Part shown: piece by piece, positions 1 through 56,219 of the stretch | How the letters are laid out: each line of letters opens with the position of its first letter | Position numbering within the stretch: position 1 is the stretch's first letter | Assembly (NCBI GenBank): GCA_036337375.1 | Contig: JAYZEI010000204.1 | Coordinates: forward strand, 1-56,219 | From: Planctomycetota bacterium | GTDB lineage: Bacteria; Planctomycetota; Planctomycetia; Pirellulales; UBA7805 | Direction of reading: 5' to 3' | Length of the DNA: 56,219 nucleotides | Notes under the pieces: model-generated | The model's database searches: none | Seen by the model: only the letters and a program-made list of their open reading frames with translations | What the model was told of the DNA's origin: nothing | Made by a program: the position numbers and the translations under genes

Positions 1-260
1 AGCAGTTCGTCTTCTTTGTGCTTGACGCCGGTGTTGAGAATGTCCCAATCGATGCAATGATCGCAACGGTAGTTACATGCTGTGGTCAAATCGAGATTGA
101 TCGACAGCGGCGCAGCGTCCGGCGGAAGCGGTGGTTGGAGCCCGGCCGAGTTCGCCTGCTTCAATTCCGCCTGCCAGCGGACGTAATCAACGACACGAGG
201 CAGCACCGACTGCTGCCGCAATTTGGAACCAAAATCATGAAAATCGTGAGCGCCATCCAT
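1..260 (-). CDS. Radical SAM enzyme, N-terminal part (C-terminus lies beyond the window start)
   Basis: Hand-translating the minus strand gives MDGAHDFHDFGSKLRQQSVLPRVVDYVRWQAELKQANSAGLQPPLPPDAAPLSINLDLTTACNYRCDHCIDWDILNTGVKHKEDELL. It contains a canonical CxxxCxxC radical-SAM cluster motif (TTACNYRCDHC). The ATG at 258-260 lies 18 bp after the stop of the upstream Gfo/Idh/MocA gene, and the reading frame runs open to position 1. This gene is not in the supplied ORF track because it is truncated. Confidence 0.6.
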   Translation of the reverse strand, partial: MDGAHDFHDFGSKLRQQSVLPRVVDYVRWQAELKQANSAGLQPPLPPDAAPLSINLDLTTACNYRCDHCIDWDILNTGVKHKEDEL

Positions 261-277
261 GGCTCGCCTTCCTTGGC

Positions 278-1294
278 TCAGCCGTCGAAGTCGATCTGCG
301 CCGCGAGGTATACGTCGTCAAGGACTCGGACGTTATCCAAAATGCGGTCGTCGACGTTCGACCAGTTTGCGGAGTTTTCAATGCGTCTTATAAAGTCCGC
401 CAGCAATAATCGCAACGGATCTTCGACCGGAACCAACGCATCACGGTGATCGGACGGGTCAAATTGCGGCCCAGCATCCAGGTCCAATGCCTCCAATGGA
501 GTGTCTATTGATTCAAAAAACGCATCATATGTCGCCAGGTCGATGCGTCGAAGCACGGTGCAGCCGTTGATAGCGTAACCAGCCGGGCGGGGCTGCACGG
601 GGCCATGTACCAACCGAACCTTGACGCGTACTTCGCCGGATTCGTGAACGTAATTCAACGCGAGTAACAATTGGCCGGGTCCGGACCGCTGGAAAGTGAT
701 TTCTTCCACACGGCCCCCGACCGACGCAGACGAAAACAACATGCTCAACACATGCGGCATGGCGTTAGGAATCATGCCGATCCCCTCGTCGGCCGGCGCG
801 AGCAGCATTTCCAACCGATCCATACCGCCATTGGGAGAAGCTGCGGGATGGCATTGATGAAAAGCAGGCAGCGTATAAGGCCACTGCTGATTGACCATCA
901 GCACCAGACCGGCATTGGCAAAACCCTCCGCGATCTCGGTCGCATCCGCCAGATTTTTTCGGCCGGAGTCAAACACAAACGGCTTTTCGCAAAGCACATG
1001 TGATCCGCTTTCCAACGCCAACCGGAGATGCTCGCGGTGAAACTGGTGCGGCGAACAAATGGCGACCGCGTCGAGCGTCTCGTCCCGCATCATTCTTTCG
1101 GCGCTCGAGTACCCTCGCACCAACAGGTCAAATCTCGCCTGTAAGGATTCGGCGGCCTCCGCGACGCTCTGTTGACTCGTCCCGGCAATCGCACAAACGT
1201 CCGCCCCCAATACCGCCAGATCGCGGGCGACATACTCGCCGATTCCCTGCACGCACCGACGCGCACCAATAATTCCGATTCTGGGCGTGCCCAT
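278..1294 (-). CDS. Gfo/Idh/MocA family NAD(P)-dependent oxidoreductase (sugar dehydrogenase-like)
   Basis: N-terminal Rossmann motif MGTPRIGIIGARR. The EKP motif characteristic of this family is present (HVLCEKPFV). The start was moved to the internal ATG at 1292-1294 (MGTPRIG...). The longer ORF-track start adds about 44 residues that show no sign of conservation. Confidence 0.85.
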   Translation of the reverse strand: MGTPRIGIIGARRCVQGIGEYVARDLAVLGADVCAIAGTSQQSVAEAAESLQARFDLLVRGYSSAERMMRDETLDAVAICSPHQFHREHLRLALESGSHVLCEKPFVFDSGRKNLADATEIAEGFANAGLVLMVNQQWPYTLPAFHQCHPAASPNGGMDRLEMLLAPADEGIGMIPNAMPHVLSMLFSSASVGGRVEEITFQRSGPGQLLLALNYVHESGEVRVKVRLVHGPVQPRPAGYAINGCTVLRRIDLATYDAFFESIDTPLEALDLDAGPQFDPSDHRDALVPVEDPLRLLLADFIRRIENSANWSNVDDRILDNVRVLDDVYLAAQIDFDG

Positions 1295-1445
1295 ACTATA
1301 TTTCCGTGTCCGATGGTTCCCGGAGCCATTTCTTGTTTTGACGACCGCAGAATCCGTCCAACGTACGTTAATCGTCCTCGCCACTCGATGGACGGCGGCG
1401 AAGAGCCATCCTACGAATGCTAGCAAACTCTACGGCAGCTCGAAA

Positions 1446-2351
1446 ATGCTGTGGGACCGACCCGCAACGCGCCTTTATACTTGCCCGCCAAGCCGGCACA
1501 CAACAGAAACAATCTATCAGGAATTACGCGTGGCTCCCCAACTCACGGTGATCATCGCCGTCAAGAACCACGAATCGTTGATTCGCCAATGCATCGAATC
1601 GTGTCGTGGCATCGCTGACGAAGTTTTGATTGCCGACTCCGGTGCCACCGATCGCACCATCAAAACGGCACAGCAATCGTGCGCCGGTTGGTGCGAATGT
1701 ACGGTCACCGCCCGCGACTACATTACAGCCTGCAGCTTCAAGAACTGGGCCATCTCAAAGGCTCGTCACGAGTGGATTTTGATCCTGGACGTCGACGAGC
1801 GGCTGACTGTTCAGCTGGCAACCGAAATCAAGACTACGCTGACCGGCGTCCCCGATTGCGACGGCTACCTCGTACGGCGTCACAATTATTTTTTAGGGCA
1901 TCGAGTCCGCTTTGCAGAATGGGCACGTGACCGCGTGATTCGCCTTTTTCGGCGAGACCAATTCCGTTACCCAAACGAATCGGCCGATCACGGCGAATTC
2001 GTCACCTCGAGTAAACAAATTGGCCGCCTCCAACACGTGATGAAACACTACGCGCGGCGTTCGTATGCCGAGCAGCTTGAAAAATGCCATCGCTATACGG
2101 CACTGCAAGCCAAGCGGTGGTTCGAAGCAGGACGCAGGCCGAGCCTGCTGCAGCTGCTCTTTCGCCCGCCGCTGCGATTCTTGCGGTCCTACATCGCCTA
2201 CGGCGGCGTCTTCGACGGCAAAGTCGGCGTACAGATCGCCTATCTGGCCGCCTACTACGCCTTTCTAAAACAAGCGCGGCTGTGGGAACTGTGGCAAGGC
2301 GCTGAATCGAACCGAGAAGACGAGTTGTCCGACCAGCGTCAAGCCGCATGA
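1446..2351 (+). CDS. Family 2 glycosyltransferase (GT-A fold)
   Basis: LTVIIAVKNHESLIRQCIESC...ADSGATDRT and a DVDE (DxD-like) motif, typical of GT2. The ATG at 1446 was chosen. The upstream part of the long ORF (from 1287) overlaps the divergent gene, so the exact start is uncertain. Confidence 0.75.
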   Translation: MLWDRPATRLYTCPPSRHTTETIYQELRVAPQLTVIIAVKNHESLIRQCIESCRGIADEVLIADSGATDRTIKTAQQSCAGWCECTVTARDYITACSFKNWAISKARHEWILILDVDERLTVQLATEIKTTLTGVPDCDGYLVRRHNYFLGHRVRFAEWARDRVIRLFRRDQFRYPNESADHGEFVTSSKQIGRLQHVMKHYARRSYAEQLEKCHRYTALQAKRWFEAGRRPSLLQLLFRPPLRFLRSYIAYGGVFDGKVGVQIAYLAAYYAFLKQARLWELWQGAESNREDELSDQRQAA

Positions 2352-2483
2352 TTGAATTCTGCCGAACTCTACCCGAAGATTGCCCGTCTGAAGGCGACCT
2401 TACATCCGGCGAATTAAGTTCGTCAGCGCCGACGGACGGGCGGAACACGCGCCGCCACAAATGTCGAGCCGGACACCTGCTGC

Positions 2484-3290
2484 TTAAGCCGCTTGTTTGC
2501 GGTAGCCAAGCCGTGCCAGGGTCGGTGCAATTACGGTTTCGATTTCGGCGAGTTGCACCGCCGTTTCCGCACGATACTGTGCGATTTTTTCGGGGCGGAC
2601 TTGCGTTTGCAAATAGTCACGGCAGGCGGGAGTCAGTTCTCGGCCGAGAAACCGGCAGACGGTTTGCATGGTCGCAATCGGCTCGCGACAGAGTGCTTCG
2701 AATGTGATCGTGCACATCGCTGGGCGAGCGAGTTGCACGAACTCTTCAAATCGGCACACCTGAAAATCCCACGACATCGCCGCTTGGACGTGATGCGGCA
2801 AGTTCATGGCACCGATATGCGCCAGCAACATGCGACCGAGCGGGCGTCGCGGATCATCCGTCAAATGATGCTTGAACGCAACGTCACGACCGTCCCGCAG
2901 CATGTGGATGTAACGAGCCTGTGGAAAAGTCGCCGCCACGTAATTTGGAATGAGATAAGTTTCCGGAAACTTCCAACCCCAGGCATCCCGAGTGTGTCCC
3001 AGCCAATGCAGATAACGATCAAGTGAACGATGAAAATACTTCAGCCTGCGATGTTCCGCGGCAACCGTTGACGGCAAGTGCAGCGACCCGCGGCAGATTC
3101 GTTTAATCGCCCGTGAAAACCGCAAGTCCTGCACGTCCCCCGTAGGTACATCTTCGGTAGCGCCCATCCGGATGCCGAGCTTCTGCAACGCCCAAGCCAA
3201 GACACGGGTTCCCGAATGGCCGCGTCCCATTACAACGACGGGACGTTCCTCAGCAAGTCGAATGGCACGCCGGCGCGATGAGTTGAACAT
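2484..3290 (-). CDS. Sulfotransferase family protein (PAPS-dependent)
   Basis: 5'-PSB-like P-loop VVMGRGHSGTR near the N-terminus and 3'-PB-like RDGRDV motif. Length is about 268 aa, typical of cytosolic-type carbohydrate/lipid sulfotransferases. Confidence 0.75.
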   Translation of the reverse strand: MFNSSRRRAIRLAEERPVVVMGRGHSGTRVLAWALQKLGIRMGATEDVPTGDVQDLRFSRAIKRICRGSLHLPSTVAAEHRRLKYFHRSLDRYLHWLGHTRDAWGWKFPETYLIPNYVAATFPQARYIHMLRDGRDVAFKHHLTDDPRRPLGRMLLAHIGAMNLPHHVQAAMSWDFQVCRFEEFVQLARPAMCTITFEALCREPIATMQTVCRFLGRELTPACRDYLQTQVRPEKIAQYRAETAVQLAEIETVIAPTLARLGYRKQAA

Positions 3291-3520
3291 GTGACAGCAG
3301 TGCTTTCACTATTGTGATGAACCGCGACGATCGACTCTAACAGTGCGGTTTGGCCCGGGCAAGATCAACCGCACGAGGGGTCCATATGGGCACTCAAGCG
3401 ATTTCTGCCCACCGGGCAACTGGGATTCCGTCGCCGCTGGGAAACCGATACAACCCGACTTCTCCGCGTTGCGATCCCCGCCAATACTACCGCAACCGGC
3501 CCGCAAGCAGGAATGACCCC

Positions 3521-4342
3521 ATGGCATCCGTATCGACAGCCGAACAGGCTCGCCGCGCGACGGCCGATTCTCCACAGTCCCGTAGTCGGGAACCCAAACA
3601 GCGCGCGGTCCCTGGAGTACACGACGCCGCCCGTAGGTTGTTAGATAAACTGCCGCGTGGAAATCTGGTTGACGTGGCTGCCGGCAACGGCGCAATGTCG
3701 CATTGGGCCAGCGCAAACGGCTTTCAAGTGACGGCCGTCGACGTTGCGCCAGATTTATTCGAGTTGGAGGACGTCCAGTTCATCGAGGCCGACTTGAACG
3801 AACGGCTTCCATTGCCCGAAGAATCGGCCGATGTTGCCGTCGGCTGCGAGATCATCGAACATCTGGAAAACCCTTTTCATTTTATGCGCGAGCTGGCACG
3901 CGTGACTTGCCCCGGCGGGCACGTTGTTATCTCGACTCCAAACGAACACAACGTTCAATGCCGCTGGTCCTATTTCACGACGGGCTTTTACGGACATAGT
4001 CCGTATGTGATTCGCGAAGACGACCCTAAACTGCCGTTGCGGCACATTCATATGGTTCCCCTTTCGCAGTTGGAACTCGCCTGGCGCCGCGCCGGGTTGG
4101 AATTGGTTCGATACGAAGTGAGCCGATTTCGCAAGTGGTCGTTTCTACTGCTGCCGTTTTTATATCCGTTGCAGACGCTGCGACTAATGATCCGCATGAA
4201 GTGGTTCGTCCGAGACAAGGAAGCAAAACAACTCAATCACCGCATCTTTAGCCTGATGAATGACCCCCGCATTTTTCTCGGGCGGACGATCGTTTATTTG
4301 CTGCGCAAGCCACAACGGGAAATTAAACTGCATAAGTCCTGA
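3521..4342 (+). CDS. Class I SAM-dependent methyltransferase (paralog 1)
   Basis: Motif I LVDVAAGNGAMS, acidic motif II VTAVDV, and motif-III-like VGCEIIEHLENP...PGGHVVIST. Start set at the ATG at 3521 (MASVSTAE). Roughly 45% identical to the gene immediately downstream. Confidence 0.8.
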   Translation: MASVSTAEQARRATADSPQSRSREPKQRAVPGVHDAARRLLDKLPRGNLVDVAAGNGAMSHWASANGFQVTAVDVAPDLFELEDVQFIEADLNERLPLPEESADVAVGCEIIEHLENPFHFMRELARVTCPGGHVVISTPNEHNVQCRWSYFTTGFYGHSPYVIREDDPKLPLRHIHMVPLSQLELAWRRAGLELVRYEVSRFRKWSFLLLPFLYPLQTLRLMIRMKWFVRDKEAKQLNHRIFSLMNDPRIFLGRTIVYLLRKPQREIKLHKS

Positions 4343-4448
4343 TATCGTGAACGTAATTTCGCCACCATCGGAAATCGAAGACGCAACGGCCGCGTTGGGC
4401 TACGAAGTTCAACCGCCTGATCACACCGCGGCACCCTGTGCAATCGCC

Positions 4449-5174
4449 ATGCACGGAGTGCATGCCGCCGTGCACCGTGCGCTGGAAAAACTGCCGCGAG
4501 GCTCGCTGCTTGACGTCGGAGCAGGGCAGGGGGCCATGTCCGACTGGGCGGCGGATACGGGTTTCGACGTGACGGCCGTGGATGTCGATCGTGACAACTT
4601 CAAATTGGCGACGATCCCATTTGTCGCCGCCGATCTCGGCAGGCAGTGGCCATTCGACGACAACCAGTTTGACGTAGTGCTGTCGGTCGAAGTGCTGGAA
4701 CACGTCGAAAATCATTACCATTTTTTGAGGGAATGCTGCCGCATCTGCAAACCAAGCGGGCACATCATTATCAGCACGCCTAATTGTCATTCGATCGAGT
4801 CGCGCATCAATTACATGTTGACCGGTTACGACGATTGCGCCCCGCGGCCGATCGACCATGAGAACCCAAAGTACGGCAGCATCTACATGGAGCACATCCA
4901 CCCCGCACCGATATCAACGATCGAACTCGGGCTGCGGCGCGGCGGTTTCAAAGTCGAGCAAATGCACTTTAGCCGCAGCCGCAGAGCGTCCACGCTGCTG
5001 CTGCCTCTGGTTTATCCGTTCATGTGGTGGCGGACGTATCGCCGCATGATTCTTTCCGAGCCAAATCAAAACCTCCGCCGGCGCAACCGGCGGATCATGA
5101 AGACATTGCTCAACCCCGGTTTAATGACCGGACGCGTCGCCGTTTACACTTGCCGCAAAGCACATGGGTCGTAA
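4449..5174 (+). CDS. Class I SAM-dependent methyltransferase (paralog 2)
   Basis: LLDVGAGQGAMS...VTAVDV...VLSVEVLEHVENH...PSGHIIIST, collinear with paralog 1. The ATG at 4449 was chosen. An alternative GTG at 4347 sits right after the upstream stop and would add 34 residues. Confidence 0.75.
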   Translation: MHGVHAAVHRALEKLPRGSLLDVGAGQGAMSDWAADTGFDVTAVDVDRDNFKLATIPFVAADLGRQWPFDDNQFDVVLSVEVLEHVENHYHFLRECCRICKPSGHIIISTPNCHSIESRINYMLTGYDDCAPRPIDHENPKYGSIYMEHIHPAPISTIELGLRRGGFKVEQMHFSRSRRASTLLLPLVYPFMWWRTYRRMILSEPNQNLRRRNRRIMKTLLNPGLMTGRVAVYTCRKAHGS

Positions 5175-5191
5175 ATCACGGGGCCCAAGGT

Positions 5192-6202
5192 ATGGAGCAG
5201 AGTCAATCGACACCATTGATCTCGATCGTCACCCCGGTTTACCGAGGCGAGAAAACACTTCCGCAATTGGTGCGCCGCTGCAGGAAGGTTCTCGAATCGA
5301 TCAGCAGCGATTTCGATATCGTCCTCGTCGATGACGGCAGTCCGGACGATTCCTGGCAGGCGATTGAGGCGGAATGCCATGCGGACCGCCGCGTCAAAGG
5401 CGTTAAGTTAAGCCGTAATTTCGGCCAGCACTGCGCCATTACGGCCGGCCTGGCGGAATGTCGGGGCCAGTGGATTGTGGTGATGGATTGCGATCTCCAA
5501 GACCGCCCCGAAGAAATCCCCCGGCTTTGGGCAGAGGCCAATGCAGGACATGACCTCGTCTTCGCCCGCCGCGCCCGCCGCTCGGACGGTGTTATTAAGC
5601 GGTTGACCTCCAAAATATTTTACCGCGTTCTCGGCTATTTGACCGAGACACAGCAAGACCCGGCCGTGGGCAACTTTGGAATTTATCATCGCAAAGTGAT
5701 TGATGCCGTACTGGCAATGAACGACCAAGTCAAGTTTTTCGCCACGATGGTAAAGTGGGTTGGCTTTAATTCGTCGGCCATCGACGTAGAACACGACGAG
5801 AGAACTGATGGAGAAACGACTTATAGCTTAAAGAAGCTGATGGACCTGGCAATCAGCGTCATTCTGTCATTTTCCGACAAGCCGCTGCGACTGACCGTAC
5901 GGCTTGGGCTGTTGATCTCAATGACGGCGGTCGGGTTTGCGTTATACAACATTTATCTGTACTTCGTTGGCCGCATTACTGTGCTGGGATTTACCAGCTT
6001 GATCGTTTCGATTTGGCTACTGTCGGGTGTCATGATCACGCTGATCGGAATGCTGGGGCTTTACGTTGGGCGGATCTTCGATCAAACAAAAAACCGGCCA
6101 ACCTTCATCGTTGACCAACTGGTAAACGATTTGCAGGGTGGGGAACGGCCGGGCACCGTGAGTTTTCCGACAGCGGAAACTCCCCAACGAGTCGCCGGTT
6201 AG
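5192..6202 (+). CDS. Polyprenyl-phosphate glycosyltransferase (GT2, GtrB/ArnC/DPM1-like) with C-terminal TM helices
   Basis: ISIVTPVYRGEKTLPQL...VLVDDGSPDDS...SRNFGQHCAITAGL...DCDLQD, followed by two C-terminal hydrophobic helices (LGLLISMTAVGFALYNIYLYFVG..., SIWLLSGVMITLIGMLGLYVGRIF). This architecture is diagnostic of the GtrB/ArnC class. The ATG at 5192 is preceded by an AAGG. Confidence 0.85.
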   Translation: MEQSQSTPLISIVTPVYRGEKTLPQLVRRCRKVLESISSDFDIVLVDDGSPDDSWQAIEAECHADRRVKGVKLSRNFGQHCAITAGLAECRGQWIVVMDCDLQDRPEEIPRLWAEANAGHDLVFARRARRSDGVIKRLTSKIFYRVLGYLTETQQDPAVGNFGIYHRKVIDAVLAMNDQVKFFATMVKWVGFNSSAIDVEHDERTDGETTYSLKKLMDLAISVILSFSDKPLRLTVRLGLLISMTAVGFALYNIYLYFVGRITVLGFTSLIVSIWLLSGVMITLIGMLGLYVGRIFDQTKNRPTFIVDQLVNDLQGGERPGTVSFPTAETPQRVAG

Positions 6203-6294
6203 TGAAGCCTCTCTCCGCTCGCAGGAGGAGCGGTCAACAAATGCAAGCTGCAAAGCACGGCTGTTCGCAGCGACTCATTTCACCCATTTGATGC

Positions 6295-7662
6295 ATGACC
6301 AACGGACGCGGGGAGTTGGTGAACGGACGATTTGAACGCATGAATACAACCAACCTGCAGTCAAAACACGATCGGGCGACCCCCTGGTGGTTGTGGGCGG
6401 TACTGGCGACCGCCTTGGTGTTGATCTTTCTTCGCGCCAACAGGAGCAATGACGATGTTCGTTTTTGGTCGTACGTTACAGCGTGTGCCCATGCCGATAA
6501 TTGGCAAGGAATCTACGACAAAGAAAATAATCCATTTGCGTTCGCGCCCTATGGGCATTTATCCCTAACGATGCTTTTGTATCCGCTTGGCTATCTCTCG
6601 ATGCCGGCGATGAGAGTCTTTTTAATTCTTGCAATTCTGGGCATGTGGTACGCGATGTTCAAGTTTATGCAGGACGGCATGCGAGAGCGGCGACTCGGCT
6701 TTCGCGGGTGGGTGCCGTGGGCCTCGGCGGGGCCGATGATCGGCATGATCCTGGCGGGCCGCTATTTGCTCAACGATCTGAATCTTAAGCAGTTGAACAT
6801 GATTACGTTTACGTGCGGCTGTCTGGGGCTGTGGTTGATGATACCGGGAAAGAAATGGCCGGCGCAGTTCTGCGGTGGTGTGTTGCTGGCATTTTCGATT
6901 GGATTGAAACTGTTCACTCTGCCGCTGTTAGTAATGTTGGTGATCAAAGGCGACTGGCGCCGCGCCGCGGGCGTGTCGTTGGCGGCCATCGGAATCATTT
7001 GGCTTTTGCCCCGCGCGGTGCTAGGTTCGACACTCTACGAAGAACTGAGCGCAGTTAGCAACGCGGCGACATTAAACATGTGGCTGCAGGTGAAAGACAC
7101 AACTCAGACCTGGAGTTTTTTGAATTTTGTCCACTACCGGATATTCGTCGATCCGCTTTGGTCAGGACTTGATGCCATGTCTCCGCGCGTGTATCAGTTG
7201 ATTTGCGTACTGGCGACTGTCTTGATCGGGTTGCCGACGCTGCGGGTGCTGCTCCGCAGCCGTTGGCGCGATGAGAACGCGACCCGCCTCTGGGAAGAAA
7301 TCGCTATGGTTGGCGTCGCCTGGGCGTTGATCGATCCGGACGGCCGAACAGCGCACTTTGTGACGCTTGTGCCAGCGTTTAGTTTGATTGCTTACCGGCG
7401 ACTGGAAGCCTGGCACGACCGCCGCGAACCGCCGCACTGGTGCCAGTGGATGCTGTCTCTGACGATTGGACTGACAACACTTTGGCTCGTCCGACTGCCC
7501 GAACCGCTCGCGCATCACTGGTATATGCAATACGGACTATTCTCGACCGGCCTGTTTCTTCTCTACGGCATGACATATTACGAAATTCGCCACGCCGAGC
7601 GGTTCGCGGTCGCACAGGCAGCGGACGACCCCAAACCGCATCAGCAGTTAGCGGCCGCCTGA
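6295..7662 (+). CDS. Polytopic membrane protein, probable GT-C fold glycosyltransferase (GtrC/ArnT/DUF2029-like partner of the upstream GtrB-like enzyme)
   Basis: More than 10 predicted hydrophobic helices across 455 aa. It lies immediately downstream of, and on the same strand as, the polyprenyl-phosphate GT. That arrangement is the canonical GtrB to GT-C configuration. The start could alternatively be the M at 6340. Confidence 0.5.
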   Translation: MTNGRGELVNGRFERMNTTNLQSKHDRATPWWLWAVLATALVLIFLRANRSNDDVRFWSYVTACAHADNWQGIYDKENNPFAFAPYGHLSLTMLLYPLGYLSMPAMRVFLILAILGMWYAMFKFMQDGMRERRLGFRGWVPWASAGPMIGMILAGRYLLNDLNLKQLNMITFTCGCLGLWLMIPGKKWPAQFCGGVLLAFSIGLKLFTLPLLVMLVIKGDWRRAAGVSLAAIGIIWLLPRAVLGSTLYEELSAVSNAATLNMWLQVKDTTQTWSFLNFVHYRIFVDPLWSGLDAMSPRVYQLICVLATVLIGLPTLRVLLRSRWRDENATRLWEEIAMVGVAWALIDPDGRTAHFVTLVPAFSLIAYRRLEAWHDRREPPHWCQWMLSLTIGLTTLWLVRLPEPLAHHWYMQYGLFSTGLFLLYGMTYYEIRHAERFAVAQAADDPKPHQQLAAA

Positions 7663-7703
7663 GAGCTCAATCCAGTGCATCGAACGGCTCTTTTACACCT
7701 CTG

Positions 7704-8819
7704 CTAAGCGGCCTGAGGCCACACCGCAAAAAGCAACTCGCGATAGACTGCTAGCGTCGATTCGATCATATGACGATCCGTAAAGTTCTCTGCCGCGTGA
7801 AGAAAAGCGCGGTCGGTCGTTATTTTGGAATTCGCGGAACACAACGCTGCAACAATCGCCTCGGCCATCGATTCCGGGTCACGCGGACGGGCCGTGTACG
7901 CAACCGGCCCCTCCGGTAAGTCGGTGCCAATGGCGTCCGCAATTCCCCCCACACCGGTCGTGACAATCGGCAGGCGGGCAAACATGGCATCGACCAGCGA
8001 CGTACAGAGGCCCTCCAAGTTCGATGGCATGACAAACAGGTCTGCCGCCTGCAGCAAATCCGGAATATCGCCGCGATAGCCGAGAAACCGCACGCGGTGA
8101 CCGATCCCCAGCGACCGGGCTTGTCGGCGCAGCGAAACTTCAAGTTCCCCCGACCCCGCCAGAGCAAGATGAACATTCGGAACCGCGTCAATCACGCGGG
8201 GCATCGCCTCGAGCAAATACTCGTGTCCCTTATGATCGGTCAAATTGGCAACCACCAAAATCAACTGCTCGTCGTCTTCAATTCCCAAGCCTACCCGACC
8301 ACGACGGCGGTGCCCGGACTGTGCTCGCGACGGATCGACGCCGCTGTGGACAATCCGAATCATTGCATCGGGAATTCCGCCAACTCTACAAACCTGGGCG
8401 ACCGGGTTTGAAATTGCGATGACAACATCCGCCAACCTCGTGAACTTGCTCGCGGATCGGATTGGAAAATCGACGCGGCGGGCTGCGACACGCAGCGGGA
8501 TCCCCAAACCAAGCGAAGCGAGTCCAACCGCAGTCAGCGCGTGGCCATCGTGGGCGTGTGTCACGTCGGGGCCGATCTCTTTTAGCCATCGACGGGTCTG
8601 CCACAAACCGCTCGGGCCACGGCCACGCCGCCGAAATTCGCGGACTTCAAATCCGTCGCGACGTGTCCTCGCGGCAAACTCGCCCCCACGCCGCGCGAAA
8701 ATGACGACTCGATGGCCTCGCTCGCGCAGACCGCGGATCAACAAACTCGCCTGCCCTTCGCCACCGTGCCAGGTCTGTTGTGTCGATACGTGGACGGTCG
8801 TTAATCTACTATCAGCCAT
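7704..8819 (-). CDS. Family 4 glycosyltransferase (GT-B, GT1 superfamily)
   Basis: The C-terminal half has the GT4 signature: LILVVANLTDHKGHEYLLEA...LALAGSGELE...FVMPSNLEGLCTSLVDAMFARLPIVTTGVGG (EX7E-like region). The start was moved to the ATG at 8817-8819 (MADSRLTTVHVS). Confidence 0.85.
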   Translation of the reverse strand: MADSRLTTVHVSTQQTWHGGEGQASLLIRGLRERGHRVVIFARRGGEFAARTRRDGFEVREFRRRGRGPSGLWQTRRWLKEIGPDVTHAHDGHALTAVGLASLGLGIPLRVAARRVDFPIRSASKFTRLADVVIAISNPVAQVCRVGGIPDAMIRIVHSGVDPSRAQSGHRRRGRVGLGIEDDEQLILVVANLTDHKGHEYLLEAMPRVIDAVPNVHLALAGSGELEVSLRRQARSLGIGHRVRFLGYRGDIPDLLQAADLFVMPSNLEGLCTSLVDAMFARLPIVTTGVGGIADAIGTDLPEGPVAYTARPRDPESMAEAIVAALCSANSKITTDRAFLHAAENFTDRHMIESTLAVYRELLFAVWPQAA

Positions 8820-9021
8820 CGGCGTTGCCACATCGTCTAAACGACCCCCGGACAGGCAGTCGAAAGTGGCCGGTGCGATCTCGCCCAGAGATGCTGCATC
8901 CGCCCGACTGCTTGCGCTGCCAGCGCCAACTTTACCCGCCTCCATCCCGCCAACCCAACCCCAATCGTGCTAGCACGAACTGCAATTGTGGCTCGGCTCC
9001 ACTGCACGTTACATTCCCGGG

Positions 9022-10074
9022 ATGAACCTTGCAATTTTCCTGCCAAACTGGGTTGGCGACGTCGTCATGTCCACACCCGCGCTCCGCGCGATGCGGGAAC
9101 AGTTCGCCAATGCGCATCTGATCGGCATTATGCGACCGTATATTTCGGACGTACTGAGTGGAACGGAGTGGCTGGATGAGCAACTTTTCTACGATCCCCG
9201 ATCCAAGGCTCCCGACATGCGGATTTTGCCACTCCTACGTCAGCTGCGGAAACGAGATATCGACACGGCTTTGCTGTTCACCAATTCGTTTCGCACGGGA
9301 ATGATGGCCTTCCTCAGTGGCGCCAGACGGCGAGTGGGATACGCGAAATATGGACGCGGTCCGCTGTTAACTGACACGCTCCGGTTTCAAAAACTCCGCG
9401 GACGGTCTGTTCCCGCGCCAACACTGGATGCCTACCTAGAGCTTACCGTTCTACTCGGCTGCAAACCAAAATCGCGAGAGACTGAATTGGCGACAACCGG
9501 CGACGACGAACGTCGGGCGGATCACGTGTGGGATCAACTTGGTTTGCCGAATGGACGCGAAGTGGTCGTTTTAAATTCAGGAGGAGCCTACGGGTCCGCA
9601 AAATCCTGGCCCATTGAGTACTTTGGAGAATTGGCGCGACGCATCGCTCAACACCATGCGTTAAGCGTGCTTGTCATTTGCGGTCCCAAGGAACGACAAC
9701 TCGCCGCGCAGATCGCACTGCATGCGAATCACCGCCGTGTCGTGAGCCTGGCCGATCAGCCCTTCAACATCGGTCTGTCCAAAGCGTGCGTGCGGCGATC
9801 TCGTCTGATGGTGAGTACCGACAGCGGGCCTCGGCACTTTGCCGCCGCGTTTGACGTGCCGGTGATCACTCTATACGGACCAACACATATAGAATGGGGT
9901 GACACGCATTACGCCCGGGCCATCCATCTTCAGGAAGACATGCCGTGCGGGCCTTGCATGAAAAGAGTCTGTCCGGAGGGACACCACCGCTGCATGCGAG
10001 ACCTCACCGTGAACCGCGTCTACAGCGAAGTGGCCAAGCAACTTGACCAACCCCGGCGAATCGAAGCCGCGTAA
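9022..10074 (+). CDS. Family 9 glycosyltransferase (ADP-heptose:LPS heptosyltransferase-like, WaaC/WaaF/RfaQ family)
   Basis: N-terminal MNLAIFLPNWVGDVVMSTPALRAMRE is the hallmark GT9 motif. The C-terminal region TDSGPRHFAAAFDVPVITLYGPT is also typical. Start at the ATG at 9022. Confidence 0.85.
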   Translation: MNLAIFLPNWVGDVVMSTPALRAMREQFANAHLIGIMRPYISDVLSGTEWLDEQLFYDPRSKAPDMRILPLLRQLRKRDIDTALLFTNSFRTGMMAFLSGARRRVGYAKYGRGPLLTDTLRFQKLRGRSVPAPTLDAYLELTVLLGCKPKSRETELATTGDDERRADHVWDQLGLPNGREVVVLNSGGAYGSAKSWPIEYFGELARRIAQHHALSVLVICGPKERQLAAQIALHANHRRVVSLADQPFNIGLSKACVRRSRLMVSTDSGPRHFAAAFDVPVITLYGPTHIEWGDTHYARAIHLQEDMPCGPCMKRVCPEGHHRCMRDLTVNRVYSEVAKQLDQPRRIEAA

Positions 10075-10116
10075 GCTGCCGTCAATAAGTAAGACTGGCG
10101 AGCTCTTTAAACTGGC

Positions 10117-10446
10117 TTAAAGGACTTCGATTTGATTATCGACACCCAAGTCATCGGCCAGCTGCATCGCGGCGTGCTGAGCCAGCTGATACGCGTGATA
10201 AGTCGAACAAAAACCCTGTAATACAATGTGTGTCCCGGTAATCATCACAGCCAAGTTATGAACACGGCCATTTGTCTCTCGCCAGACTGTATGCCTGATT
10301 TGACGGACCAATTGGTCCATCCCGCTCAGTTGCTCGACCGATTCAACAACCGTACCAGTCGCACGCGACTGGCCGCGTTGGTTCGTTACTTCATCCTTGA
10401 TCATCTCAATTTCCGTTCCCACGTTGGACTCAACCCCACAGGTCAT
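10117..10446 (-). CDS. BON-domain protein (paralog A)
   Basis: C-terminal VMITGTHIVLQGFCSTYHAYQLAQHAAMQLADDLGVDNQIEV fits the BON pattern. That pattern is a glycine turn, a hydrophobic strand and a conserved A/Q helix, ending in a hydrophobic-x-N-x-I/L-x-V motif. Confidence 0.5.
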   Translation of the reverse strand: MTCGVESNVGTEIEMIKDEVTNQRGQSRATGTVVESVEQLSGMDQLVRQIRHTVWRETNGRVHNLAVMITGTHIVLQGFCSTYHAYQLAQHAAMQLADDLGVDNQIEVL

Positions 10447-10591
10447 CGCCAGCCGCTGAAGCGAGGCAGTTCGGGCTGATACACAACTTCAAGTTACGGG
10501 CGCGTCCTTGCATTACCGACAGGTCATCCTCGCCCTGTCACCAAACGCTTGACCAACCTACACATTGCCGACATCCCGCGCCGCGTAAAGT

Positions 10592-10852
10592 TCAGTCAAC
10601 ATTGATGGAATTAACCAGCTGCACGTCCGGAGCAGCCGCGCGGACGGCCTCCTGTGCCAATTGCTTGTGGTAAAAACTGCTCACACGACCCCGCAGCAAC
10701 AAAGCGTCTTCGCGGCGGGCGACACTCAGGTCGCGAAGTTCGTAAACGGGACTAGATACAAGCGCGACCTGCGCCTGCCGGCAACAGTCCTCCACCGTTA
10801 ACTCGGGCATTAAGAATGGTCTCCTCCGTGCTGACCCACAAGCCATCGTCAT
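10592..10852 (-). CDS. BON-domain protein (paralog B)
   Basis: LLLRGRVSSFYHKQLAQEAVRAAAPDVQLVNSINVD matches the BON pattern and is collinear with the C-terminus of paralog A. Confidence 0.5.
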   Translation of the reverse strand: MTMACGSARRRPFLMPELTVEDCCRQAQVALVSSPVYELRDLSVARREDALLLRGRVSSFYHKQLAQEAVRAAAPDVQLVNSINVD

Positions 10853-11015
10853 TCAATGTATGGTGCTAGCGGTTCGCCGGTCAAGGTCACCATCCGGGTT
10901 CGGAATTATCCGCTGCGGACAAGTTGCTAGCATCGTCTCAACAGACTGAAGGTTAACTGGAGACGTCGATCGCAGCCCGCACCGTACACATTCGCAGGTG
11001 GGAATCGCCCCCGCT

Positions 11016-11687
11016 TCACCCACCGTTGTCCGTACCGACAAGCCCCCGCAATCTGAGATAGGCGATTACCTCGTCGGCCAAGGTCGGTGCATCCTTTTCA
11101 CCGGCGTCCAAAACAACCTCGGCTCGATCGGGTGGTTCGTATGGATCGTCGATACCGGTAAAACCCTGGATCTCCCCCGCGCGGGCTTTCTTGTAGAGTC
11201 CCTTCGGGTCACGCTGTTCGCAGACTTCCAGTGGTGTATCTACAAATACCTCCACGAAGTCACCTTCTTGCAGCTGACCTCGAACACGATTGCGATCACG
11301 TCGGTAGGGACTGACAAAAGCCGTTAAAACGACAATTCCCGCTTCGGCAAACAGCTTGGCGACCGCGGCGATACGACGGATGTTCTCTTCGCGATCCTCC
11401 GCCGAAAATCCAAGCCCAAACCGCTCCGCAAAGGCCTCACCGTGCCGCGGTTCCAGCAGCAAAGGCGTGGCGTTCAAGCCGTGTCGGACATTGTCGCCAT
11501 CGAGTATGCAAACATGCACGCCCAGCCCATGTAACTTGTGGTCCACCAGGTTGGCGATGGTGCTTTTTCCCGATCCGGAAAGTCCCGTAAACCACACCAC
11601 ACAGCCACGATGGCCGTTCAGCGCCTCGCGCTGTTCGCGCGAGACACTTTGCTCGTGCCAGTGCACACCACCGCTTTCGTTGGGCAT
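11016..11687 (-). CDS. cysC: Adenylyl-sulfate (APS) kinase
   Basis: Walker A FTGLSGSGKST, and motifs ILDGDNVRHGLN, FSAEDREENIRR and FVSPYRRDR, over a length of 223 aa. This is an unambiguous CysC with no fused sulfurylase domain. Confidence 0.95.
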   Translation of the reverse strand: MPNESGGVHWHEQSVSREQREALNGHRGCVVWFTGLSGSGKSTIANLVDHKLHGLGVHVCILDGDNVRHGLNATPLLLEPRHGEAFAERFGLGFSAEDREENIRRIAAVAKLFAEAGIVVLTAFVSPYRRDRNRVRGQLQEGDFVEVFVDTPLEVCEQRDPKGLYKKARAGEIQGFTGIDDPYEPPDRAEVVLDAGEKDAPTLADEVIAYLRLRGLVGTDNGG

Positions 11688-11777
11688 TTTCGTGACCCTC
11701 TCGGTCGAACACAGATCGGCAAGCGATCATAGCCCAGGCCGGTACGTCAGGCAATGCGACGACGCGCTGAAGTCACG

Positions 11778-12719
11778 TCAGTCATCTGGTCCGTGGTCGC
11801 GATGTCCGTGATGGTGATTGGCGTGATTTCCACCATGAACATGCGGGGGCTCAAGGAATCGAATGCCATAGGCGAGCACGACGCCGAAAATGAGCGCCAA
11901 ACTCAATTTAATTCGATCATGAGAGTGAAACTCTAATTCCGGCAGCAGGTCCCCCATCGAAATACAGAGAAAAATTCCGGCTGAAAACGCCAACGCGATG
12001 CCGATTACCGTATCTTGCGTCGGAGATTGCTGGACTCCCAGATAAAACAGTGTCGCACCGACCGGACACATCGTTGCGTAGGCACAATTTGCGAGTTGTT
12101 GTGATCGACGAGACCACCCCCCGGCGGCCATCAGTGCCGTAATCGATAGAGAGTCCAGCGGTTTGTGTAAAAGAATTCCAACAAAAACCGCGAAGCCAAG
12201 CAGCACGGCATCGGGCATCTCCTGCTTGTCATTTAAGACACTCGCCGAAAGTGCGACACCGTCGAGTAACGTGTGCAGCGACAACCCGAGAAAAATACCA
12301 ACCCAACGGTGGCCAGCAGTTGTCGAATGTTCATGCCCGTGATGATGATGGGAAGTACCATGGCCGCTGCTCTGGTCGTCCGGCCGCTGGCCGGAATTTA
12401 ACGAATCGCTACCGTCATGGTCAGGCCCCATTTCTTCAGCCGGCGCGTGATGATGAGAATGGAAAAAACGGACCAAGAAAAACGTCGTGAGCAGTCCCAG
12501 CATCAGCCAAAAAATGGCGTCATCCAACGGCACACTCGGATTAACTGCGTGCGGCAACAGGTGGAACAAGCCAATTCCCAGCATCAGCCCGCCCACCGCA
12601 CTCATCATTAGCTGCAATCGCATGTGCGTTAAACGTATCAACGACGGCAGCCAGCCGCCAAAGAGCGAGGCGAGCACAATCAGGACACAATAAACGGCGA
12701 GTGTTGCAGTTGGTGGCAT
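11778..12719 (-). CDS. ZIP-family (ZupT-like) divalent metal transporter with His-rich cytoplasmic loop
   Basis: Eight hydrophobic helices. The conserved ZIP motifs are present (HLLPHAV, LGLSLHTLLDGVAL, FAVFVGILLHKPLDS, GIFLCISMGDLLPE). There is a central His-rich loop (HSHHHAPAEE...HGTSHHHHGHEH). Start moved to the ATG at 12717-12719 (MPPTATLAV). The longer ORF would run through the intergenic palindrome. Confidence 0.85.
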   Translation of the reverse strand: MPPTATLAVYCVLIVLASLFGGWLPSLIRLTHMRLQLMMSAVGGLMLGIGLFHLLPHAVNPSVPLDDAIFWLMLGLLTTFFLVRFFHSHHHAPAEEMGPDHDGSDSLNSGQRPDDQSSGHGTSHHHHGHEHSTTAGHRWVGIFLGLSLHTLLDGVALSASVLNDKQEMPDAVLLGFAVFVGILLHKPLDSLSITALMAAGGWSRRSQQLANCAYATMCPVGATLFYLGVQQSPTQDTVIGIALAFSAGIFLCISMGDLLPELEFHSHDRIKLSLALIFGVVLAYGIRFLEPPHVHGGNHANHHHGHRDHGPDD

Positions 12720-12729
12720 TTGGCAGTTC

Positions 12730-12753
12730 GCAAAAGCAAATTTCCGCTTTTGC
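12730..12753. promoter_or_regulatory. Perfect inverted repeat GCAAAAGC-N8-GCTTTTGC in the ZIP/arsR divergent intergenic region (candidate metalloregulator operator)
   Basis: Read directly from the sequence: gcaaaagc aaatttcc gcttttgc. It lies 11 bp upstream of the chosen ZIP start and about 125 bp upstream of the ArsR/SmtB gene. Confidence 0.45.
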
Positions 12754-12878
12754 AATTAGTATGCACCTAACTTCGACTGTCAACAAGGTCCGGTGCTGGC
12801 AATTCGCCTGCTTGACAATTCGTTCCCGGCAGCCAATACTTAATTAATCAACCAATCGTTTAAGCATAGGTAACCCCG

Positions 12879-13223
12879 ATGCCGGAAGCCACATGCAAAT
12901 CCGAAGATCACCGTCAGGACAACCGCCACGTGGCCGAACTGCCGCTTTGCGAGCGGGCGGCCGGAATATTCGCGGCGCTTGGCGATCCCAGGAGACTGCA
13001 ACTGTTGTCGTTACTTCATGGCGGTGAAATGTGCGTGTCGGAGATCGCCGATGCCCTAAGCGACAATCTGCCCGCAGTTTCACAACGCCTGAAGTTGCTG
13101 CGTGGCGAGAGCATTGTCAGCTCGCGCCGCGCGGGAAAACACGTTTACTACTCACTGGACGACCAGCACGTCGTCGATTTGGTATCCAATGCCCTGGCAC
13201 ATGCCGAAGAACACCGCCGATGA
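12879..13223 (+). CDS. ArsR/SmtB-family metal-sensing transcriptional repressor
   Basis: HTH region FAALGDPRRLQLLSLLHGGEMCVSEIADALSDNLPAVSQRLKLLRGESIV. There is a C-terminal alpha5-like His/Asp/Glu cluster (DDQHVVDLVSNALAHAEEH). That fits an SmtB/CzrA-type Zn/Co sensor. Confidence 0.85.
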   Translation: MPEATCKSEDHRQDNRHVAELPLCERAAGIFAALGDPRRLQLLSLLHGGEMCVSEIADALSDNLPAVSQRLKLLRGESIVSSRRAGKHVYYSLDDQHVVDLVSNALAHAEEHRR

Positions 13224-13256
13224 ATAGCAACCGCGACTCTTTAAAGGAGAATTGCC

Positions 13257-13604
13257 GTGACAAACTCAACACACTCCGGTCATGACCATCAACATGGCCC
13301 CGGCTGCGGACACACCCCCGTCGAGCACGATGGACACATCGATTATTTGCACGATGGGCACCTCCACCATCAACTCGAAGACGGCACGGTTGAAGAACAC
13401 ACGATCGGCGCATCCGAAACGAACCCGACTGGCTGCACGGCAGGCCACAATTGCGACGGACACGACGCCAATCATGTCCACAGTCCGAATTGCGGACATG
13501 AAACGGTTCCACACGATGACCATGTTGACTATCTGGTCGACGGCCATTTACATCACCCGCACGGCGACCACTGCGACGATCACGGTCAACTCGACGTGAA
13601 GTAA
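13257..13604 (+). CDS. His-rich metal-binding protein made of two internal repeats
   Basis: Two about 30-aa repeats: CGHTPVEHDGHIDYLHDGHLHHQLEDGT and CGHETVPHDDHVDYLVDGHLHHPHGDHC. His, Cys and Asp together make up about 35% of the residues. Starts 34 bp after arsR on the same strand. Confidence 0.6.
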   Translation: MTNSTHSGHDHQHGPGCGHTPVEHDGHIDYLHDGHLHHQLEDGTVEEHTIGASETNPTGCTAGHNCDGHDANHVHSPNCGHETVPHDDHVDYLVDGHLHHPHGDHCDDHGQLDVK

Positions 13605-13711
13605 CAGAATGAACGACAGCGCAGCACCTCAAATTTGTCAGCACTACTTGGTAGAACGTAGCGTCGATGTGTGCGAGAAAATCTGTGGCCAAAAAAGAAT
13701 CATTCACAAAG

Positions 13712-14122
13712 ATGACCGTTGACGAAGCTCGTGACCGCCTGCGGGCCGCAGGCTTGCGATGCACAGCGTGCCGGATCGCCGTGCTCCGCCATTTGGCCGG
13801 ACGCAGCAATCCGGTCAGCCATGCCGAAGTTGCCGAACCGCTGGCTGCCGATGGTTTCGACAATTCGACGATCTACCGCTCGCTTGTTGAATTTTCTGAA
13901 GGTGGTCTAACCGCGAGACTTGACGTCGGCGACCACGTTTGGCGGTTTGAACTGCTAAGCCCCGATCAGGAAATCACAGATCACGCCCATTTCATGTGCG
14001 TCGACTGCGGTCAAGTCACCTGTGCCGACGATGTTTCGGTTCGCGTCACCGGAAAGAGTAAATCCGATTTAGGACAGGTCACCGAAGTCCTCCTCAAGGG
14101 GCGTTGTCCGACGTGCCAGTGA
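13712..14122 (+). CDS. Fur-family transcriptional regulator (probably Zur)
   Basis: AGLRCTACRIAVLRHLAG...SHAEVAEPL...STIYRSLVEFSEGGL...HAHFMCVDCGQV...CPTC. This covers the DNA-binding winged helix plus the CxxC...CxxC structural Zn site. Start set at the ATG at 13712. A zinc role is inferred from the neighbouring genes. Confidence 0.75.
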   Translation: MTVDEARDRLRAAGLRCTACRIAVLRHLAGRSNPVSHAEVAEPLAADGFDNSTIYRSLVEFSEGGLTARLDVGDHVWRFELLSPDQEITDHAHFMCVDCGQVTCADDVSVRVTGKSKSDLGQVTEVLLKGRCPTCQ

Positions 14123-14284
14123 CACGCATTTTACTCTCTGGCGACAAGTTACGCTCTGGCGACAAGGGCCGAAGAACAAGGGTCAAAGGGGTGGAAGCGT
14201 AGTAGATCTCAACGAATTTCACCGCGGCCAGACCACATCTTCTCTCATCGCATCCGGGGAGACAGACCATTAGATAGCAGCCAC

Positions 14285-15358
14285 TTAGTCGATCCCGGCC
14301 AACTCGCACAGATTCGACAGCATTACCGACTCAGGACAACTCCAAACGAGAAAGAACATCGCCTCGCGGCACCAGCGACCAACGGGATGGCCTGCTACAT
14401 AGCCCGTTCCTTTGGCGGCAGCCAGCGCAGCCTGTGTCGCCCGCAACACCAAACTGTTCGCAGCGGTCCGTAGTTGCTCACTGCTGCAGACCGGATTTCC
14501 AGCCGCCAGGCCCAGCAGACTCTCTTCTAATTCGGCCTGCTCACCGCACAGACCCGCAGTCGCCTCACGCAAATCCGACCGATGTTCGCACTCGGCCGCC
14601 AAAAACTCGAGCGCGCGGCCCGCCAAGCCAACCGCCAGCGCTGAAGTTTGCAGCCCCCCCGTCTTGGCACCGCTGGCGCCCGCAATCACATTTTCTTTCG
14701 GCCCCTCGAGAAGCCACTTTCGATCGAGTTTCACACCGTTCAGACGAACCGCACCGGTACGGCTCGCCGTCAGCGCCACTAGCTTGGCCGGATCATCGGT
14801 GCCGACTCCATACAGATCCATCGGCAGTATCGCCAGCAACTGTCGACCGTCGTCAAGTTGTGCGCCGATCAGCACCCAATCCGCCCGCTCGCCGCCGGTA
14901 ACCCACGGGCTAAATCCGTCCAACAAAAATCCATGATCTGACTCTTCCGCCCGCAATGCCGTCCCCGCCAGGTGGCGACGACTCGTCGTCAGATGTGAAA
15001 TCCCCAAAGTGGTGAACGCATCGCCAACAAGCAAATCGTGCAGTAACTCGCCTTTAAGCTCATCGCTGCCTGTCGCGGCAAGCCTGCGTATGGCGCCGGT
15101 TGCTTGCGTCAGAATAAAAGTCGTTGTCATGCACGCGGCGCTCAACCTCACATAGCCGCGCATCAAATCAACTTCCGTCCATCCCAACCCACCGTCTTCG
15201 GCCGCCAAAAACCAGCGGTAAACGCCGTACCGCGCACACAGTTTAAGCTGCGTATCCGGCCACTGCCCGGCCGCGTCGACCTCTTCGGCAGACGAGGCCA
15301 GCGCGCGGCAAAGCGTGTCCAGCGAGGGATCATCCGGCGAACTAATAACCTCTGACAT
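14285..15358 (-). CDS. Acyl-CoA dehydrogenase family protein
   Basis: N-terminal alpha domain. Middle beta-domain motifs are GFLLDGFSPWVTGGERADWVLIGAQ and AFTTLGISHLTTS. C-terminal helical domain. Length 357 aa. Confidence 0.65.
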   Translation of the reverse strand: MSEVISSPDDPSLDTLCRALASSAEEVDAAGQWPDTQLKLCARYGVYRWFLAAEDGGLGWTEVDLMRGYVRLSAACMTTTFILTQATGAIRRLAATGSDELKGELLHDLLVGDAFTTLGISHLTTSRRHLAGTALRAEESDHGFLLDGFSPWVTGGERADWVLIGAQLDDGRQLLAILPMDLYGVGTDDPAKLVALTASRTGAVRLNGVKLDRKWLLEGPKENVIAGASGAKTGGLQTSALAVGLAGRALEFLAAECEHRSDLREATAGLCGEQAELEESLLGLAAGNPVCSSEQLRTAANSLVLRATQAALAAAKGTGYVAGHPVGRWCREAMFFLVWSCPESVMLSNLCELAGID

Positions 15359-15544
15359 AGTCGGATTTCAGTCGATTGTTGAATTGAGGGTGGAACCGGG
15401 CACCAATTCAACTTAGCCGGATGCGGAATCATGAGCAACTCATCACACACGCTCCGCACAAACAAGGCTATTTACGGTTTGGCGAAAACCGTATAATTCG
15501 CCGGTCGTTTTTCATGACACTTTCCGCAAAATTGAATTCCCGCA

Positions 15545-17743
15545 ATGAGTCAGATCCAAGAACTTCCGCCCGAACCGAAACGCCTACCAATCGGCGAAGA
15601 AATGTCTGCCGAAGCGCTTTATGACAAGTGCACGGCATTGGCCCGCAACCTCTGGTGGTCCTGGCACGCCGACGTGGTCAACCTGTTCCGCGACCTCGAC
15701 CCCATCCGCTGGCGGCAGTTAGACCACAATCCAATTGCGCAGCTATCCGAGTTCACACCCGAACGGCTGGAGACGCGGGCGAGCGAACTGGTTCTGTACA
15801 GCCGTATCAATCAGGCTCATCGGCGCTTGAAAGAATACCAGGCCGCCAAAGCAACTTGGGGGCGAACACACGCCGGCGTGCTCGGCGCCCGGCCGGTCGC
15901 GTATTTCTCTGCCGAATTCGGCATCCACGAATCCGTGCCCATTTACTCCGGCGGTTTAGGCATCCTCTCGGGCGACCACATTAAAAGCGCCAGCGGCCTC
16001 GGCATTCCATTGGTCGCTGTAGGACTATTTTACGACCAAGGTTATTTCCGGCAGCGGCTAGATCTCGAAGGATACCAGGTCGAAGAGTACCAAGACACTC
16101 GCGTCGAAAATCTACCGATGGAACCGGCTGTGGGCCGTGATGGACAGCCCATCACAGTTGAAATTGAAACTCGAGGCGACACGTTATTCGCCAAAGTTTG
16201 GCTGATGCGGGTCGGCCGCGTGAACCTATACCTGTTTGATTGCGATGTCGAAGGCAATCAGCCGGAAGATCGCGAATTGACAAGCCGCCTCTACGGCGGC
16301 GACCACCGCACCCGTATCCGCCAAGAGTTGGTGCTTGGCGTCGGCGGCGTTCGAGCACTGCGGGCACTCGGCATCGACCCGGGCGTCCTGCATCTGAACG
16401 AAGGGCATAGTGCGTTTGCGGGACTGGAGATGATCCGCAAAACCATGAAAGACGACGGGGTATCATTCGACGAAGCCCTCCGCGATGTCGCGAGGAAAAC
16501 GGTGTTCACGACACATACGCCTGTCCCCGCAGGTCACGATCGCTTTGACGGCGATCTGATTGAGGAGCACCTCGGACCGCTTCGCGATCAACTCGGCATC
16601 GCTCGCGAACAATTCATGGGCTTAGGCCGCGTCGAGCCGCAAAATGACGGAGAGTCGTTCTGCATGACCGTCCTGGCGCTAAAACTCTCGCGCTGTGCCA
16701 ACTCAGTCAGTGCGCTGCACGGACATGTCAGCCGTCGTATGTGGGCACACCTTTGGCCGTGGCGAGTCGAAGAAGAGATCCCCATCGGACACATCACCAA
16801 CGGGGTCCACATCCCGAGCTGGCTCGCCTTTCAAATGCGGCAGCTTTATGACCGCTATTTTCCGGGAAAGTGGTTCCGGCGGATGGGAGAACCCGAAGTT
16901 TGGCAACACATTTTTAACATCGATCCGGGTGAGCTATGGGAAACGCACTATGCCCTGAAGAGCCTGATGATCGATTTCGTCCGCCGCCGCATCAGCCGCC
17001 AATGCCGCCGCCGCGGTGAAAGCGACGAAGTGGTTGACGCGGCTCGCAATCTACTCGACCCAAACATTCTGACGATCGGATTTGCGCGGCGGTTCGCCAC
17101 CTACAAACGCGCCGACCTAGTCTTCAAAGATATCGAACGCATCTCGGCGCTGCTGCAGGATCAAGAGCGGCCGATCCAGTTCATTTTCGCTGGTAAAGCG
17201 CATCCGGCCGACGAACCTGGAAAACAGCTCATTAAGCAAATTGCGAACATGCGACACGACGAACGCACAGCAGGGCGCGTCGTGTTTGTGGAAGACTACG
17301 ATGTCAATGTCGGCCGCCATCTGGTGCAAGGGGTCGACGTTTGGCTCAACAACCCCCGCCGCCCACTAGAAGCGTCTGGGACCAGCGGACAAAAAGTCGT
17401 ACTCAACGGGGGGCTGAATCTATCGATTCTGGACGGTTGGTGGGCGGAAGCATACGACGGTGAAAATGGCTTCGCGATCGGCCCGGGCCGCAACCACGCA
17501 TCGGACGAGGCAACCGACGAACGCGACGCCTTGGCGTTGTATGAAGCGCTCGAGAATGAAGTCGTACCAATGTATTACGATCGTGACGTCGATGGGCTGC
17601 CGCGCCGTTGGATCGAGCGGATGATGAATTCAATCGGCTCTTTGGCTTGGCGGTTCAGCGCTCACCGCATGGTCATGGACTATTGCCGCACGGCTTACGT
17701 TCCGGCCGCCGGTGGTTTAAGCTGCGACATGGGTGTCCGGTAA
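15545..17743 (+). CDS. glgP: Alpha-glucan phosphorylase (GlgP/MalP family, 'alpha-glucan family phosphorylase')
   Basis: SAEFGIHESVPIYSGGLGILSGDHIKSASGLGIPLVAVGLFY, and the pyridoxal-phosphate region ...TNGVHIPSW..., over 732 aa. Confidence 0.9.
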   Translation: MSQIQELPPEPKRLPIGEEMSAEALYDKCTALARNLWWSWHADVVNLFRDLDPIRWRQLDHNPIAQLSEFTPERLETRASELVLYSRINQAHRRLKEYQAAKATWGRTHAGVLGARPVAYFSAEFGIHESVPIYSGGLGILSGDHIKSASGLGIPLVAVGLFYDQGYFRQRLDLEGYQVEEYQDTRVENLPMEPAVGRDGQPITVEIETRGDTLFAKVWLMRVGRVNLYLFDCDVEGNQPEDRELTSRLYGGDHRTRIRQELVLGVGGVRALRALGIDPGVLHLNEGHSAFAGLEMIRKTMKDDGVSFDEALRDVARKTVFTTHTPVPAGHDRFDGDLIEEHLGPLRDQLGIAREQFMGLGRVEPQNDGESFCMTVLALKLSRCANSVSALHGHVSRRMWAHLWPWRVEEEIPIGHITNGVHIPSWLAFQMRQLYDRYFPGKWFRRMGEPEVWQHIFNIDPGELWETHYALKSLMIDFVRRRISRQCRRRGESDEVVDAARNLLDPNILTIGFARRFATYKRADLVFKDIERISALLQDQERPIQFIFAGKAHPADEPGKQLIKQIANMRHDERTAGRVVFVEDYDVNVGRHLVQGVDVWLNNPRRPLEASGTSGQKVVLNGGLNLSILDGWWAEAYDGENGFAIGPGRNHASDEATDERDALALYEALENEVVPMYYDRDVDGLPRRWIERMMNSIGSLAWRFSAHRMVMDYCRTAYVPAAGGLSCDMGVR

Positions 17744-17745
17744 CA

Positions 17746-17769
17746 ACTCGTAAGGGCGTGTCTGCCCCT
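17746..17769. terminator. Candidate bidirectional terminator hairpin between the convergent glgP and DEAD-box helicase genes
   Basis: taAGGGCgtgtctGCCCCTTta can form an imperfect 6-7 bp GC stem. This element fills the entire 26-bp gap between the two convergent stop codons. Confidence 0.35.
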
Positions 17770-19041
17770 TTACAGCGCCCGCCGGATGCGTCGGCGCGGG
17801 CGGCCTCCCGGCTTTAACGGAGGCGCTGGTTTCGCGGCGGCATCATCCTTCGGCTCTTGTTCCTGCTTGACTGGAACCGCAACCGACTCGAAGTCCCGCA
17901 TCTCGTCACGGACCAACAGTTTGTTAATCCGCACCTCGATTCGAGTAAGTTCACCGCCTTCTTCCGGAGTAACAAACGAATAGGCGACACCCTCCTTGAG
18001 CCCTTCTTTGCTCATGCGTCCCGTCCGGCCAACTCGGTGGACATAGTCGTCGCAAAACGCCGGAATGTCGTAATTAATAATGTGTGAAATGCCGGTGACA
18101 TCAATTCCCCGGCCAACGACATCGGTCGCAATCAAGATCTGTACCTTCCCTTCTCGAAAACGAGACATGACGCGATCGCGGGCACTTTGAGCCAGATCTC
18201 CGTGAATACAGGAGACGTTGTGCTTGTGTTTTTTCAGCCGGTTGGCAATCTGGTCCGTGCGGCGTTTTGTGCGGCAAAACACAATGGCCTGCCTCGGCTG
18301 CTCGCGCTGAAGGAGCCTCTGCAGCAGGTCGTATTTCCGGTTTTGATCAACCGTAAAATAAAACTGTTCGATGGTCCCTGCCGCGATATCCTGCGGCGAA
18401 AAATCGAGCGACTCTGGATTCTGCATGTAACGCGTGGCAAGCCGCTGGACAGGTGGCGGCACCGTTGCGCTGAGCAGCATCGTCTGACGATCTCTCGGGC
18501 AGCGTCGCAGGATTTTTTCGATATCCGGCCTGAATCCGATATCCAGCATTCGGTCGGCCTCGTCCAGAACTACGAACAAAATATTGCCTAGGTCAAGAGT
18601 CCCGCGACTGAGATGGTCCAAGACACGGCCGGGGGTGCCAATTACAATGTCGATCCCTCGCGCGAGTTTTTCAATTTGGCTGCGGATCGGTTTGCCGCCA
18701 TATACCGCAGCGACTTTAGCTTTTTGCCCGTGCGCCAGCTTAACGACCTCGCCACACACCTGAACAGCCAATTCACGGGTAGGCACGAGCACTATCGCCT
18801 GAGGCCCGCGCGACCTAGTTTGCTGAAGCTGTTCCAAAATCGGAATTGCGAACGCCGCGGTCTTGCCCGTGCCCGTTCGGGCCTGGCCAATAACATCGGC
18901 GCCGTCGAGCGCACGCGGAATCAAACCGGCTTGAACTGGTGTGGGCGCAGCATACTCGGCATGCTCGACTGCCTTCATCATGATGTCAGACAGCCCCAAG
19001 TCCGAAAAACCCACGTCGTTATGCGGCAGCGCCTCGGTCAT
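17770..19041 (-). CDS. DEAD-box ATP-dependent RNA helicase (RhlE/DeaD-like)
   Basis: Q motif (APTPVQ), motif I AQARTGTGKT, motif Ia PTRELA, motif II VLDEADRM, motif III SAT, motif VI HRVGRTGR, and a basic C-terminal tail (GRPRRRIRRAL). Confidence 0.92.
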   Translation of the reverse strand: MTEALPHNDVGFSDLGLSDIMMKAVEHAEYAAPTPVQAGLIPRALDGADVIGQARTGTGKTAAFAIPILEQLQQTRSRGPQAIVLVPTRELAVQVCGEVVKLAHGQKAKVAAVYGGKPIRSQIEKLARGIDIVIGTPGRVLDHLSRGTLDLGNILFVVLDEADRMLDIGFRPDIEKILRRCPRDRQTMLLSATVPPPVQRLATRYMQNPESLDFSPQDIAAGTIEQFYFTVDQNRKYDLLQRLLQREQPRQAIVFCRTKRRTDQIANRLKKHKHNVSCIHGDLAQSARDRVMSRFREGKVQILIATDVVGRGIDVTGISHIINYDIPAFCDDYVHRVGRTGRMSKEGLKEGVAYSFVTPEEGGELTRIEVRINKLLVRDEMRDFESVAVPVKQEQEPKDDAAAKPAPPLKPGGRPRRRIRRAL

Positions 19042-19822
19042 CGTCTATCTACGTTATCTAAAGAATTCTCAACCAGTAAACTGCACCGCCCACCACTAAC
19101 TAACCCTAGCAGGCACAATGACTTCCGTCAACTCAAGATATACTCGGCGCAAAAAAACAGCCTGTCTTGTTCCGCTTAGACTAGCCGACTTGAACCTATT
19201 CACCCGCTCGTCAGACTTCCCGCCGCAAAAACTGTAGACCGGTTACTTCTTCTTGGATCCTTTTTCGCCGACGCCATCGCCTCCCTTTTCATGGCAACCT
19301 TTCTCTCGATTGCCACCTTTCAAACTCTTCAAACCACAGTCCATCTGCTGAACATTTCTTCGGCCGCGTGCACGGCACTGCGACAGGCGAGAATGGAACC
19401 AAGCCGCATCAGCGCAGAAAGTTTCAATACAGGCAGAATTAGACCACTATCCACCGGCGGTCATTACGTCACTCGTGATGAAACAGACCATCACAAACGC
19501 GATGCTCAGCGCCAAGTTAATCGTATCGGGCGTCATGCCGTTAAATCCTATAGCTGTTATTGCCGCATCCTAGGGCACCAATAGTTCAATAGTTAGTTTC
19601 GCCGTGTAGCGTACAGGTTGTTTCGGCAATCTAAGCAGGCAGCAATTACTTCGCGGTCCGGCGGTCAATCAATGCGGCCAGCGTGGCAACTTTGCGCAAC
19701 TCCAACATTCGCTACGACACTCGCGAAGACCCGTACGCTGAGCAGGCACATGCGGGCGACCGTACAATTCGTGCACACCATTCGTGGCAACCGCCAGCGG
19801 CGGAATAACCGTGCGCGGCAGC

Positions 19823-21409
19823 CTAAGACCAACGGCCGCCACTACCATTCTCGTCGCCCTTACCCTCTTGGTCGTTTCCGCTACTGACGGCCGAGATATA
19901 TTGCGACCAACTTTCGAGCTGTTCGATGGTCAGGCTGTTCTCGCGAGTGATTTCGTGCTTCAATTCGGTTTCCGTTCCTTGCACTTTCACCATGATCGTC
20001 AGCCGGCCGTTCTCCAGATATCGAAAACGCACATCGATTGGCGTCTCCGCCGGCAAATCTTGCGGTAGGTCCCGAACGACACACTTGCCAATCTGCGAAC
20101 AGTCCTCTGGAGTGGCGCTTTCACCTTCGACGATTTGGACCAGAATGGACTTCTGCCCGGCTCGTTGCGTCTTGAAAACCCGTCGGGCACTCACCGGCAA
20201 CGGCGTGTTCCGCGGGATCAAGATCGCGTTACGGCGGCGCTGCGTTTTGGGGTCGGTCGCCACGACTCCGAGACTATGGGAATTGACATTCTTGATGTCA
20301 AAAGCGGGCGGCGCACCACCCGCTTTGTCCAGTATCAGCTTGGCTCGCAGCGCCGCACCGTGCGCGACAGCCTCGTCGGCAGATACACTGCGGTCCGGCT
20401 CTTTGCCGGTCAGCCGTTTGAGCATCTCGATCACCATGGGCATCCGCGTCGAGCCACCCACCATCAGCACGAGATCAATCTGGTCCCAGCTCAGACCCGC
20501 GGCCTGCAGCGTTTGTCGCGTGGTGAATTCGGTTCGGTCAAGCAAATCCCGCGTTATTTCCTCAAAGCGTTCTCGGGTCATTTCGATACGCACGGCCTGA
20601 CCGCGATAGTCGCACGTGACGGACACTTTATTGCGGGCAGAAAGTGTCCGCTTGGCATCTTCGCACTCGCGCCAAAGCCGTCCGAAAGTGCAAGGATCCT
20701 CGCGTGGGTCGAGTCCGTGATTTCGAATGAACTCTTCAGCCACAAAATCCACGATCCGCTGATCCCAGTCTCGCCCTCCCAGTAACACGTCGCCGTCGGT
20801 CGCCAGTGCCGTAAAATCCGTCCCGCTAATTTCCATGACGGTAACGTCAAACGTACCACCACCTAGGTCGTACACCAAAATTTTCTTGTCTTCTTTGTCG
20901 TCCCCATCGCCCGTGAGGACTCCCGTGGAATAGCCGAAGGCGATGGCAGCGGCCGTCGGCTCGTTGATGATGTCCAGAACCTCGAAACCCGCCATCTGAC
21001 CGGCGTCTTGCGTGGCCTTTCGCCGCACTTCGTCGAAGTACGCGGGCACCGTAATAACAACTTTATTGATCGGGCCTATCTGCTGCTCGGCGTCATTTTT
21101 CAACTTACGGAGGATGAACGCCTGAATCGCCTCGGGCGGATACTGGCGGCCCTCGAGCAATTTATGAAATGCGCGATGCCCTAAATCGCGCTTGGCACAT
21201 TCGGCCACCGCTTCGGCGTCCGTGGCGACAGCCTTCAACGCTTCCTTGCCGACGACCACCGTGCTTCCTTCGAACAACACGGCGCTGGGCGTCACCAAAT
21301 CGCCTTCCGCATTGACCAACGTCGTGGGGCGGCCCGACTCATCCACATATGCGACCGCCGAATAGGTAGTCCCCAAGTCGATGCCGAAAGGCTTATTATT
21401 TGTTGTCAT
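19823..21409 (-). CDS. Hsp70-family protein. It has a nucleotide-binding domain plus the beta-sandwich substrate-binding domain, but no helical lid (528 aa).
   Basis: [15 protein letters not shown] (phosphate 1), [12 protein letters not shown] (phosphate 2) and GGSTRMPMV (adenosine). Ends after the SBD-beta region. Paralogous to the gene at 36283-38277. Confidence 0.85.
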
Positions 21410-21732
21410 CTCTACTTTGTCTGTTCCGGAAAAAGAAATAGCCCGCGGTACCGTCGCGGCGGACTCGTAAATCGTTCAATTCGCCCCTTACCCCACCATT
21501 TTAAGTGAAGCTGAAAGGATAGCAAAGGTCCGGCCTTCCAGGGACGCAGCGATCCGGCCGCAGGCTGCCTAATCATCCAACGCCTCATCACACAATGCGT
21601 CCGTCGGAAAGAAGCTACTCTGCTCACATGTACTTTGGGTTACTAATTCGCCATCCGGAAACTACCCGCCTTTCGACCCAGCCGTTTCGTTTTTTCTCGA
21701 ACTACACACAGGTCTATTGACTCCCTGCCTTA

Positions 21733-21751
21733 TAGTGTAACAATTACACTA
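21733..21751. promoter_or_regulatory. Perfect 8-3-8 palindrome TAGTGTAAcaaTTACACTA 6 bp upstream of the pncB start (candidate NrtR operator)
   Basis: Read directly from the sequence. It lies in the divergent Hsp70/pncB intergenic region. An NrtR-type regulator is encoded three genes downstream. NrtR operators are typically palindromes of about 21 bp placed in front of pncB or nad genes. Confidence 0.45.
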
Positions 21752-21756
21752 AGATA

Positions 21757-23241
21757 GTGGAGAATCCAACAGTGACCATCAGACAACCGCCCCAAGCCGA
21801 CGACCTCGCACTGCTAACAGATCTTTACCAGCTGACGATGGCCTTGGGATATTGGAAAGTCGGTCGCGGAGAAGAGCGGGCGGTATTCCACCACTTTTTT
21901 CGTGAAAATCCGTTCCGCGGCAGTTACGCCGTGGCTGCCGGACTGGCTGACGTCATTGAATACTTAAATAACTTGAAGTTTTCCAACACAGCGATCGAAT
22001 ACCTGGCGAGCCTGACGGGCAATGACGGGCAGCGATTATTTCCGAATGAGTTTCTAACTTATTTACGAAACCTCGAGTTTGCGTGCGACGTCGACGGGAT
22101 TCCCGAAGGCACGGTTGTATTTGCACAGGAGCCACTGATTCGCGTCTGCGGCTCAATACTTCAGTGTCAAATCGTCGAAAGCGCGCTGCTGAACTTTGTC
22201 AACTTTCAAACGCTTGTGGCCACCAAGGCCGCGAGAATCTGCGAGGCAGCAGCAGGCGACGCGGTCATCGAATTCGGCTTACGCCGCGCACAGGGAATGA
22301 ACGGCGCGCTGGCCGCCAGTCGAGCGGCCTACCTTGGCGGCTGCGTTGCCACGTCAAACGTACTGGCCGGAAAGCGGTTTTCGATTCCGGTCAAGGGCAC
22401 GCATGCGCATAGCTGGGTCATGTCGTTTGACGATGAAGCAGAGTCCTTCAATCAATACGCCGACGCGCTACCCAACAATTGCATTTTTCTCGTCGATACA
22501 TTCGATACCATTGGCGGTGTTCGCCGGGCAATTGCGACGGGGCATCGCTTGCGCGAACAGGGACACGAAATGGCCGGCATTCGTCTCGATTCAGGCGACT
22601 TGGCCTACCTCAGTATTGAGTCGAGACGGTTGCTGGACGAAGCGGGATTTCCGGACGCGGCGATTGTTGCCAGCAACGATCTCGACGAACAGATGATCCA
22701 CGATCTCAAGCAGCAAGGTGCCAAGATCAACGTCTGGGGCGTCGGCACGAAACTCGCCACGGCTTACGATCAACCAGCGCTCGGGGGCGTTTATAAGCTG
22801 ACGGCGATTCGCAAGCCCAGCGGAGATTGGCAACATCGAATCAAACTTTCGGAGCAGCCCATCAAAGTCACGACGCCCGGCATCCTACAAATCCGGCGAT
22901 TTCGTCGGCAAGACACCTTGATCGCGGACATGATTTACGACGAGCTAACGGGAATTGCCGAACCGACGCAAATCGTCAAAACCAAAGACGCGACGCCAGA
23001 GTGCCGAATCAACGTAACAAGTGAATATGATGACCTTTTGGTGCCCATCTTTCGCCAGGGCACAAAAGTTTATCAGTCGCCCGCGTTGGACGAGTCGCGG
23101 ATGCTGGTGAAATCGCAACTGCGATCGCTGCATCCAGGTGTGCGCAGGCTGCGAAACCCGAACGAATTTCCGGTCGGCTTGGAGGCAAATCTGTTTGAGT
23201 TAAAAACCAGGCTCACCCGGGAGGTGCGCAATGGTATTTAG
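21757..23241 (+). CDS. pncB: Nicotinate phosphoribosyltransferase
   Basis: LLTDLYQLTMALGYWK, with conserved NAPRTase regions, over 494 aa. Starts at a GTG. Confidence 0.9.
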   Translation: MENPTVTIRQPPQADDLALLTDLYQLTMALGYWKVGRGEERAVFHHFFRENPFRGSYAVAAGLADVIEYLNNLKFSNTAIEYLASLTGNDGQRLFPNEFLTYLRNLEFACDVDGIPEGTVVFAQEPLIRVCGSILQCQIVESALLNFVNFQTLVATKAARICEAAAGDAVIEFGLRRAQGMNGALAASRAAYLGGCVATSNVLAGKRFSIPVKGTHAHSWVMSFDDEAESFNQYADALPNNCIFLVDTFDTIGGVRRAIATGHRLREQGHEMAGIRLDSGDLAYLSIESRRLLDEAGFPDAAIVASNDLDEQMIHDLKQQGAKINVWGVGTKLATAYDQPALGGVYKLTAIRKPSGDWQHRIKLSEQPIKVTTPGILQIRRFRRQDTLIADMIYDELTGIAEPTQIVKTKDATPECRINVTSEYDDLLVPIFRQGTKVYQSPALDESRMLVKSQLRSLHPGVRRLRNPNEFPVGLEANLFELKTRLTREVRNGI

Positions 23242-23356
23242 GCATCGCTCTGCGACCCAAACCGCCGGCCGGGACCGATTCCTCCTCCTTCGCTGTCCCG
23301 TCGGGTTACCGTGAAAATGCTACAACTCGCGCTGTGCAACCAATAAGGCCACAAAC

Positions 23357-25354
23357 ATGCAACTGATCAAGGTCGCTGCAACGGCAGTCAACCAAACACC
23401 GCTTGCCTGGGAAGCCAACAAGGCAAACATCCTCTCCGCGATCCGCACGGCCCGCGACAACGATGTCAGCATATTGTGTCTTCCTGAACTATGTATCACG
23501 GGTTACGGCTGCGAAGACGCTTTCCACGCGCCGGGTGTTTGCGAAACGGCGCTGTCGGTACTTAAGGAACTTCTCCCGGAAACGCAAAACCTCATTTTAT
23601 CCGTGGGCCTGCCGGTTCAATTTAGCGGCGGGCTATTTAACGCCGCTTGTCTGATCACAGATTGCCGGATCGTTGGATTCGCCGCGAAGCAAAATCTGGC
23701 CGGAGAAGGTATTCACTACGAGCCGCGTTGGTTCAAACCATGGCCCGCTGATACACACGCGGAGTTGGAAGTCGGCGGGCAATCTCATCCGTTAGGCGAT
23801 CTGATTTTCGATTGTGGCGGAGTTTTAATCGGCTTTGAAATCTGCGAAGACGCCTGGGTCGCGGATCGTCCTGGTCGCGACCTGTCGGCGGGCGGCGCAG
23901 ACGTGATTTTGAATCCCAGCGCCAGTCATTTTGCGTTCGGCAAACAAGAAATTCGTCGACGTTTTGTGCTGGAGGGATCGCGGGCGTTCGGCGTCACTTA
24001 TGTTTATGCAAATCTACTGGGGAACGAAGCGGGACGGGCGATCTATGACGGGGGCACCATGATCGCCAGCGGGGGACAGATGCTGCGGGAAGGCCCTCGC
24101 TTTTCGTTCCGCCACGATGTTTTGACGACGGCGATCGTGGATATCGACGCCACCCGATTGCAGCGGACACGGGTCAACAGTTTTCAACCGGACGTGACCG
24201 ACGAACGATCGTCACCGGTGCGGCAGACGTTTCAGTTTCCGAGCATTCCCCCCACCGCCGAGAGTGCCACGGTCGCCGCCTGGGAAAGCGGCGATTCTGT
24301 TAAGGAAGAGGAATTTTCCCGGGCTGTTGCACTTGGCCTGTTCGATTACCTACGTAAGAGCCGTTCCCACGGATTCGTTGTTTCGTTGAGCGGTGGTGCA
24401 GATTCGGCGTCCGTGGCAACGCTGGTCGCGTTGGCCATACGTTTTGCCATCGATGAATTAGGCATTGACGGCCTGCGGCAAAAGCTGGGTTATATTTCAG
24501 AATTGGATGGGCAGCTAACTCCGAACGAGATCACTCGACAACTGCTGACTTGCGTCTATCAGTCGACTCGCAACAGTAGCGATACGACTCGCGACGCCGC
24601 CCGCGCGTTGTCCGCCGCGATAGCAGCCGAGTTTTTCGAATTCGATGTCGACAATATCGTTCAAGAGTACGTTCAAATCGTGGCGACCGGGGTTGGTCGT
24701 GAATTGACCTGGGACCGCGATGACGTGGCGCTGCAAAACATTCAAGCTCGGGCGAGGGCACCGGGAGTGTGGATGGTCGCCAATCTGCGCGGTGCCTTGC
24801 TGCTTTCGACCAGTAACCGCAGCGAGGCGGCTGTCGGCTACGCGACGATGGATGGCGACACCAGCGGAGGGCTATCACCGATCGCCGGCATCGACAAGGC
24901 ATTCCTGCGGCACTGGCTTGTCTGGATGGAGCGGCAGGGTCCCGACGGCGTCGGCCAGGTAGCGGCTTTGGCCGAGGTTAATGCCCTGCAACCGACCGCC
25001 GAACTGCGGCCTTTGTCGGCCGGACAGACCGACGAGGACGATCTCATGCCGTACGAAGTACTCGATGCCATCGAACGCGCGGCCATTCGCGACAAGCATA
25101 TGCCGTTGGATGTGTTTCGTTTGATCGAAGTTCAATTCACTCAGTTTCCACGTGAGCAACTTGGAGTTTGGACGGAAAAATTCTTCCGGCTGTGGACTCG
25201 CAATCAATGGAAGCGAGAGCGCTATGCGCCGTCGTTTCATTTAGACGACGAGAACCTTGACCCCAAAACCTGGTGCCGGTTCCCAATTCTTTCCGGCGGC
25301 TTCGAACGTGAGTTGGCCGAACTAAAAGCCGCATTACTGAAACCTGAAGACTGA
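23357..25354 (+). CDS. nadE: Glutamine-dependent NAD+ synthetase (N-terminal CN-hydrolase domain plus NadE domain)
   Basis: Nitrilase-type domain ([18 protein letters not shown], the catalytic Cys region) followed by the ATP pyrophosphatase motif [16 protein letters not shown]. Length 665 aa. Confidence 0.92.
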
Positions 25355-25367
25355 AACACTCGCGTCA

Positions 25368-26057
25368 ATGTCCTTCACCTACAAATATGCGCATCCAGCC
25401 GTGTCAGTCGATTGTGTCGTTTTTGGGCTCGCCAATGCGGCTTTAAAAGTTTTGTTGATTCAGCGAGATCAACCGCCGTTTGCCGGTCTCTGGGCGTTGC
25501 CTGGCGGATTCGTTGAAATCGACGAGAGCCTGGAAGACGCCGCACGCCGAGAGTTGAAGGAAGAGACAGGCGTTGGTCGAATTTATCTTGAGCAGTTGTA
25601 CACTTTTGGTGATCCAGACCGCGACCCGCGCGAGCGTGTCATCACGGTTGGTTACTTTGCGCTGGTAGCCATGAAAGACTACCGAGTCCGCGCCGCCTCC
25701 GACGCCCGCGCGGCCAATTGGTTCGCCTTGGACTCGATGCCGAAACTTTCGTTCGATCACGCCACGATCATCAACACGGCCCATCAGCGACTAAAAAATA
25801 AAGTCCGCTATCAACCGATTGGTTTCGAGTTATTGCCCAGCAAATTTCCTCTCCGCAGTCTGCAGCAACTATACGAAACGATTCTTGACGAACCGATCGA
25901 CAAGCGCAACTTTCGTAAAAAGATACTCAGCATGGATATCCTCGTCGAATTAGACGAAGTCGAAACCGATGTTGCGCACCGGGCAGCCAGACTCTATCAA
26001 TTCGATAAACGCAAATACAACCGTTTGGTCAACGACGGATTTAGTTTCGAAATCTAA
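25368..26057 (+). CDS. nrtR: Nudix hydrolase-domain protein with C-terminal winged-helix domain (NrtR-type NAD-metabolism regulator or ADP-ribose pyrophosphatase)
   Basis: Nudix box [31 protein letters not shown]-terminal region of about 90 aa is typical of NrtR. The gene sits between nadE and pncA. Confidence 0.7.
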
Positions 26058-26103
26058 CCGTCGAGCAAAACCACCTCGGACGCTTACGGGCATCGGGCAA
26101 CCA

Positions 26104-26724
26104 ATGAAGGCACTAATCCTCGTCGATGTTCAAAATGACTTCGTCTCCGGGGGGGCGCTGGCCGTGCCGGACGGCGACCAAATCGTGCCCATCGCAAACC
26201 GAATCATGCCGCAATTCGATCGTACTATCGCCACCCAAGATTGGCATCCCGCGGATCATGCAAGTTTCGCCAGCCAGCACGAAGGCAAACAAGTAGGCGA
26301 TGTCATCGACCTCGACGGTCTGGACCAAATCCTCTGGCCGGACCACTGTGTCCAGGACACGCCGGGCGCTGATTTCGTCAATGCTGTGAATCTAGCCCGC
26401 ATCGACGCCGTATTCCAAAAGGGTACTGACCGCGCGATCGACAGCTACAGCGGCTTTTTTGACAATGGCCAACGCAGGGCCACAGGTCTGCGCAATTATC
26501 TCGTTGACCAAGAAATTCGCGAAATCTACATCTGCGGACTGGCGACCGACTATTGCGTAAAATACACGGCGCTCGACGCGCGGCGGCTTGGATTTAAAAC
26601 CCATTTAATCTTAGATGCCTGCCGCGGAGTCAATCTGCAGCCGCGTGACGTACAACGAGCACTGGAGCAACTGCGGCAAGCCGGTGTACGGGTTGTGCCG
26701 AGTACCGACATCGCAGCAGTTTAA
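26104..26724 (+). CDS. pncA: Nicotinamidase/pyrazinamidase (isochorismatase family)
   Basis: MKALILVDVQNDF (catalytic Asp), the Zn-binding His region DWHP..DH, catalytic ...K..., and the CGLATDYCV nucleophile Cys motif. Start at the ATG at 26104. Confidence 0.9.
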   Translation: MKALILVDVQNDFVSGGALAVPDGDQIVPIANRIMPQFDRTIATQDWHPADHASFASQHEGKQVGDVIDLDGLDQILWPDHCVQDTPGADFVNAVNLARIDAVFQKGTDRAIDSYSGFFDNGQRRATGLRNYLVDQEIREIYICGLATDYCVKYTALDARRLGFKTHLILDACRGVNLQPRDVQRALEQLRQAGVRVVPSTDIAAV

Positions 26725-26864
26725 CTTGCGTGTGATGTCATTGGACTTGGTTGCCCCGCCATTGAACGCCGGAGGCTTCATTGGCAGAAACGTAATTGAA
26801 TCCAAATCTCCAAAGCCGCAACCACATTGGACGTGACAAAGTGCGATGGCGAACAACGGAGCGA

Positions 26865-29800
26865 CTATTCCTCGTCTTTCTCCAACTTTTCGATCAGTTC
26901 CCGATATTGATCCAGCGCGCCGTTGAGACGATCTCTGAGATACTGCATATCTTCCCGCTGGTCTTGAGAAGCCTGCACGAGCGGGGCCAACCAGCCTTGC
27001 ATCAGGTTGAACTGTTCGCGAACGACACCCAGAATGACGCGGGGGACTTTGTTAACCACCTTGATTTCGTGCGGTAGTGACGGGGCATCGCCGGGCTGCC
27101 CAGCCGCGGACGGAGGAGTGGCCGGAGGTTGGCCGACGGCGGGAACCGAGGCTTTTACCGACTCAACCGCCTCGGTTAGCGCCTTGAGTGCATCGGCTGA
27201 GAATGTAGCGTTCAACTCGGCAGGTCTCATTGAACTCTGGCCGACGATTTTTCCCATCTGATCCATACCCTGCGTCATCGTTTCACGGATGGCCGCCAAG
27301 CTGGATTTGAAATCGGCCAAGTGGTCGAGCAACTGCCCCATGTGCTCGACCTCTCCGTCGTTAGAAGTGAGTTGTTGAACGCCGGACGTTAGAGCGTTAC
27401 GGATCGAATCGAGGCCGTCGCTGAACACATCCATCTGTGCGATCACCTGTCCGAATTTGTCACCTTCGTCCAGGCCACGGAATTTTAGGTTCCGCGAAAA
27501 GGTCCTCTTAATCTGCTCCCAACGGTTGTTTTCCTCTTCGCTAAGCATGCCGGTCAATTCTTTAAACTTCAGTAAGTTCGCTTCGGCACCGGTCGTCAGT
27601 GTTTGCGAATCCTGCTCGTAGGCCGAAACGATTAGCGTTTGTAGCTCATCGTCATTCATGATCGGCGAAATTTTTTCGGAAATTCGATTCATGTTCCGGT
27701 AGGAGCCTTGAAGTTTGAACGCCGGTTCGGTGCGGTAATCGTCTTGCATCCCAGCGCTGCGGATATACTCGCGATTGACCGCCAACACCACATCACGAAC
27801 TCGCATCAGTTTGCGCATTGTGGCAACCATCTCCGTCACTTCGTCCATCGAATAGTTGCCGTCCAGTTCGATCGGCTCATCCTCCGCGGCTTCAGCTATC
27901 TTAATGACCGAATAAATGTCATTCGAGCTGCGTGCGGCGAGTTGTGAGAGAGTCGAATTCGACGTGAGCGAATTTTCCAGGTAGCTCATCTCAAACACGT
28001 CGCGGCTATCGCCGATGATCTCGCCCAGATTGTAAGTGTCGGCACGATTGGCCAGCATGTCGGGTATCTGAAATTTCTCGCCGCTTTCGGTGTATGGGTT
28101 ACCGGCCATCACCACGCAAACCTTTCGACCGCGAAGGTCGTGGGTCCGTGTCTTACCTTTGTAGACGCCCTCGATTTTTCGCGTGGCATCGCAGAGTGAA
28201 ATGAACTTCTGCAAAAACTCCGGGTTGCAGTGCTGGATATCGTCGATGTAGAGCATGATGTTATCGCCCATCTCCAGGGCGAGATTTAGCTTTTCGACTT
28301 CCTCGCGGGCAGCAGCATTTGGCGCCTCTTGCGGGTCGAGCGAGGTGACCTGGTGGCCAATCGCCGGACCGTTAATCTTCATGAAAATGATGCCCAGCCG
28401 ATTGGCCATGTATTCCATCAACGTCGTCTTGCCGTAACCAGGCGGCGAGATAAGCAGTAGCAAGCCCATACGATCCGTCCGCTTTTCGTCGCCCGCCGCG
28501 CCAAGCTGTTTGGCAAAGTTGTCGCCAGCTAGCGGCAGATACACCTTGTCGATCAACTTATTGCGGACAAACGAAGTGAGCACGCGGGGGCGAAACTCAT
28601 CGAGCCGCAGTTCTTCACGGGTCTCGTCGACCAACTCTCGCTTGAGATGCGTGTAGTCGTTGTACTTCGGCACAACACTCTCGGCAAACCGCGTTACTCG
28701 CGTCATGAATTCGTTAAAATTCAATCGCTGGTTGCCGTCCCTAATCACGCCGTGTGTACCAAGCAACCCTTTCAGGTCACGCGTAACCGGAGTGTGGATG
28801 ACGCGACTTTCGTCAAATTCTTTTTCGAGCAGCAGCAACGCCACTTCGTCGCGGTATTCGTTCCATTGCGGCTCGTCGTGCTCGTCCAAAAATGCGGCTA
28901 TCCAATCTCGCGCGAGCAGAAAGCTGCTGACCGCATCTTTGCTCACAGCCTCTAGCGACGCTTCGAGTTCGTGCCGATACGCCTTCAATTCCAAATGGTC
29001 GTAAAACGCGCGGTAGATCTCGCTGGCTTCGCGACTGATCACCGGCGGCTCGCAGCTGGCGAGCTGCTGGAAGTCGAATTCTCCGGCCTCATCGGCCAGT
29101 GTCTCATCGAAGCCCGGTCGCTCGTTGCAGAATTGCTTGATCCTAGTTTGTAGTTCGGCAATGCAGTCGGCTTGTGTTTTCGTGTCTGCAAACAGCTTTG
29201 AGATCTTGCCGAATCCCTCCAGCCGCGCGGTAAGCAGCGGTTTGCGAATTTTGTCTGCCCAGGCTCGCCAAAAAATGCCCGCCAGCGCCCGCGACGAAGA
29301 ACTGTACGAAAGCAGGCCGATCGAGGACTTCAGATCGACCAGTGCCCGCAAATAAATGGAGGCGTCGTGGTCGTGAACACCCTTGATGTAACCTTCGCTA
29401 TATCGAGGAACCATGAACTTCTGCACGTGACCCGCGAGTTGTTCGTCGTCGCACACCGCAATGTCCGCCAGCGAGGGCATCTCATCAGTCTGCCCGAGCG
29501 ACTGCAACATCAGGCACGCCAGATACTCCGCCCGGTAGACGGTTTTGTTTTCCGACACGACTTCTTGATCCCACACGTTGCGCGTGGCCAGCAGTCTCTC
29601 GTCGGTGATCGGTTCAAAGAAGTTCGTGCCCGTCAGGTGATAACACAACTCACCGTCGTGCATCACCGTCGTCAGATCGAGCGACTGCACGTTAACGGAG
29701 AACTTGTGTCGGCCAAGCTGGATAATATTTTGACCGTCGACAAAAAGCTCTTGCCGGTCCTTCAGCTGACGGACGGCATCTTCGCGAATTGTCTTCAGCC

Positions 29801-32300
29801 TGCTCTGAATGTCATCGACTTTTACCGAATCGTCGAGGCCGCCCAACTCTTCGGCGATGTCGCGAACCTTCTCAATCATCAGGTCGGACGCGAAATAGCC
29901 GTTGATCTCATCGACCGAGTCCATGCTATCGATCCGCGCCTTGACGCCTTTCAATATTCGCTCGGCAGACTTCATTAACGTGTCGGCGCGACGGTTACGT
30001 GCTTCGACCAGTGACAGCCGCCGGGATTCGAAGGCGTTGTAGATCTCGTCACGCTTTTCACCCAATTCGAGCACGAAATCGTCGAACTCAGCGAAACGGC
30101 CTTCCATTTCCTCGATCTGAATCATCACCTTCGTCAGATACTCTTCACATTTCTCCGGCGAATCACAGACATCGAGGTAGTTGACCACCGCCTGATTGAG
30201 CAGCTTGAGCTGTGAATGAAACTCAGCAGAGCCTTCAGCCGAAGCAAGATTTTGAGACTTCTGTTTCAGTGCCGCGCGGGTCTGGTTTAGTCGTGAGAAA
30301 ATCGTTGAAATGTTGTCGATGATCGAGGTCCGTTGTGTGGCATCCTCGATCTTGAGGTTGCTGACGATCTCAATCAGCATCTCCAACTCGCCGGACGCAG
30401 CGGAGACATTCTCCAAAACGAGTTTTGCATCAGCTACCTTGGTCAGACCGTCGATTTTTCTGTGTTCGGCTTCGACCCGCTGTTCGTACGGGAGGAGTGA
30501 TTCCGGATGGATAAGGAAGTCGACGCAGCGTTGGGCCAAGCTATCCGAGTGATCTTCAACCTGCTTTTCCATCGAGTCAATGGCGTCGGCCGCGGCAAAT
30601 TTCAATTCTCGCAGCGAGATAATTTCACCGCGGAGACGTCGAAGTTCGGCGAGCGATTCGACAAACGCACTGATGTCGCCGAAATCGCGAGTTTTAATGG
30701 CGTTGACCGCGGCAGCTGTTTCGTTGGTGACCTGCGCGACTTGTTGCTCGGTATTGCGGCGAACGCGGACGACTTTTTCAAACTCGTTGATCGCCTTCGA
30801 AGCGGTGTCGCGTACATCGACGAGTATTTCTTTGAGGTTGTACGAGACCTCATCGTCAATCCAAAAATACGAATCGACGATGTCCGTGGATCGTTTGCTC
30901 AGGTCGAGGTACAGATTGGCGTACGTATCCTCTTTGGCGATCAGATTCAACACCTCATGGCATTCGGCCATCGCGCGGACGAGGTCGCGGTTGCCGATTT
31001 TGTACAGCATTGAGTCGGTCTTGGCCGTGGAAGCCTGCTCGGTCGTCAAAAAAGGCGTCTGCCAAACCTGCACGGCGTGATGTTTTTCCGGTTCGTCGTG
31101 ATGGCGAAACGAGATCATCACACCGTCTTCGAACGTCGCAAAGCCGTTACAGACCATCGGTGTGGCGACTTCCTGCGAAATCAGGTTATAGGCCAACAGC
31201 ACGTACGTGCCCGACATACGGTTGAAAAAGACGAACAGAAAATCTTCGCCGTTGCTGGCGCGAAGGCGGTTGGTGAAAACTAGATTTTCCGCCGACAAAT
31301 CGAACGTCTTATACTGACCGCTTTGCAGGTAGTAGCCCTTGGGAAAGATCAGCCCGTGGTCGTCGGGCAGCAGCACGCAGGCATCGGCGATGGCGTCCAT
31401 CCGCCGCGCTTGCTTAATCTTTTCGTTGTAGACAATGTAGCGAAAGTCCTGCTCTTGATACGGCCGAATCTTCAGCGCAATGATGTTACCAATGACGGCG
31501 TAGTAAATCTCGCCATCGTCGAGCGTCTGGTCCACATCGTTGACCGGTTCGGCGTAAATGCCTTCACCACTGTCAGTGTTATTTTCGATTTTGATTGTCA
31601 GATCGCCGCCGACCGTTTCAACAAACAGGCGATCCTCAATCGACACGTGCGGATGTGCGCCAAAGCGGTACATGTCGCGCGTCGCGCGAATCCATTCGAA
31701 TTCGTGCTGGGCCGGGAAACGAAATTCGTGATCGCTGCGGTTGTCGAGGTAGCGTATCGAATCGCCTTCGATCAGCCATTTGAAGATCTTGATATCATCC
31801 ACGCCCGGCCCCACGCGGAACACCATGAACAGGTGGGGGCCGATAACCGAAAATTTTGCAAATCGCGTGTGCTTGTAATACTTGTAGAGGTTGCGAAAGT
31901 CCTCCTCAAACGGACCGCCTCGCAACACGTCGAGCGGCTCTGGATGAAACTCGTCGCCGTCAAAATGATAAACGGCGAAAACGTCTTTGAGCACGGTTTC
32001 CGCGCGAAGACCGACATGCACGTTGAACCCAAAGAGAAACCGCCGTCCGATTTCAACCATATCGCGAGGGACGCAGTTGTTGTCGGTCGTGATCCGCTTG
32101 GTTGACAGCAGCGCGGTTTCGATCGAACCGAAGACCTCTTTGCGGTCATCGTTCAGCCTGTCGAGCCGCGCGCGGAGTTCTGCACCACTGGCGGCGAGCC
32201 GCTTGCGGATGATTTCATAGGTTTGGCCTTCCAGCCCGCCTGGCGCGGCGGTTTCGTCTGGCTGGTCGACCGTATCGTCGATGGCTTCGGCTTGTGCCAT
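26865..32300 (-). CDS. Giant (1811 aa) multidomain protein. It has a beta-rich N-terminal domain, a coiled coil of about 700 aa and an AAA+ (AAA_5/dynein-MoxR-like) ATPase core. No family could be assigned.
   Basis: Walker A LLLISPPGYGKTTLMEY, Walker B IMLYIDDIQH, and a sensor-like VVMAGNPYTESGEKFQIPDMLANRADTYNL, located at about residues 1280-1400. Heptad-rich, charged stretches run from about 480 to 1200. The N-terminal 450 aa are beta-rich and aromatic-rich. Confidence 0.6.
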   Translation of the reverse strand: MAQAEAIDDTVDQPDETAAPGGLEGQTYEIIRKRLAASGAELRARLDRLNDDRKEVFGSIETALLSTKRITTDNNCVPRDMVEIGRRFLFGFNVHVGLRAETVLKDVFAVYHFDGDEFHPEPLDVLRGGPFEEDFRNLYKYYKHTRFAKFSVIGPHLFMVFRVGPGVDDIKIFKWLIEGDSIRYLDNRSDHEFRFPAQHEFEWIRATRDMYRFGAHPHVSIEDRLFVETVGGDLTIKIENNTDSGEGIYAEPVNDVDQTLDDGEIYYAVIGNIIALKIRPYQEQDFRYIVYNEKIKQARRMDAIADACVLLPDDHGLIFPKGYYLQSGQYKTFDLSAENLVFTNRLRASNGEDFLFVFFNRMSGTYVLLAYNLISQEVATPMVCNGFATFEDGVMISFRHHDEPEKHHAVQVWQTPFLTTEQASTAKTDSMLYKIGNRDLVRAMAECHEVLNLIAKEDTYANLYLDLSKRSTDIVDSYFWIDDEVSYNLKEILVDVRDTASKAINEFEKVVRVRRNTEQQVAQVTNETAAAVNAIKTRDFGDISAFVESLAELRRLRGEIISLRELKFAAADAIDSMEKQVEDHSDSLAQRCVDFLIHPESLLPYEQRVEAEHRKIDGLTKVADAKLVLENVSAASGELEMLIEIVSNLKIEDATQRTSIIDNISTIFSRLNQTRAALKQKSQNLASAEGSAEFHSQLKLLNQAVVNYLDVCDSPEKCEEYLTKVMIQIEEMEGRFAEFDDFVLELGEKRDEIYNAFESRRLSLVEARNRRADTLMKSAERILKGVKARIDSMDSVDEINGYFASDLMIEKVRDIAEELGGLDDSVKVDDIQSRLKTIREDAVRQLKDRQELFVDGQNIIQLGRHKFSVNVQSLDLTTVMHDGELCYHLTGTNFFEPITDERLLATRNVWDQEVVSENKTVYRAEYLACLMLQSLGQTDEMPSLADIAVCDDEQLAGHVQKFMVPRYSEGYIKGVHDHDASIYLRALVDLKSSIGLLSYSSSSRALAGIFWRAWADKIRKPLLTARLEGFGKISKLFADTKTQADCIAELQTRIKQFCNERPGFDETLADEAGEFDFQQLASCEPPVISREASEIYRAFYDHLELKAYRHELEASLEAVSKDAVSSFLLARDWIAAFLDEHDEPQWNEYRDEVALLLLEKEFDESRVIHTPVTRDLKGLLGTHGVIRDGNQRLNFNEFMTRVTRFAESVVPKYNDYTHLKRELVDETREELRLDEFRPRVLTSFVRNKLIDKVYLPLAGDNFAKQLGAAGDEKRTDRMGLLLLISPPGYGKTTLMEYMANRLGIIFMKINGPAIGHQVTSLDPQEAPNAAAREEVEKLNLALEMGDNIMLYIDDIQHCNPEFLQKFISLCDATRKIEGVYKGKTRTHDLRGRKVCVVMAGNPYTESGEKFQIPDMLANRADTYNLGEIIGDSRDVFEMSYLENSLTSNSTLSQLAARSSNDIYSVIKIAEAAEDEPIELDGNYSMDEVTEMVATMRKLMRVRDVVLAVNREYIRSAGMQDDYRTEPAFKLQGSYRNMNRISEKISPIMNDDELQTLIVSAYEQDSQTLTTGAEANLLKFKELTGMLSEEENNRWEQIKRTFSRNLKFRGLDEGDKFGQVIAQMDVFSDGLDSIRNALTSGVQQLTSNDGEVEHMGQLLDHLADFKSSLAAIRETMTQGMDQMGKIVGQSSMRPAELNATFSADALKALTEAVESVKASVPAVGQPPATPPSAAGQPGDAPSLPHEIKVVNKVPRVILGVVREQFNLMQGWLAPLVQASQDQREDMQYLRDRLNGALDQYRELIEKLEKDEE

Positions 32301-32449
32301 AGGGTTGTACTACTAATTAAATCGTCCACCGCGCCAACTCGCCGGCTTCGTCCTTCGGCCACGGGTCGTCAGCGGCGGTTGGTTTGGGAGTTCAATCTCG
32401 GGAAACCGTACCGCAAAAAGACAAAAATCCGCATACACTCGGTAGCTTA

Positions 32450-34537
32450 TCATTTCGCCTTGTCTGGTTTACCGATCCGCAATGTGCTCGCCTTGCGATC
32501 GGCCAGACCGGTTTTTTCGGCCATGTCCAGCAATACCTCCAACTCGCTCCGTACGTCGGCCGAATCGGACATGCTGATCATCTTGCCAATCAATGCAGCG
32601 ATGGAAATATTCTTCACGTCTGCAGTGTCCAGGTTGAACATGTCGAAGAATTCGTCCAGCTTCTTTTTGAAGTATTCCGGATCGCCATTGAAGAACGTCT
32701 GTTTGATGTCGTGCAGCACATGGCTGTTGCCGATGTAACGGTCGACAACCTTACCGCCGGTGACCGAGTTCACGATGCGGTCGAAGAATTCCGTATCGCC
32801 GCCGACGATGTCGATTCGTGCGGTCTCCAGGGCCTGGCCGACCACCTTGGCTTGCTCTTCGGCAATGTCCCTCTGGATGCTGATCGCGGCCAGCTCGACG
32901 TCTTTATCCTTATTCAGGCTCAATTTGAATTCTTCGTGCTCCTTGCCGGCCTGATGGAATAACTTCATGGATTTCGCCTTTTCGGTGATGCCATCGGCCT
33001 CGGACTGGAATTTCTCTTTCATCACCGTGGCTTCGGCCAAGCCTTCTTTCTCCAACGATACTGCCTTGGCTTCTTGCACGTTGGCTTCGGCGAATCCTTG
33101 TTTCTCGGAGGCATCTGCCTTGGCCACAATCACGCGGGCATCACCCAAGCCGGGGGCCGCGGTCTCGGCGGTCGTGGCTTCGGCCAACATCTTCTTGGCG
33201 TGGGTCTCTTTTTCGGCCGCTTCGCGATCGGCTTCGGCTTCGATGACAACCTTTTGCGCGATTAGCTCGGCGGATGTCTTTTCGGCTTCGGCCGCTTTGA
33301 CTTGCTTGACCAAGGCCTGTTGGGCTTCTTCCTCAGCCTTGGTGACTTGCACTCGCTTCGACCGGTCGGCGCCGGCGAATTGCTCTGTGTCGATGATCTT
33401 TTGCTCCTCTTCAACCACCTTGCGCTCGACCATCACCCGCTCGCGGATGACGTCTTGCAGGTGTTTGTTTTCTGTCTCAACCACCTTGTCCTTTTCAATT
33501 TCGGCAACAGATACCGTACGCCGCCGTTCGGTGTTTTCCAACTCGCGGTCTTTTTCAACGCGCTCGGTTTCGACCTTCAGAGTCCGTTGTTTGCTCAGGT
33601 CGGCGACGATAATCTGGCGGTCCTTGTTCTCTTCCGCAACCTGGACGGACTCGTCGGTCGATATCCGTGCCTGTTCGGCTTTATTGCGCTGCTCTTGACG
33701 AATTTTTTCCGCCTCGGCCTGCTCGCGGGCAGTGACTGCAGCAATCTCGCGTTGTTGCTTTTGTTCCGCTTCGACACGTTGTCGTTCGAGTTCGTACAGC
33801 GTTTCGTCCCGCTCGACGTTTTGCCGCTTAATCTGCTTTGCTTCCTCAACGTCGAAGTGATTCCGTTTGATGTTTTCGCCGGTCGTCAGCTCGGTGATCT
33901 TCTTGATGCCTTCGGCATCGAGGATGTTGGTCGGATTGAGCATGTCCTTGGGCGTCTGTTCCAGATAGTCGATATGGGCATTTTCGAGCTTGTATCCGTT
34001 TAAATCCTCGCCGATTTGCTTGAGAATCTCATCGCGGAATTTCTCGCGTTCGACATAAAGCTCAACAAAGTCAAACTGCTTGCCGACCGTTTTCAGGGCT
34101 TCAGAAAATTTGGGGTCGAACAACTCCAGGAGCGCACTTTCCTGCGAAGCCCGGTCGCATCCCAGTTGCAGAGCGACTTTGAGCACGTCGTCCGTCTCTT
34201 TGTTGACACGGACGAAGAAGGCCACTTTAATGTCTGCCCGCATATTGTCCTTGCAGATCAGGCCTTCCGCGCCGTGGCGAAAGATCTCAATCCGCTTGAC
34301 CGATATGTCCATGTCTTCCAACCGGTGAATGATTGGAAAAGACAGCATGCCGCCGAAGCTGACTCTCGTGCCGCCTACGCCCGTGCGGACGAACGCTTCG
34401 CCCTGGTGGACCTTGCGATAGAACCGCAGGCCGACGATAAGCAGCCCAAATACGAATATCGCCAGCAGAATAAGGACGACATAAAAGATGCTGGTTTCTG
34501 ATGCTGCGAAGAGGGCGAACATGGTTGTTACTCCCAA
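32450..34537 (-). CDS. Flotillin-like SPFH/band-7 domain protein (YqiK/FloA family) with a long Glu/Ala-rich coiled coil
   Basis: N-terminal TM helix, an SPFH domain (about residues 40-230) and a very long EA-repeat coiled coil (…EAEQKQQREIAAVTAREQAEAEKIRQEQRNKAEQ…). Length 695 aa. The start may instead be at M6, which would remove the overlap with the upstream gene. Confidence 0.8.
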   Translation of the reverse strand: MGVTTMFALFAASETSIFYVVLILLAIFVFGLLIVGLRFYRKVHQGEAFVRTGVGGTRVSFGGMLSFPIIHRLEDMDISVKRIEIFRHGAEGLICKDNMRADIKVAFFVRVNKETDDVLKVALQLGCDRASQESALLELFDPKFSEALKTVGKQFDFVELYVEREKFRDEILKQIGEDLNGYKLENAHIDYLEQTPKDMLNPTNILDAEGIKKITELTTGENIKRNHFDVEEAKQIKRQNVERDETLYELERQRVEAEQKQQREIAAVTAREQAEAEKIRQEQRNKAEQARISTDESVQVAEENKDRQIIVADLSKQRTLKVETERVEKDRELENTERRRTVSVAEIEKDKVVETENKHLQDVIRERVMVERKVVEEEQKIIDTEQFAGADRSKRVQVTKAEEEAQQALVKQVKAAEAEKTSAELIAQKVVIEAEADREAAEKETHAKKMLAEATTAETAAPGLGDARVIVAKADASEKQGFAEANVQEAKAVSLEKEGLAEATVMKEKFQSEADGITEKAKSMKLFHQAGKEHEEFKLSLNKDKDVELAAISIQRDIAEEQAKVVGQALETARIDIVGGDTEFFDRIVNSVTGGKVVDRYIGNSHVLHDIKQTFFNGDPEYFKKKLDEFFDMFNLDTADVKNISIAALIGKMISMSDSADVRSELEVLLDMAEKTGLADRKASTLRIGKPDKAK

Positions 34538-35163
34538 TCATGTTTGGTGACGAGATGAAATCCTCCGGAGAGGGCTTTAACTATTAGGGCGGCGTCTCCC
34601 TGCTTGAGGACTTCGCCGTTTTCAGTGCGAGCATTGACGATGGTCGGTGCCGAATCGGTTGCGACCTCGCAGCGCCCGAATTCTTCGGTAACTTCAAGGC
34701 TTTTGACGACGCAGACTTTTCCCACGAGTGTCGATGTTGGCGGGCGGTGCCGCTTGTAATATTTGACCGGTTCCAGAAGGAACTTTGTAATCGTCAGTGC
34801 AGCAACAAAATTCGGTACCGCCAGCGCCGCGGCAAACCAGGCGTTTCTGTCTGGATTGAACCAATCGTTAACCTGAATGGAAGTGACCCACATCAATAGC
34901 GATACGATGCTGACGTAAAACATGATCGGAACTTCACCCATGTTGAGGAAACCGAGCATGGAAAAACCGCCGGCTCCGCTGATGTCGCCGATGTCGGCGT
35001 CCAGGTCACCATCAATGCCCACATCGGCATCCAGATCAAAATCGAACACGTCGATATTCATCAGTCCGACGATCACCAACATCCAGTACATAACCACCAG
35101 AATCAAAAGTAGCGTGTAGGGCGCATTGACCGCCGAAAACGCCGTTTCATACAACTCGATCAT
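34528..35163 (-). CDS. NfeD/YqiJ-like membrane protein (flotillin-associated; TM helices plus a C-terminal OB-fold-like domain)
   Basis: Several TM helices, an acidic DxD-repeat loop (DFDLDADVGIDGDLDADIGDISGAG) and a C-terminal beta-rich soluble domain. Overlaps the flotillin start by 10 nt. Confidence 0.65.
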   Translation of the reverse strand: MIELYETAFSAVNAPYTLLLILVVMYWMLVIVGLMNIDVFDFDLDADVGIDGDLDADIGDISGAGGFSMLGFLNMGEVPIMFYVSIVSLLMWVTSIQVNDWFNPDRNAWFAAALAVPNFVAALTITKFLLEPVKYYKRHRPPTSTLVGKVCVVKSLEVTEEFGRCEVATDSAPTIVNARTENGEVLKQGDAALIVKALSGGFHLVTKHDWE

Positions 35164-35548
35164 GACACCGTCTTTCTGCGGGCAGAGACCATCGTCTGCC
35201 TACATTTCGAAAATATAGGATATTTTCACCGGTCGCCCAGATAGGGTGGTCAACCGTTTCCCCTGCCGGACAGCGGCCGATGCTGTTCACGACGCCCGCT
35301 GTAAAAATCAGACGCGGATGCGACTCTTCGGCCGACTCTGTCGAAAGCAGCAGTTTGGCCAGTTCCAGGGGTTATACGGTCCTGAAACTCGCCAAAAGGC
35401 GACATCTTCAGGGAACGAGTCATCGGAGATGCCTCGATCGCTCTCACGGCGCCGGTAAGCCGCGCTGTGTTTAGGTATTCGCCGTCGGGTCAGAAATATT
35501 TCCGAAAAAGTGCTAAAATCGGCTTCAAACGCTGACCGTTTTTTCATC

Positions 35549-36232
35549 ATGAACAAATCGCAAATCGACAACATCCTGCTTAAAACGCTCGAAGACTGCC
35601 GCCTTTCTCGCGGCGAAAAGCGTTTGGTGCGCGATATCCTGAGCGAAATCGGTGCCACCGAACACAACCTGGCATTCGTCCGCCATCGCGTTTTCGAAAT
35701 TGCCCGGGGCCAATTCTCCGACGAGGAAAGCCGGGCGGTTATCACTTGGTTGGAAGATGTGGCCAAACTACTGTTGCTCCGCTCGCAGCAAGATCGGCCC
35801 TCGTCCGAAGTGGCTTTCAGCCCGGACGACGACTGTGCGCGGAAGATTGCCAGCAAATTAAAGAACACCGTGGACGAAGTCGACATTTGTGTTTTTACGA
35901 TTACCGACAATCGCATCTCCGAGGCGATTCTCGACATTCATCGCCGCGGCACAAAGGTGCGAATCATCACCGACAACGACAAGTCGGCGGACTTGGGCAG
36001 CGATATCGGCCTGCTGCGCCGGCATGGAGTACCGGTCCGCCAAGATCGCTCCGAATACCACATGCACCACAAATTTGCGGTGTTTGATCGTCAAAGCGTG
36101 CTGACGGGCAGCTACAATTGGACGCGCAGCGCGGCCACCAGAAACGAGGAGAACTTCGTTATAACAGACGACCCGGGATTGGTACGCCGATTCTCCCAGC
36201 AGTTCGAGAAGTTATGGGAGGAACTCGGTTAG
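35549..36232 (+). CDS. Phospholipase D-family single-HKD protein (Nuc-like nuclease/phosphodiesterase) with an N-terminal domain of unknown function
   Basis: HxKxxxxD motif HMHHKFAVFD followed by GSYNWT (GSxN). There is only one HKD copy, so the protein is probably active as a dimer like Nuc. About 100 aa precede the PLD domain. Confidence 0.75.
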   Translation: MNKSQIDNILLKTLEDCRLSRGEKRLVRDILSEIGATEHNLAFVRHRVFEIARGQFSDEESRAVITWLEDVAKLLLLRSQQDRPSSEVAFSPDDDCARKIASKLKNTVDEVDICVFTITDNRISEAILDIHRRGTKVRIITDNDKSADLGSDIGLLRRHGVPVRQDRSEYHMHHKFAVFDRQSVLTGSYNWTRSAATRNEENFVITDDPGLVRRFSQQFEKLWEELG

Positions 36233-36282
36233 GCCCCCAGAGCCCCGGCGCGGCGCGGAAAATAGAACGCCCGCCGCCTAAT

Positions 36283-38277
36283 TCACGGCCCAAAGATTCT
36301 CAGAATATCCGCTTCGGGCTTCAGCCAGCACAAAATGTAATAGCCGGCCGCCAGGCCCAATGCGGCAAACAACACGTGGCCGCAAATCAGTATCGTGCGC
36401 TGAATGCGACGTTGTTTTTGCGCATTGGCCGTCCGTTCGGTGGCGGTCGTCGCCGCCTCTGCGGTGGATTTTATTTCACCTGCCTGCGGCGTTGTCGTTG
36501 AGGCGGCCGCGGTTGCGGCCAGCGTTGGGTTTTCCGCAGTTCCAGAGGCGGTCGCGGCAACGCCGGACTGCGGCTGCGCGGAATCCGGCGAGGCGAGCGT
36601 CGCCGGCTGAGAACTTGGCAGCGGCGGGTCTGGCGACACGGGAGAACTCGCCGCGGAGTTAGCCGCCGGTGTTGGAGTTGAGGGCGAGCTCGTTGCCCCA
36701 CCGGACAACTGCAGTATCTCGGCCAGCACCGTCTCGGTAGTCGGCCCGACGACCTCGCTGCCAATAATCTGGCGCCAGCGCTGCAATTGCGCCGAAGTCA
36801 ATCCATGCTCGCGTTCTAACTCGATACGAACCGTGCGGCCGCTGCCGCTCAATTCGGCCTCGACGTTCAGCCTCCCGTTCGTTCCGTAGGAAAACGTCAC
36901 ATCGATGGGATAGCCTTGGGGAAGGTCCGGCGGCAGGTTGCGGAGGATCGAGCGGCCGATCTGCGAGCACAGCGACGGCTGCGTACTTTCACCCTCAAGC
37001 ACTTGCACCACAATCGACTTTTGTCCCGGCTTTTGCGTGACGAATTGCCTCTTCACTTTCGCGGGCAGTGCCGTATTCTTGGGAATCACAAACATGTTTT
37101 CTCGCTGCAGCGTCCCCTCCGCAATTCCCTGCAGTCCCAAACTGTGTGCGTTCACGTCGGTCACGTTGAATTGCGAGGCGGGCGCGGCGCCCTGCTTGGA
37201 AAGCTGAAAGCCGGCGAACAGCGCCGCGCCGCGCGCGACCGCTTCGTCGGGATTAATCGATCGATCCGGCACAATGCCCGAAAGTTGCTGAATCATGGCC
37301 GACACCATCGGCATGCGCGTGGAACCTCCGACCATTAAAATGCGGGGGATGTCGCGCCAAGAAAGATTCGCCGCTGCCAGCATTTGCCGCGTCGTGAATG
37401 AAGTGCGCTCGAGCAATCCCTCCGTCATTTGCTCGAATTGTTCTCGTGAGACGGGAACATCGACCACGATGCCTTCGTGCTCGACACGAATGCCTACCCG
37501 GTCCCGTTGTGTGAGTGTATGTTTCGCGTCTTCCACGGCAATCATTAATTTGCCGAGCGACATCGGATCCTGACGCAAATCGACCCCGTGACTTTTCTGA
37601 AAGACTTCCGCAGCATAGTCTGCCAGCGCTTCGTCCCAGTCGCGGCCGCCGAGTTGAACGTCGCCGTCGGTTGCCAGCGTACGAATATTTCCCGGTGCGA
37701 GGTGAATGATCGTGACGTCAAATGTGCCGCCGCCTAAGTCGTAAACCAGAACCTTCATCGTCTGCAGCGGATCGCCGGTCGGCGACAAATAACCCAGTTG
37801 CTCACCAAAAGCCAAGGCCGCAGCGGTGGGCTCGTTGACAATGTCGAGCACATCAAGCCCGGCTATTTCGCCGGCGTCCGCCGTCGCCTTGCGGCGAGGT
37901 TCATCGAAGTAGGCCGGTACGGTAATGACCGCCTTGAAGTTCGACCCAATGGACGCCTGAATGTCCTCCTTCAGCCTCCGCAAAATGCACGCCTGGACAA
38001 CCTCGGGCGGCATTTGCCGGCCATTAATTGCTCGACTGTAAAACTCGCTGCCCATGTCGCGCTTGGCACATTCGGCGACGCGATGCGGTTCCAGGCCTGC
38101 GACTTGTTTTGCAGCCTTGCCGACGACAACTTCGTTTTCGTCAAAAAACACCACGCTCGGCGTAAGTAACTGTCCTTCGGTATTGCGGACCACCGACGAC
38201 CGGCCGGACTCGTCCAGACAGGCCACGGCGGAATAGGTCGTTCCCAAGTCGATGCCAACAGCGCGGGGTTCAGTCAT
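36283..38277 (-). CDS. Hsp70-family paralog. It has a nucleotide-binding domain, the beta-sandwich substrate-binding domain, a Pro/Ser/Thr/Ala-rich linker and a C-terminal TM anchor.
   Basis: [27 protein letters not shown] and GGSTRMPMV motifs. The linker is low-complexity (PTPAANSAASSPVSPDPPLPSSQPATLASPDSAQPQSG...). The C-terminal hydrophobic helix is ILICGHVLFAALGLAAGYYILCWL. Start moved to the ATG at 38277 (MTEPRAVGIDLG). Confidence 0.8.
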   Translation of the reverse strand: MTEPRAVGIDLGTTYSAVACLDESGRSSVVRNTEGQLLTPSVVFFDENEVVVGKAAKQVAGLEPHRVAECAKRDMGSEFYSRAINGRQMPPEVVQACILRRLKEDIQASIGSNFKAVITVPAYFDEPRRKATADAGEIAGLDVLDIVNEPTAAALAFGEQLGYLSPTGDPLQTMKVLVYDLGGGTFDVTIIHLAPGNIRTLATDGDVQLGGRDWDEALADYAAEVFQKSHGVDLRQDPMSLGKLMIAVEDAKHTLTQRDRVGIRVEHEGIVVDVPVSREQFEQMTEGLLERTSFTTRQMLAAANLSWRDIPRILMVGGSTRMPMVSAMIQQLSGIVPDRSINPDEAVARGAALFAGFQLSKQGAAPASQFNVTDVNAHSLGLQGIAEGTLQRENMFVIPKNTALPAKVKRQFVTQKPGQKSIVVQVLEGESTQPSLCSQIGRSILRNLPPDLPQGYPIDVTFSYGTNGRLNVEAELSGSGRTVRIELEREHGLTSAQLQRWRQIIGSEVVGPTTETVLAEILQLSGGATSSPSTPTPAANSAASSPVSPDPPLPSSQPATLASPDSAQPQSGVAATASGTAENPTLAATAAASTTTPQAGEIKSTAEAATTATERTANAQKQRRIQRTILICGHVLFAALGLAAGYYILCWLKPEADILRIFGP

Positions 38278-38396
38278 GCGCCCAATGCTAACAGCAGCAA
38301 GACGTCGCCTCAAGCGTTCACCGGCTGGAGCACGGCAGCCCGCACCGATCCCCAATCCCCGGCCCCCAATCCCCCGGTTGCAAAGCAACCGAGCTG

Positions 38397-40397
38397 CTAT
38401 GCCGGTTCGCGGGTGACGCGGCAACCGGGCAGAGACTCCAGCAAGACACGGCCGTACGGTTTGGTTTGAATTCGTGGATCGAGGATCACCACGATGCCGG
38501 AATCGGTCTGCGTACGGATCAAACGGCCAAACCCCTGCTTCAATTTTAGTGCCGCTTCAGGCAGTTGGTAATCGACAAACGGATTTCCGCCGGCCGCACG
38601 AATGGCCTCCAACCGCGCTTCGTGTAGCGGTTCGTCCGGAACGCGAAACGGCAGCTTGGTAATGATCACATTTGCCAGCGCATCGCCGGGCACATCGACG
38701 CCTTGCCAAAAACTATCGGTCCCCAACAGAACCGAACGGGGATTGTCCTTAAAGCGATCGAGCATCTGCGAGCGGGGCAGACCGTCGGCTTGGGAGAGCA
38801 GGGCAATGTTTTTTTCGGCTAGCCAGGGAGTCAACTCGGCCGCGACGCGGCGCATCAGCTCATAACTTGTGAACAAAACGAATGCGTGCCCGTCCGTTCG
38901 GTCGACATATCGCTGAACAAGCGGCGCAAGCATACTTTCGAAGTGTTCGCGGTCGTCTGTGGGCTCGGCGATTCCCTGCGGCAGAATCAGTTCGACCTGC
39001 CTTTCGAAATCAAACGGGCTGCCAAGCTGCAACTGCTCGGCTTGCGTCAGACCGATGCGCGATTGGAAGAAATCGAACGATCGACGGCCGCCCACGGCCA
39101 ACGTTGCGCTGGTCATGACGACGGTCGGAACCTTCTCAAAAAGTTCCGCCCGCAACGTCGGGCCCACGTCGACCGGCGCGGCGGCCAGCGTAATCCGCGG
39201 CAGCCCGCCTCGCAAAAACCTCGATTCAATCCAATAAACGTGGCCGTCGTCCTGCTGCATCCGCCATTGTTCGATCGAACCGGCGAGAACCTGCAGCCGC
39301 TCGGCCGCCGACATGAAGTCCTGGCGCTGGACTTCGTCGGAAAGTTTGCCGCCGGCCTTCCGCACTTTTTGCGACAGTGCCAACAGCGACGGGCTGAGTG
39401 CATTTGACACCGGTTCGGCATCGTCCACCCGTCCGTTTTCCCGCGCGTGACTGATCAGATACGTGTACACGTCCTGAAAAAATGTTTCTGCGTCGTAGCG
39501 GCACTGCTGTACCGCTTTTTCGGCCTCGGCGGCTTCGTGATGAACCAGCAGTCCTTTATTTGTGCGGTCGTTGTAAAGCTTGTTCAGAGTGTAATCGATC
39601 GCGCCGGACGTGATTTTCATTCCCAGATGATCGCCGGCCACGCTTTCCATCGTGTGCGCTTCGTCAAATATGACCGTGTCATAATCGGGCAAAAGACTAA
39701 CACCCACGCGGCGCAGTGCCAGATCACTGAAAAACAGTGCGTGGTTGACGATCAGGATCTGGGCATTGCGGACGCGGCGACGCGCTCGATAGTAAAAGCA
39801 CTTTTCGTAAGTCGGACAGTTGCGGCCCATGCAATTGCCGCTATCGCTGGCGATCTCGTCCCAGACATTTCTGCCGGGACGATTTTTCAGGTCCGCCCGC
39901 GAACCGTCGGCCGTCTGTTTCGCCCACGCGGCGAGTTGCCGCAGTTGCCGGAACTCGGTTTCGTCATGAAACAGTGAACCGGCTCGTACCTGGGCCGCGT
40001 GCAGGCGACGCAGACTTAGATAGTTGCCACGGCCCTTGGCCAGCACCGCTGTGAATTCGCGGGGGATAATACTGTTAAGAAACGGAATATCTTTATCGAG
40101 CAACTGCTCTTGCAAGCTGATCGTGTGCGTCGAGATCAAAATCCGCCTGGCACGATCGTTGGACTCCGTACCGGCCGCTGCGGAGCCCGGATCGGTTACC
40201 GCCAGAATCGCCGGGACCAGATAGGCAAAACTTTTGCCGACGCCGGTACCAGCCTCAACGATCAGATGTTGTTTTTGCTCGATCGCGCGCGCGACGGCGG
40301 CGGCCATTTCGAGTTGCTGAGGCCGCTGCTCGTATCCGTCCAACCGCGCGGCAATGCGCCCTTCGGAACCGAGAATCTCGGCTGTGGTTATCGGCAT
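38397..40397 (-). CDS. dinG: DinG/XPD (Rad3)-family ATP-dependent DNA helicase with Fe-S cluster domain
   Basis: Walker A EAGTGVGKSFAYLVPA. Four cysteines for the Fe-S cluster (CMGRNCPTYEKCFYY). DEAH-like VIFDEAH. C-terminal helicase motifs ...TSATL...GRLIR. Length 666 aa. Confidence 0.85.
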   Translation of the reverse strand: MPITTAEILGSEGRIAARLDGYEQRPQQLEMAAAVARAIEQKQHLIVEAGTGVGKSFAYLVPAILAVTDPGSAAAGTESNDRARRILISTHTISLQEQLLDKDIPFLNSIIPREFTAVLAKGRGNYLSLRRLHAAQVRAGSLFHDETEFRQLRQLAAWAKQTADGSRADLKNRPGRNVWDEIASDSGNCMGRNCPTYEKCFYYRARRRVRNAQILIVNHALFFSDLALRRVGVSLLPDYDTVIFDEAHTMESVAGDHLGMKITSGAIDYTLNKLYNDRTNKGLLVHHEAAEAEKAVQQCRYDAETFFQDVYTYLISHARENGRVDDAEPVSNALSPSLLALSQKVRKAGGKLSDEVQRQDFMSAAERLQVLAGSIEQWRMQQDDGHVYWIESRFLRGGLPRITLAAAPVDVGPTLRAELFEKVPTVVMTSATLAVGGRRSFDFFQSRIGLTQAEQLQLGSPFDFERQVELILPQGIAEPTDDREHFESMLAPLVQRYVDRTDGHAFVLFTSYELMRRVAAELTPWLAEKNIALLSQADGLPRSQMLDRFKDNPRSVLLGTDSFWQGVDVPGDALANVIITKLPFRVPDEPLHEARLEAIRAAGGNPFVDYQLPEAALKLKQGFGRLIRTQTDSGIVVILDPRIQTKPYGRVLLESLPGCRVTREPA

Positions 40398-40503
40398 AGC
40401 TTCCTATAATAATGATGGAGACTCGCGGTTGCTGAAAGTGTAGCCGCCGTCGTTATCCCGTCTAGACGGTTGTGGCCCGCCGTCAAACAGGAAGCAACTA
40501 ACC

Positions 40504-41199
40504 ATGCCGATTGAATTTTCGTGCAGTCAATGCCAGCGAACGCTTCGCGTCCCGGATGACTCCGCCGGCCGGGGGGCCCGCTGTCCTCAATGCGGGATGA
40601 TCTCGACGGTCCCCTCGCCCGCACCGGCACCGCCCGAATTCCCGCAGCCCATCGCGCCGCCGTCAACGCAAACAGACCACGAAAATCCATACTCGACGCC
40701 CTATAGCGACGCGCAGCCGTTCGCCACCGACCATGCGGCAGAACACGCGGACTATCGGAATCCAGCGACCTGGGCGACACTTGGTGAGCGGCTTGGTGCC
40801 GCGATCTTGGATGGTCTGATCGCTTCCGCCGCGGCACTACCGGGGCTCGGCGTCTGGTTGGCGGGGCTCGGCGGCGGCAATGATGCTGTCTTGATTCTGG
40901 GGTTTTTTATCGCGATCTGTGGGGTACTGGCTGTCGCGGGTTACCAGTGGTATTTGATCAGCACGACCGGCCAGTCGATCGGCAAGAAAGTCGTCGGTAC
41001 GCGGATTGTCGACTTCGACAATGGCAGTAATCCCGGGTTTGTCAGAGCTGTCATTCTTCGCCTTTGGGTACCCGGGGCAATCGGCGGCGTTCCAGGGATT
41101 GGCGGGTGCTTCGGTCTCATTAACATTCTTTGGATTTTCGGTTCCGAGCGCCGATGTTTGCACGACCTGATTGCAAACACACGGGTTATTCGCGACTAA
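40504..41199 (+). CDS. RDD-family membrane protein with N-terminal zinc-ribbon
   Basis: CSQCQRTL...CPQCG zinc ribbon, a Pro-rich linker, then the RDD domain (RLGAAILDGLI...GQSIGKKVVGTRIV...RRCLHDLIANTRVI). Confidence 0.75.
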   Translation: MPIEFSCSQCQRTLRVPDDSAGRGARCPQCGMISTVPSPAPAPPEFPQPIAPPSTQTDHENPYSTPYSDAQPFATDHAAEHADYRNPATWATLGERLGAAILDGLIASAAALPGLGVWLAGLGGGNDAVLILGFFIAICGVLAVAGYQWYLISTTGQSIGKKVVGTRIVDFDNGSNPGFVRAVILRLWVPGAIGGVPGIGGCFGLINILWIFGSERRCLHDLIANTRVIRD

Positions 41200-41233
41200 A
41201 TCGCGCGGAAAAGAAATAACGAACCCGCCCGTG

Positions 41234-42103
41234 CTAGCGGGGCTTTTGCGCGATGACGCCTTCATCCGGACTGCTGGCGGTCGCGTAGAGTTTTTTCGGA
41301 ATCCGCCCCGCCTGATAGGCGAGTCGCCCGGATCGGCAGGCGGCCCGCATGGCCACGGCCATTTTCAACGGATCCGCGGCGTGCGCGATGCCGGTGTTGA
41401 GCAGCACGCCGTCGACGCCCAACTCCATCGCAATCGTTACATCGCTGGCCGTACCGACGCCCGCATCGACGATCACCGGATAATCGGGATCGTCCTCTTT
41501 GAGATACTCGAGACAAATACGAATGTTATTCGGATTCAACACTCCCTGGCCGGAGCCGATCGGGCTGCCCGCCGGCATCACGCTGGCTGCGCCGGCGTCT
41601 TTCAGCCGACGCGCAATCACCGGATCGTCGGTTGTATAACACAACACTTGAAAGCCGTCGTCAATCAAACGCCTGGTCGCTTCGAGCGTCGCTACCGGAT
41701 CGGGCAACAATGTTTTATTGTCGGCCAAGACTTCTAATTTCACCCAACTTGCACCCGGGTTTTCCAGGCCCTCGAGAATTTCGCGGCCCAGCCGCGCCGT
41801 CCGTACGGCGTCGTCGGCTGTAAAGCAGCCCGCCGTATTCGGCAGCAGAATGAGCCGATTTGTATCGATATAATTGAGCAGATTATTGCCCGCCGAGTCA
41901 ATCAAACGATCGCGGCGGACCGCTACGGTGATGCAATCGGTACCGGACAGCTCCAAAGCACCGCGCATCAGCTCGTGATTGGCATATTTTCCCGTTCCGA
42001 CAATCAGACGACTGCCTAAAGAGTGCTCGCCTATTTGGAGTGGACCGTCGTCACACTCTACCGTCGTCTCGAATTTTTCTTGTTGTTCCGCCATTGAAAT
42101 CAT
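41234..42103 (-). CDS. thiG: Thiazole synthase
   Basis: [19 protein letters not shown]..., the Schiff-base Lys region and C-terminal ...[14 protein letters not shown]. The start is uncertain and could be either the ATG at 42103 or the one at 42094. Confidence 0.9.
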
Positions 42104-42132
42104 TCGGTTTTGGATACTTCGTCGCTGCCGGT

Positions 42133-42339
42133 CTATCCGCCCCCGACGAGAGTAACGACCTCGACGCAATCTCCTGAAGCAAGCATTCTCGCCGGATGTT
42201 GATGACGGGGAACCAGTTCCAAATTGACTTCGACCGCCACTTGTCGGGACTGGACCTGCAGCATTTCAAGCAGGTCCGTAACTGAAGCATCCTCATCAAG
42301 TTCGCGTGCTTCTCCGTTAAGGGTGATTTTCACCGTCAA
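42133..42339 (-). CDS. thiS: Sulfur-carrier protein ThiS
   Basis: 68 aa and ends in [29 protein letters not shown]...VAVEVN is ThiS-like. The gene lies directly upstream of thiG. Confidence 0.85.
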
Positions 42340-42341
42340 GC

Positions 42342-42917
42342 CTATTCCGCCCCGGCTTGGTTCTTGCGTAATTCGATCGAGCCGGCTTTCACAAACTTGC
42401 CCTGAAACGCTTTTGTCGTTTTCGCTGAACGCAGGTTAGCCGGAATTCTAAAGGCATAACTATTGAGCCTCCCGGAAGTAAGCTCGATCACATAAACCAC
42501 CGACGAAGCATATTTTGACGCTCCGCCGCCAGCTCCCTGGACGATGTTCGCTCTGCCGGTGCCAATCATGTATTTGCCATTTTTTATCTGGCCAAAGTCA
42601 CCGGAGATATCCGTGCTGCACTCATACATGAATGACGGCTGTCGCGGATTTTGTATGGCGGCTTTCAGTGTTCCCGTTAGGGTGTCCAGAAAAAACACGC
42701 CCTCCAAATCGTTCTCGACAGGTCCCGAGGCAAAGGCATAGCCATCCTGCCCATAGGCAGCAGCGGCATTCACGGGGATTTCAAAGGGTAATTCGAGTTG
42801 CTGGGAGGACGAGCCGACGAACACCCCAATGACCACGCCGGCGGCCAAAGCAACTGACGTCAGTGAGATTCCGCACAATACGAGAGTCTTACGTCCAACG
42901 AGGTTTGAATCTGCCAT
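42342..42917 (-). CDS. Secreted or membrane-anchored protein of unknown function (paralog A), apparently co-transcribed with thiSG
   Basis: N-terminal hydrophobic segment. Conserved core GPVENDLEGVFFLDTLTGTLKAAIQNPR, shared with the gene at 43159-43686. Its stop lies 2 nt from the thiS start. Confidence 0.5.
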   Translation of the reverse strand: MADSNLVGRKTLVLCGISLTSVALAAGVVIGVFVGSSSQQLELPFEIPVNAAAAYGQDGYAFASGPVENDLEGVFFLDTLTGTLKAAIQNPRQPSFMYECSTDISGDFGQIKNGKYMIGTGRANIVQGAGGGASKYASSVVYVIELTSGRLNSYAFRIPANLRSAKTTKAFQGKFVKAGSIELRKNQAGAE

Positions 42918-43158
42918 GCCACACCTCCGAATCAGGATTGATTTTGAAATGCCTCTTCGTTCGCATCAAGATGCAGGCCGCCGATTCGCCGCCTACAGGC
43001 CCGTCCATGCTACAGTCTTTGACCAAGTTTTGCTACCGTGCGTCGCTGCGCGGTTGACCGCAATCGTACGGCAAACTCAGATTCGCGCCGCCGTATGTTT
43101 GTTCGGTCACCCGTTCGCCACCGGAGAGGGACGCAGATGGTCTGGCTCATCTGGATTT

Positions 43159-43686
43159 TTATGGATCGGACGGCTGAGATTTTTCGCGCAGTTCCAATTT
43201 ATCGAACGGCGTAATGTCGCCAACGATCGGCTGTCTGGCCGGCACATTGCGGAGGTTCTGCGGCAATTTAATGCCATATGCCGCGACGACTCCACTATTC
43301 AATTCCGTCACGTAAATCGCCGAAGCCGCCCATCGCCACGTAACACCCGGCTCTGGCGACAGATTTGCCACACCGGTCGCCATCAAAAAGCGTTGTCCGG
43401 ATCGTGCCTCGCCCTTCGGGGAGAAGTCCTCATTGATCTTGCGGCTGAAGACCGCGACGAACTGCTTCGTCCGCGGATTCAGGGCGACGGCTTTCAATTC
43501 ACCGGTCAACGAATCAAAGAAAAAAAAGCCTTCCAGATCGCGGTCGATCGGTCCCGTCGCGGTCGTGTACCCGCTCGCCTCACTAACACCGGCCGCAGCG
43601 GCCGACGGTGCAGAAGATGCTCCGAAACTAAGAATGAGAACTACGCCGACGATGTGTGACCGGCGCTGCGAAGTCGTGTGCAACAT
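43159..43686 (-). CDS. Secreted or membrane-anchored protein of unknown function (paralog B)
   Basis: Signal/TM segment plus GPIDRDLEGFFFFDSLTGELKAVALNPR. Collinear with paralog A, including the distal ...GVANL.../...YV.EL.SG.. regions. Confidence 0.5.
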   Translation of the reverse strand: MLHTTSQRRSHIVGVVLILSFGASSAPSAAAAGVSEASGYTTATGPIDRDLEGFFFFDSLTGELKAVALNPRTKQFVAVFSRKINEDFSPKGEARSGQRFLMATGVANLSPEPGVTWRWAASAIYVTELNSGVVAAYGIKLPQNLRNVPARQPIVGDITPFDKLELREKSQPSDP

Positions 43687-43780
43687 GGCTCGTCTCCTCC
43701 TTATACAGCAGATTTGTTAAAGCGGGTTTATTGTATGCAACAGCTAGGCTGGCGGCCAAAACTTTGTTTCGCGCAGCGCC

Positions 43781-43836
43781 GGGCCGAAGTCTCCGGGCCG
43801 AAGTCTCCGGGTCGAAGTCTCCGGGTCGAAGTCTCC
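43781..43836. repeat. Four tandem copies of a 14-nt unit GGG(C/T)CGAAGTCTCC in the intergenic region upstream of paralog B
   Basis: Read directly from the sequence: gggccgaagtctcc gggccgaagtctcc gggtcgaagtctcc gggtcgaagtctcc. Confidence 0.8.
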
Positions 43837-43908
43837 GACCTTCCGGTAGCGATGTACCGTGATTGTTGAGCCGACACCGACGAAGAGGACACAACCCGCA
43901 GGCGGACG

Positions 43909-45099
43909 TTAGTTGACGTCGCTGAGTTTCACCGGCGACCGCTCGCTGTCGGCCGTCATGACGGCCGCCAACACGCGCTGCACCTTATAGGCGTCAGCAA
44001 AGTCGGGCATCGGCACGACCGGCTCCTGGCCGCCGATCATGCCGAAAATATCGGCCGCTTGATTGATGAAGCTGTGCTCGTAGCCAAGAATATGTGCGAC
44101 GGGCCACCAAGCGCCGGCGTAAGGATGACTGGCGTTGCCGTTGGTGACATTGATTGTGGACCAGCCCTGCAATTCTTCCGGCAGCGTCGCGTCGTACCAA
44201 TCCAGTTCGTTCATCCGCTCGAAATTGAAACGGATGGCACCTTTTTCGCCGTGAATTTCGATACGGTTTGTGTTCTTGTATCCGGTCGAAAGCCGGGTTG
44301 CTTCGAAGGTCGCCAGCGCACCGCTTTGCATGCGGGCGATAAACAGCACGATGTCGTCCACCGTACTCGCGCCGGTCTTTTGCCCCGTTTCCGCTCCGCG
44401 GCCGGAAATTTCACCTCCGCCGCCCTCCAGAATCACACGTTCTTTAATGACCGTCTCCATCTTTGCGCCGACAATTTCGTCGACTTCGTCGCCCGTTATA
44501 AATCGCGCCGTGTCGATTGTGTGGGCGCACAGGTCACCCAGTGAGCCGCTACCCGCAACCTCACCTTGAAACCGCCACATTAGGGGCGTGTCCGGACCGG
44601 CCCAATCCTGGAGGTAGCAACCGCGAATCTGGTAGATGCGGCCAAGTTTTCCCTGCTGACAAATCTGATGCGCCAGCGCGACGGCAGGGCAACGGCGATA
44701 GTTGTACCAAACGAATGTTTGACCGTCGGCCCTTTCGGCAGCCTCGGCCATTTGACGCGCGCCGTCGAGCGTATTAGCCAAGGGCTTTTCGCAGGCGACG
44801 TGCTTGCCGGCCTCAAGCGCGGCGATCGAGTGTTCGGCGTGGACATTGTTGGGCGTAACGACGTCGACCAAGTCAATTTCGTCGCTGCTGATGGCCGCTT
44901 TCCAGTCGGTCGTCGCATTGTGCCAGCCCCAGCGTCCGGCGAATTCTTGCAATTCTCCCTGGTTGCGCGCCGCGATCGTGTGCATGACGGGCATCGTCGG
45001 CAAATCAAAAAACTTGGCCACTTTCAAATACGCATTCGAGTGCGCGCGGCCCATGAATTTGGTCCCCATCAGCGCGATATTGCAAGTTTCACTTGGCAT
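43909..45099 (-). CDS. Gfo/Idh/MocA family oxidoreductase
   Basis: IALMGTKFMGRAHSNAY (Rossmann), HVACEKPLA (EKP motif). Confidence 0.85.
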   Translation of the reverse strand: MPSETCNIALMGTKFMGRAHSNAYLKVAKFFDLPTMPVMHTIAARNQGELQEFAGRWGWHNATTDWKAAISSDEIDLVDVVTPNNVHAEHSIAALEAGKHVACEKPLANTLDGARQMAEAAERADGQTFVWYNYRRCPAVALAHQICQQGKLGRIYQIRGCYLQDWAGPDTPLMWRFQGEVAGSGSLGDLCAHTIDTARFITGDEVDEIVGAKMETVIKERVILEGGGGEISGRGAETGQKTGASTVDDIVLFIARMQSGALATFEATRLSTGYKNTNRIEIHGEKGAIRFNFERMNELDWYDATLPEELQGWSTINVTNGNASHPYAGAWWPVAHILGYEHSFINQAADIFGMIGGQEPVVPMPDFADAYKVQRVLAAVMTADSERSPVKLSDVN

Positions 45100-45145
45100 G
45101 CTAATCTCCCTCATGTTGATCCCGTTTAGCGGCTCGCTAAACGAA

Positions 45146-46303
45146 TTAGTATTTCACACCGACCCAACTCTGCGATTTGCTGCTGGCCAGCACCGCGTCG
45201 CAAATGGCCATCTCGTTGTGTCCATCCTCGAAAGTGCTCCACGTCGGTTCATCCGGCATTTCACCGCTGGCGACGGCAGCATAAACATTTCGAAACAGGT
45301 TTTTCGGTCCGTCCGGATATCCTTCGGGATGCCCGCCCGGGTAATGCGCGTACGCGCGGGCGGCAGGATGCAACAGCGACGGATCCTTGGCCAATATCTC
45401 GTTTGCCTTGTCGCGATGGCCAATCCACATTTCGTTCGGCCGTTCCTGATCCCAGGCCAGCGCGCACTTTGATCCGTCGATTTCAAAAAAAGCGCGATTC
45501 TTGCGGCCGGCCGCTACCTGGCTGACCGTAAACACGCCGTGCGCACCGTTGGAGAGTTCGAACAATACCGACGCATAATCTTCCGTGTTGATCTCTTGCG
45601 GTTCGTAATCTTCCGGCTGCAGCACCTTACCCGTATAAGTTTCGACTTCCTTCTTCGGCTTCATTCGGGTCTTGTGGACGGTGCGGAAGTCGGCAAATAC
45701 CTTTGTAATCGTCAGTCCTGTGATGAACTGCACCAAATCGCACCAGTGGCTACCGACGTCCGCCACCGCACGACTGTCGCCCGAAAGCTCGGGAACCAGA
45801 CGCCAGTTCCAGTCCGTCGCCAGGTACAGCCAGTCCTGCAAATACGATCCGTGGATTGCAAATACATCGCCAACTTCTCCCGCCTTGACCATTTCACGTG
45901 CATGCTGCACCAATGGATAGTAGCGGTAGTTAAACGAAATGCCGTGAATCAGCCCAGACTCGCGCACGATGCGTACCAGCTCGCCGCTTTCCTCAGAGTT
46001 CATCGCCAGCGGTTTTTCCGAAATGATATGTTTGCCGGCCGCGATGATATTTTTGTTGACCTGGAAGTGTAGATGGTTCGGCGTGCAATTGTGCACGACC
46101 TGGACATCCCCGTCGGCGAGCAGTTCCTGATAACTGCCGTAAGCTTTCGGAATGCAAAGCAACTCGGCTTTTTCTTCGGCGAGTTGCTGGTTCGCTTCTG
46201 CAATCGCGACAAATTCAACATTTCCCAGCCGCCGAGCCGCCTCGATGTGGGCGGGACCGATGAATCCGGTACCAATAATCCCGGCTTTGATTCTCTGTGG
46301 CAT
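45146..46303 (-). CDS. Gfo/Idh/MocA family oxidoreductase
   Basis: KAGIIGTGFIGPAHIEAARRLG, HIISEKPLA. Start moved to the ATG at 46301-46303 (MPQRIKAG). Confidence 0.85.
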   Translation of the reverse strand: MPQRIKAGIIGTGFIGPAHIEAARRLGNVEFVAIAEANQQLAEEKAELLCIPKAYGSYQELLADGDVQVVHNCTPNHLHFQVNKNIIAAGKHIISEKPLAMNSEESGELVRIVRESGLIHGISFNYRYYPLVQHAREMVKAGEVGDVFAIHGSYLQDWLYLATDWNWRLVPELSGDSRAVADVGSHWCDLVQFITGLTITKVFADFRTVHKTRMKPKKEVETYTGKVLQPEDYEPQEINTEDYASVLFELSNGAHGVFTVSQVAAGRKNRAFFEIDGSKCALAWDQERPNEMWIGHRDKANEILAKDPSLLHPAARAYAHYPGGHPEGYPDGPKNLFRNVYAAVASGEMPDEPTWSTFEDGHNEMAICDAVLASSKSQSWVGVKY

Positions 46304-46643
46304 TGCGTGCCCCCTTTGTCGTGAGAAATTGCTCTGCAGGGCAGAAGATTCTAGCTTTCCTCGCGGTGGGTAAGCAACCGGCCACACAACGGTTCGCCCA
46401 AACCCTCCGCGAGCGACGAGATGGTACCGTCTTCGCCCGCGCACCGGGTTACTGCCCGATCATCAAATGACTCTTCAGGTTAACGCAGCATGCCCATGTG
46501 GCAACCGCGTTTGAAAACAGCCCTGCTCGGCAGAAAGCAACTGCGCCGTTTAAGTGATTGGGCCATTCCAGCGGGTCGTTGCCGATCGGCGTCTCGGCAT
46601 CGATCTGGCATTCGACGAGTACCCGCCTGGGAATCACATAACA

Positions 46644-47333
46644 TTAAGATTTGGTATTTGCTTCCCGCAGACGCCCCCCGTCGAGTTCGAATCGCCGTTC
46701 CATTCTCCTCGCCAGTTCGTCACTATGCGTCACAGCGATTAACATCGATTTTTCGCGCTGCTGCAATTCGAGTAGCATCTCGGCAACGCCCGCCGCCGCA
46801 GTATGATCCAAATTTCCGGTAGGCTCGTCAGCCAGCAACAAAACGGGCGATTGAATCAGCGCTCGCGCGATCGCGACCCGCTGTCGTTCGCCACCGGAAA
46901 GCTCGGCAGGGCGGTGATCGAGTCGTTCCGACAGCCCCACCTGCGCGAGCAGGTCACGAGCCCGCTCGACGGTCGACGCGGCCGGCGTGCCGTTGGCAAT
47001 GGTGGGCAGCAGGACGTTCTCCAGTGCGTTGCACTGGCCGAGCAGGTGATGATCCTGAAACACAAAGCCGATTTTATGATTTCGAAAATCGGCCAGTTGC
47101 CGTTCGTCCAACTGAAACGGATCTTTACCGTCCAGTTGCACGTTCCCCTCTGTCGGACGATCAAGCGTGCCGAGGATATGCAGCAGCGTGCTCTTTCCAG
47201 AACCGCTAGGTCCGACGATCGCCAGACTCTGGCCCGCCGACAAGTTCAACGACACGTCCCGTAATACACACAACGGTTCGCCGCGCGTTGGAAAATTCTT
47301 TGAGACGTTACTGACATCCAAATCCGCCATCAT
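46644..47333 (-). CDS. ABC transporter ATP-binding protein (LolD/MacB-type)
   Basis: Walker A GPSGSGKST, the Q-loop, signature LSGGERQRV, Walker B LLLADEPTGNLD and the H-loop VTHS. No permease gene lies adjacent in the window. Confidence 0.88.
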   Translation of the reverse strand: MMADLDVSNVSKNFPTRGEPLCVLRDVSLNLSAGQSLAIVGPSGSGKSTLLHILGTLDRPTEGNVQLDGKDPFQLDERQLADFRNHKIGFVFQDHHLLGQCNALENVLLPTIANGTPAASTVERARDLLAQVGLSERLDHRPAELSGGERQRVAIARALIQSPVLLLADEPTGNLDHTAAAGVAEMLLELQQREKSMLIAVTHSDELARRMERRFELDGGRLREANTKS

Positions 47334-47573
47334 CCCCTGGGTATACCAACATCTCAACGATGTTAATACCACCTGCGACTCCGCTTTTTTCGACTCCCGT
47401 CGCCACCCCGACAAGCCGTCCCTACGAGAATCCGAAAAAGATAACTACAAACAGAAATGATATGGCTTTCCGGCCTCCGCGATTTCGCAATCTCGGCGGC
47501 GACTTATCTCCAATTGCGAAAGGCAATGCTGCCTGCAGATACGAAATCGCTGTCCCCGTCCGCCGGTCTTGGT

Positions 47574-49253
47574 TTACTCAAACACCGAATTATCCAGCAC
47601 CACCCGGAAGATCGTGCCTTGATATCCGACCAGGAACAATTCACCATCTGCATCGACGCCGAAAGACGACGGTTTTTCGGGCGACATCCCAATCTGGCGA
47701 ATCTCAAGCAGCTTGCGACCGGCTTGCCTGGCCGCCCAAATCTTTTTCGACTCAAAGTCGCTAAAGATATAAGCGCCGTAGTATGATTTGCTTCGCTTGC
47801 CCCGATAAACATAACCGCCCGTGACCGAAACGCCGTGCTTGCGGCGGTATGAAATTACGGGCGGCGTGTACTTTTCGCCTTTCCGCCGGTAGCGATCCGA
47901 GAATCCTTGGAATGCCTCATAGACATTCCAACCGTGATTCTCGCCGACGCGGACGATGGAGACTTCTTCGAACAGGTTCTGGCCGATCTCGCCGACCCAC
48001 ATGTCGCCGGTTACCGAATCCCAACTAAACCGCCAAGGCATGCGAAAACCCGACGCCCAAATTTCTGACCGCACTTTAGTGTCGGCACCACGATAGGGGT
48101 TCGATTTGGGAATCCCGTACGGCAGCTCACCGGTCCGCCGATCGACATCAATCCGCAGAATTTTGCCGACCAACAGACTTAGGTTCTGGCTGTGGCCCTG
48201 GGGGTCTTCCTGCGGACCTGCGTCTCCGGCACCGATGTAGAGGTAGCCATCGGGGCCAAAAGCCAACATGCCGCCCCAGTGCAGGTCGGTGTCCTGCGGA
48301 ATCTGCAGCAAACGACGAGAGCCGACGCCGGCATCGCGGGTAAGATTTTTTGTTGCCTGTCGCTCAATAATCACCGGCGAGAAATGGCTACCCTGATTGC
48401 GGACGTGGTGGTTGATATAGTACTTGCGGTTCTGGCGAAACTGTGGATGAAACGCCAAACACATCACGCCTTCGAACTGACCGGTCGATGCCTCGGCGCT
48501 CAAGTCCAAAAACAGTTCTTTGCGGTCCCGACGCTGACCATCGCCCTCTTCGAACCTCCACACTTTTCGCGTCTTTTGTTCGACGACAAGAAACGCGCGA
48601 TTGGTTCCGGGAACGGCAGTGATCCAGACGGGATGGTCGAAACGCATCTCTTCAGAGTGCAGCGGTTCGAGGTGAATCGTCTTTTTGACCGTCGGGATTT
48701 CCTCAGCAAGTCCCGGATGTCGAATGCCACCGGTACCTTGTTTCAGCGTTGTGAGATATGCGATCAGGTCGGCAAATTGTTCTGCCTTCAGCAATTTAAA
48801 AATCCCACCCGGCATCAGTGAGGTTTTGATTTGTTGTTCATCTTCGATCTCATTGCTCGCAATGCGGACGAGTCGAGCTTCCGCGTCCAGCAACTCCAAT
48901 GCTGAGTCCGTTCGTTTTTGCAGCACGCCGTTTATAACTTTCCCTTCGGTGGTTGTGATGTTGATCGTGGCGAAATCAGGATGAATCGCCGCACTAGGCT
49001 CGAGCACGGCGCGAATCATTTGGTCGCGCGTAAATTTGTCACCGATCACCGCGAGATCGGGACCTGCCTTGCGCTGCTTGCCCGAGACTGCATGACATTT
49101 GGTGCAACCGGACTGCTGTGATTCAAATACCGTTTTGCCACGAGTCGGGTCGCCGGACTTTGCTGCCGCGGCGCGATACCTTGCCAGCACAGCCTTGTCG
49201 TCGTCCTGGGCAGCGACGTTGCTGCAACAACAGATGATCATTATCGGGACCAT
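47574..49253 (-). CDS. Cytochrome c domain fused to a PQQ-dependent (sorbosone/glucose dehydrogenase-like) beta-propeller dehydrogenase
   Basis: Short signal-like N-terminus (MVPIMIICCCSNVAAQ). Heme-binding CTKCH. Propeller region with typical ...GPDGYLYIGAGDAG.../...WASGFRMPWRFSWD... motifs. The start is approximate and should be one of the internal Met codons near 49253. Confidence 0.75.
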   Translation of the reverse strand: MVPIMIICCCSNVAAQDDDKAVLARYRAAAAKSGDPTRGKTVFESQQSGCTKCHAVSGKQRKAGPDLAVIGDKFTRDQMIRAVLEPSAAIHPDFATINITTTEGKVINGVLQKRTDSALELLDAEARLVRIASNEIEDEQQIKTSLMPGGIFKLLKAEQFADLIAYLTTLKQGTGGIRHPGLAEEIPTVKKTIHLEPLHSEEMRFDHPVWITAVPGTNRAFLVVEQKTRKVWRFEEGDGQRRDRKELFLDLSAEASTGQFEGVMCLAFHPQFRQNRKYYINHHVRNQGSHFSPVIIERQATKNLTRDAGVGSRRLLQIPQDTDLHWGGMLAFGPDGYLYIGAGDAGPQEDPQGHSQNLSLLVGKILRIDVDRRTGELPYGIPKSNPYRGADTKVRSEIWASGFRMPWRFSWDSVTGDMWVGEIGQNLFEEVSIVRVGENHGWNVYEAFQGFSDRYRRKGEKYTPPVISYRRKHGVSVTGGYVYRGKRSKSYYGAYIFSDFESKKIWAARQAGRKLLEIRQIGMSPEKPSSFGVDADGELFLVGYQGTIFRVVLDNSVFE

Positions 49254-49336
49254 CTGGCCGGCCCGGATGTTAATGCGAAACATTGTTATGTGCCTCACCA
49301 GAAAGAAGTATTCAAAACGGGCCACATCCACGGCAA

Positions 49337-50296
49337 CTACGCCAAAGCCAGCGTGCCCAGCCCGTAGAACGTGTATTCTACATCGCAGCCCTCGTCCCAC
49401 ACAGCGGCTTGAGAGCCGCCGTCGTCGTGCTGCAGTGACTCGGCGTATTTGCGGATCTCGGGGACGTCCACCATGTCAGCGGCATCGAGATCTTGAAGCG
49501 TCAACAAGCCCGTGAATGTACTGAGCAAGTCGGCGATCGGAATGCGTGTGTTTGCACGGATTCCGCCTTCGTCGGTTTGCATCTCGGCCAAAAAGTCGGC
49601 TGCAGTCTCCCGAACTTCGGCGTTTAGAGCACCAAGAATTTTGAGCGTGCCGACTGCAGCGGCCGTCGGGTTAGTCCCGCTGCGGCTCATCGGCGCAATT
49701 TCAACAAAGCCGCCGTCGTCACGTTGTTGCGACAAGATGAATTCAACCAAGCGGTCCGGCTGCGGCAGCTCAACTCCGATCAATTCGTGGCAAAGCAACA
49801 CTAAAAACGAATGATACGTACTGCTTTTGACGCCTTCCGGACCTTTCGCGTAGCCACCGTCGTCCCGTCGAAACTCCTCCAACGTGGCGGCCACCGAACT
49901 GCGCCAATTGTCCGCGCACCCGCTGAACACTTCGATGCCGGCCGATAACTCTAGCAGCATTCCGGCATAGATTAACGAAAGAAAATCGACGATCGGCGCC
50001 TGACTCGTAAGGCGACTTTTCAGGTACGCGCCGATTCTCTCGGCAACTTCACCGTCCAGTGTGCCCGTCAAAGCCAAACCGCGCGCGGCAAACCCCGTGT
50101 AGTACAGATCACTTCCACCTTCTCGACCTGCAAAACCGCCGTCTGCTTGCTGGCGGGATTTGAAGAACGCCGCATGGCGCTCGCGCCACTGCTCCGGGAT
50201 TCTTTCCAGGCCCGCGGCGAGTCGCAACGTCAGGTCTTCAAGGTAACTCAAAGCTCCAGCCCCAACATCAAAACCCAATGACCGATCGCCCAACAA
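49337..50296 (-). CDS. Prenyltransferase/squalene-oxidase repeat protein (terpenoid cyclase or protein prenyltransferase beta-subunit-like alpha/alpha toroid)
   Basis: Repeated QxxDGGF/DGG motifs: QQADGGFAGREG, RRDDGGYAKGPEG, QQRDDGGFVE, QTDEGGIR and QHDDGGSQ. Confidence 0.6.
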   Translation of the reverse strand: MLGDRSLGFDVGAGALSYLEDLTLRLAAGLERIPEQWRERHAAFFKSRQQADGGFAGREGGSDLYYTGFAARGLALTGTLDGEVAERIGAYLKSRLTSQAPIVDFLSLIYAGMLLELSAGIEVFSGCADNWRSSVAATLEEFRRDDGGYAKGPEGVKSSTYHSFLVLLCHELIGVELPQPDRLVEFILSQQRDDGGFVEIAPMSRSGTNPTAAAVGTLKILGALNAEVRETAADFLAEMQTDEGGIRANTRIPIADLLSTFTGLLTLQDLDAADMVDVPEIRKYAESLQHDDGGSQAAVWDEGCDVEYTFYGLGTLALA

Positions 50297-50333
50297 TCGA
50301 TTGTCCGCCGTTCCATCGGTCCGTGCCGCCCGA

Positions 50334-50756
50334 TCATTGGGATTTAAACTGTTCTAGCTTCGACCTAATGTCCGGCGGTATGGGCATCGCTGCGGGTTTC
50401 GCACCATCAGCCAGGCGGCAACACACCGCTGTGACCTTTCCCCTCGCGATCGGCCTATCGTCTTTGGTGAAATCAAACAAATACTTCACGCTGGACGTGC
50501 CGACCCTCTCGACGGCGAGATCAACCGAAACCACGTCGCCGAACCGCAACGGCGCGGAGTATTCGCAATTGACCGAGACACGAGGAAAGCTGAACCGGCC
50601 CTGTTCATCCTGCATCACAACGCTCAGATCCAACTCGCGCAGCAGCGCGTGCTCAGCTTCTTCCATGTAGTTGAAGAACACGGAAAAATGCACGATACCC
50701 GCCGCATCGGTGTCGCGGAATTCAACGCGGCGTTGAAAACGATAGGGACCCGTCAT
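50334..50756 (-). CDS. Acyl-CoA thioesterase, hotdog fold (YbgC/4HBT family)
   Basis: RVEFRDTDAAGIVHFSVFFNYMEEAEH (catalytic Asp plus the HF motif). Length 140 aa. Confidence 0.8.
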   Translation of the reverse strand: MTGPYRFQRRVEFRDTDAAGIVHFSVFFNYMEEAEHALLRELDLSVVMQDEQGRFSFPRVSVNCEYSAPLRFGDVVSVDLAVERVGTSSVKYLFDFTKDDRPIARGKVTAVCCRLADGAKPAAMPIPPDIRSKLEQFKSQ

Positions 50757-50765
50757 CGCGTATGC

Positions 50766-51662
50766 CTATTGCTCGCCCTCTGTTTCCGTATTGATCAAAT
50801 CCGAATCAAAAGTCTGGGATCCGCCGTCGGCGGGCAAGACGATCCGGTAGCGGATCATCACCCGCTCGGCGTCGGCAGGCACGTCTAAATGAGCGCCGGC
50901 GTAGTGCGCCGGCTCTTCTGCGGACTCCTCTTCATATTCTGTCTTTGCTTCGGTCGCGAGCACCTCCATGCCATCCTCGGCGAGCAGGCTGACGAACACT
51001 TCGGCATCGGCAACCGGTTTCCCGTCCAGCACGATGCTGACGGCGGGTTCCAACTCTTCGCCGGCGTGGATCACAAACCCGTGCTGTCCCAACTCGATCT
51101 TACAACCGCCCAGCTCAATATCTGTCTGCCGATAGACCAAGGCATCGTCCTCGCTGTGCGCATGCCCGTGGCCGCCATGATCGTGCCCTTCATATTCGCC
51201 CGTCTTCAGCTTGCCGTCGAACGACACGTGCAACTTGGCGGAATTCAGTTCCGCATCCTTGACTGCCAAGTACAGTTCTTCGTCTTCGATTTCAAACCTC
51301 GACGTCTTTCCCTCCGGATCGTCTTTCAGCGGCACAGGCTCAAGTTCGAAATCGTGATCGGCTTCGTGTAGCACCAGGTGAAGCTCGGCGGTTTTGCGGT
51401 CCACCATGACGGCGCCCTTTGCCTCGCCGTCGAGCATGTAAATTATAACTTTCCCCGGAGACTTGTCGGCGACCGCCTCCGCGTGATACTTACCGTCATC
51501 GAAAGCAAACAGTTCTCCATCGTGCGGGCCATGGTGCGGATGGTCGTGAACGTGCTTAGATGTTTGTTCGGGTTGCACGCCGGTACGGGTGCCGGAGGGA
51601 CAACCCACCAACCACGGCAGGCAGGCTATCAAAAACGCACCGGCTGTTTTTCGTAAATCCAT
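50766..51662 (-). CDS. His-rich lipoprotein of unknown function
   Basis: Signal peptide with a lipobox (LPWLVGC). His clusters are HVHDHPHHGPHDGE and EGHDHGGHGHAHSED. The rest is acidic. Confidence 0.5.
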   Translation of the reverse strand: MDLRKTAGAFLIACLPWLVGCPSGTRTGVQPEQTSKHVHDHPHHGPHDGELFAFDDGKYHAEAVADKSPGKVIIYMLDGEAKGAVMVDRKTAELHLVLHEADHDFELEPVPLKDDPEGKTSRFEIEDEELYLAVKDAELNSAKLHVSFDGKLKTGEYEGHDHGGHGHAHSEDDALVYRQTDIELGGCKIELGQHGFVIHAGEELEPAVSIVLDGKPVADAEVFVSLLAEDGMEVLATEAKTEYEEESAEEPAHYAGAHLDVPADAERVMIRYRIVLPADGGSQTFDSDLINTETEGEQ

Positions 51663-51839
51663 TTTTTCGATCCTTACAAGGTTTCAGATTCGACGTGCCG
51701 AAACATCGGCGCGACAGCATCATTTGCAGATTGCCACCAACACCGGGGACGTTCGTCAAAGATTAAGCTGCGCCCCTTGCCGATACTTCAGATCGCGATT
51801 TTATCCCAAACAGTGTTACTACTGAAATGCGTCTTCCTC

Positions 51840-53006
51840 CTAAAAGGAACCAATCGTCGTGCGGAACCACTCCATTTCCTCAGCGATTCCCTCGGCCAGC
51901 TCATCTTTTTGAAGCGATTGCGGCAAGACGCTCCAGGCGTAGGTTTCAACTTCGTAATGTGTCAAATCCGGCATGGCAGCCGCCGCCTGAAGGCAATCGG
52001 CTACTTGCGATTGTGACGTTTCGAGAAAGCCAAACCTGTCGAGATAGACCGGCACGTGGAAATGAATCCGCCACTCGTCGGTCAGCACCGCCGGGTCTTC
52101 AACGGCGGCCAACGCCGTCGGCAGATCTTCCCAAAACCTCGGCTGCCCGCCGCTTGAACGTGTGCATGTCTGGTGCAGGTAGCGATCTTCGGCAAAACCT
52201 GAAAGTTGCTCGACGGCGGCAGACCGGTCACTCGGCGCGATTCTCTCGAACGGCACAACCACCGCCGAACTGACTTGGACTTTGCCGACGGCTATTCCAG
52301 CCGACTTGTACGCCCGCAGCACATCGGCTTGCTCCTCGAACATTACGGCAGCGTGACAAACATCGTGGCAGACGCGAAGATGGCGGCGAATACGATCTTC
52401 GTCACCGCCCGGCAAAAGATGGTCCTCAAATAGCCGCACCACGTCGTCGCTGACCTGCAACACACAGCCGGGTTCCGGTTCCAGACAAAGGTGGATCAAC
52501 CGGCCGGTCTCCTGTTCAAGTTGCCATAAGCGATCCGCGACCTCACGAAGTTTGGCGGCCGCCATATCCAGTTGACTGCCCGAGGCTGCGGGCTTGCCCC
52601 ACGCGATCGGCAGTGTCGAGATACTGCCCTCCATCTCAGCGGGCAGCAGCGCGTGCTGAATTTGAATCAAATTTAAAGTGTAGTCGAAACGTTCTTGATC
52701 CCACCAAGTCGGCAAATAAACATCGTGTTTTACGACATCACTATGAAAATCGCCGTAGGGGAATCCATTGAACGTGAACGGCGTGAGTCCAATTTCAGCT
52801 AACCAATCGCACACTTGAGATAACTCGCCGCCGTCCAGCAACTGGGCCGCAGCCGGTGCCGCCAGCCACAACCCCACCCCCATCGGGACGTCGGGACTGA
52901 ATCGCCGCTTTACGGCCCGCGCGTGACGTTGGAGATTCGCTTTGGTTTGCGCCAGATCCGTACCGGCGTGGACGTTGGTGCAGTACCCTATTCGTAATAC
53001 ACTCAT
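51840..53006 (-). CDS. Probable TIM-barrel (xylose-isomerase-like/EboE-like) family protein. The assignment is tentative.
   Basis: Start moved to the ATG at 53006 (MSVLRIGYCTNVHAG...). The family call rests only on a remembered pattern, so it is low confidence. Confidence 0.35.
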   Translation of the reverse strand: MSVLRIGYCTNVHAGTDLAQTKANLQRHARAVKRRFSPDVPMGVGLWLAAPAAAQLLDGGELSQVCDWLAEIGLTPFTFNGFPYGDFHSDVVKHDVYLPTWWDQERFDYTLNLIQIQHALLPAEMEGSISTLPIAWGKPAASGSQLDMAAAKLREVADRLWQLEQETGRLIHLCLEPEPGCVLQVSDDVVRLFEDHLLPGGDEDRIRRHLRVCHDVCHAAVMFEEQADVLRAYKSAGIAVGKVQVSSAVVVPFERIAPSDRSAAVEQLSGFAEDRYLHQTCTRSSGGQPRFWEDLPTALAAVEDPAVLTDEWRIHFHVPVYLDRFGFLETSQSQVADCLQAAAAMPDLTHYEVETYAWSVLPQSLQKDELAEGIAEEMEWFRTTIGSF

Positions 53007-53107
53007 GCCGCCAACATAACGCGCCGACGCGCTAAAAAAAAAGAAGCCCGGCTTTTTTCTTGGCCGAGCTTCGAGATCGCTGTCACCGAGGTCGTTCAGC
53101 AGAGCGA

Positions 53108-53416
53108 CTAATCGCCGACGTACGACATCAAAGCCATAAACCGCGCCCGCTTGACGGCCTGTGAGACGGCATGTTGACTGACTGCACCGCAACCGCTTTT
53201 GCGGCGGCCAACGATACGACCGTGGCGGTTTGTCAAATTGCCGAGCAGTTCGATATCCTTGTAGTCGATGTACAGAGGCCGAGGCCGCTCGCCGTCAGTG
53301 AGGATCGGATCCTTCTTTTTCGCTTTTTGCTTATTCTTTGTCCGGCGGTTGCGCCGCGACGCTTGTCCCGATCTTTGTCCGGATTTTTGTGCGGAGCCTG
53401 GTCCTGGTCTGGGCAT
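53108..53416 (-). CDS. rpsR: 30S ribosomal protein bS18 with a basic N-terminal extension
   Basis: Core IDYKDIELLGNLTNRHGRIVGRRKSGCGAVSQHAVSQAVKRARFMALMSY matches bS18. It is preceded by about 45 Arg/Lys-rich residues. Confidence 0.85.
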   Translation of the reverse strand: MPRPGPGSAQKSGQRSGQASRRNRRTKNKQKAKKKDPILTDGERPRPLYIDYKDIELLGNLTNRHGRIVGRRKSGCGAVSQHAVSQAVKRARFMALMSYVGD

Positions 53417-53549
53417 CGTTTTCCTGAATCGCCTGCTGGTGTAACTGGTTTCGAACCGCGTGCCTGATTATGAGCAATGCAGCCGTCTGCCACAAGGCGC
53501 CTTCGGCGACCACAGCAAGGTTTAGGCTCACCTATACAGGCCGGCACGC

Positions 53550-55277
53550 TTACGGAAAGAACTTGTCGATCGTCTCCCTGGACGGTGGCGGCGTCAACAG
53601 GGAAACAGCGATCATCGCCACAGCGCCGGCCGCAAAGCAAATCGCCACCGGCATGACGCCACCGGCCACCGTGTACTCGCCTCCGTAGCCGGAAGCCTGA
53701 AAGAAGTAAAACCAGGTGGCCATGGTGGCGATAATCGAAGCGTAAGCGCCGGCCTTGGTGGCCCTTCGCCAGTAAAGTGCGGCGATCACAACGGGCGTCA
53801 GAGCAGCAAATCCCGTGAAACACCATACGGCCAAATCAAACACGTTGGCGCTCATTGCGAGCATCGCCAGTACATACGTCAGCACAACAATTCCAATTGT
53901 GAACAGCCTTGCCATCCAGACAATTTGCCGGTCGCTGTATTTATCCTCGCCGGCGATGTGCAAAACGATATCGTTCGTGAAGATCGTACCCATGCAGTGA
54001 AACTGTGAATCGAGCGACGACATGATGGCGGCCAAGATTCCGGCCGTTAACAGCCCGATGAGAATCGGATTGCCGACCAATATCTTCAACATCACACTGA
54101 GAACCGCGGCCGGTGGGATGCCGCTGGGTAAAAGCCCCGATGCCCACGAGCCGATCAACACACACGGCACCCACACGATCATGATGCACAGCGGATGTGC
54201 GATCAGGGTTAATCGGAATGTCTTTGCACTTTTTGCCGTTAACCAATGTTGGAACAGATGCGGGAACATGCCGACGCTGAGCGGAATGAACATGTAGGTG
54301 AGAAACATCAGTGGCGGGATCCCATATTCTCGCTCCCACGTAACGGGCTTCCCATCTTTGCCCATCACAGGCTTTTTGGCTTTTCGATCAATTTTTTTGT
54401 AGGTTGCCGTTGCGACCGTGCGCTGCAAATGTGGTTGCTCAGGAACCTTTTTTAAATCGGCGTCGCCCACTTTTCCGTGCCCGCCGCCGGGGCGAATCTT
54501 GCCGATGATCTTCGGTGGATCATTCTCCACGAGTTGCCCGGCTATTGGATCGTACTTGTGTGTCTGCACGATTTGATTGCCGTCGTCCACGCGCATCGCA
54601 ACCTTTGCCGCATTTTCCAGACCGCCGAGACTGTTTGAGATAAATAGAAATGCCACTAGGCCCATAACCATAAATACGATCGTCTGAAACGTGTTCGCCC
54701 AAGCCGCTGCCCGCGAGCCGCCGGCGAACACGTACATCAGGACAATCACACAGACAACGAGTCCACTAAGCCACTCTGGAATGCCGCCATTGGTGCTTTC
54801 AAAAAGGACCGGAAACGCGCCAGCGGTAACCGGCAAAATCGTTTTGCCGGCGCCGATAACACCGATCAATAAGTAAGGAATGACCAACCCGACGAGAATT
54901 GGAAACAAAACGTAGCCAAGCGCATTGGACTCAAACCGAGCACGGAAGTACTGAATCTGCGTGACGTAGCCGTACTTCTTGCCGAACACCCACAATCGAA
55001 TTCCGATCAGGAAAAAACAGGCCGCATGAATCAGCGCCGAAGATGAGGCCATCAGTCCGTAAACGCCAATGCCGCGTTCGAACGACTTGCCGGTCGAACC
55101 AACCAGCGCGAAAGCTGTCATCGTCGTACCAAAGACGCTCATCAACAGTAGAAACGGACCGATCGAATGACTGGCGACAAAATAATCTTTGCTGGTCCCG
55201 CGGAAAAATCGGCTGCTGAACAGTCCCAATGCCAACAGCAGGAACAAATAGCAAATGATGACGATGAGTGGAGTCAT
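53550..55277 (-). CDS. Sodium:solute symporter (SSS) family transporter
   Basis: 13-14 TM helices with the SSS pattern. The N-terminal region is ...SSRFFRGTSKDYFVASHSIGPF.... Length 575 aa. Confidence 0.8.
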   Translation of the reverse strand: MTPLIVIICYLFLLLALGLFSSRFFRGTSKDYFVASHSIGPFLLLMSVFGTTMTAFALVGSTGKSFERGIGVYGLMASSSALIHAACFFLIGIRLWVFGKKYGYVTQIQYFRARFESNALGYVLFPILVGLVIPYLLIGVIGAGKTILPVTAGAFPVLFESTNGGIPEWLSGLVVCVIVLMYVFAGGSRAAAWANTFQTIVFMVMGLVAFLFISNSLGGLENAAKVAMRVDDGNQIVQTHKYDPIAGQLVENDPPKIIGKIRPGGGHGKVGDADLKKVPEQPHLQRTVATATYKKIDRKAKKPVMGKDGKPVTWEREYGIPPLMFLTYMFIPLSVGMFPHLFQHWLTAKSAKTFRLTLIAHPLCIMIVWVPCVLIGSWASGLLPSGIPPAAVLSVMLKILVGNPILIGLLTAGILAAIMSSLDSQFHCMGTIFTNDIVLHIAGEDKYSDRQIVWMARLFTIGIVVLTYVLAMLAMSANVFDLAVWCFTGFAALTPVVIAALYWRRATKAGAYASIIATMATWFYFFQASGYGGEYTVAGGVMPVAICFAAGAVAMIAVSLLTPPPSRETIDKFFP

Positions 55278-55327
55278 TTTTTTGAATTGCCTGCGGAAAG
55301 GTTATGTGTAGGACGTAGGCGGGCGGT

Positions 55328-55585
55328 TCAAGTGTTTTCGTTGCCGGTGTCCTCGGCCATTACTTCCAGATGCACCGGCCACGCGATCTTGATTGCCAAC
55401 GCCCACAGGCAGGCAGCGAGGATCGAAAACAGCGCGTGGTAAGCCAGCGTGATTGGCAGGAAACCAAAGACGAGTGTGCTGCTGTCCCACCACCAAAAAT
55501 CCTGATGCAGAACCGCCATGGCAATTGCCAAAACGATAACCAGGTTGCGACCGGACGCGGATTGTGCCCGTGGTTGATTGGACAT
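55328..55585 (-). CDS. Small two-TM membrane protein (DUF3311-like accessory subunit of SSS transporters)
   Basis: MSNQPRAQSASGRNLVIVLAIAMAVLHQDFWWWDSSTLVFGFLPITLAYHALFSILAACLWALAIKIAW. It sits immediately upstream of the SSS gene on the same strand, which is the usual arrangement for DUF3311. Confidence 0.6.
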   Translation of the reverse strand: MSNQPRAQSASGRNLVIVLAIAMAVLHQDFWWWDSSTLVFGFLPITLAYHALFSILAACLWALAIKIAWPVHLEVMAEDTGNENT

Positions 55586-55676
55586 CGATCGAAATCTCCG
55601 GCAGCGAGCGTGGACGGCAAAGCGTGCAGTGTAGCGAATGCGTTGGACGAGAGGCAGGGAGCACGCAGCAGGGCGG

Positions 55677-56219
55677 CTACTCACCGCGTTCCTTGCCACT
55701 TACCTCAGACAGCACCGGGTCCATGTCCTCAAAGATGTTTCCTGCCTCCGGATAAAAGATGCGTCCGATCAGCAGGTCCACCAGATTGCCCACGTGCTGG
55801 GGGTGCGTCTTGGTGAACTGTCCGAAACTAAAGTCGCGGGTGTAAAACGCGGCTACCAGCTTACGAATCAGTTCGACACCTTGATCGAACTCGGCTGCCC
55901 ACCGCCCAAGCTGTTTTGCGGACACGTCGCCGCTGCGCAGCCCCTCCACAACACTGTCGGCGGCCAGTTCCCCCGACTTTAGCGCCAGAAACACGCCGGA
56001 CGAATAAATCGGATCGACAAAACCGAGTGCATCACCGGTAAGCACCCAGCCATCGCCCGCCGGTTGCTCGGCTCGATACGAAAATTCTCTGGCGACGTGC
56101 GTGTCTTCGTCCGCACGTCGAGCGTTCGTCATCCGCTGCAGCAGGGCAGGGCACTTGGCGAGTTCTTCATCAAAAATCTCCGCCGCCGTACCGCGTCCGC
56201 GCAACAGATAATCGGTATC
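55677..56219 (-). CDS. FAD-dependent oxidoreductase (geranylgeranyl-reductase/flavin-halogenase-like), C-terminal part (N-terminus lies beyond the window end)
   Basis: ...GDALGFVDPIYSSGVFLALKSGELAA... is the conserved GDAxxxxDPxxSxG motif of this flavoprotein class. The frame is open to the window edge. The ORF-track 'M' at 56204 is a TTG, so the true start is outside the window. Confidence 0.65.
   Translation of the reverse strand, partial: DTDYLLRGRGTAAEIFDEELAKCPALLQRMTNARRADEDTHVAREFSYRAEQPAGDGWVLTGDALGFVDPIYSSGVFLALKSGELAADSVVEGLRSGDVSAKQLGRWAAEFDQGVELIRKLVAAFYTRDFSFGQFTKTHPQHVGNLVDLLIGRIFYPEAGNIFEDMDPVLSEVSGKERGE

Follow-up and report, generated by a model that had tools for sequence, protein, structure and literature searches.

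A Planctomycetota locus for a YqiJ-like membrane protein, a YqiK-type flotillin and a giant DUF3686-family AAA+ protein

The window analysed here, a stretch of 56,219 nt of Planctomycetota DNA, carries a block of three minus-strand genes which, judged by sequence comparison, is very probably a Planctomycetota copy of a widespread and vertically conserved module made up of a YqiJ/YuaF-type protein, a YqiK-type flotillin and a DUF3686 AAA+ protein. The gene arrangement itself is already known, as the 'abbreviated' form of an operon reported by Ravi et al. (2024, mSystems, PMC11237479). Taken as a whole, the locus is probably best explained as such an abbreviated flotillin module combined with ATP-driven remodelling of a membrane scaffold, and the value of its analysis lies in the correction of a misleading family label, in the first domain-by-domain structural description of the giant protein, and in the tractable hosts that it indicates.

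Gene organisation

The three open reading frames were confirmed, and the features of the locus are as follows.

34528..35163, minus strand: YqiJ/YuaF-type (short NfeD-like) membrane protein, open reading frame of 211 aa
32450..34522, minus strand: flotillin (YqiK-type SPFH protein), 690 aa from the ATG at 34522
32450-34537, minus strand: longest open reading frame of the flotillin, 695 aa from a TTG start at 34537
32301..32449, minus strand: spacer of 149 nt between the flotillin gene and the giant gene
26865..32300, minus strand: giant DUF3686-family AAA+ protein, 1811 aa, no hydrophobic segment
35510..36232, plus strand: PLD-like (HKD, PLDc_2) gene, divergent from the module (Pfam PLDc_2, E 2.9e-31)

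The first-pass annotation had described a 10-nt overlap between the YqiJ-like and flotillin genes, which is a product of choosing the longest open reading frame. The public MAG gene call starts the flotillin at the ATG at 34522, 5 nt past the stop codon of the YqiJ-like gene and preceded by GGGAG; the tight coupling of the two genes nevertheless holds with either start. No terminator-like site was found on the coding strand of the 149-nt spacer, which is compatible with co-transcription, and we regard the block as an operon on sequence grounds. A scan of the locus for promoters and terminators gave results at or near shuffled expectation.

The YqiJ-like protein has three hydrophobic segments by hydropathy, a D-rich acidic loop and, at its C-terminus, a beta-rich tail of OB-like character. 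Its match to Pfam YqiJ_N is weak (E 0.008); among its orthologues, 10 of 26 match this model (best 3.6e-8) and three match NfeD. Profile comparison with hhalign aligned it over its full length with E. coli YqiJ (probability 96.9%, E 1.7e-10), and searches of PDB with the single sequence or a profile gave nothing significant.

The flotillin starts with a hydrophobic anchor at its N-terminus, continues with an SPFH domain and an EA-rich coil, and ends in a conserved C-terminal region. It matches Pfam Band_7 (E 5.7e-12), a model that only four of 29 orthologues reach, and gave no match to Pfam Flot (PF15975). Its single hydrophobic segment, at the N-terminus, is followed by R/K residues, which predicts a cytoplasmic SPFH domain. 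The hhalign comparison with E. coli YqiK gave a probability of 100% (E 3.9e-42, 31% identity over 402 columns). The coil had been singled out as unusually long; EA-rich coils are usual in flotillins, and the homology to YqiK runs through it, although the protein is about 140 aa longer than YqiK (690 versus 553 aa). Against PDB, the single sequence gave no match, and the profile matched only QmcA, weakly and in the coil.

The giant protein belongs to the DUF3686 family

The giant protein had been considered unclassifiable, a view that did not survive comparison with Pfam. Residues 41-479 match PF12458 (DUF3686) over model positions 1-448 of 448 (E 3.8e-186, 619 bits against a cut-off of 25), and further matches were obtained to PF25472 (DUF7902; E 3.7e-27) and PF00004 (AAA; 27.7 bits against a cut-off of 21.2), with AAA_5 below threshold (20.5 bits against 22). 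Co-linearity with homologues is nearly complete (coverage 99-100%), and 30 sequences align over the full length. By its sequence, the giant is thus assigned to the DUF3686 family defined by PF12458, PF25472 and AAA, which PGAP names 'DNA repair ATPase'. This family is named but uncharacterised, and no full-length match to a characterised one was found.

More than 4700 homologues of the giant exist, many of them carrying NCBI's 'DNA repair ATPase' name, and the giant is easily overlooked because databases label its family in this way. One may ask whether the name, which also figures in the PF12458 description ("ATPase involved in DNA repair"), should be taken at face value, with the neighbouring flotillin gene unrelated to the function of the giant. 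Beyond the names themselves, this reading can draw on a weak similarity to RuvB around Walker A, and on a divergent regulator in Bacteroidota that is annotated as LexA-family. However, no DNA-binding, nuclease or ABC-type head domain was detected in the giant, the RuvB models reach only 19-22 bits against cut-offs of 282-299, and matches to PDB sequences, from both single-sequence and profile searches, are confined to about 40 residues around the P-loop. NCBIfam likewise gave only P-loop matches, all below threshold. Its structural neighbours belong to the MoxR/dynein chaperone-type AAA+ proteins rather than to RuvB, SMC or RecN, and the genes conserved next to that of the giant encode membrane proteins and PspA. 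Literature searches for DUF3686, PF12458, 'DNA repair ATPase' with flotillin, and MoxR with flotillin returned no relevant paper, and none supporting the name. We conclude that the 'DNA repair' label on the DUF3686 family is without support, and regard a repair ATPase as extremely unlikely.

Structure prediction was run on the giant and, together with the sequence matches, divides it into the following parts.

Residues 41-479, nt 30864..32180, minus strand: N-terminal helix and divergent beta-propeller-like domain (PF12458 / DUF3686)
Residues 430-852, nt 29745..31013, minus strand: spectrin-like helical bundles
Residues 601-683, nt 30252-30500, minus strand: PF25472 / DUF7902, inside the helical region
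Residues 859-1157, nt 28830..29726, minus strand: conserved middle module, a five-strand beta unit with a helical bundle
Residues 1248-1516, nt 27753..28559, minus strand: single AAA+ module
Residues 1286-1293, nt 28422-28445, minus strand: Walker A, PPGYGKTT
Residues 1350-1357, nt 28230-28253, minus strand: Walker B, LYIDDIQH, with DD in place of DE
Residues 1400-1404, minus strand: sensor 1, GNPYT, preceded by a beta-hairpin
Residues 1413-1419, minus strand: PDMLANR
Residues 1517-1811, nt 26868..27752, minus strand: C-terminal helical region

Invariant residues of the middle module include G863, E917, R923, G974, H976 and D979. The C-terminal region is conserved to about residue 1600 (QGSYR at 1531-1535), and its last 200 residues or so are variable and modelled with low confidence. 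Since hydropathy analysis found no hydrophobic segment in the giant, it can reasonably be read as a soluble ATPase that acts at a membrane scaffold.

The AAA+ motifs reported earlier were found where expected (PPGYGKTT at 1286, LYIDDIQH at 1350, GNP at 1400, DMLANR at 1414), and all four are invariant in 30 family members that are 31-60% identical. In the predicted structure, the AAA+ fold is closest to those of MoxR, dynein and midasin. The invariant DD of Walker B suggests that ATP hydrolysis may be slow or regulatory. This feature also bears on an alternative in which the giant would serve above all as a static tether or scaffold of the spectrin kind: its propeller would connect flotillin platforms with a cargo or some other structure, and its AAA+ module would be a nucleotide-controlled switch and not a remodelling motor. 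Consistent with such a tether are the roughly 400 residues that match spectrin and plectin repeats, and the presence of only one AAA+ module in 1811 residues. Nevertheless, the Walker A lysine, Walker B, the sensor-1 asparagine and a candidate arginine finger (R1419) are invariant across the same range of identities, and conservation is highest in the AAA+ module and the region after it, a pattern that points to an active enzyme. We consider a mainly static tether unlikely.

Distribution and conservation of the module

The giant family is present in at least 582 GTDB species, distributed among Planctomycetota, Verrucomicrobiota, Bacteroidota, Desulfobacterota, Clostridia, Actinomycetota, Deinococcota and Pseudomonadota. 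Among the 65 loci with at least 2.5 kb of DNA upstream of the giant gene, 62, from seven or more phyla, have a flotillin orthologue (41-65% identical) directly upstream and on the same strand, and a YqiJ-like orthologue precedes the flotillin gene in 56 loci. The giant lacks an adjacent flotillin gene in three to six loci. The trio is retained even around giants only 27-35% identical, and also occurs in Pseudomonas (plasmid pQBR103), Streptomyces and Deinococcus. The identities of giant and flotillin to the window proteins co-vary by locus (Pearson r 0.70, n = 66), and clustering of neighbouring open reading frames revealed no conserved fourth gene between the two. Because the flotillin gene lies directly upstream of the giant in 62 of 65 loci, the adjacency is functional rather than due to chance, and coincidence was rejected. 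On these genomic grounds the giant is, with high confidence, functionally coupled to the flotillin pair. The earlier proposal of a microdomain-associated ATPase or scaffold thus keeps its functional tie to flotillin and NfeD. Its claim that such an ATPase or scaffold had not been described falls, given a named family and a published operon (Ravi et al., 2024; PMC11237479).

The PLD-like gene that adjoins the module in the window has orthologues, 45-52% identical, within about 2 kb of the module in four other loci (L019, L047, L070 and L071). Such a neighbour would suit an anti-phage or conflict system in which the AAA+ giant senses infection and either the membrane proteins or the HKD/PLD enzyme act as effector. 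Some copies of the module lie on megaplasmids and, in the top loci, the order of similarity is not taxonomic (53-55% identity for Desulfobacterales and Bacteroidota versus 47-57% for other Planctomycetota), both of which could fit such a system. However, none of the three proteins matched a PADLOC family, and no relative was found among 2.9 million viral contigs. The flanking genes are housekeeping ones that differ from locus to locus, and the core trio keeps 50-60% identity from one phylum to another, whereas defence genes typically diversify fast. The PLD gene, moreover, was found in only about five of 85 loci; it is possibly an occasional accessory of the module and not a core part. A defence role seems very unlikely.

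Relation to PspA and to the published operon

In 17 Bacteroidota loci, and also in Hymenobacter DG25B, a CesT/YbjN-like gene and PspA lie immediately upstream of the module, and the module operon of the Pseudomonas plasmid pQBR103 includes PspA/IM30 together with polyamine genes. A computational account of a PspA-linked band-7/flotillin operon presented it as a membrane-stress module with a proposed role in sub-membrane dynamics, exemplified by the neighbourhood of ANH61663.1 in Dokdonia donghaensis; it included an abbreviated operon without PspA, and noted an HKD phospholipase D/hydrolase in some such operons (Ravi et al., 2024; PMC11237479). The window block presents the features of this operon: a band-7/flotillin protein, recognised by its Band_7 match, N-terminal segment and YqiK homology; a 3TM YqiJ/YuaF-type protein encoded upstream; and an AAA+ protein with beta-propeller and coiled coil encoded downstream. 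A tblastn search with the Bacteroidota PspA and CesT-like proteins gave no match in the 56-kb window, and it is because the CesT/Tir-PspA pair was not found there that we identify the locus as the abbreviated form.

A possible mechanism

Solved SPFH assemblies, QmcA-YbbJ and HflK/C among them, suggest that the YqiJ-like protein and the flotillin may together form an oligomer shaped as a cup or cage at the inner membrane, on its cytoplasmic side. By its sequence and predicted structure, the giant is soluble; about 800 residues of spectrin-like helical bundles end in its one MoxR/dynein-like AAA+ module and have a divergent beta-propeller at the tip. The AAA+ modules would make a ring, and the propeller-tipped arms would engage the flotillin scaffold, as well as PspA where present. 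ATP turnover could then assemble, disassemble or reshape the scaffold during membrane stress or remodelling, in functional analogy to FtsH inside HflK/C or to Vps4 on ESCRT-III. Of the roles considered, that of an ATP-driven remodeller of a flotillin/NfeD (and PspA) membrane scaffold is the most likely for the giant, as a tentative proposal to which we give somewhat less than even chances. In its most specific version, which is speculative and rather unlikely, the giant would form a MoxR-like hexameric ring, with six arms that are spectrin-like and end in a propeller, and would assemble or strip flotillin cages, ESCRT-III-like PspA polymers or both.

Weighing against the proposal are the invariant DD of Walker B, the three to six loci whose giant gene has no flotillin gene beside it, the absence of PspA from the window, and the lack of a VWA/MIDAS partner, with which MoxR-type ATPases are normally paired. 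Pfam detected no such domain in the giant, and none is conserved among the neighbour families; apart from the YqiJ-like and flotillin genes, the only conserved neighbours are the HTH, CesT-like and PspA genes of Bacteroidota. Bacterial flotillins and PspA have been much studied, and we know of no energy-consuming partner that controls their assembly. As it is locked to flotillin/NfeD in hundreds of species and repeatedly joined to PspA, the giant is the obvious candidate for such a partner. According to a 2025 review, bacterial PspA has no known Vps4-like ATPase (PMC7619361). Should the most specific version of the proposal prove correct, the DUF3686 giant would be the functional bacterial counterpart of Vps4, the missing remodeller of membrane-scaffold polymers.

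Comparison with known systems

Among the closest known systems is the operon of Ravi et al. (PMC11237479), which shares with the window the three core genes, their order and the HKD/PLD neighbour. Its architecture is found in Flavobacteriia and Hymenobacter loci whose giants are 50-60% identical to that of the window. The full operon differs by its CesT/Tir-PspA pair, and the published account is purely computational, with neither a Pfam assignment nor a structure nor an experiment for the AAA+ protein.

The E. coli yqiJ-yqiK and B. subtilis yuaF-floT genes are homologous pairs with the same order and tight translational coupling as in the window. However, in E. coli sibD/ibsD and no giant lie downstream of yqiK, whereas the giant occupies this position in the window.

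Like the window module, HflK/C-FtsH ties an SPFH scaffold to a ring-forming AAA+ protein at the inner membrane, genetically and, by our proposal, physically. FtsH is a membrane-anchored AAA protease of the classical clade, in contrast to the soluble, MoxR-like giant without a protease domain, and HflK/C faces the periplasm, whereas the SPFH domain of the window flotillin is predicted to be cytoplasmic; the analogy would be mechanistic only.

From the MoxR family (CbbQ, NorQ, RavA), midasin and dynein, the giant is distinguished by the lack of VWA/MIDAS, by having one AAA+ module and not six concatenated ones, and by a sequence identity of only 11-15%. As in Vps4/ESCRT-III, an AAA+ protein is linked, here genomically in Bacteroidota and on pQBR103, to a member of the ESCRT-III superfamily, PspA. 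The giant nevertheless differs from Vps4 in its AAA+ clade and in having no MIT domain, and its invariant partner is the flotillin, the link to PspA being optional.

A conserved three-gene block encoding a DUF3686 ATPase

As the first-pass annotation had proposed, the block consists of three consecutive minus-strand ORFs, and its G+C level is uniform throughout; a fourth gene diverges from it.

34528-35163, minus strand: YqiJ-like membrane protein, 211 aa
32450-34537, minus strand: flotillin (YqiK-type SPFH protein), 695 aa from a TTG start
26865-32300, minus strand: giant AAA+ protein, 1811 aa
35510-36232, plus strand: PLD-like (HKD, PLDc_2) gene, divergent from the operon

The 10-nt overlap claimed between the first two genes holds with the TTG start and disappears with an alternative ATG at 34522, which is preceded by GGGAG and lies 5 nt past the YqiJ-like stop codon; the gene call for an identical flotillin protein in a public MAG (GCA_035092365.1) starts at this ATG (690 aa). 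The flotillin and giant genes are separated by 149 nt, where a scan of the coding strand found no terminator-like site.

In Pfam, residues 41-479 of the giant match PF12458 over its whole length (DUF3686, 'ATPase involved in DNA repair', E 3.8e-186), residues 601-683 match PF25472 (DUF7902), and residues 1281-1361 give one weak AAA match. The motifs PPGYGKTT (1286), LYIDDIQH (1350), GNP (1400) and DMLANR (1414) lie where the first reading had placed them. The flotillin matches Band_7/SPFH (E 5.7e-12), and the small protein gives a weak YqiJ_N match. Profile comparisons with E. coli K-12 settle the pair, at the sequence level, as homologues of YqiK (probability 100%, E 3.9e-42, 31% identity over 402 columns) and YqiJ (probability 96.9%, E 1.7e-10, full length). 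Both are divergent family members: the Band_7 model is reached at E ≤ 0.01 by only 4 of 29 flotillin orthologues, and YqiJ_N at E ≤ 0.1 by 10 of 26 small-protein orthologues. Hydropathy indicates that both partners are membrane-anchored, with three segments in the YqiJ-like protein and one N-terminal anchor followed by basic residues in the flotillin, and that the giant is soluble, with no hydrophobic segment.

A large family with a probably misleading name

Among the candidates scored, more than 4700 giant homologues were recovered at E ≤ 1e-10, the nearest being full-length Planctomycetota proteins, and querying phmmer exhaustively with the N-terminal domain gave 745 clusters (50% identity level, E ≤ 0.001). 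Full-length members span 1600-2036 aa, and 30 of them, 31-60% identical, can be aligned end to end, with invariant residues clustering in the AAA+ and post-AAA region. Scanning GTDB at one genome per species showed the family in at least 582 species. Among the 80 loci kept are Planctomycetota, Verrucomicrobiota, Kiritimatiellota, Bacteroidota, Desulfobacterota and Clostridia; further members, from Pseudomonas, Proteus, Halomonas, Vibrio, Photobacterium, Streptomyces, Nonomuraea and Deinococcus, occur in a plasmid collection.

Where the source names them, homologues are called 'DNA repair ATPase', 'MoxR-like ATPase' or 'hypothetical protein'. That the giant is a true DNA-repair enzyme, as the first name implies, is very improbable, since it has no DNA-related domain, its fold is MoxR-like and its partners are membrane proteins; the PGAP name is probably misleading.

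Synteny of the three genes

The neighbourhood-conservation check on giant homologues, set beforehand, covered the 65 loci whose giant gene is preceded by 2.5 kb or more of sequence. In 62 of these, a full-length flotillin orthologue (41-65% identical) lies directly upstream on the same strand. A YqiJ-like ORF precedes the flotillin in 56 loci. The trio is kept in members only 27-35% identical, including the distant loci L083 (213, 615 and 1606 aa) and L084 (187, 659 and 1787 aa), and also in Pseudomonas fluorescens pQBR103, Streptomyces and Deinococcus. Across loci, the giant and the flotillin show correlated identity to their window counterparts (r = 0.70, n = 66). Because of this adjacency, persistence and co-variation, we regard the near-obligately linked trio as a conserved functional unit, and synteny gives good support to the original intuition of a membrane-microdomain ATPase. 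Three loci lack both a flotillin and a YqiJ-like gene upstream of the giant (L018, L025, L038), and the short contigs L010, L020 and L082 are probable further exceptions.

The giant genes of these six loci have unrelated neighbours (DUF2147, Uma2, TonB_C, DUF559, DUF389). Across loci, the flotillin-giant spacer varies between 23 nt and 2.4 kb (L014, L024, L037, L047 and other Bacteroidota), and ORF clustering found no conserved ORF within the long spacers.

Flanking genes vary from locus to locus, clade-specific extensions aside (e.g. Bacteroidota HTH/CesT-like/PspA). A defence system is an improbable reading of the module, given its housekeeping flanks, the lack of any PADLOC hit and the absence of relatives from 2.9 million viral contigs.

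In the window, the giant gene is directly adjoined at its 3' end by an NAD-salvage cluster (21757-26724, plus strand: NAPRTase, NAD synthetase, NrtR-like Nudix, nicotinamidase/isochorismatase). In the very distant L083, a comparable group of genes (16772-20821: Nudix, nucleotidyltransferase-like, isochorismatase, NAPRTase) follows the module at a distance of a few kb, and in L019 a 53% identical Nudix protein adjoins the module (17405-18064); this recurrence may be chance. The longest isochorismatase/nicotinamidase ORF, which starts at 25969, shares 89 nt (25969-26057) with the end of the Nudix gene; its true start is probably farther downstream, since the product in the public annotation is shorter, at 206 aa. 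There are also two Hsp70-like paralogues on the minus strand, 19823-21409 and, just past the PLD gene, 36283-38424 (713 aa), the latter extended C-terminally by a long low-complexity stretch with a hydrophobic segment at its end; a 36% identical Hsp70-like gene lies downstream of the module in L044.

Recurrent linkage to PspA

PspA/IM30 recurrently adjoins the module: in 17 Bacteroidota loci, 15 of which show a divergent HTH (LexA-family) regulator followed by CesT/YbjN-like, PspA/IM30, YqiJ-like, flotillin and giant genes. No PspA was found in the window. On the P. fluorescens SBW25 megaplasmid pQBR103 (L086, 85401-100852), the trio ends a long operon ordered PspA, rhomboid, DUF2491, DUF350, DUF1190, glutathionylspermidine synthase, small protein, SPFH and 'DNA repair ATPase', which ties the module to the PspA operons associated with polyamines in the literature; this well-studied plasmid offers a tractable experimental system.

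Predicted structure and possible mechanism

AF2 models of the giant, built from 35-sequence alignments, had mean pLDDT of 85.8 (residues 1-860) and 83.1 (residues 800-1811) and predict:

25-57: helix
63-414: about 27 beta strands
430-852: helical bundles
859-897: five-strand beta unit
923-1157: helical bundle
1195-1231: long helix
1281-1516: AAA+ alpha/beta and lid, beta-hairpin ahead of sensor 1
onward to 1811: helices, the final ~200 residues of low confidence

The giant carries a MoxR-like AAA+ module. Walker B residues 1353-1354 (window 28239-28244) are Asp-Asp in all 30 aligned members, the usual pair being Asp-Glu; this points to ATP hydrolysis that is slow or regulated.

We tentatively favour a remodelling mechanism. 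The flotillin and YqiJ-like protein would form an oligomeric scaffold facing the cytoplasm, like solved SPFH assemblies; the AAA+ module would serve to oligomerise the giant, whose spectrin-like arms, each tipped by a propeller, would bind the scaffold (and PspA where present), and ATP turnover would power scaffold assembly, disassembly or reshaping under membrane stress. A rival reading, in which the giant is for the most part a static tether controlled by a nucleotide switch, seems unlikely.

Comparison with published operons

Literature searches found no paper mentioning DUF3686 or PF12458 and no experimental work on the giant. The novelty first claimed for the block does not stand: the family is in Pfam and PGAP-named, and a 2024 paper had reported the operon. 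Popp et al. (2022) reported pspA with band-7 genes beside it, and according to a 2025 review (PMC7619361) bacteria appear to have no Vps4-like ATPase for PspA. Ravi et al. (2024; PMC11237479; preprint 2020) had already described the same arrangement, CesT/Tir-PspA combined with three genes including a 3TM YqiJ/YuaF protein. The gene string of their Table S3 example from Dokdonia is identical to that of our Hymenobacter locus, where the last gene shares 60% identity with the N-terminal domain of the window giant. Some of their operons contain an HKD phospholipase D; the window likewise has its PLD-like (HKD) neighbour, with orthologues (45-52% identical) about 2 kb or less from the module in L019, L047, L070 and L071.
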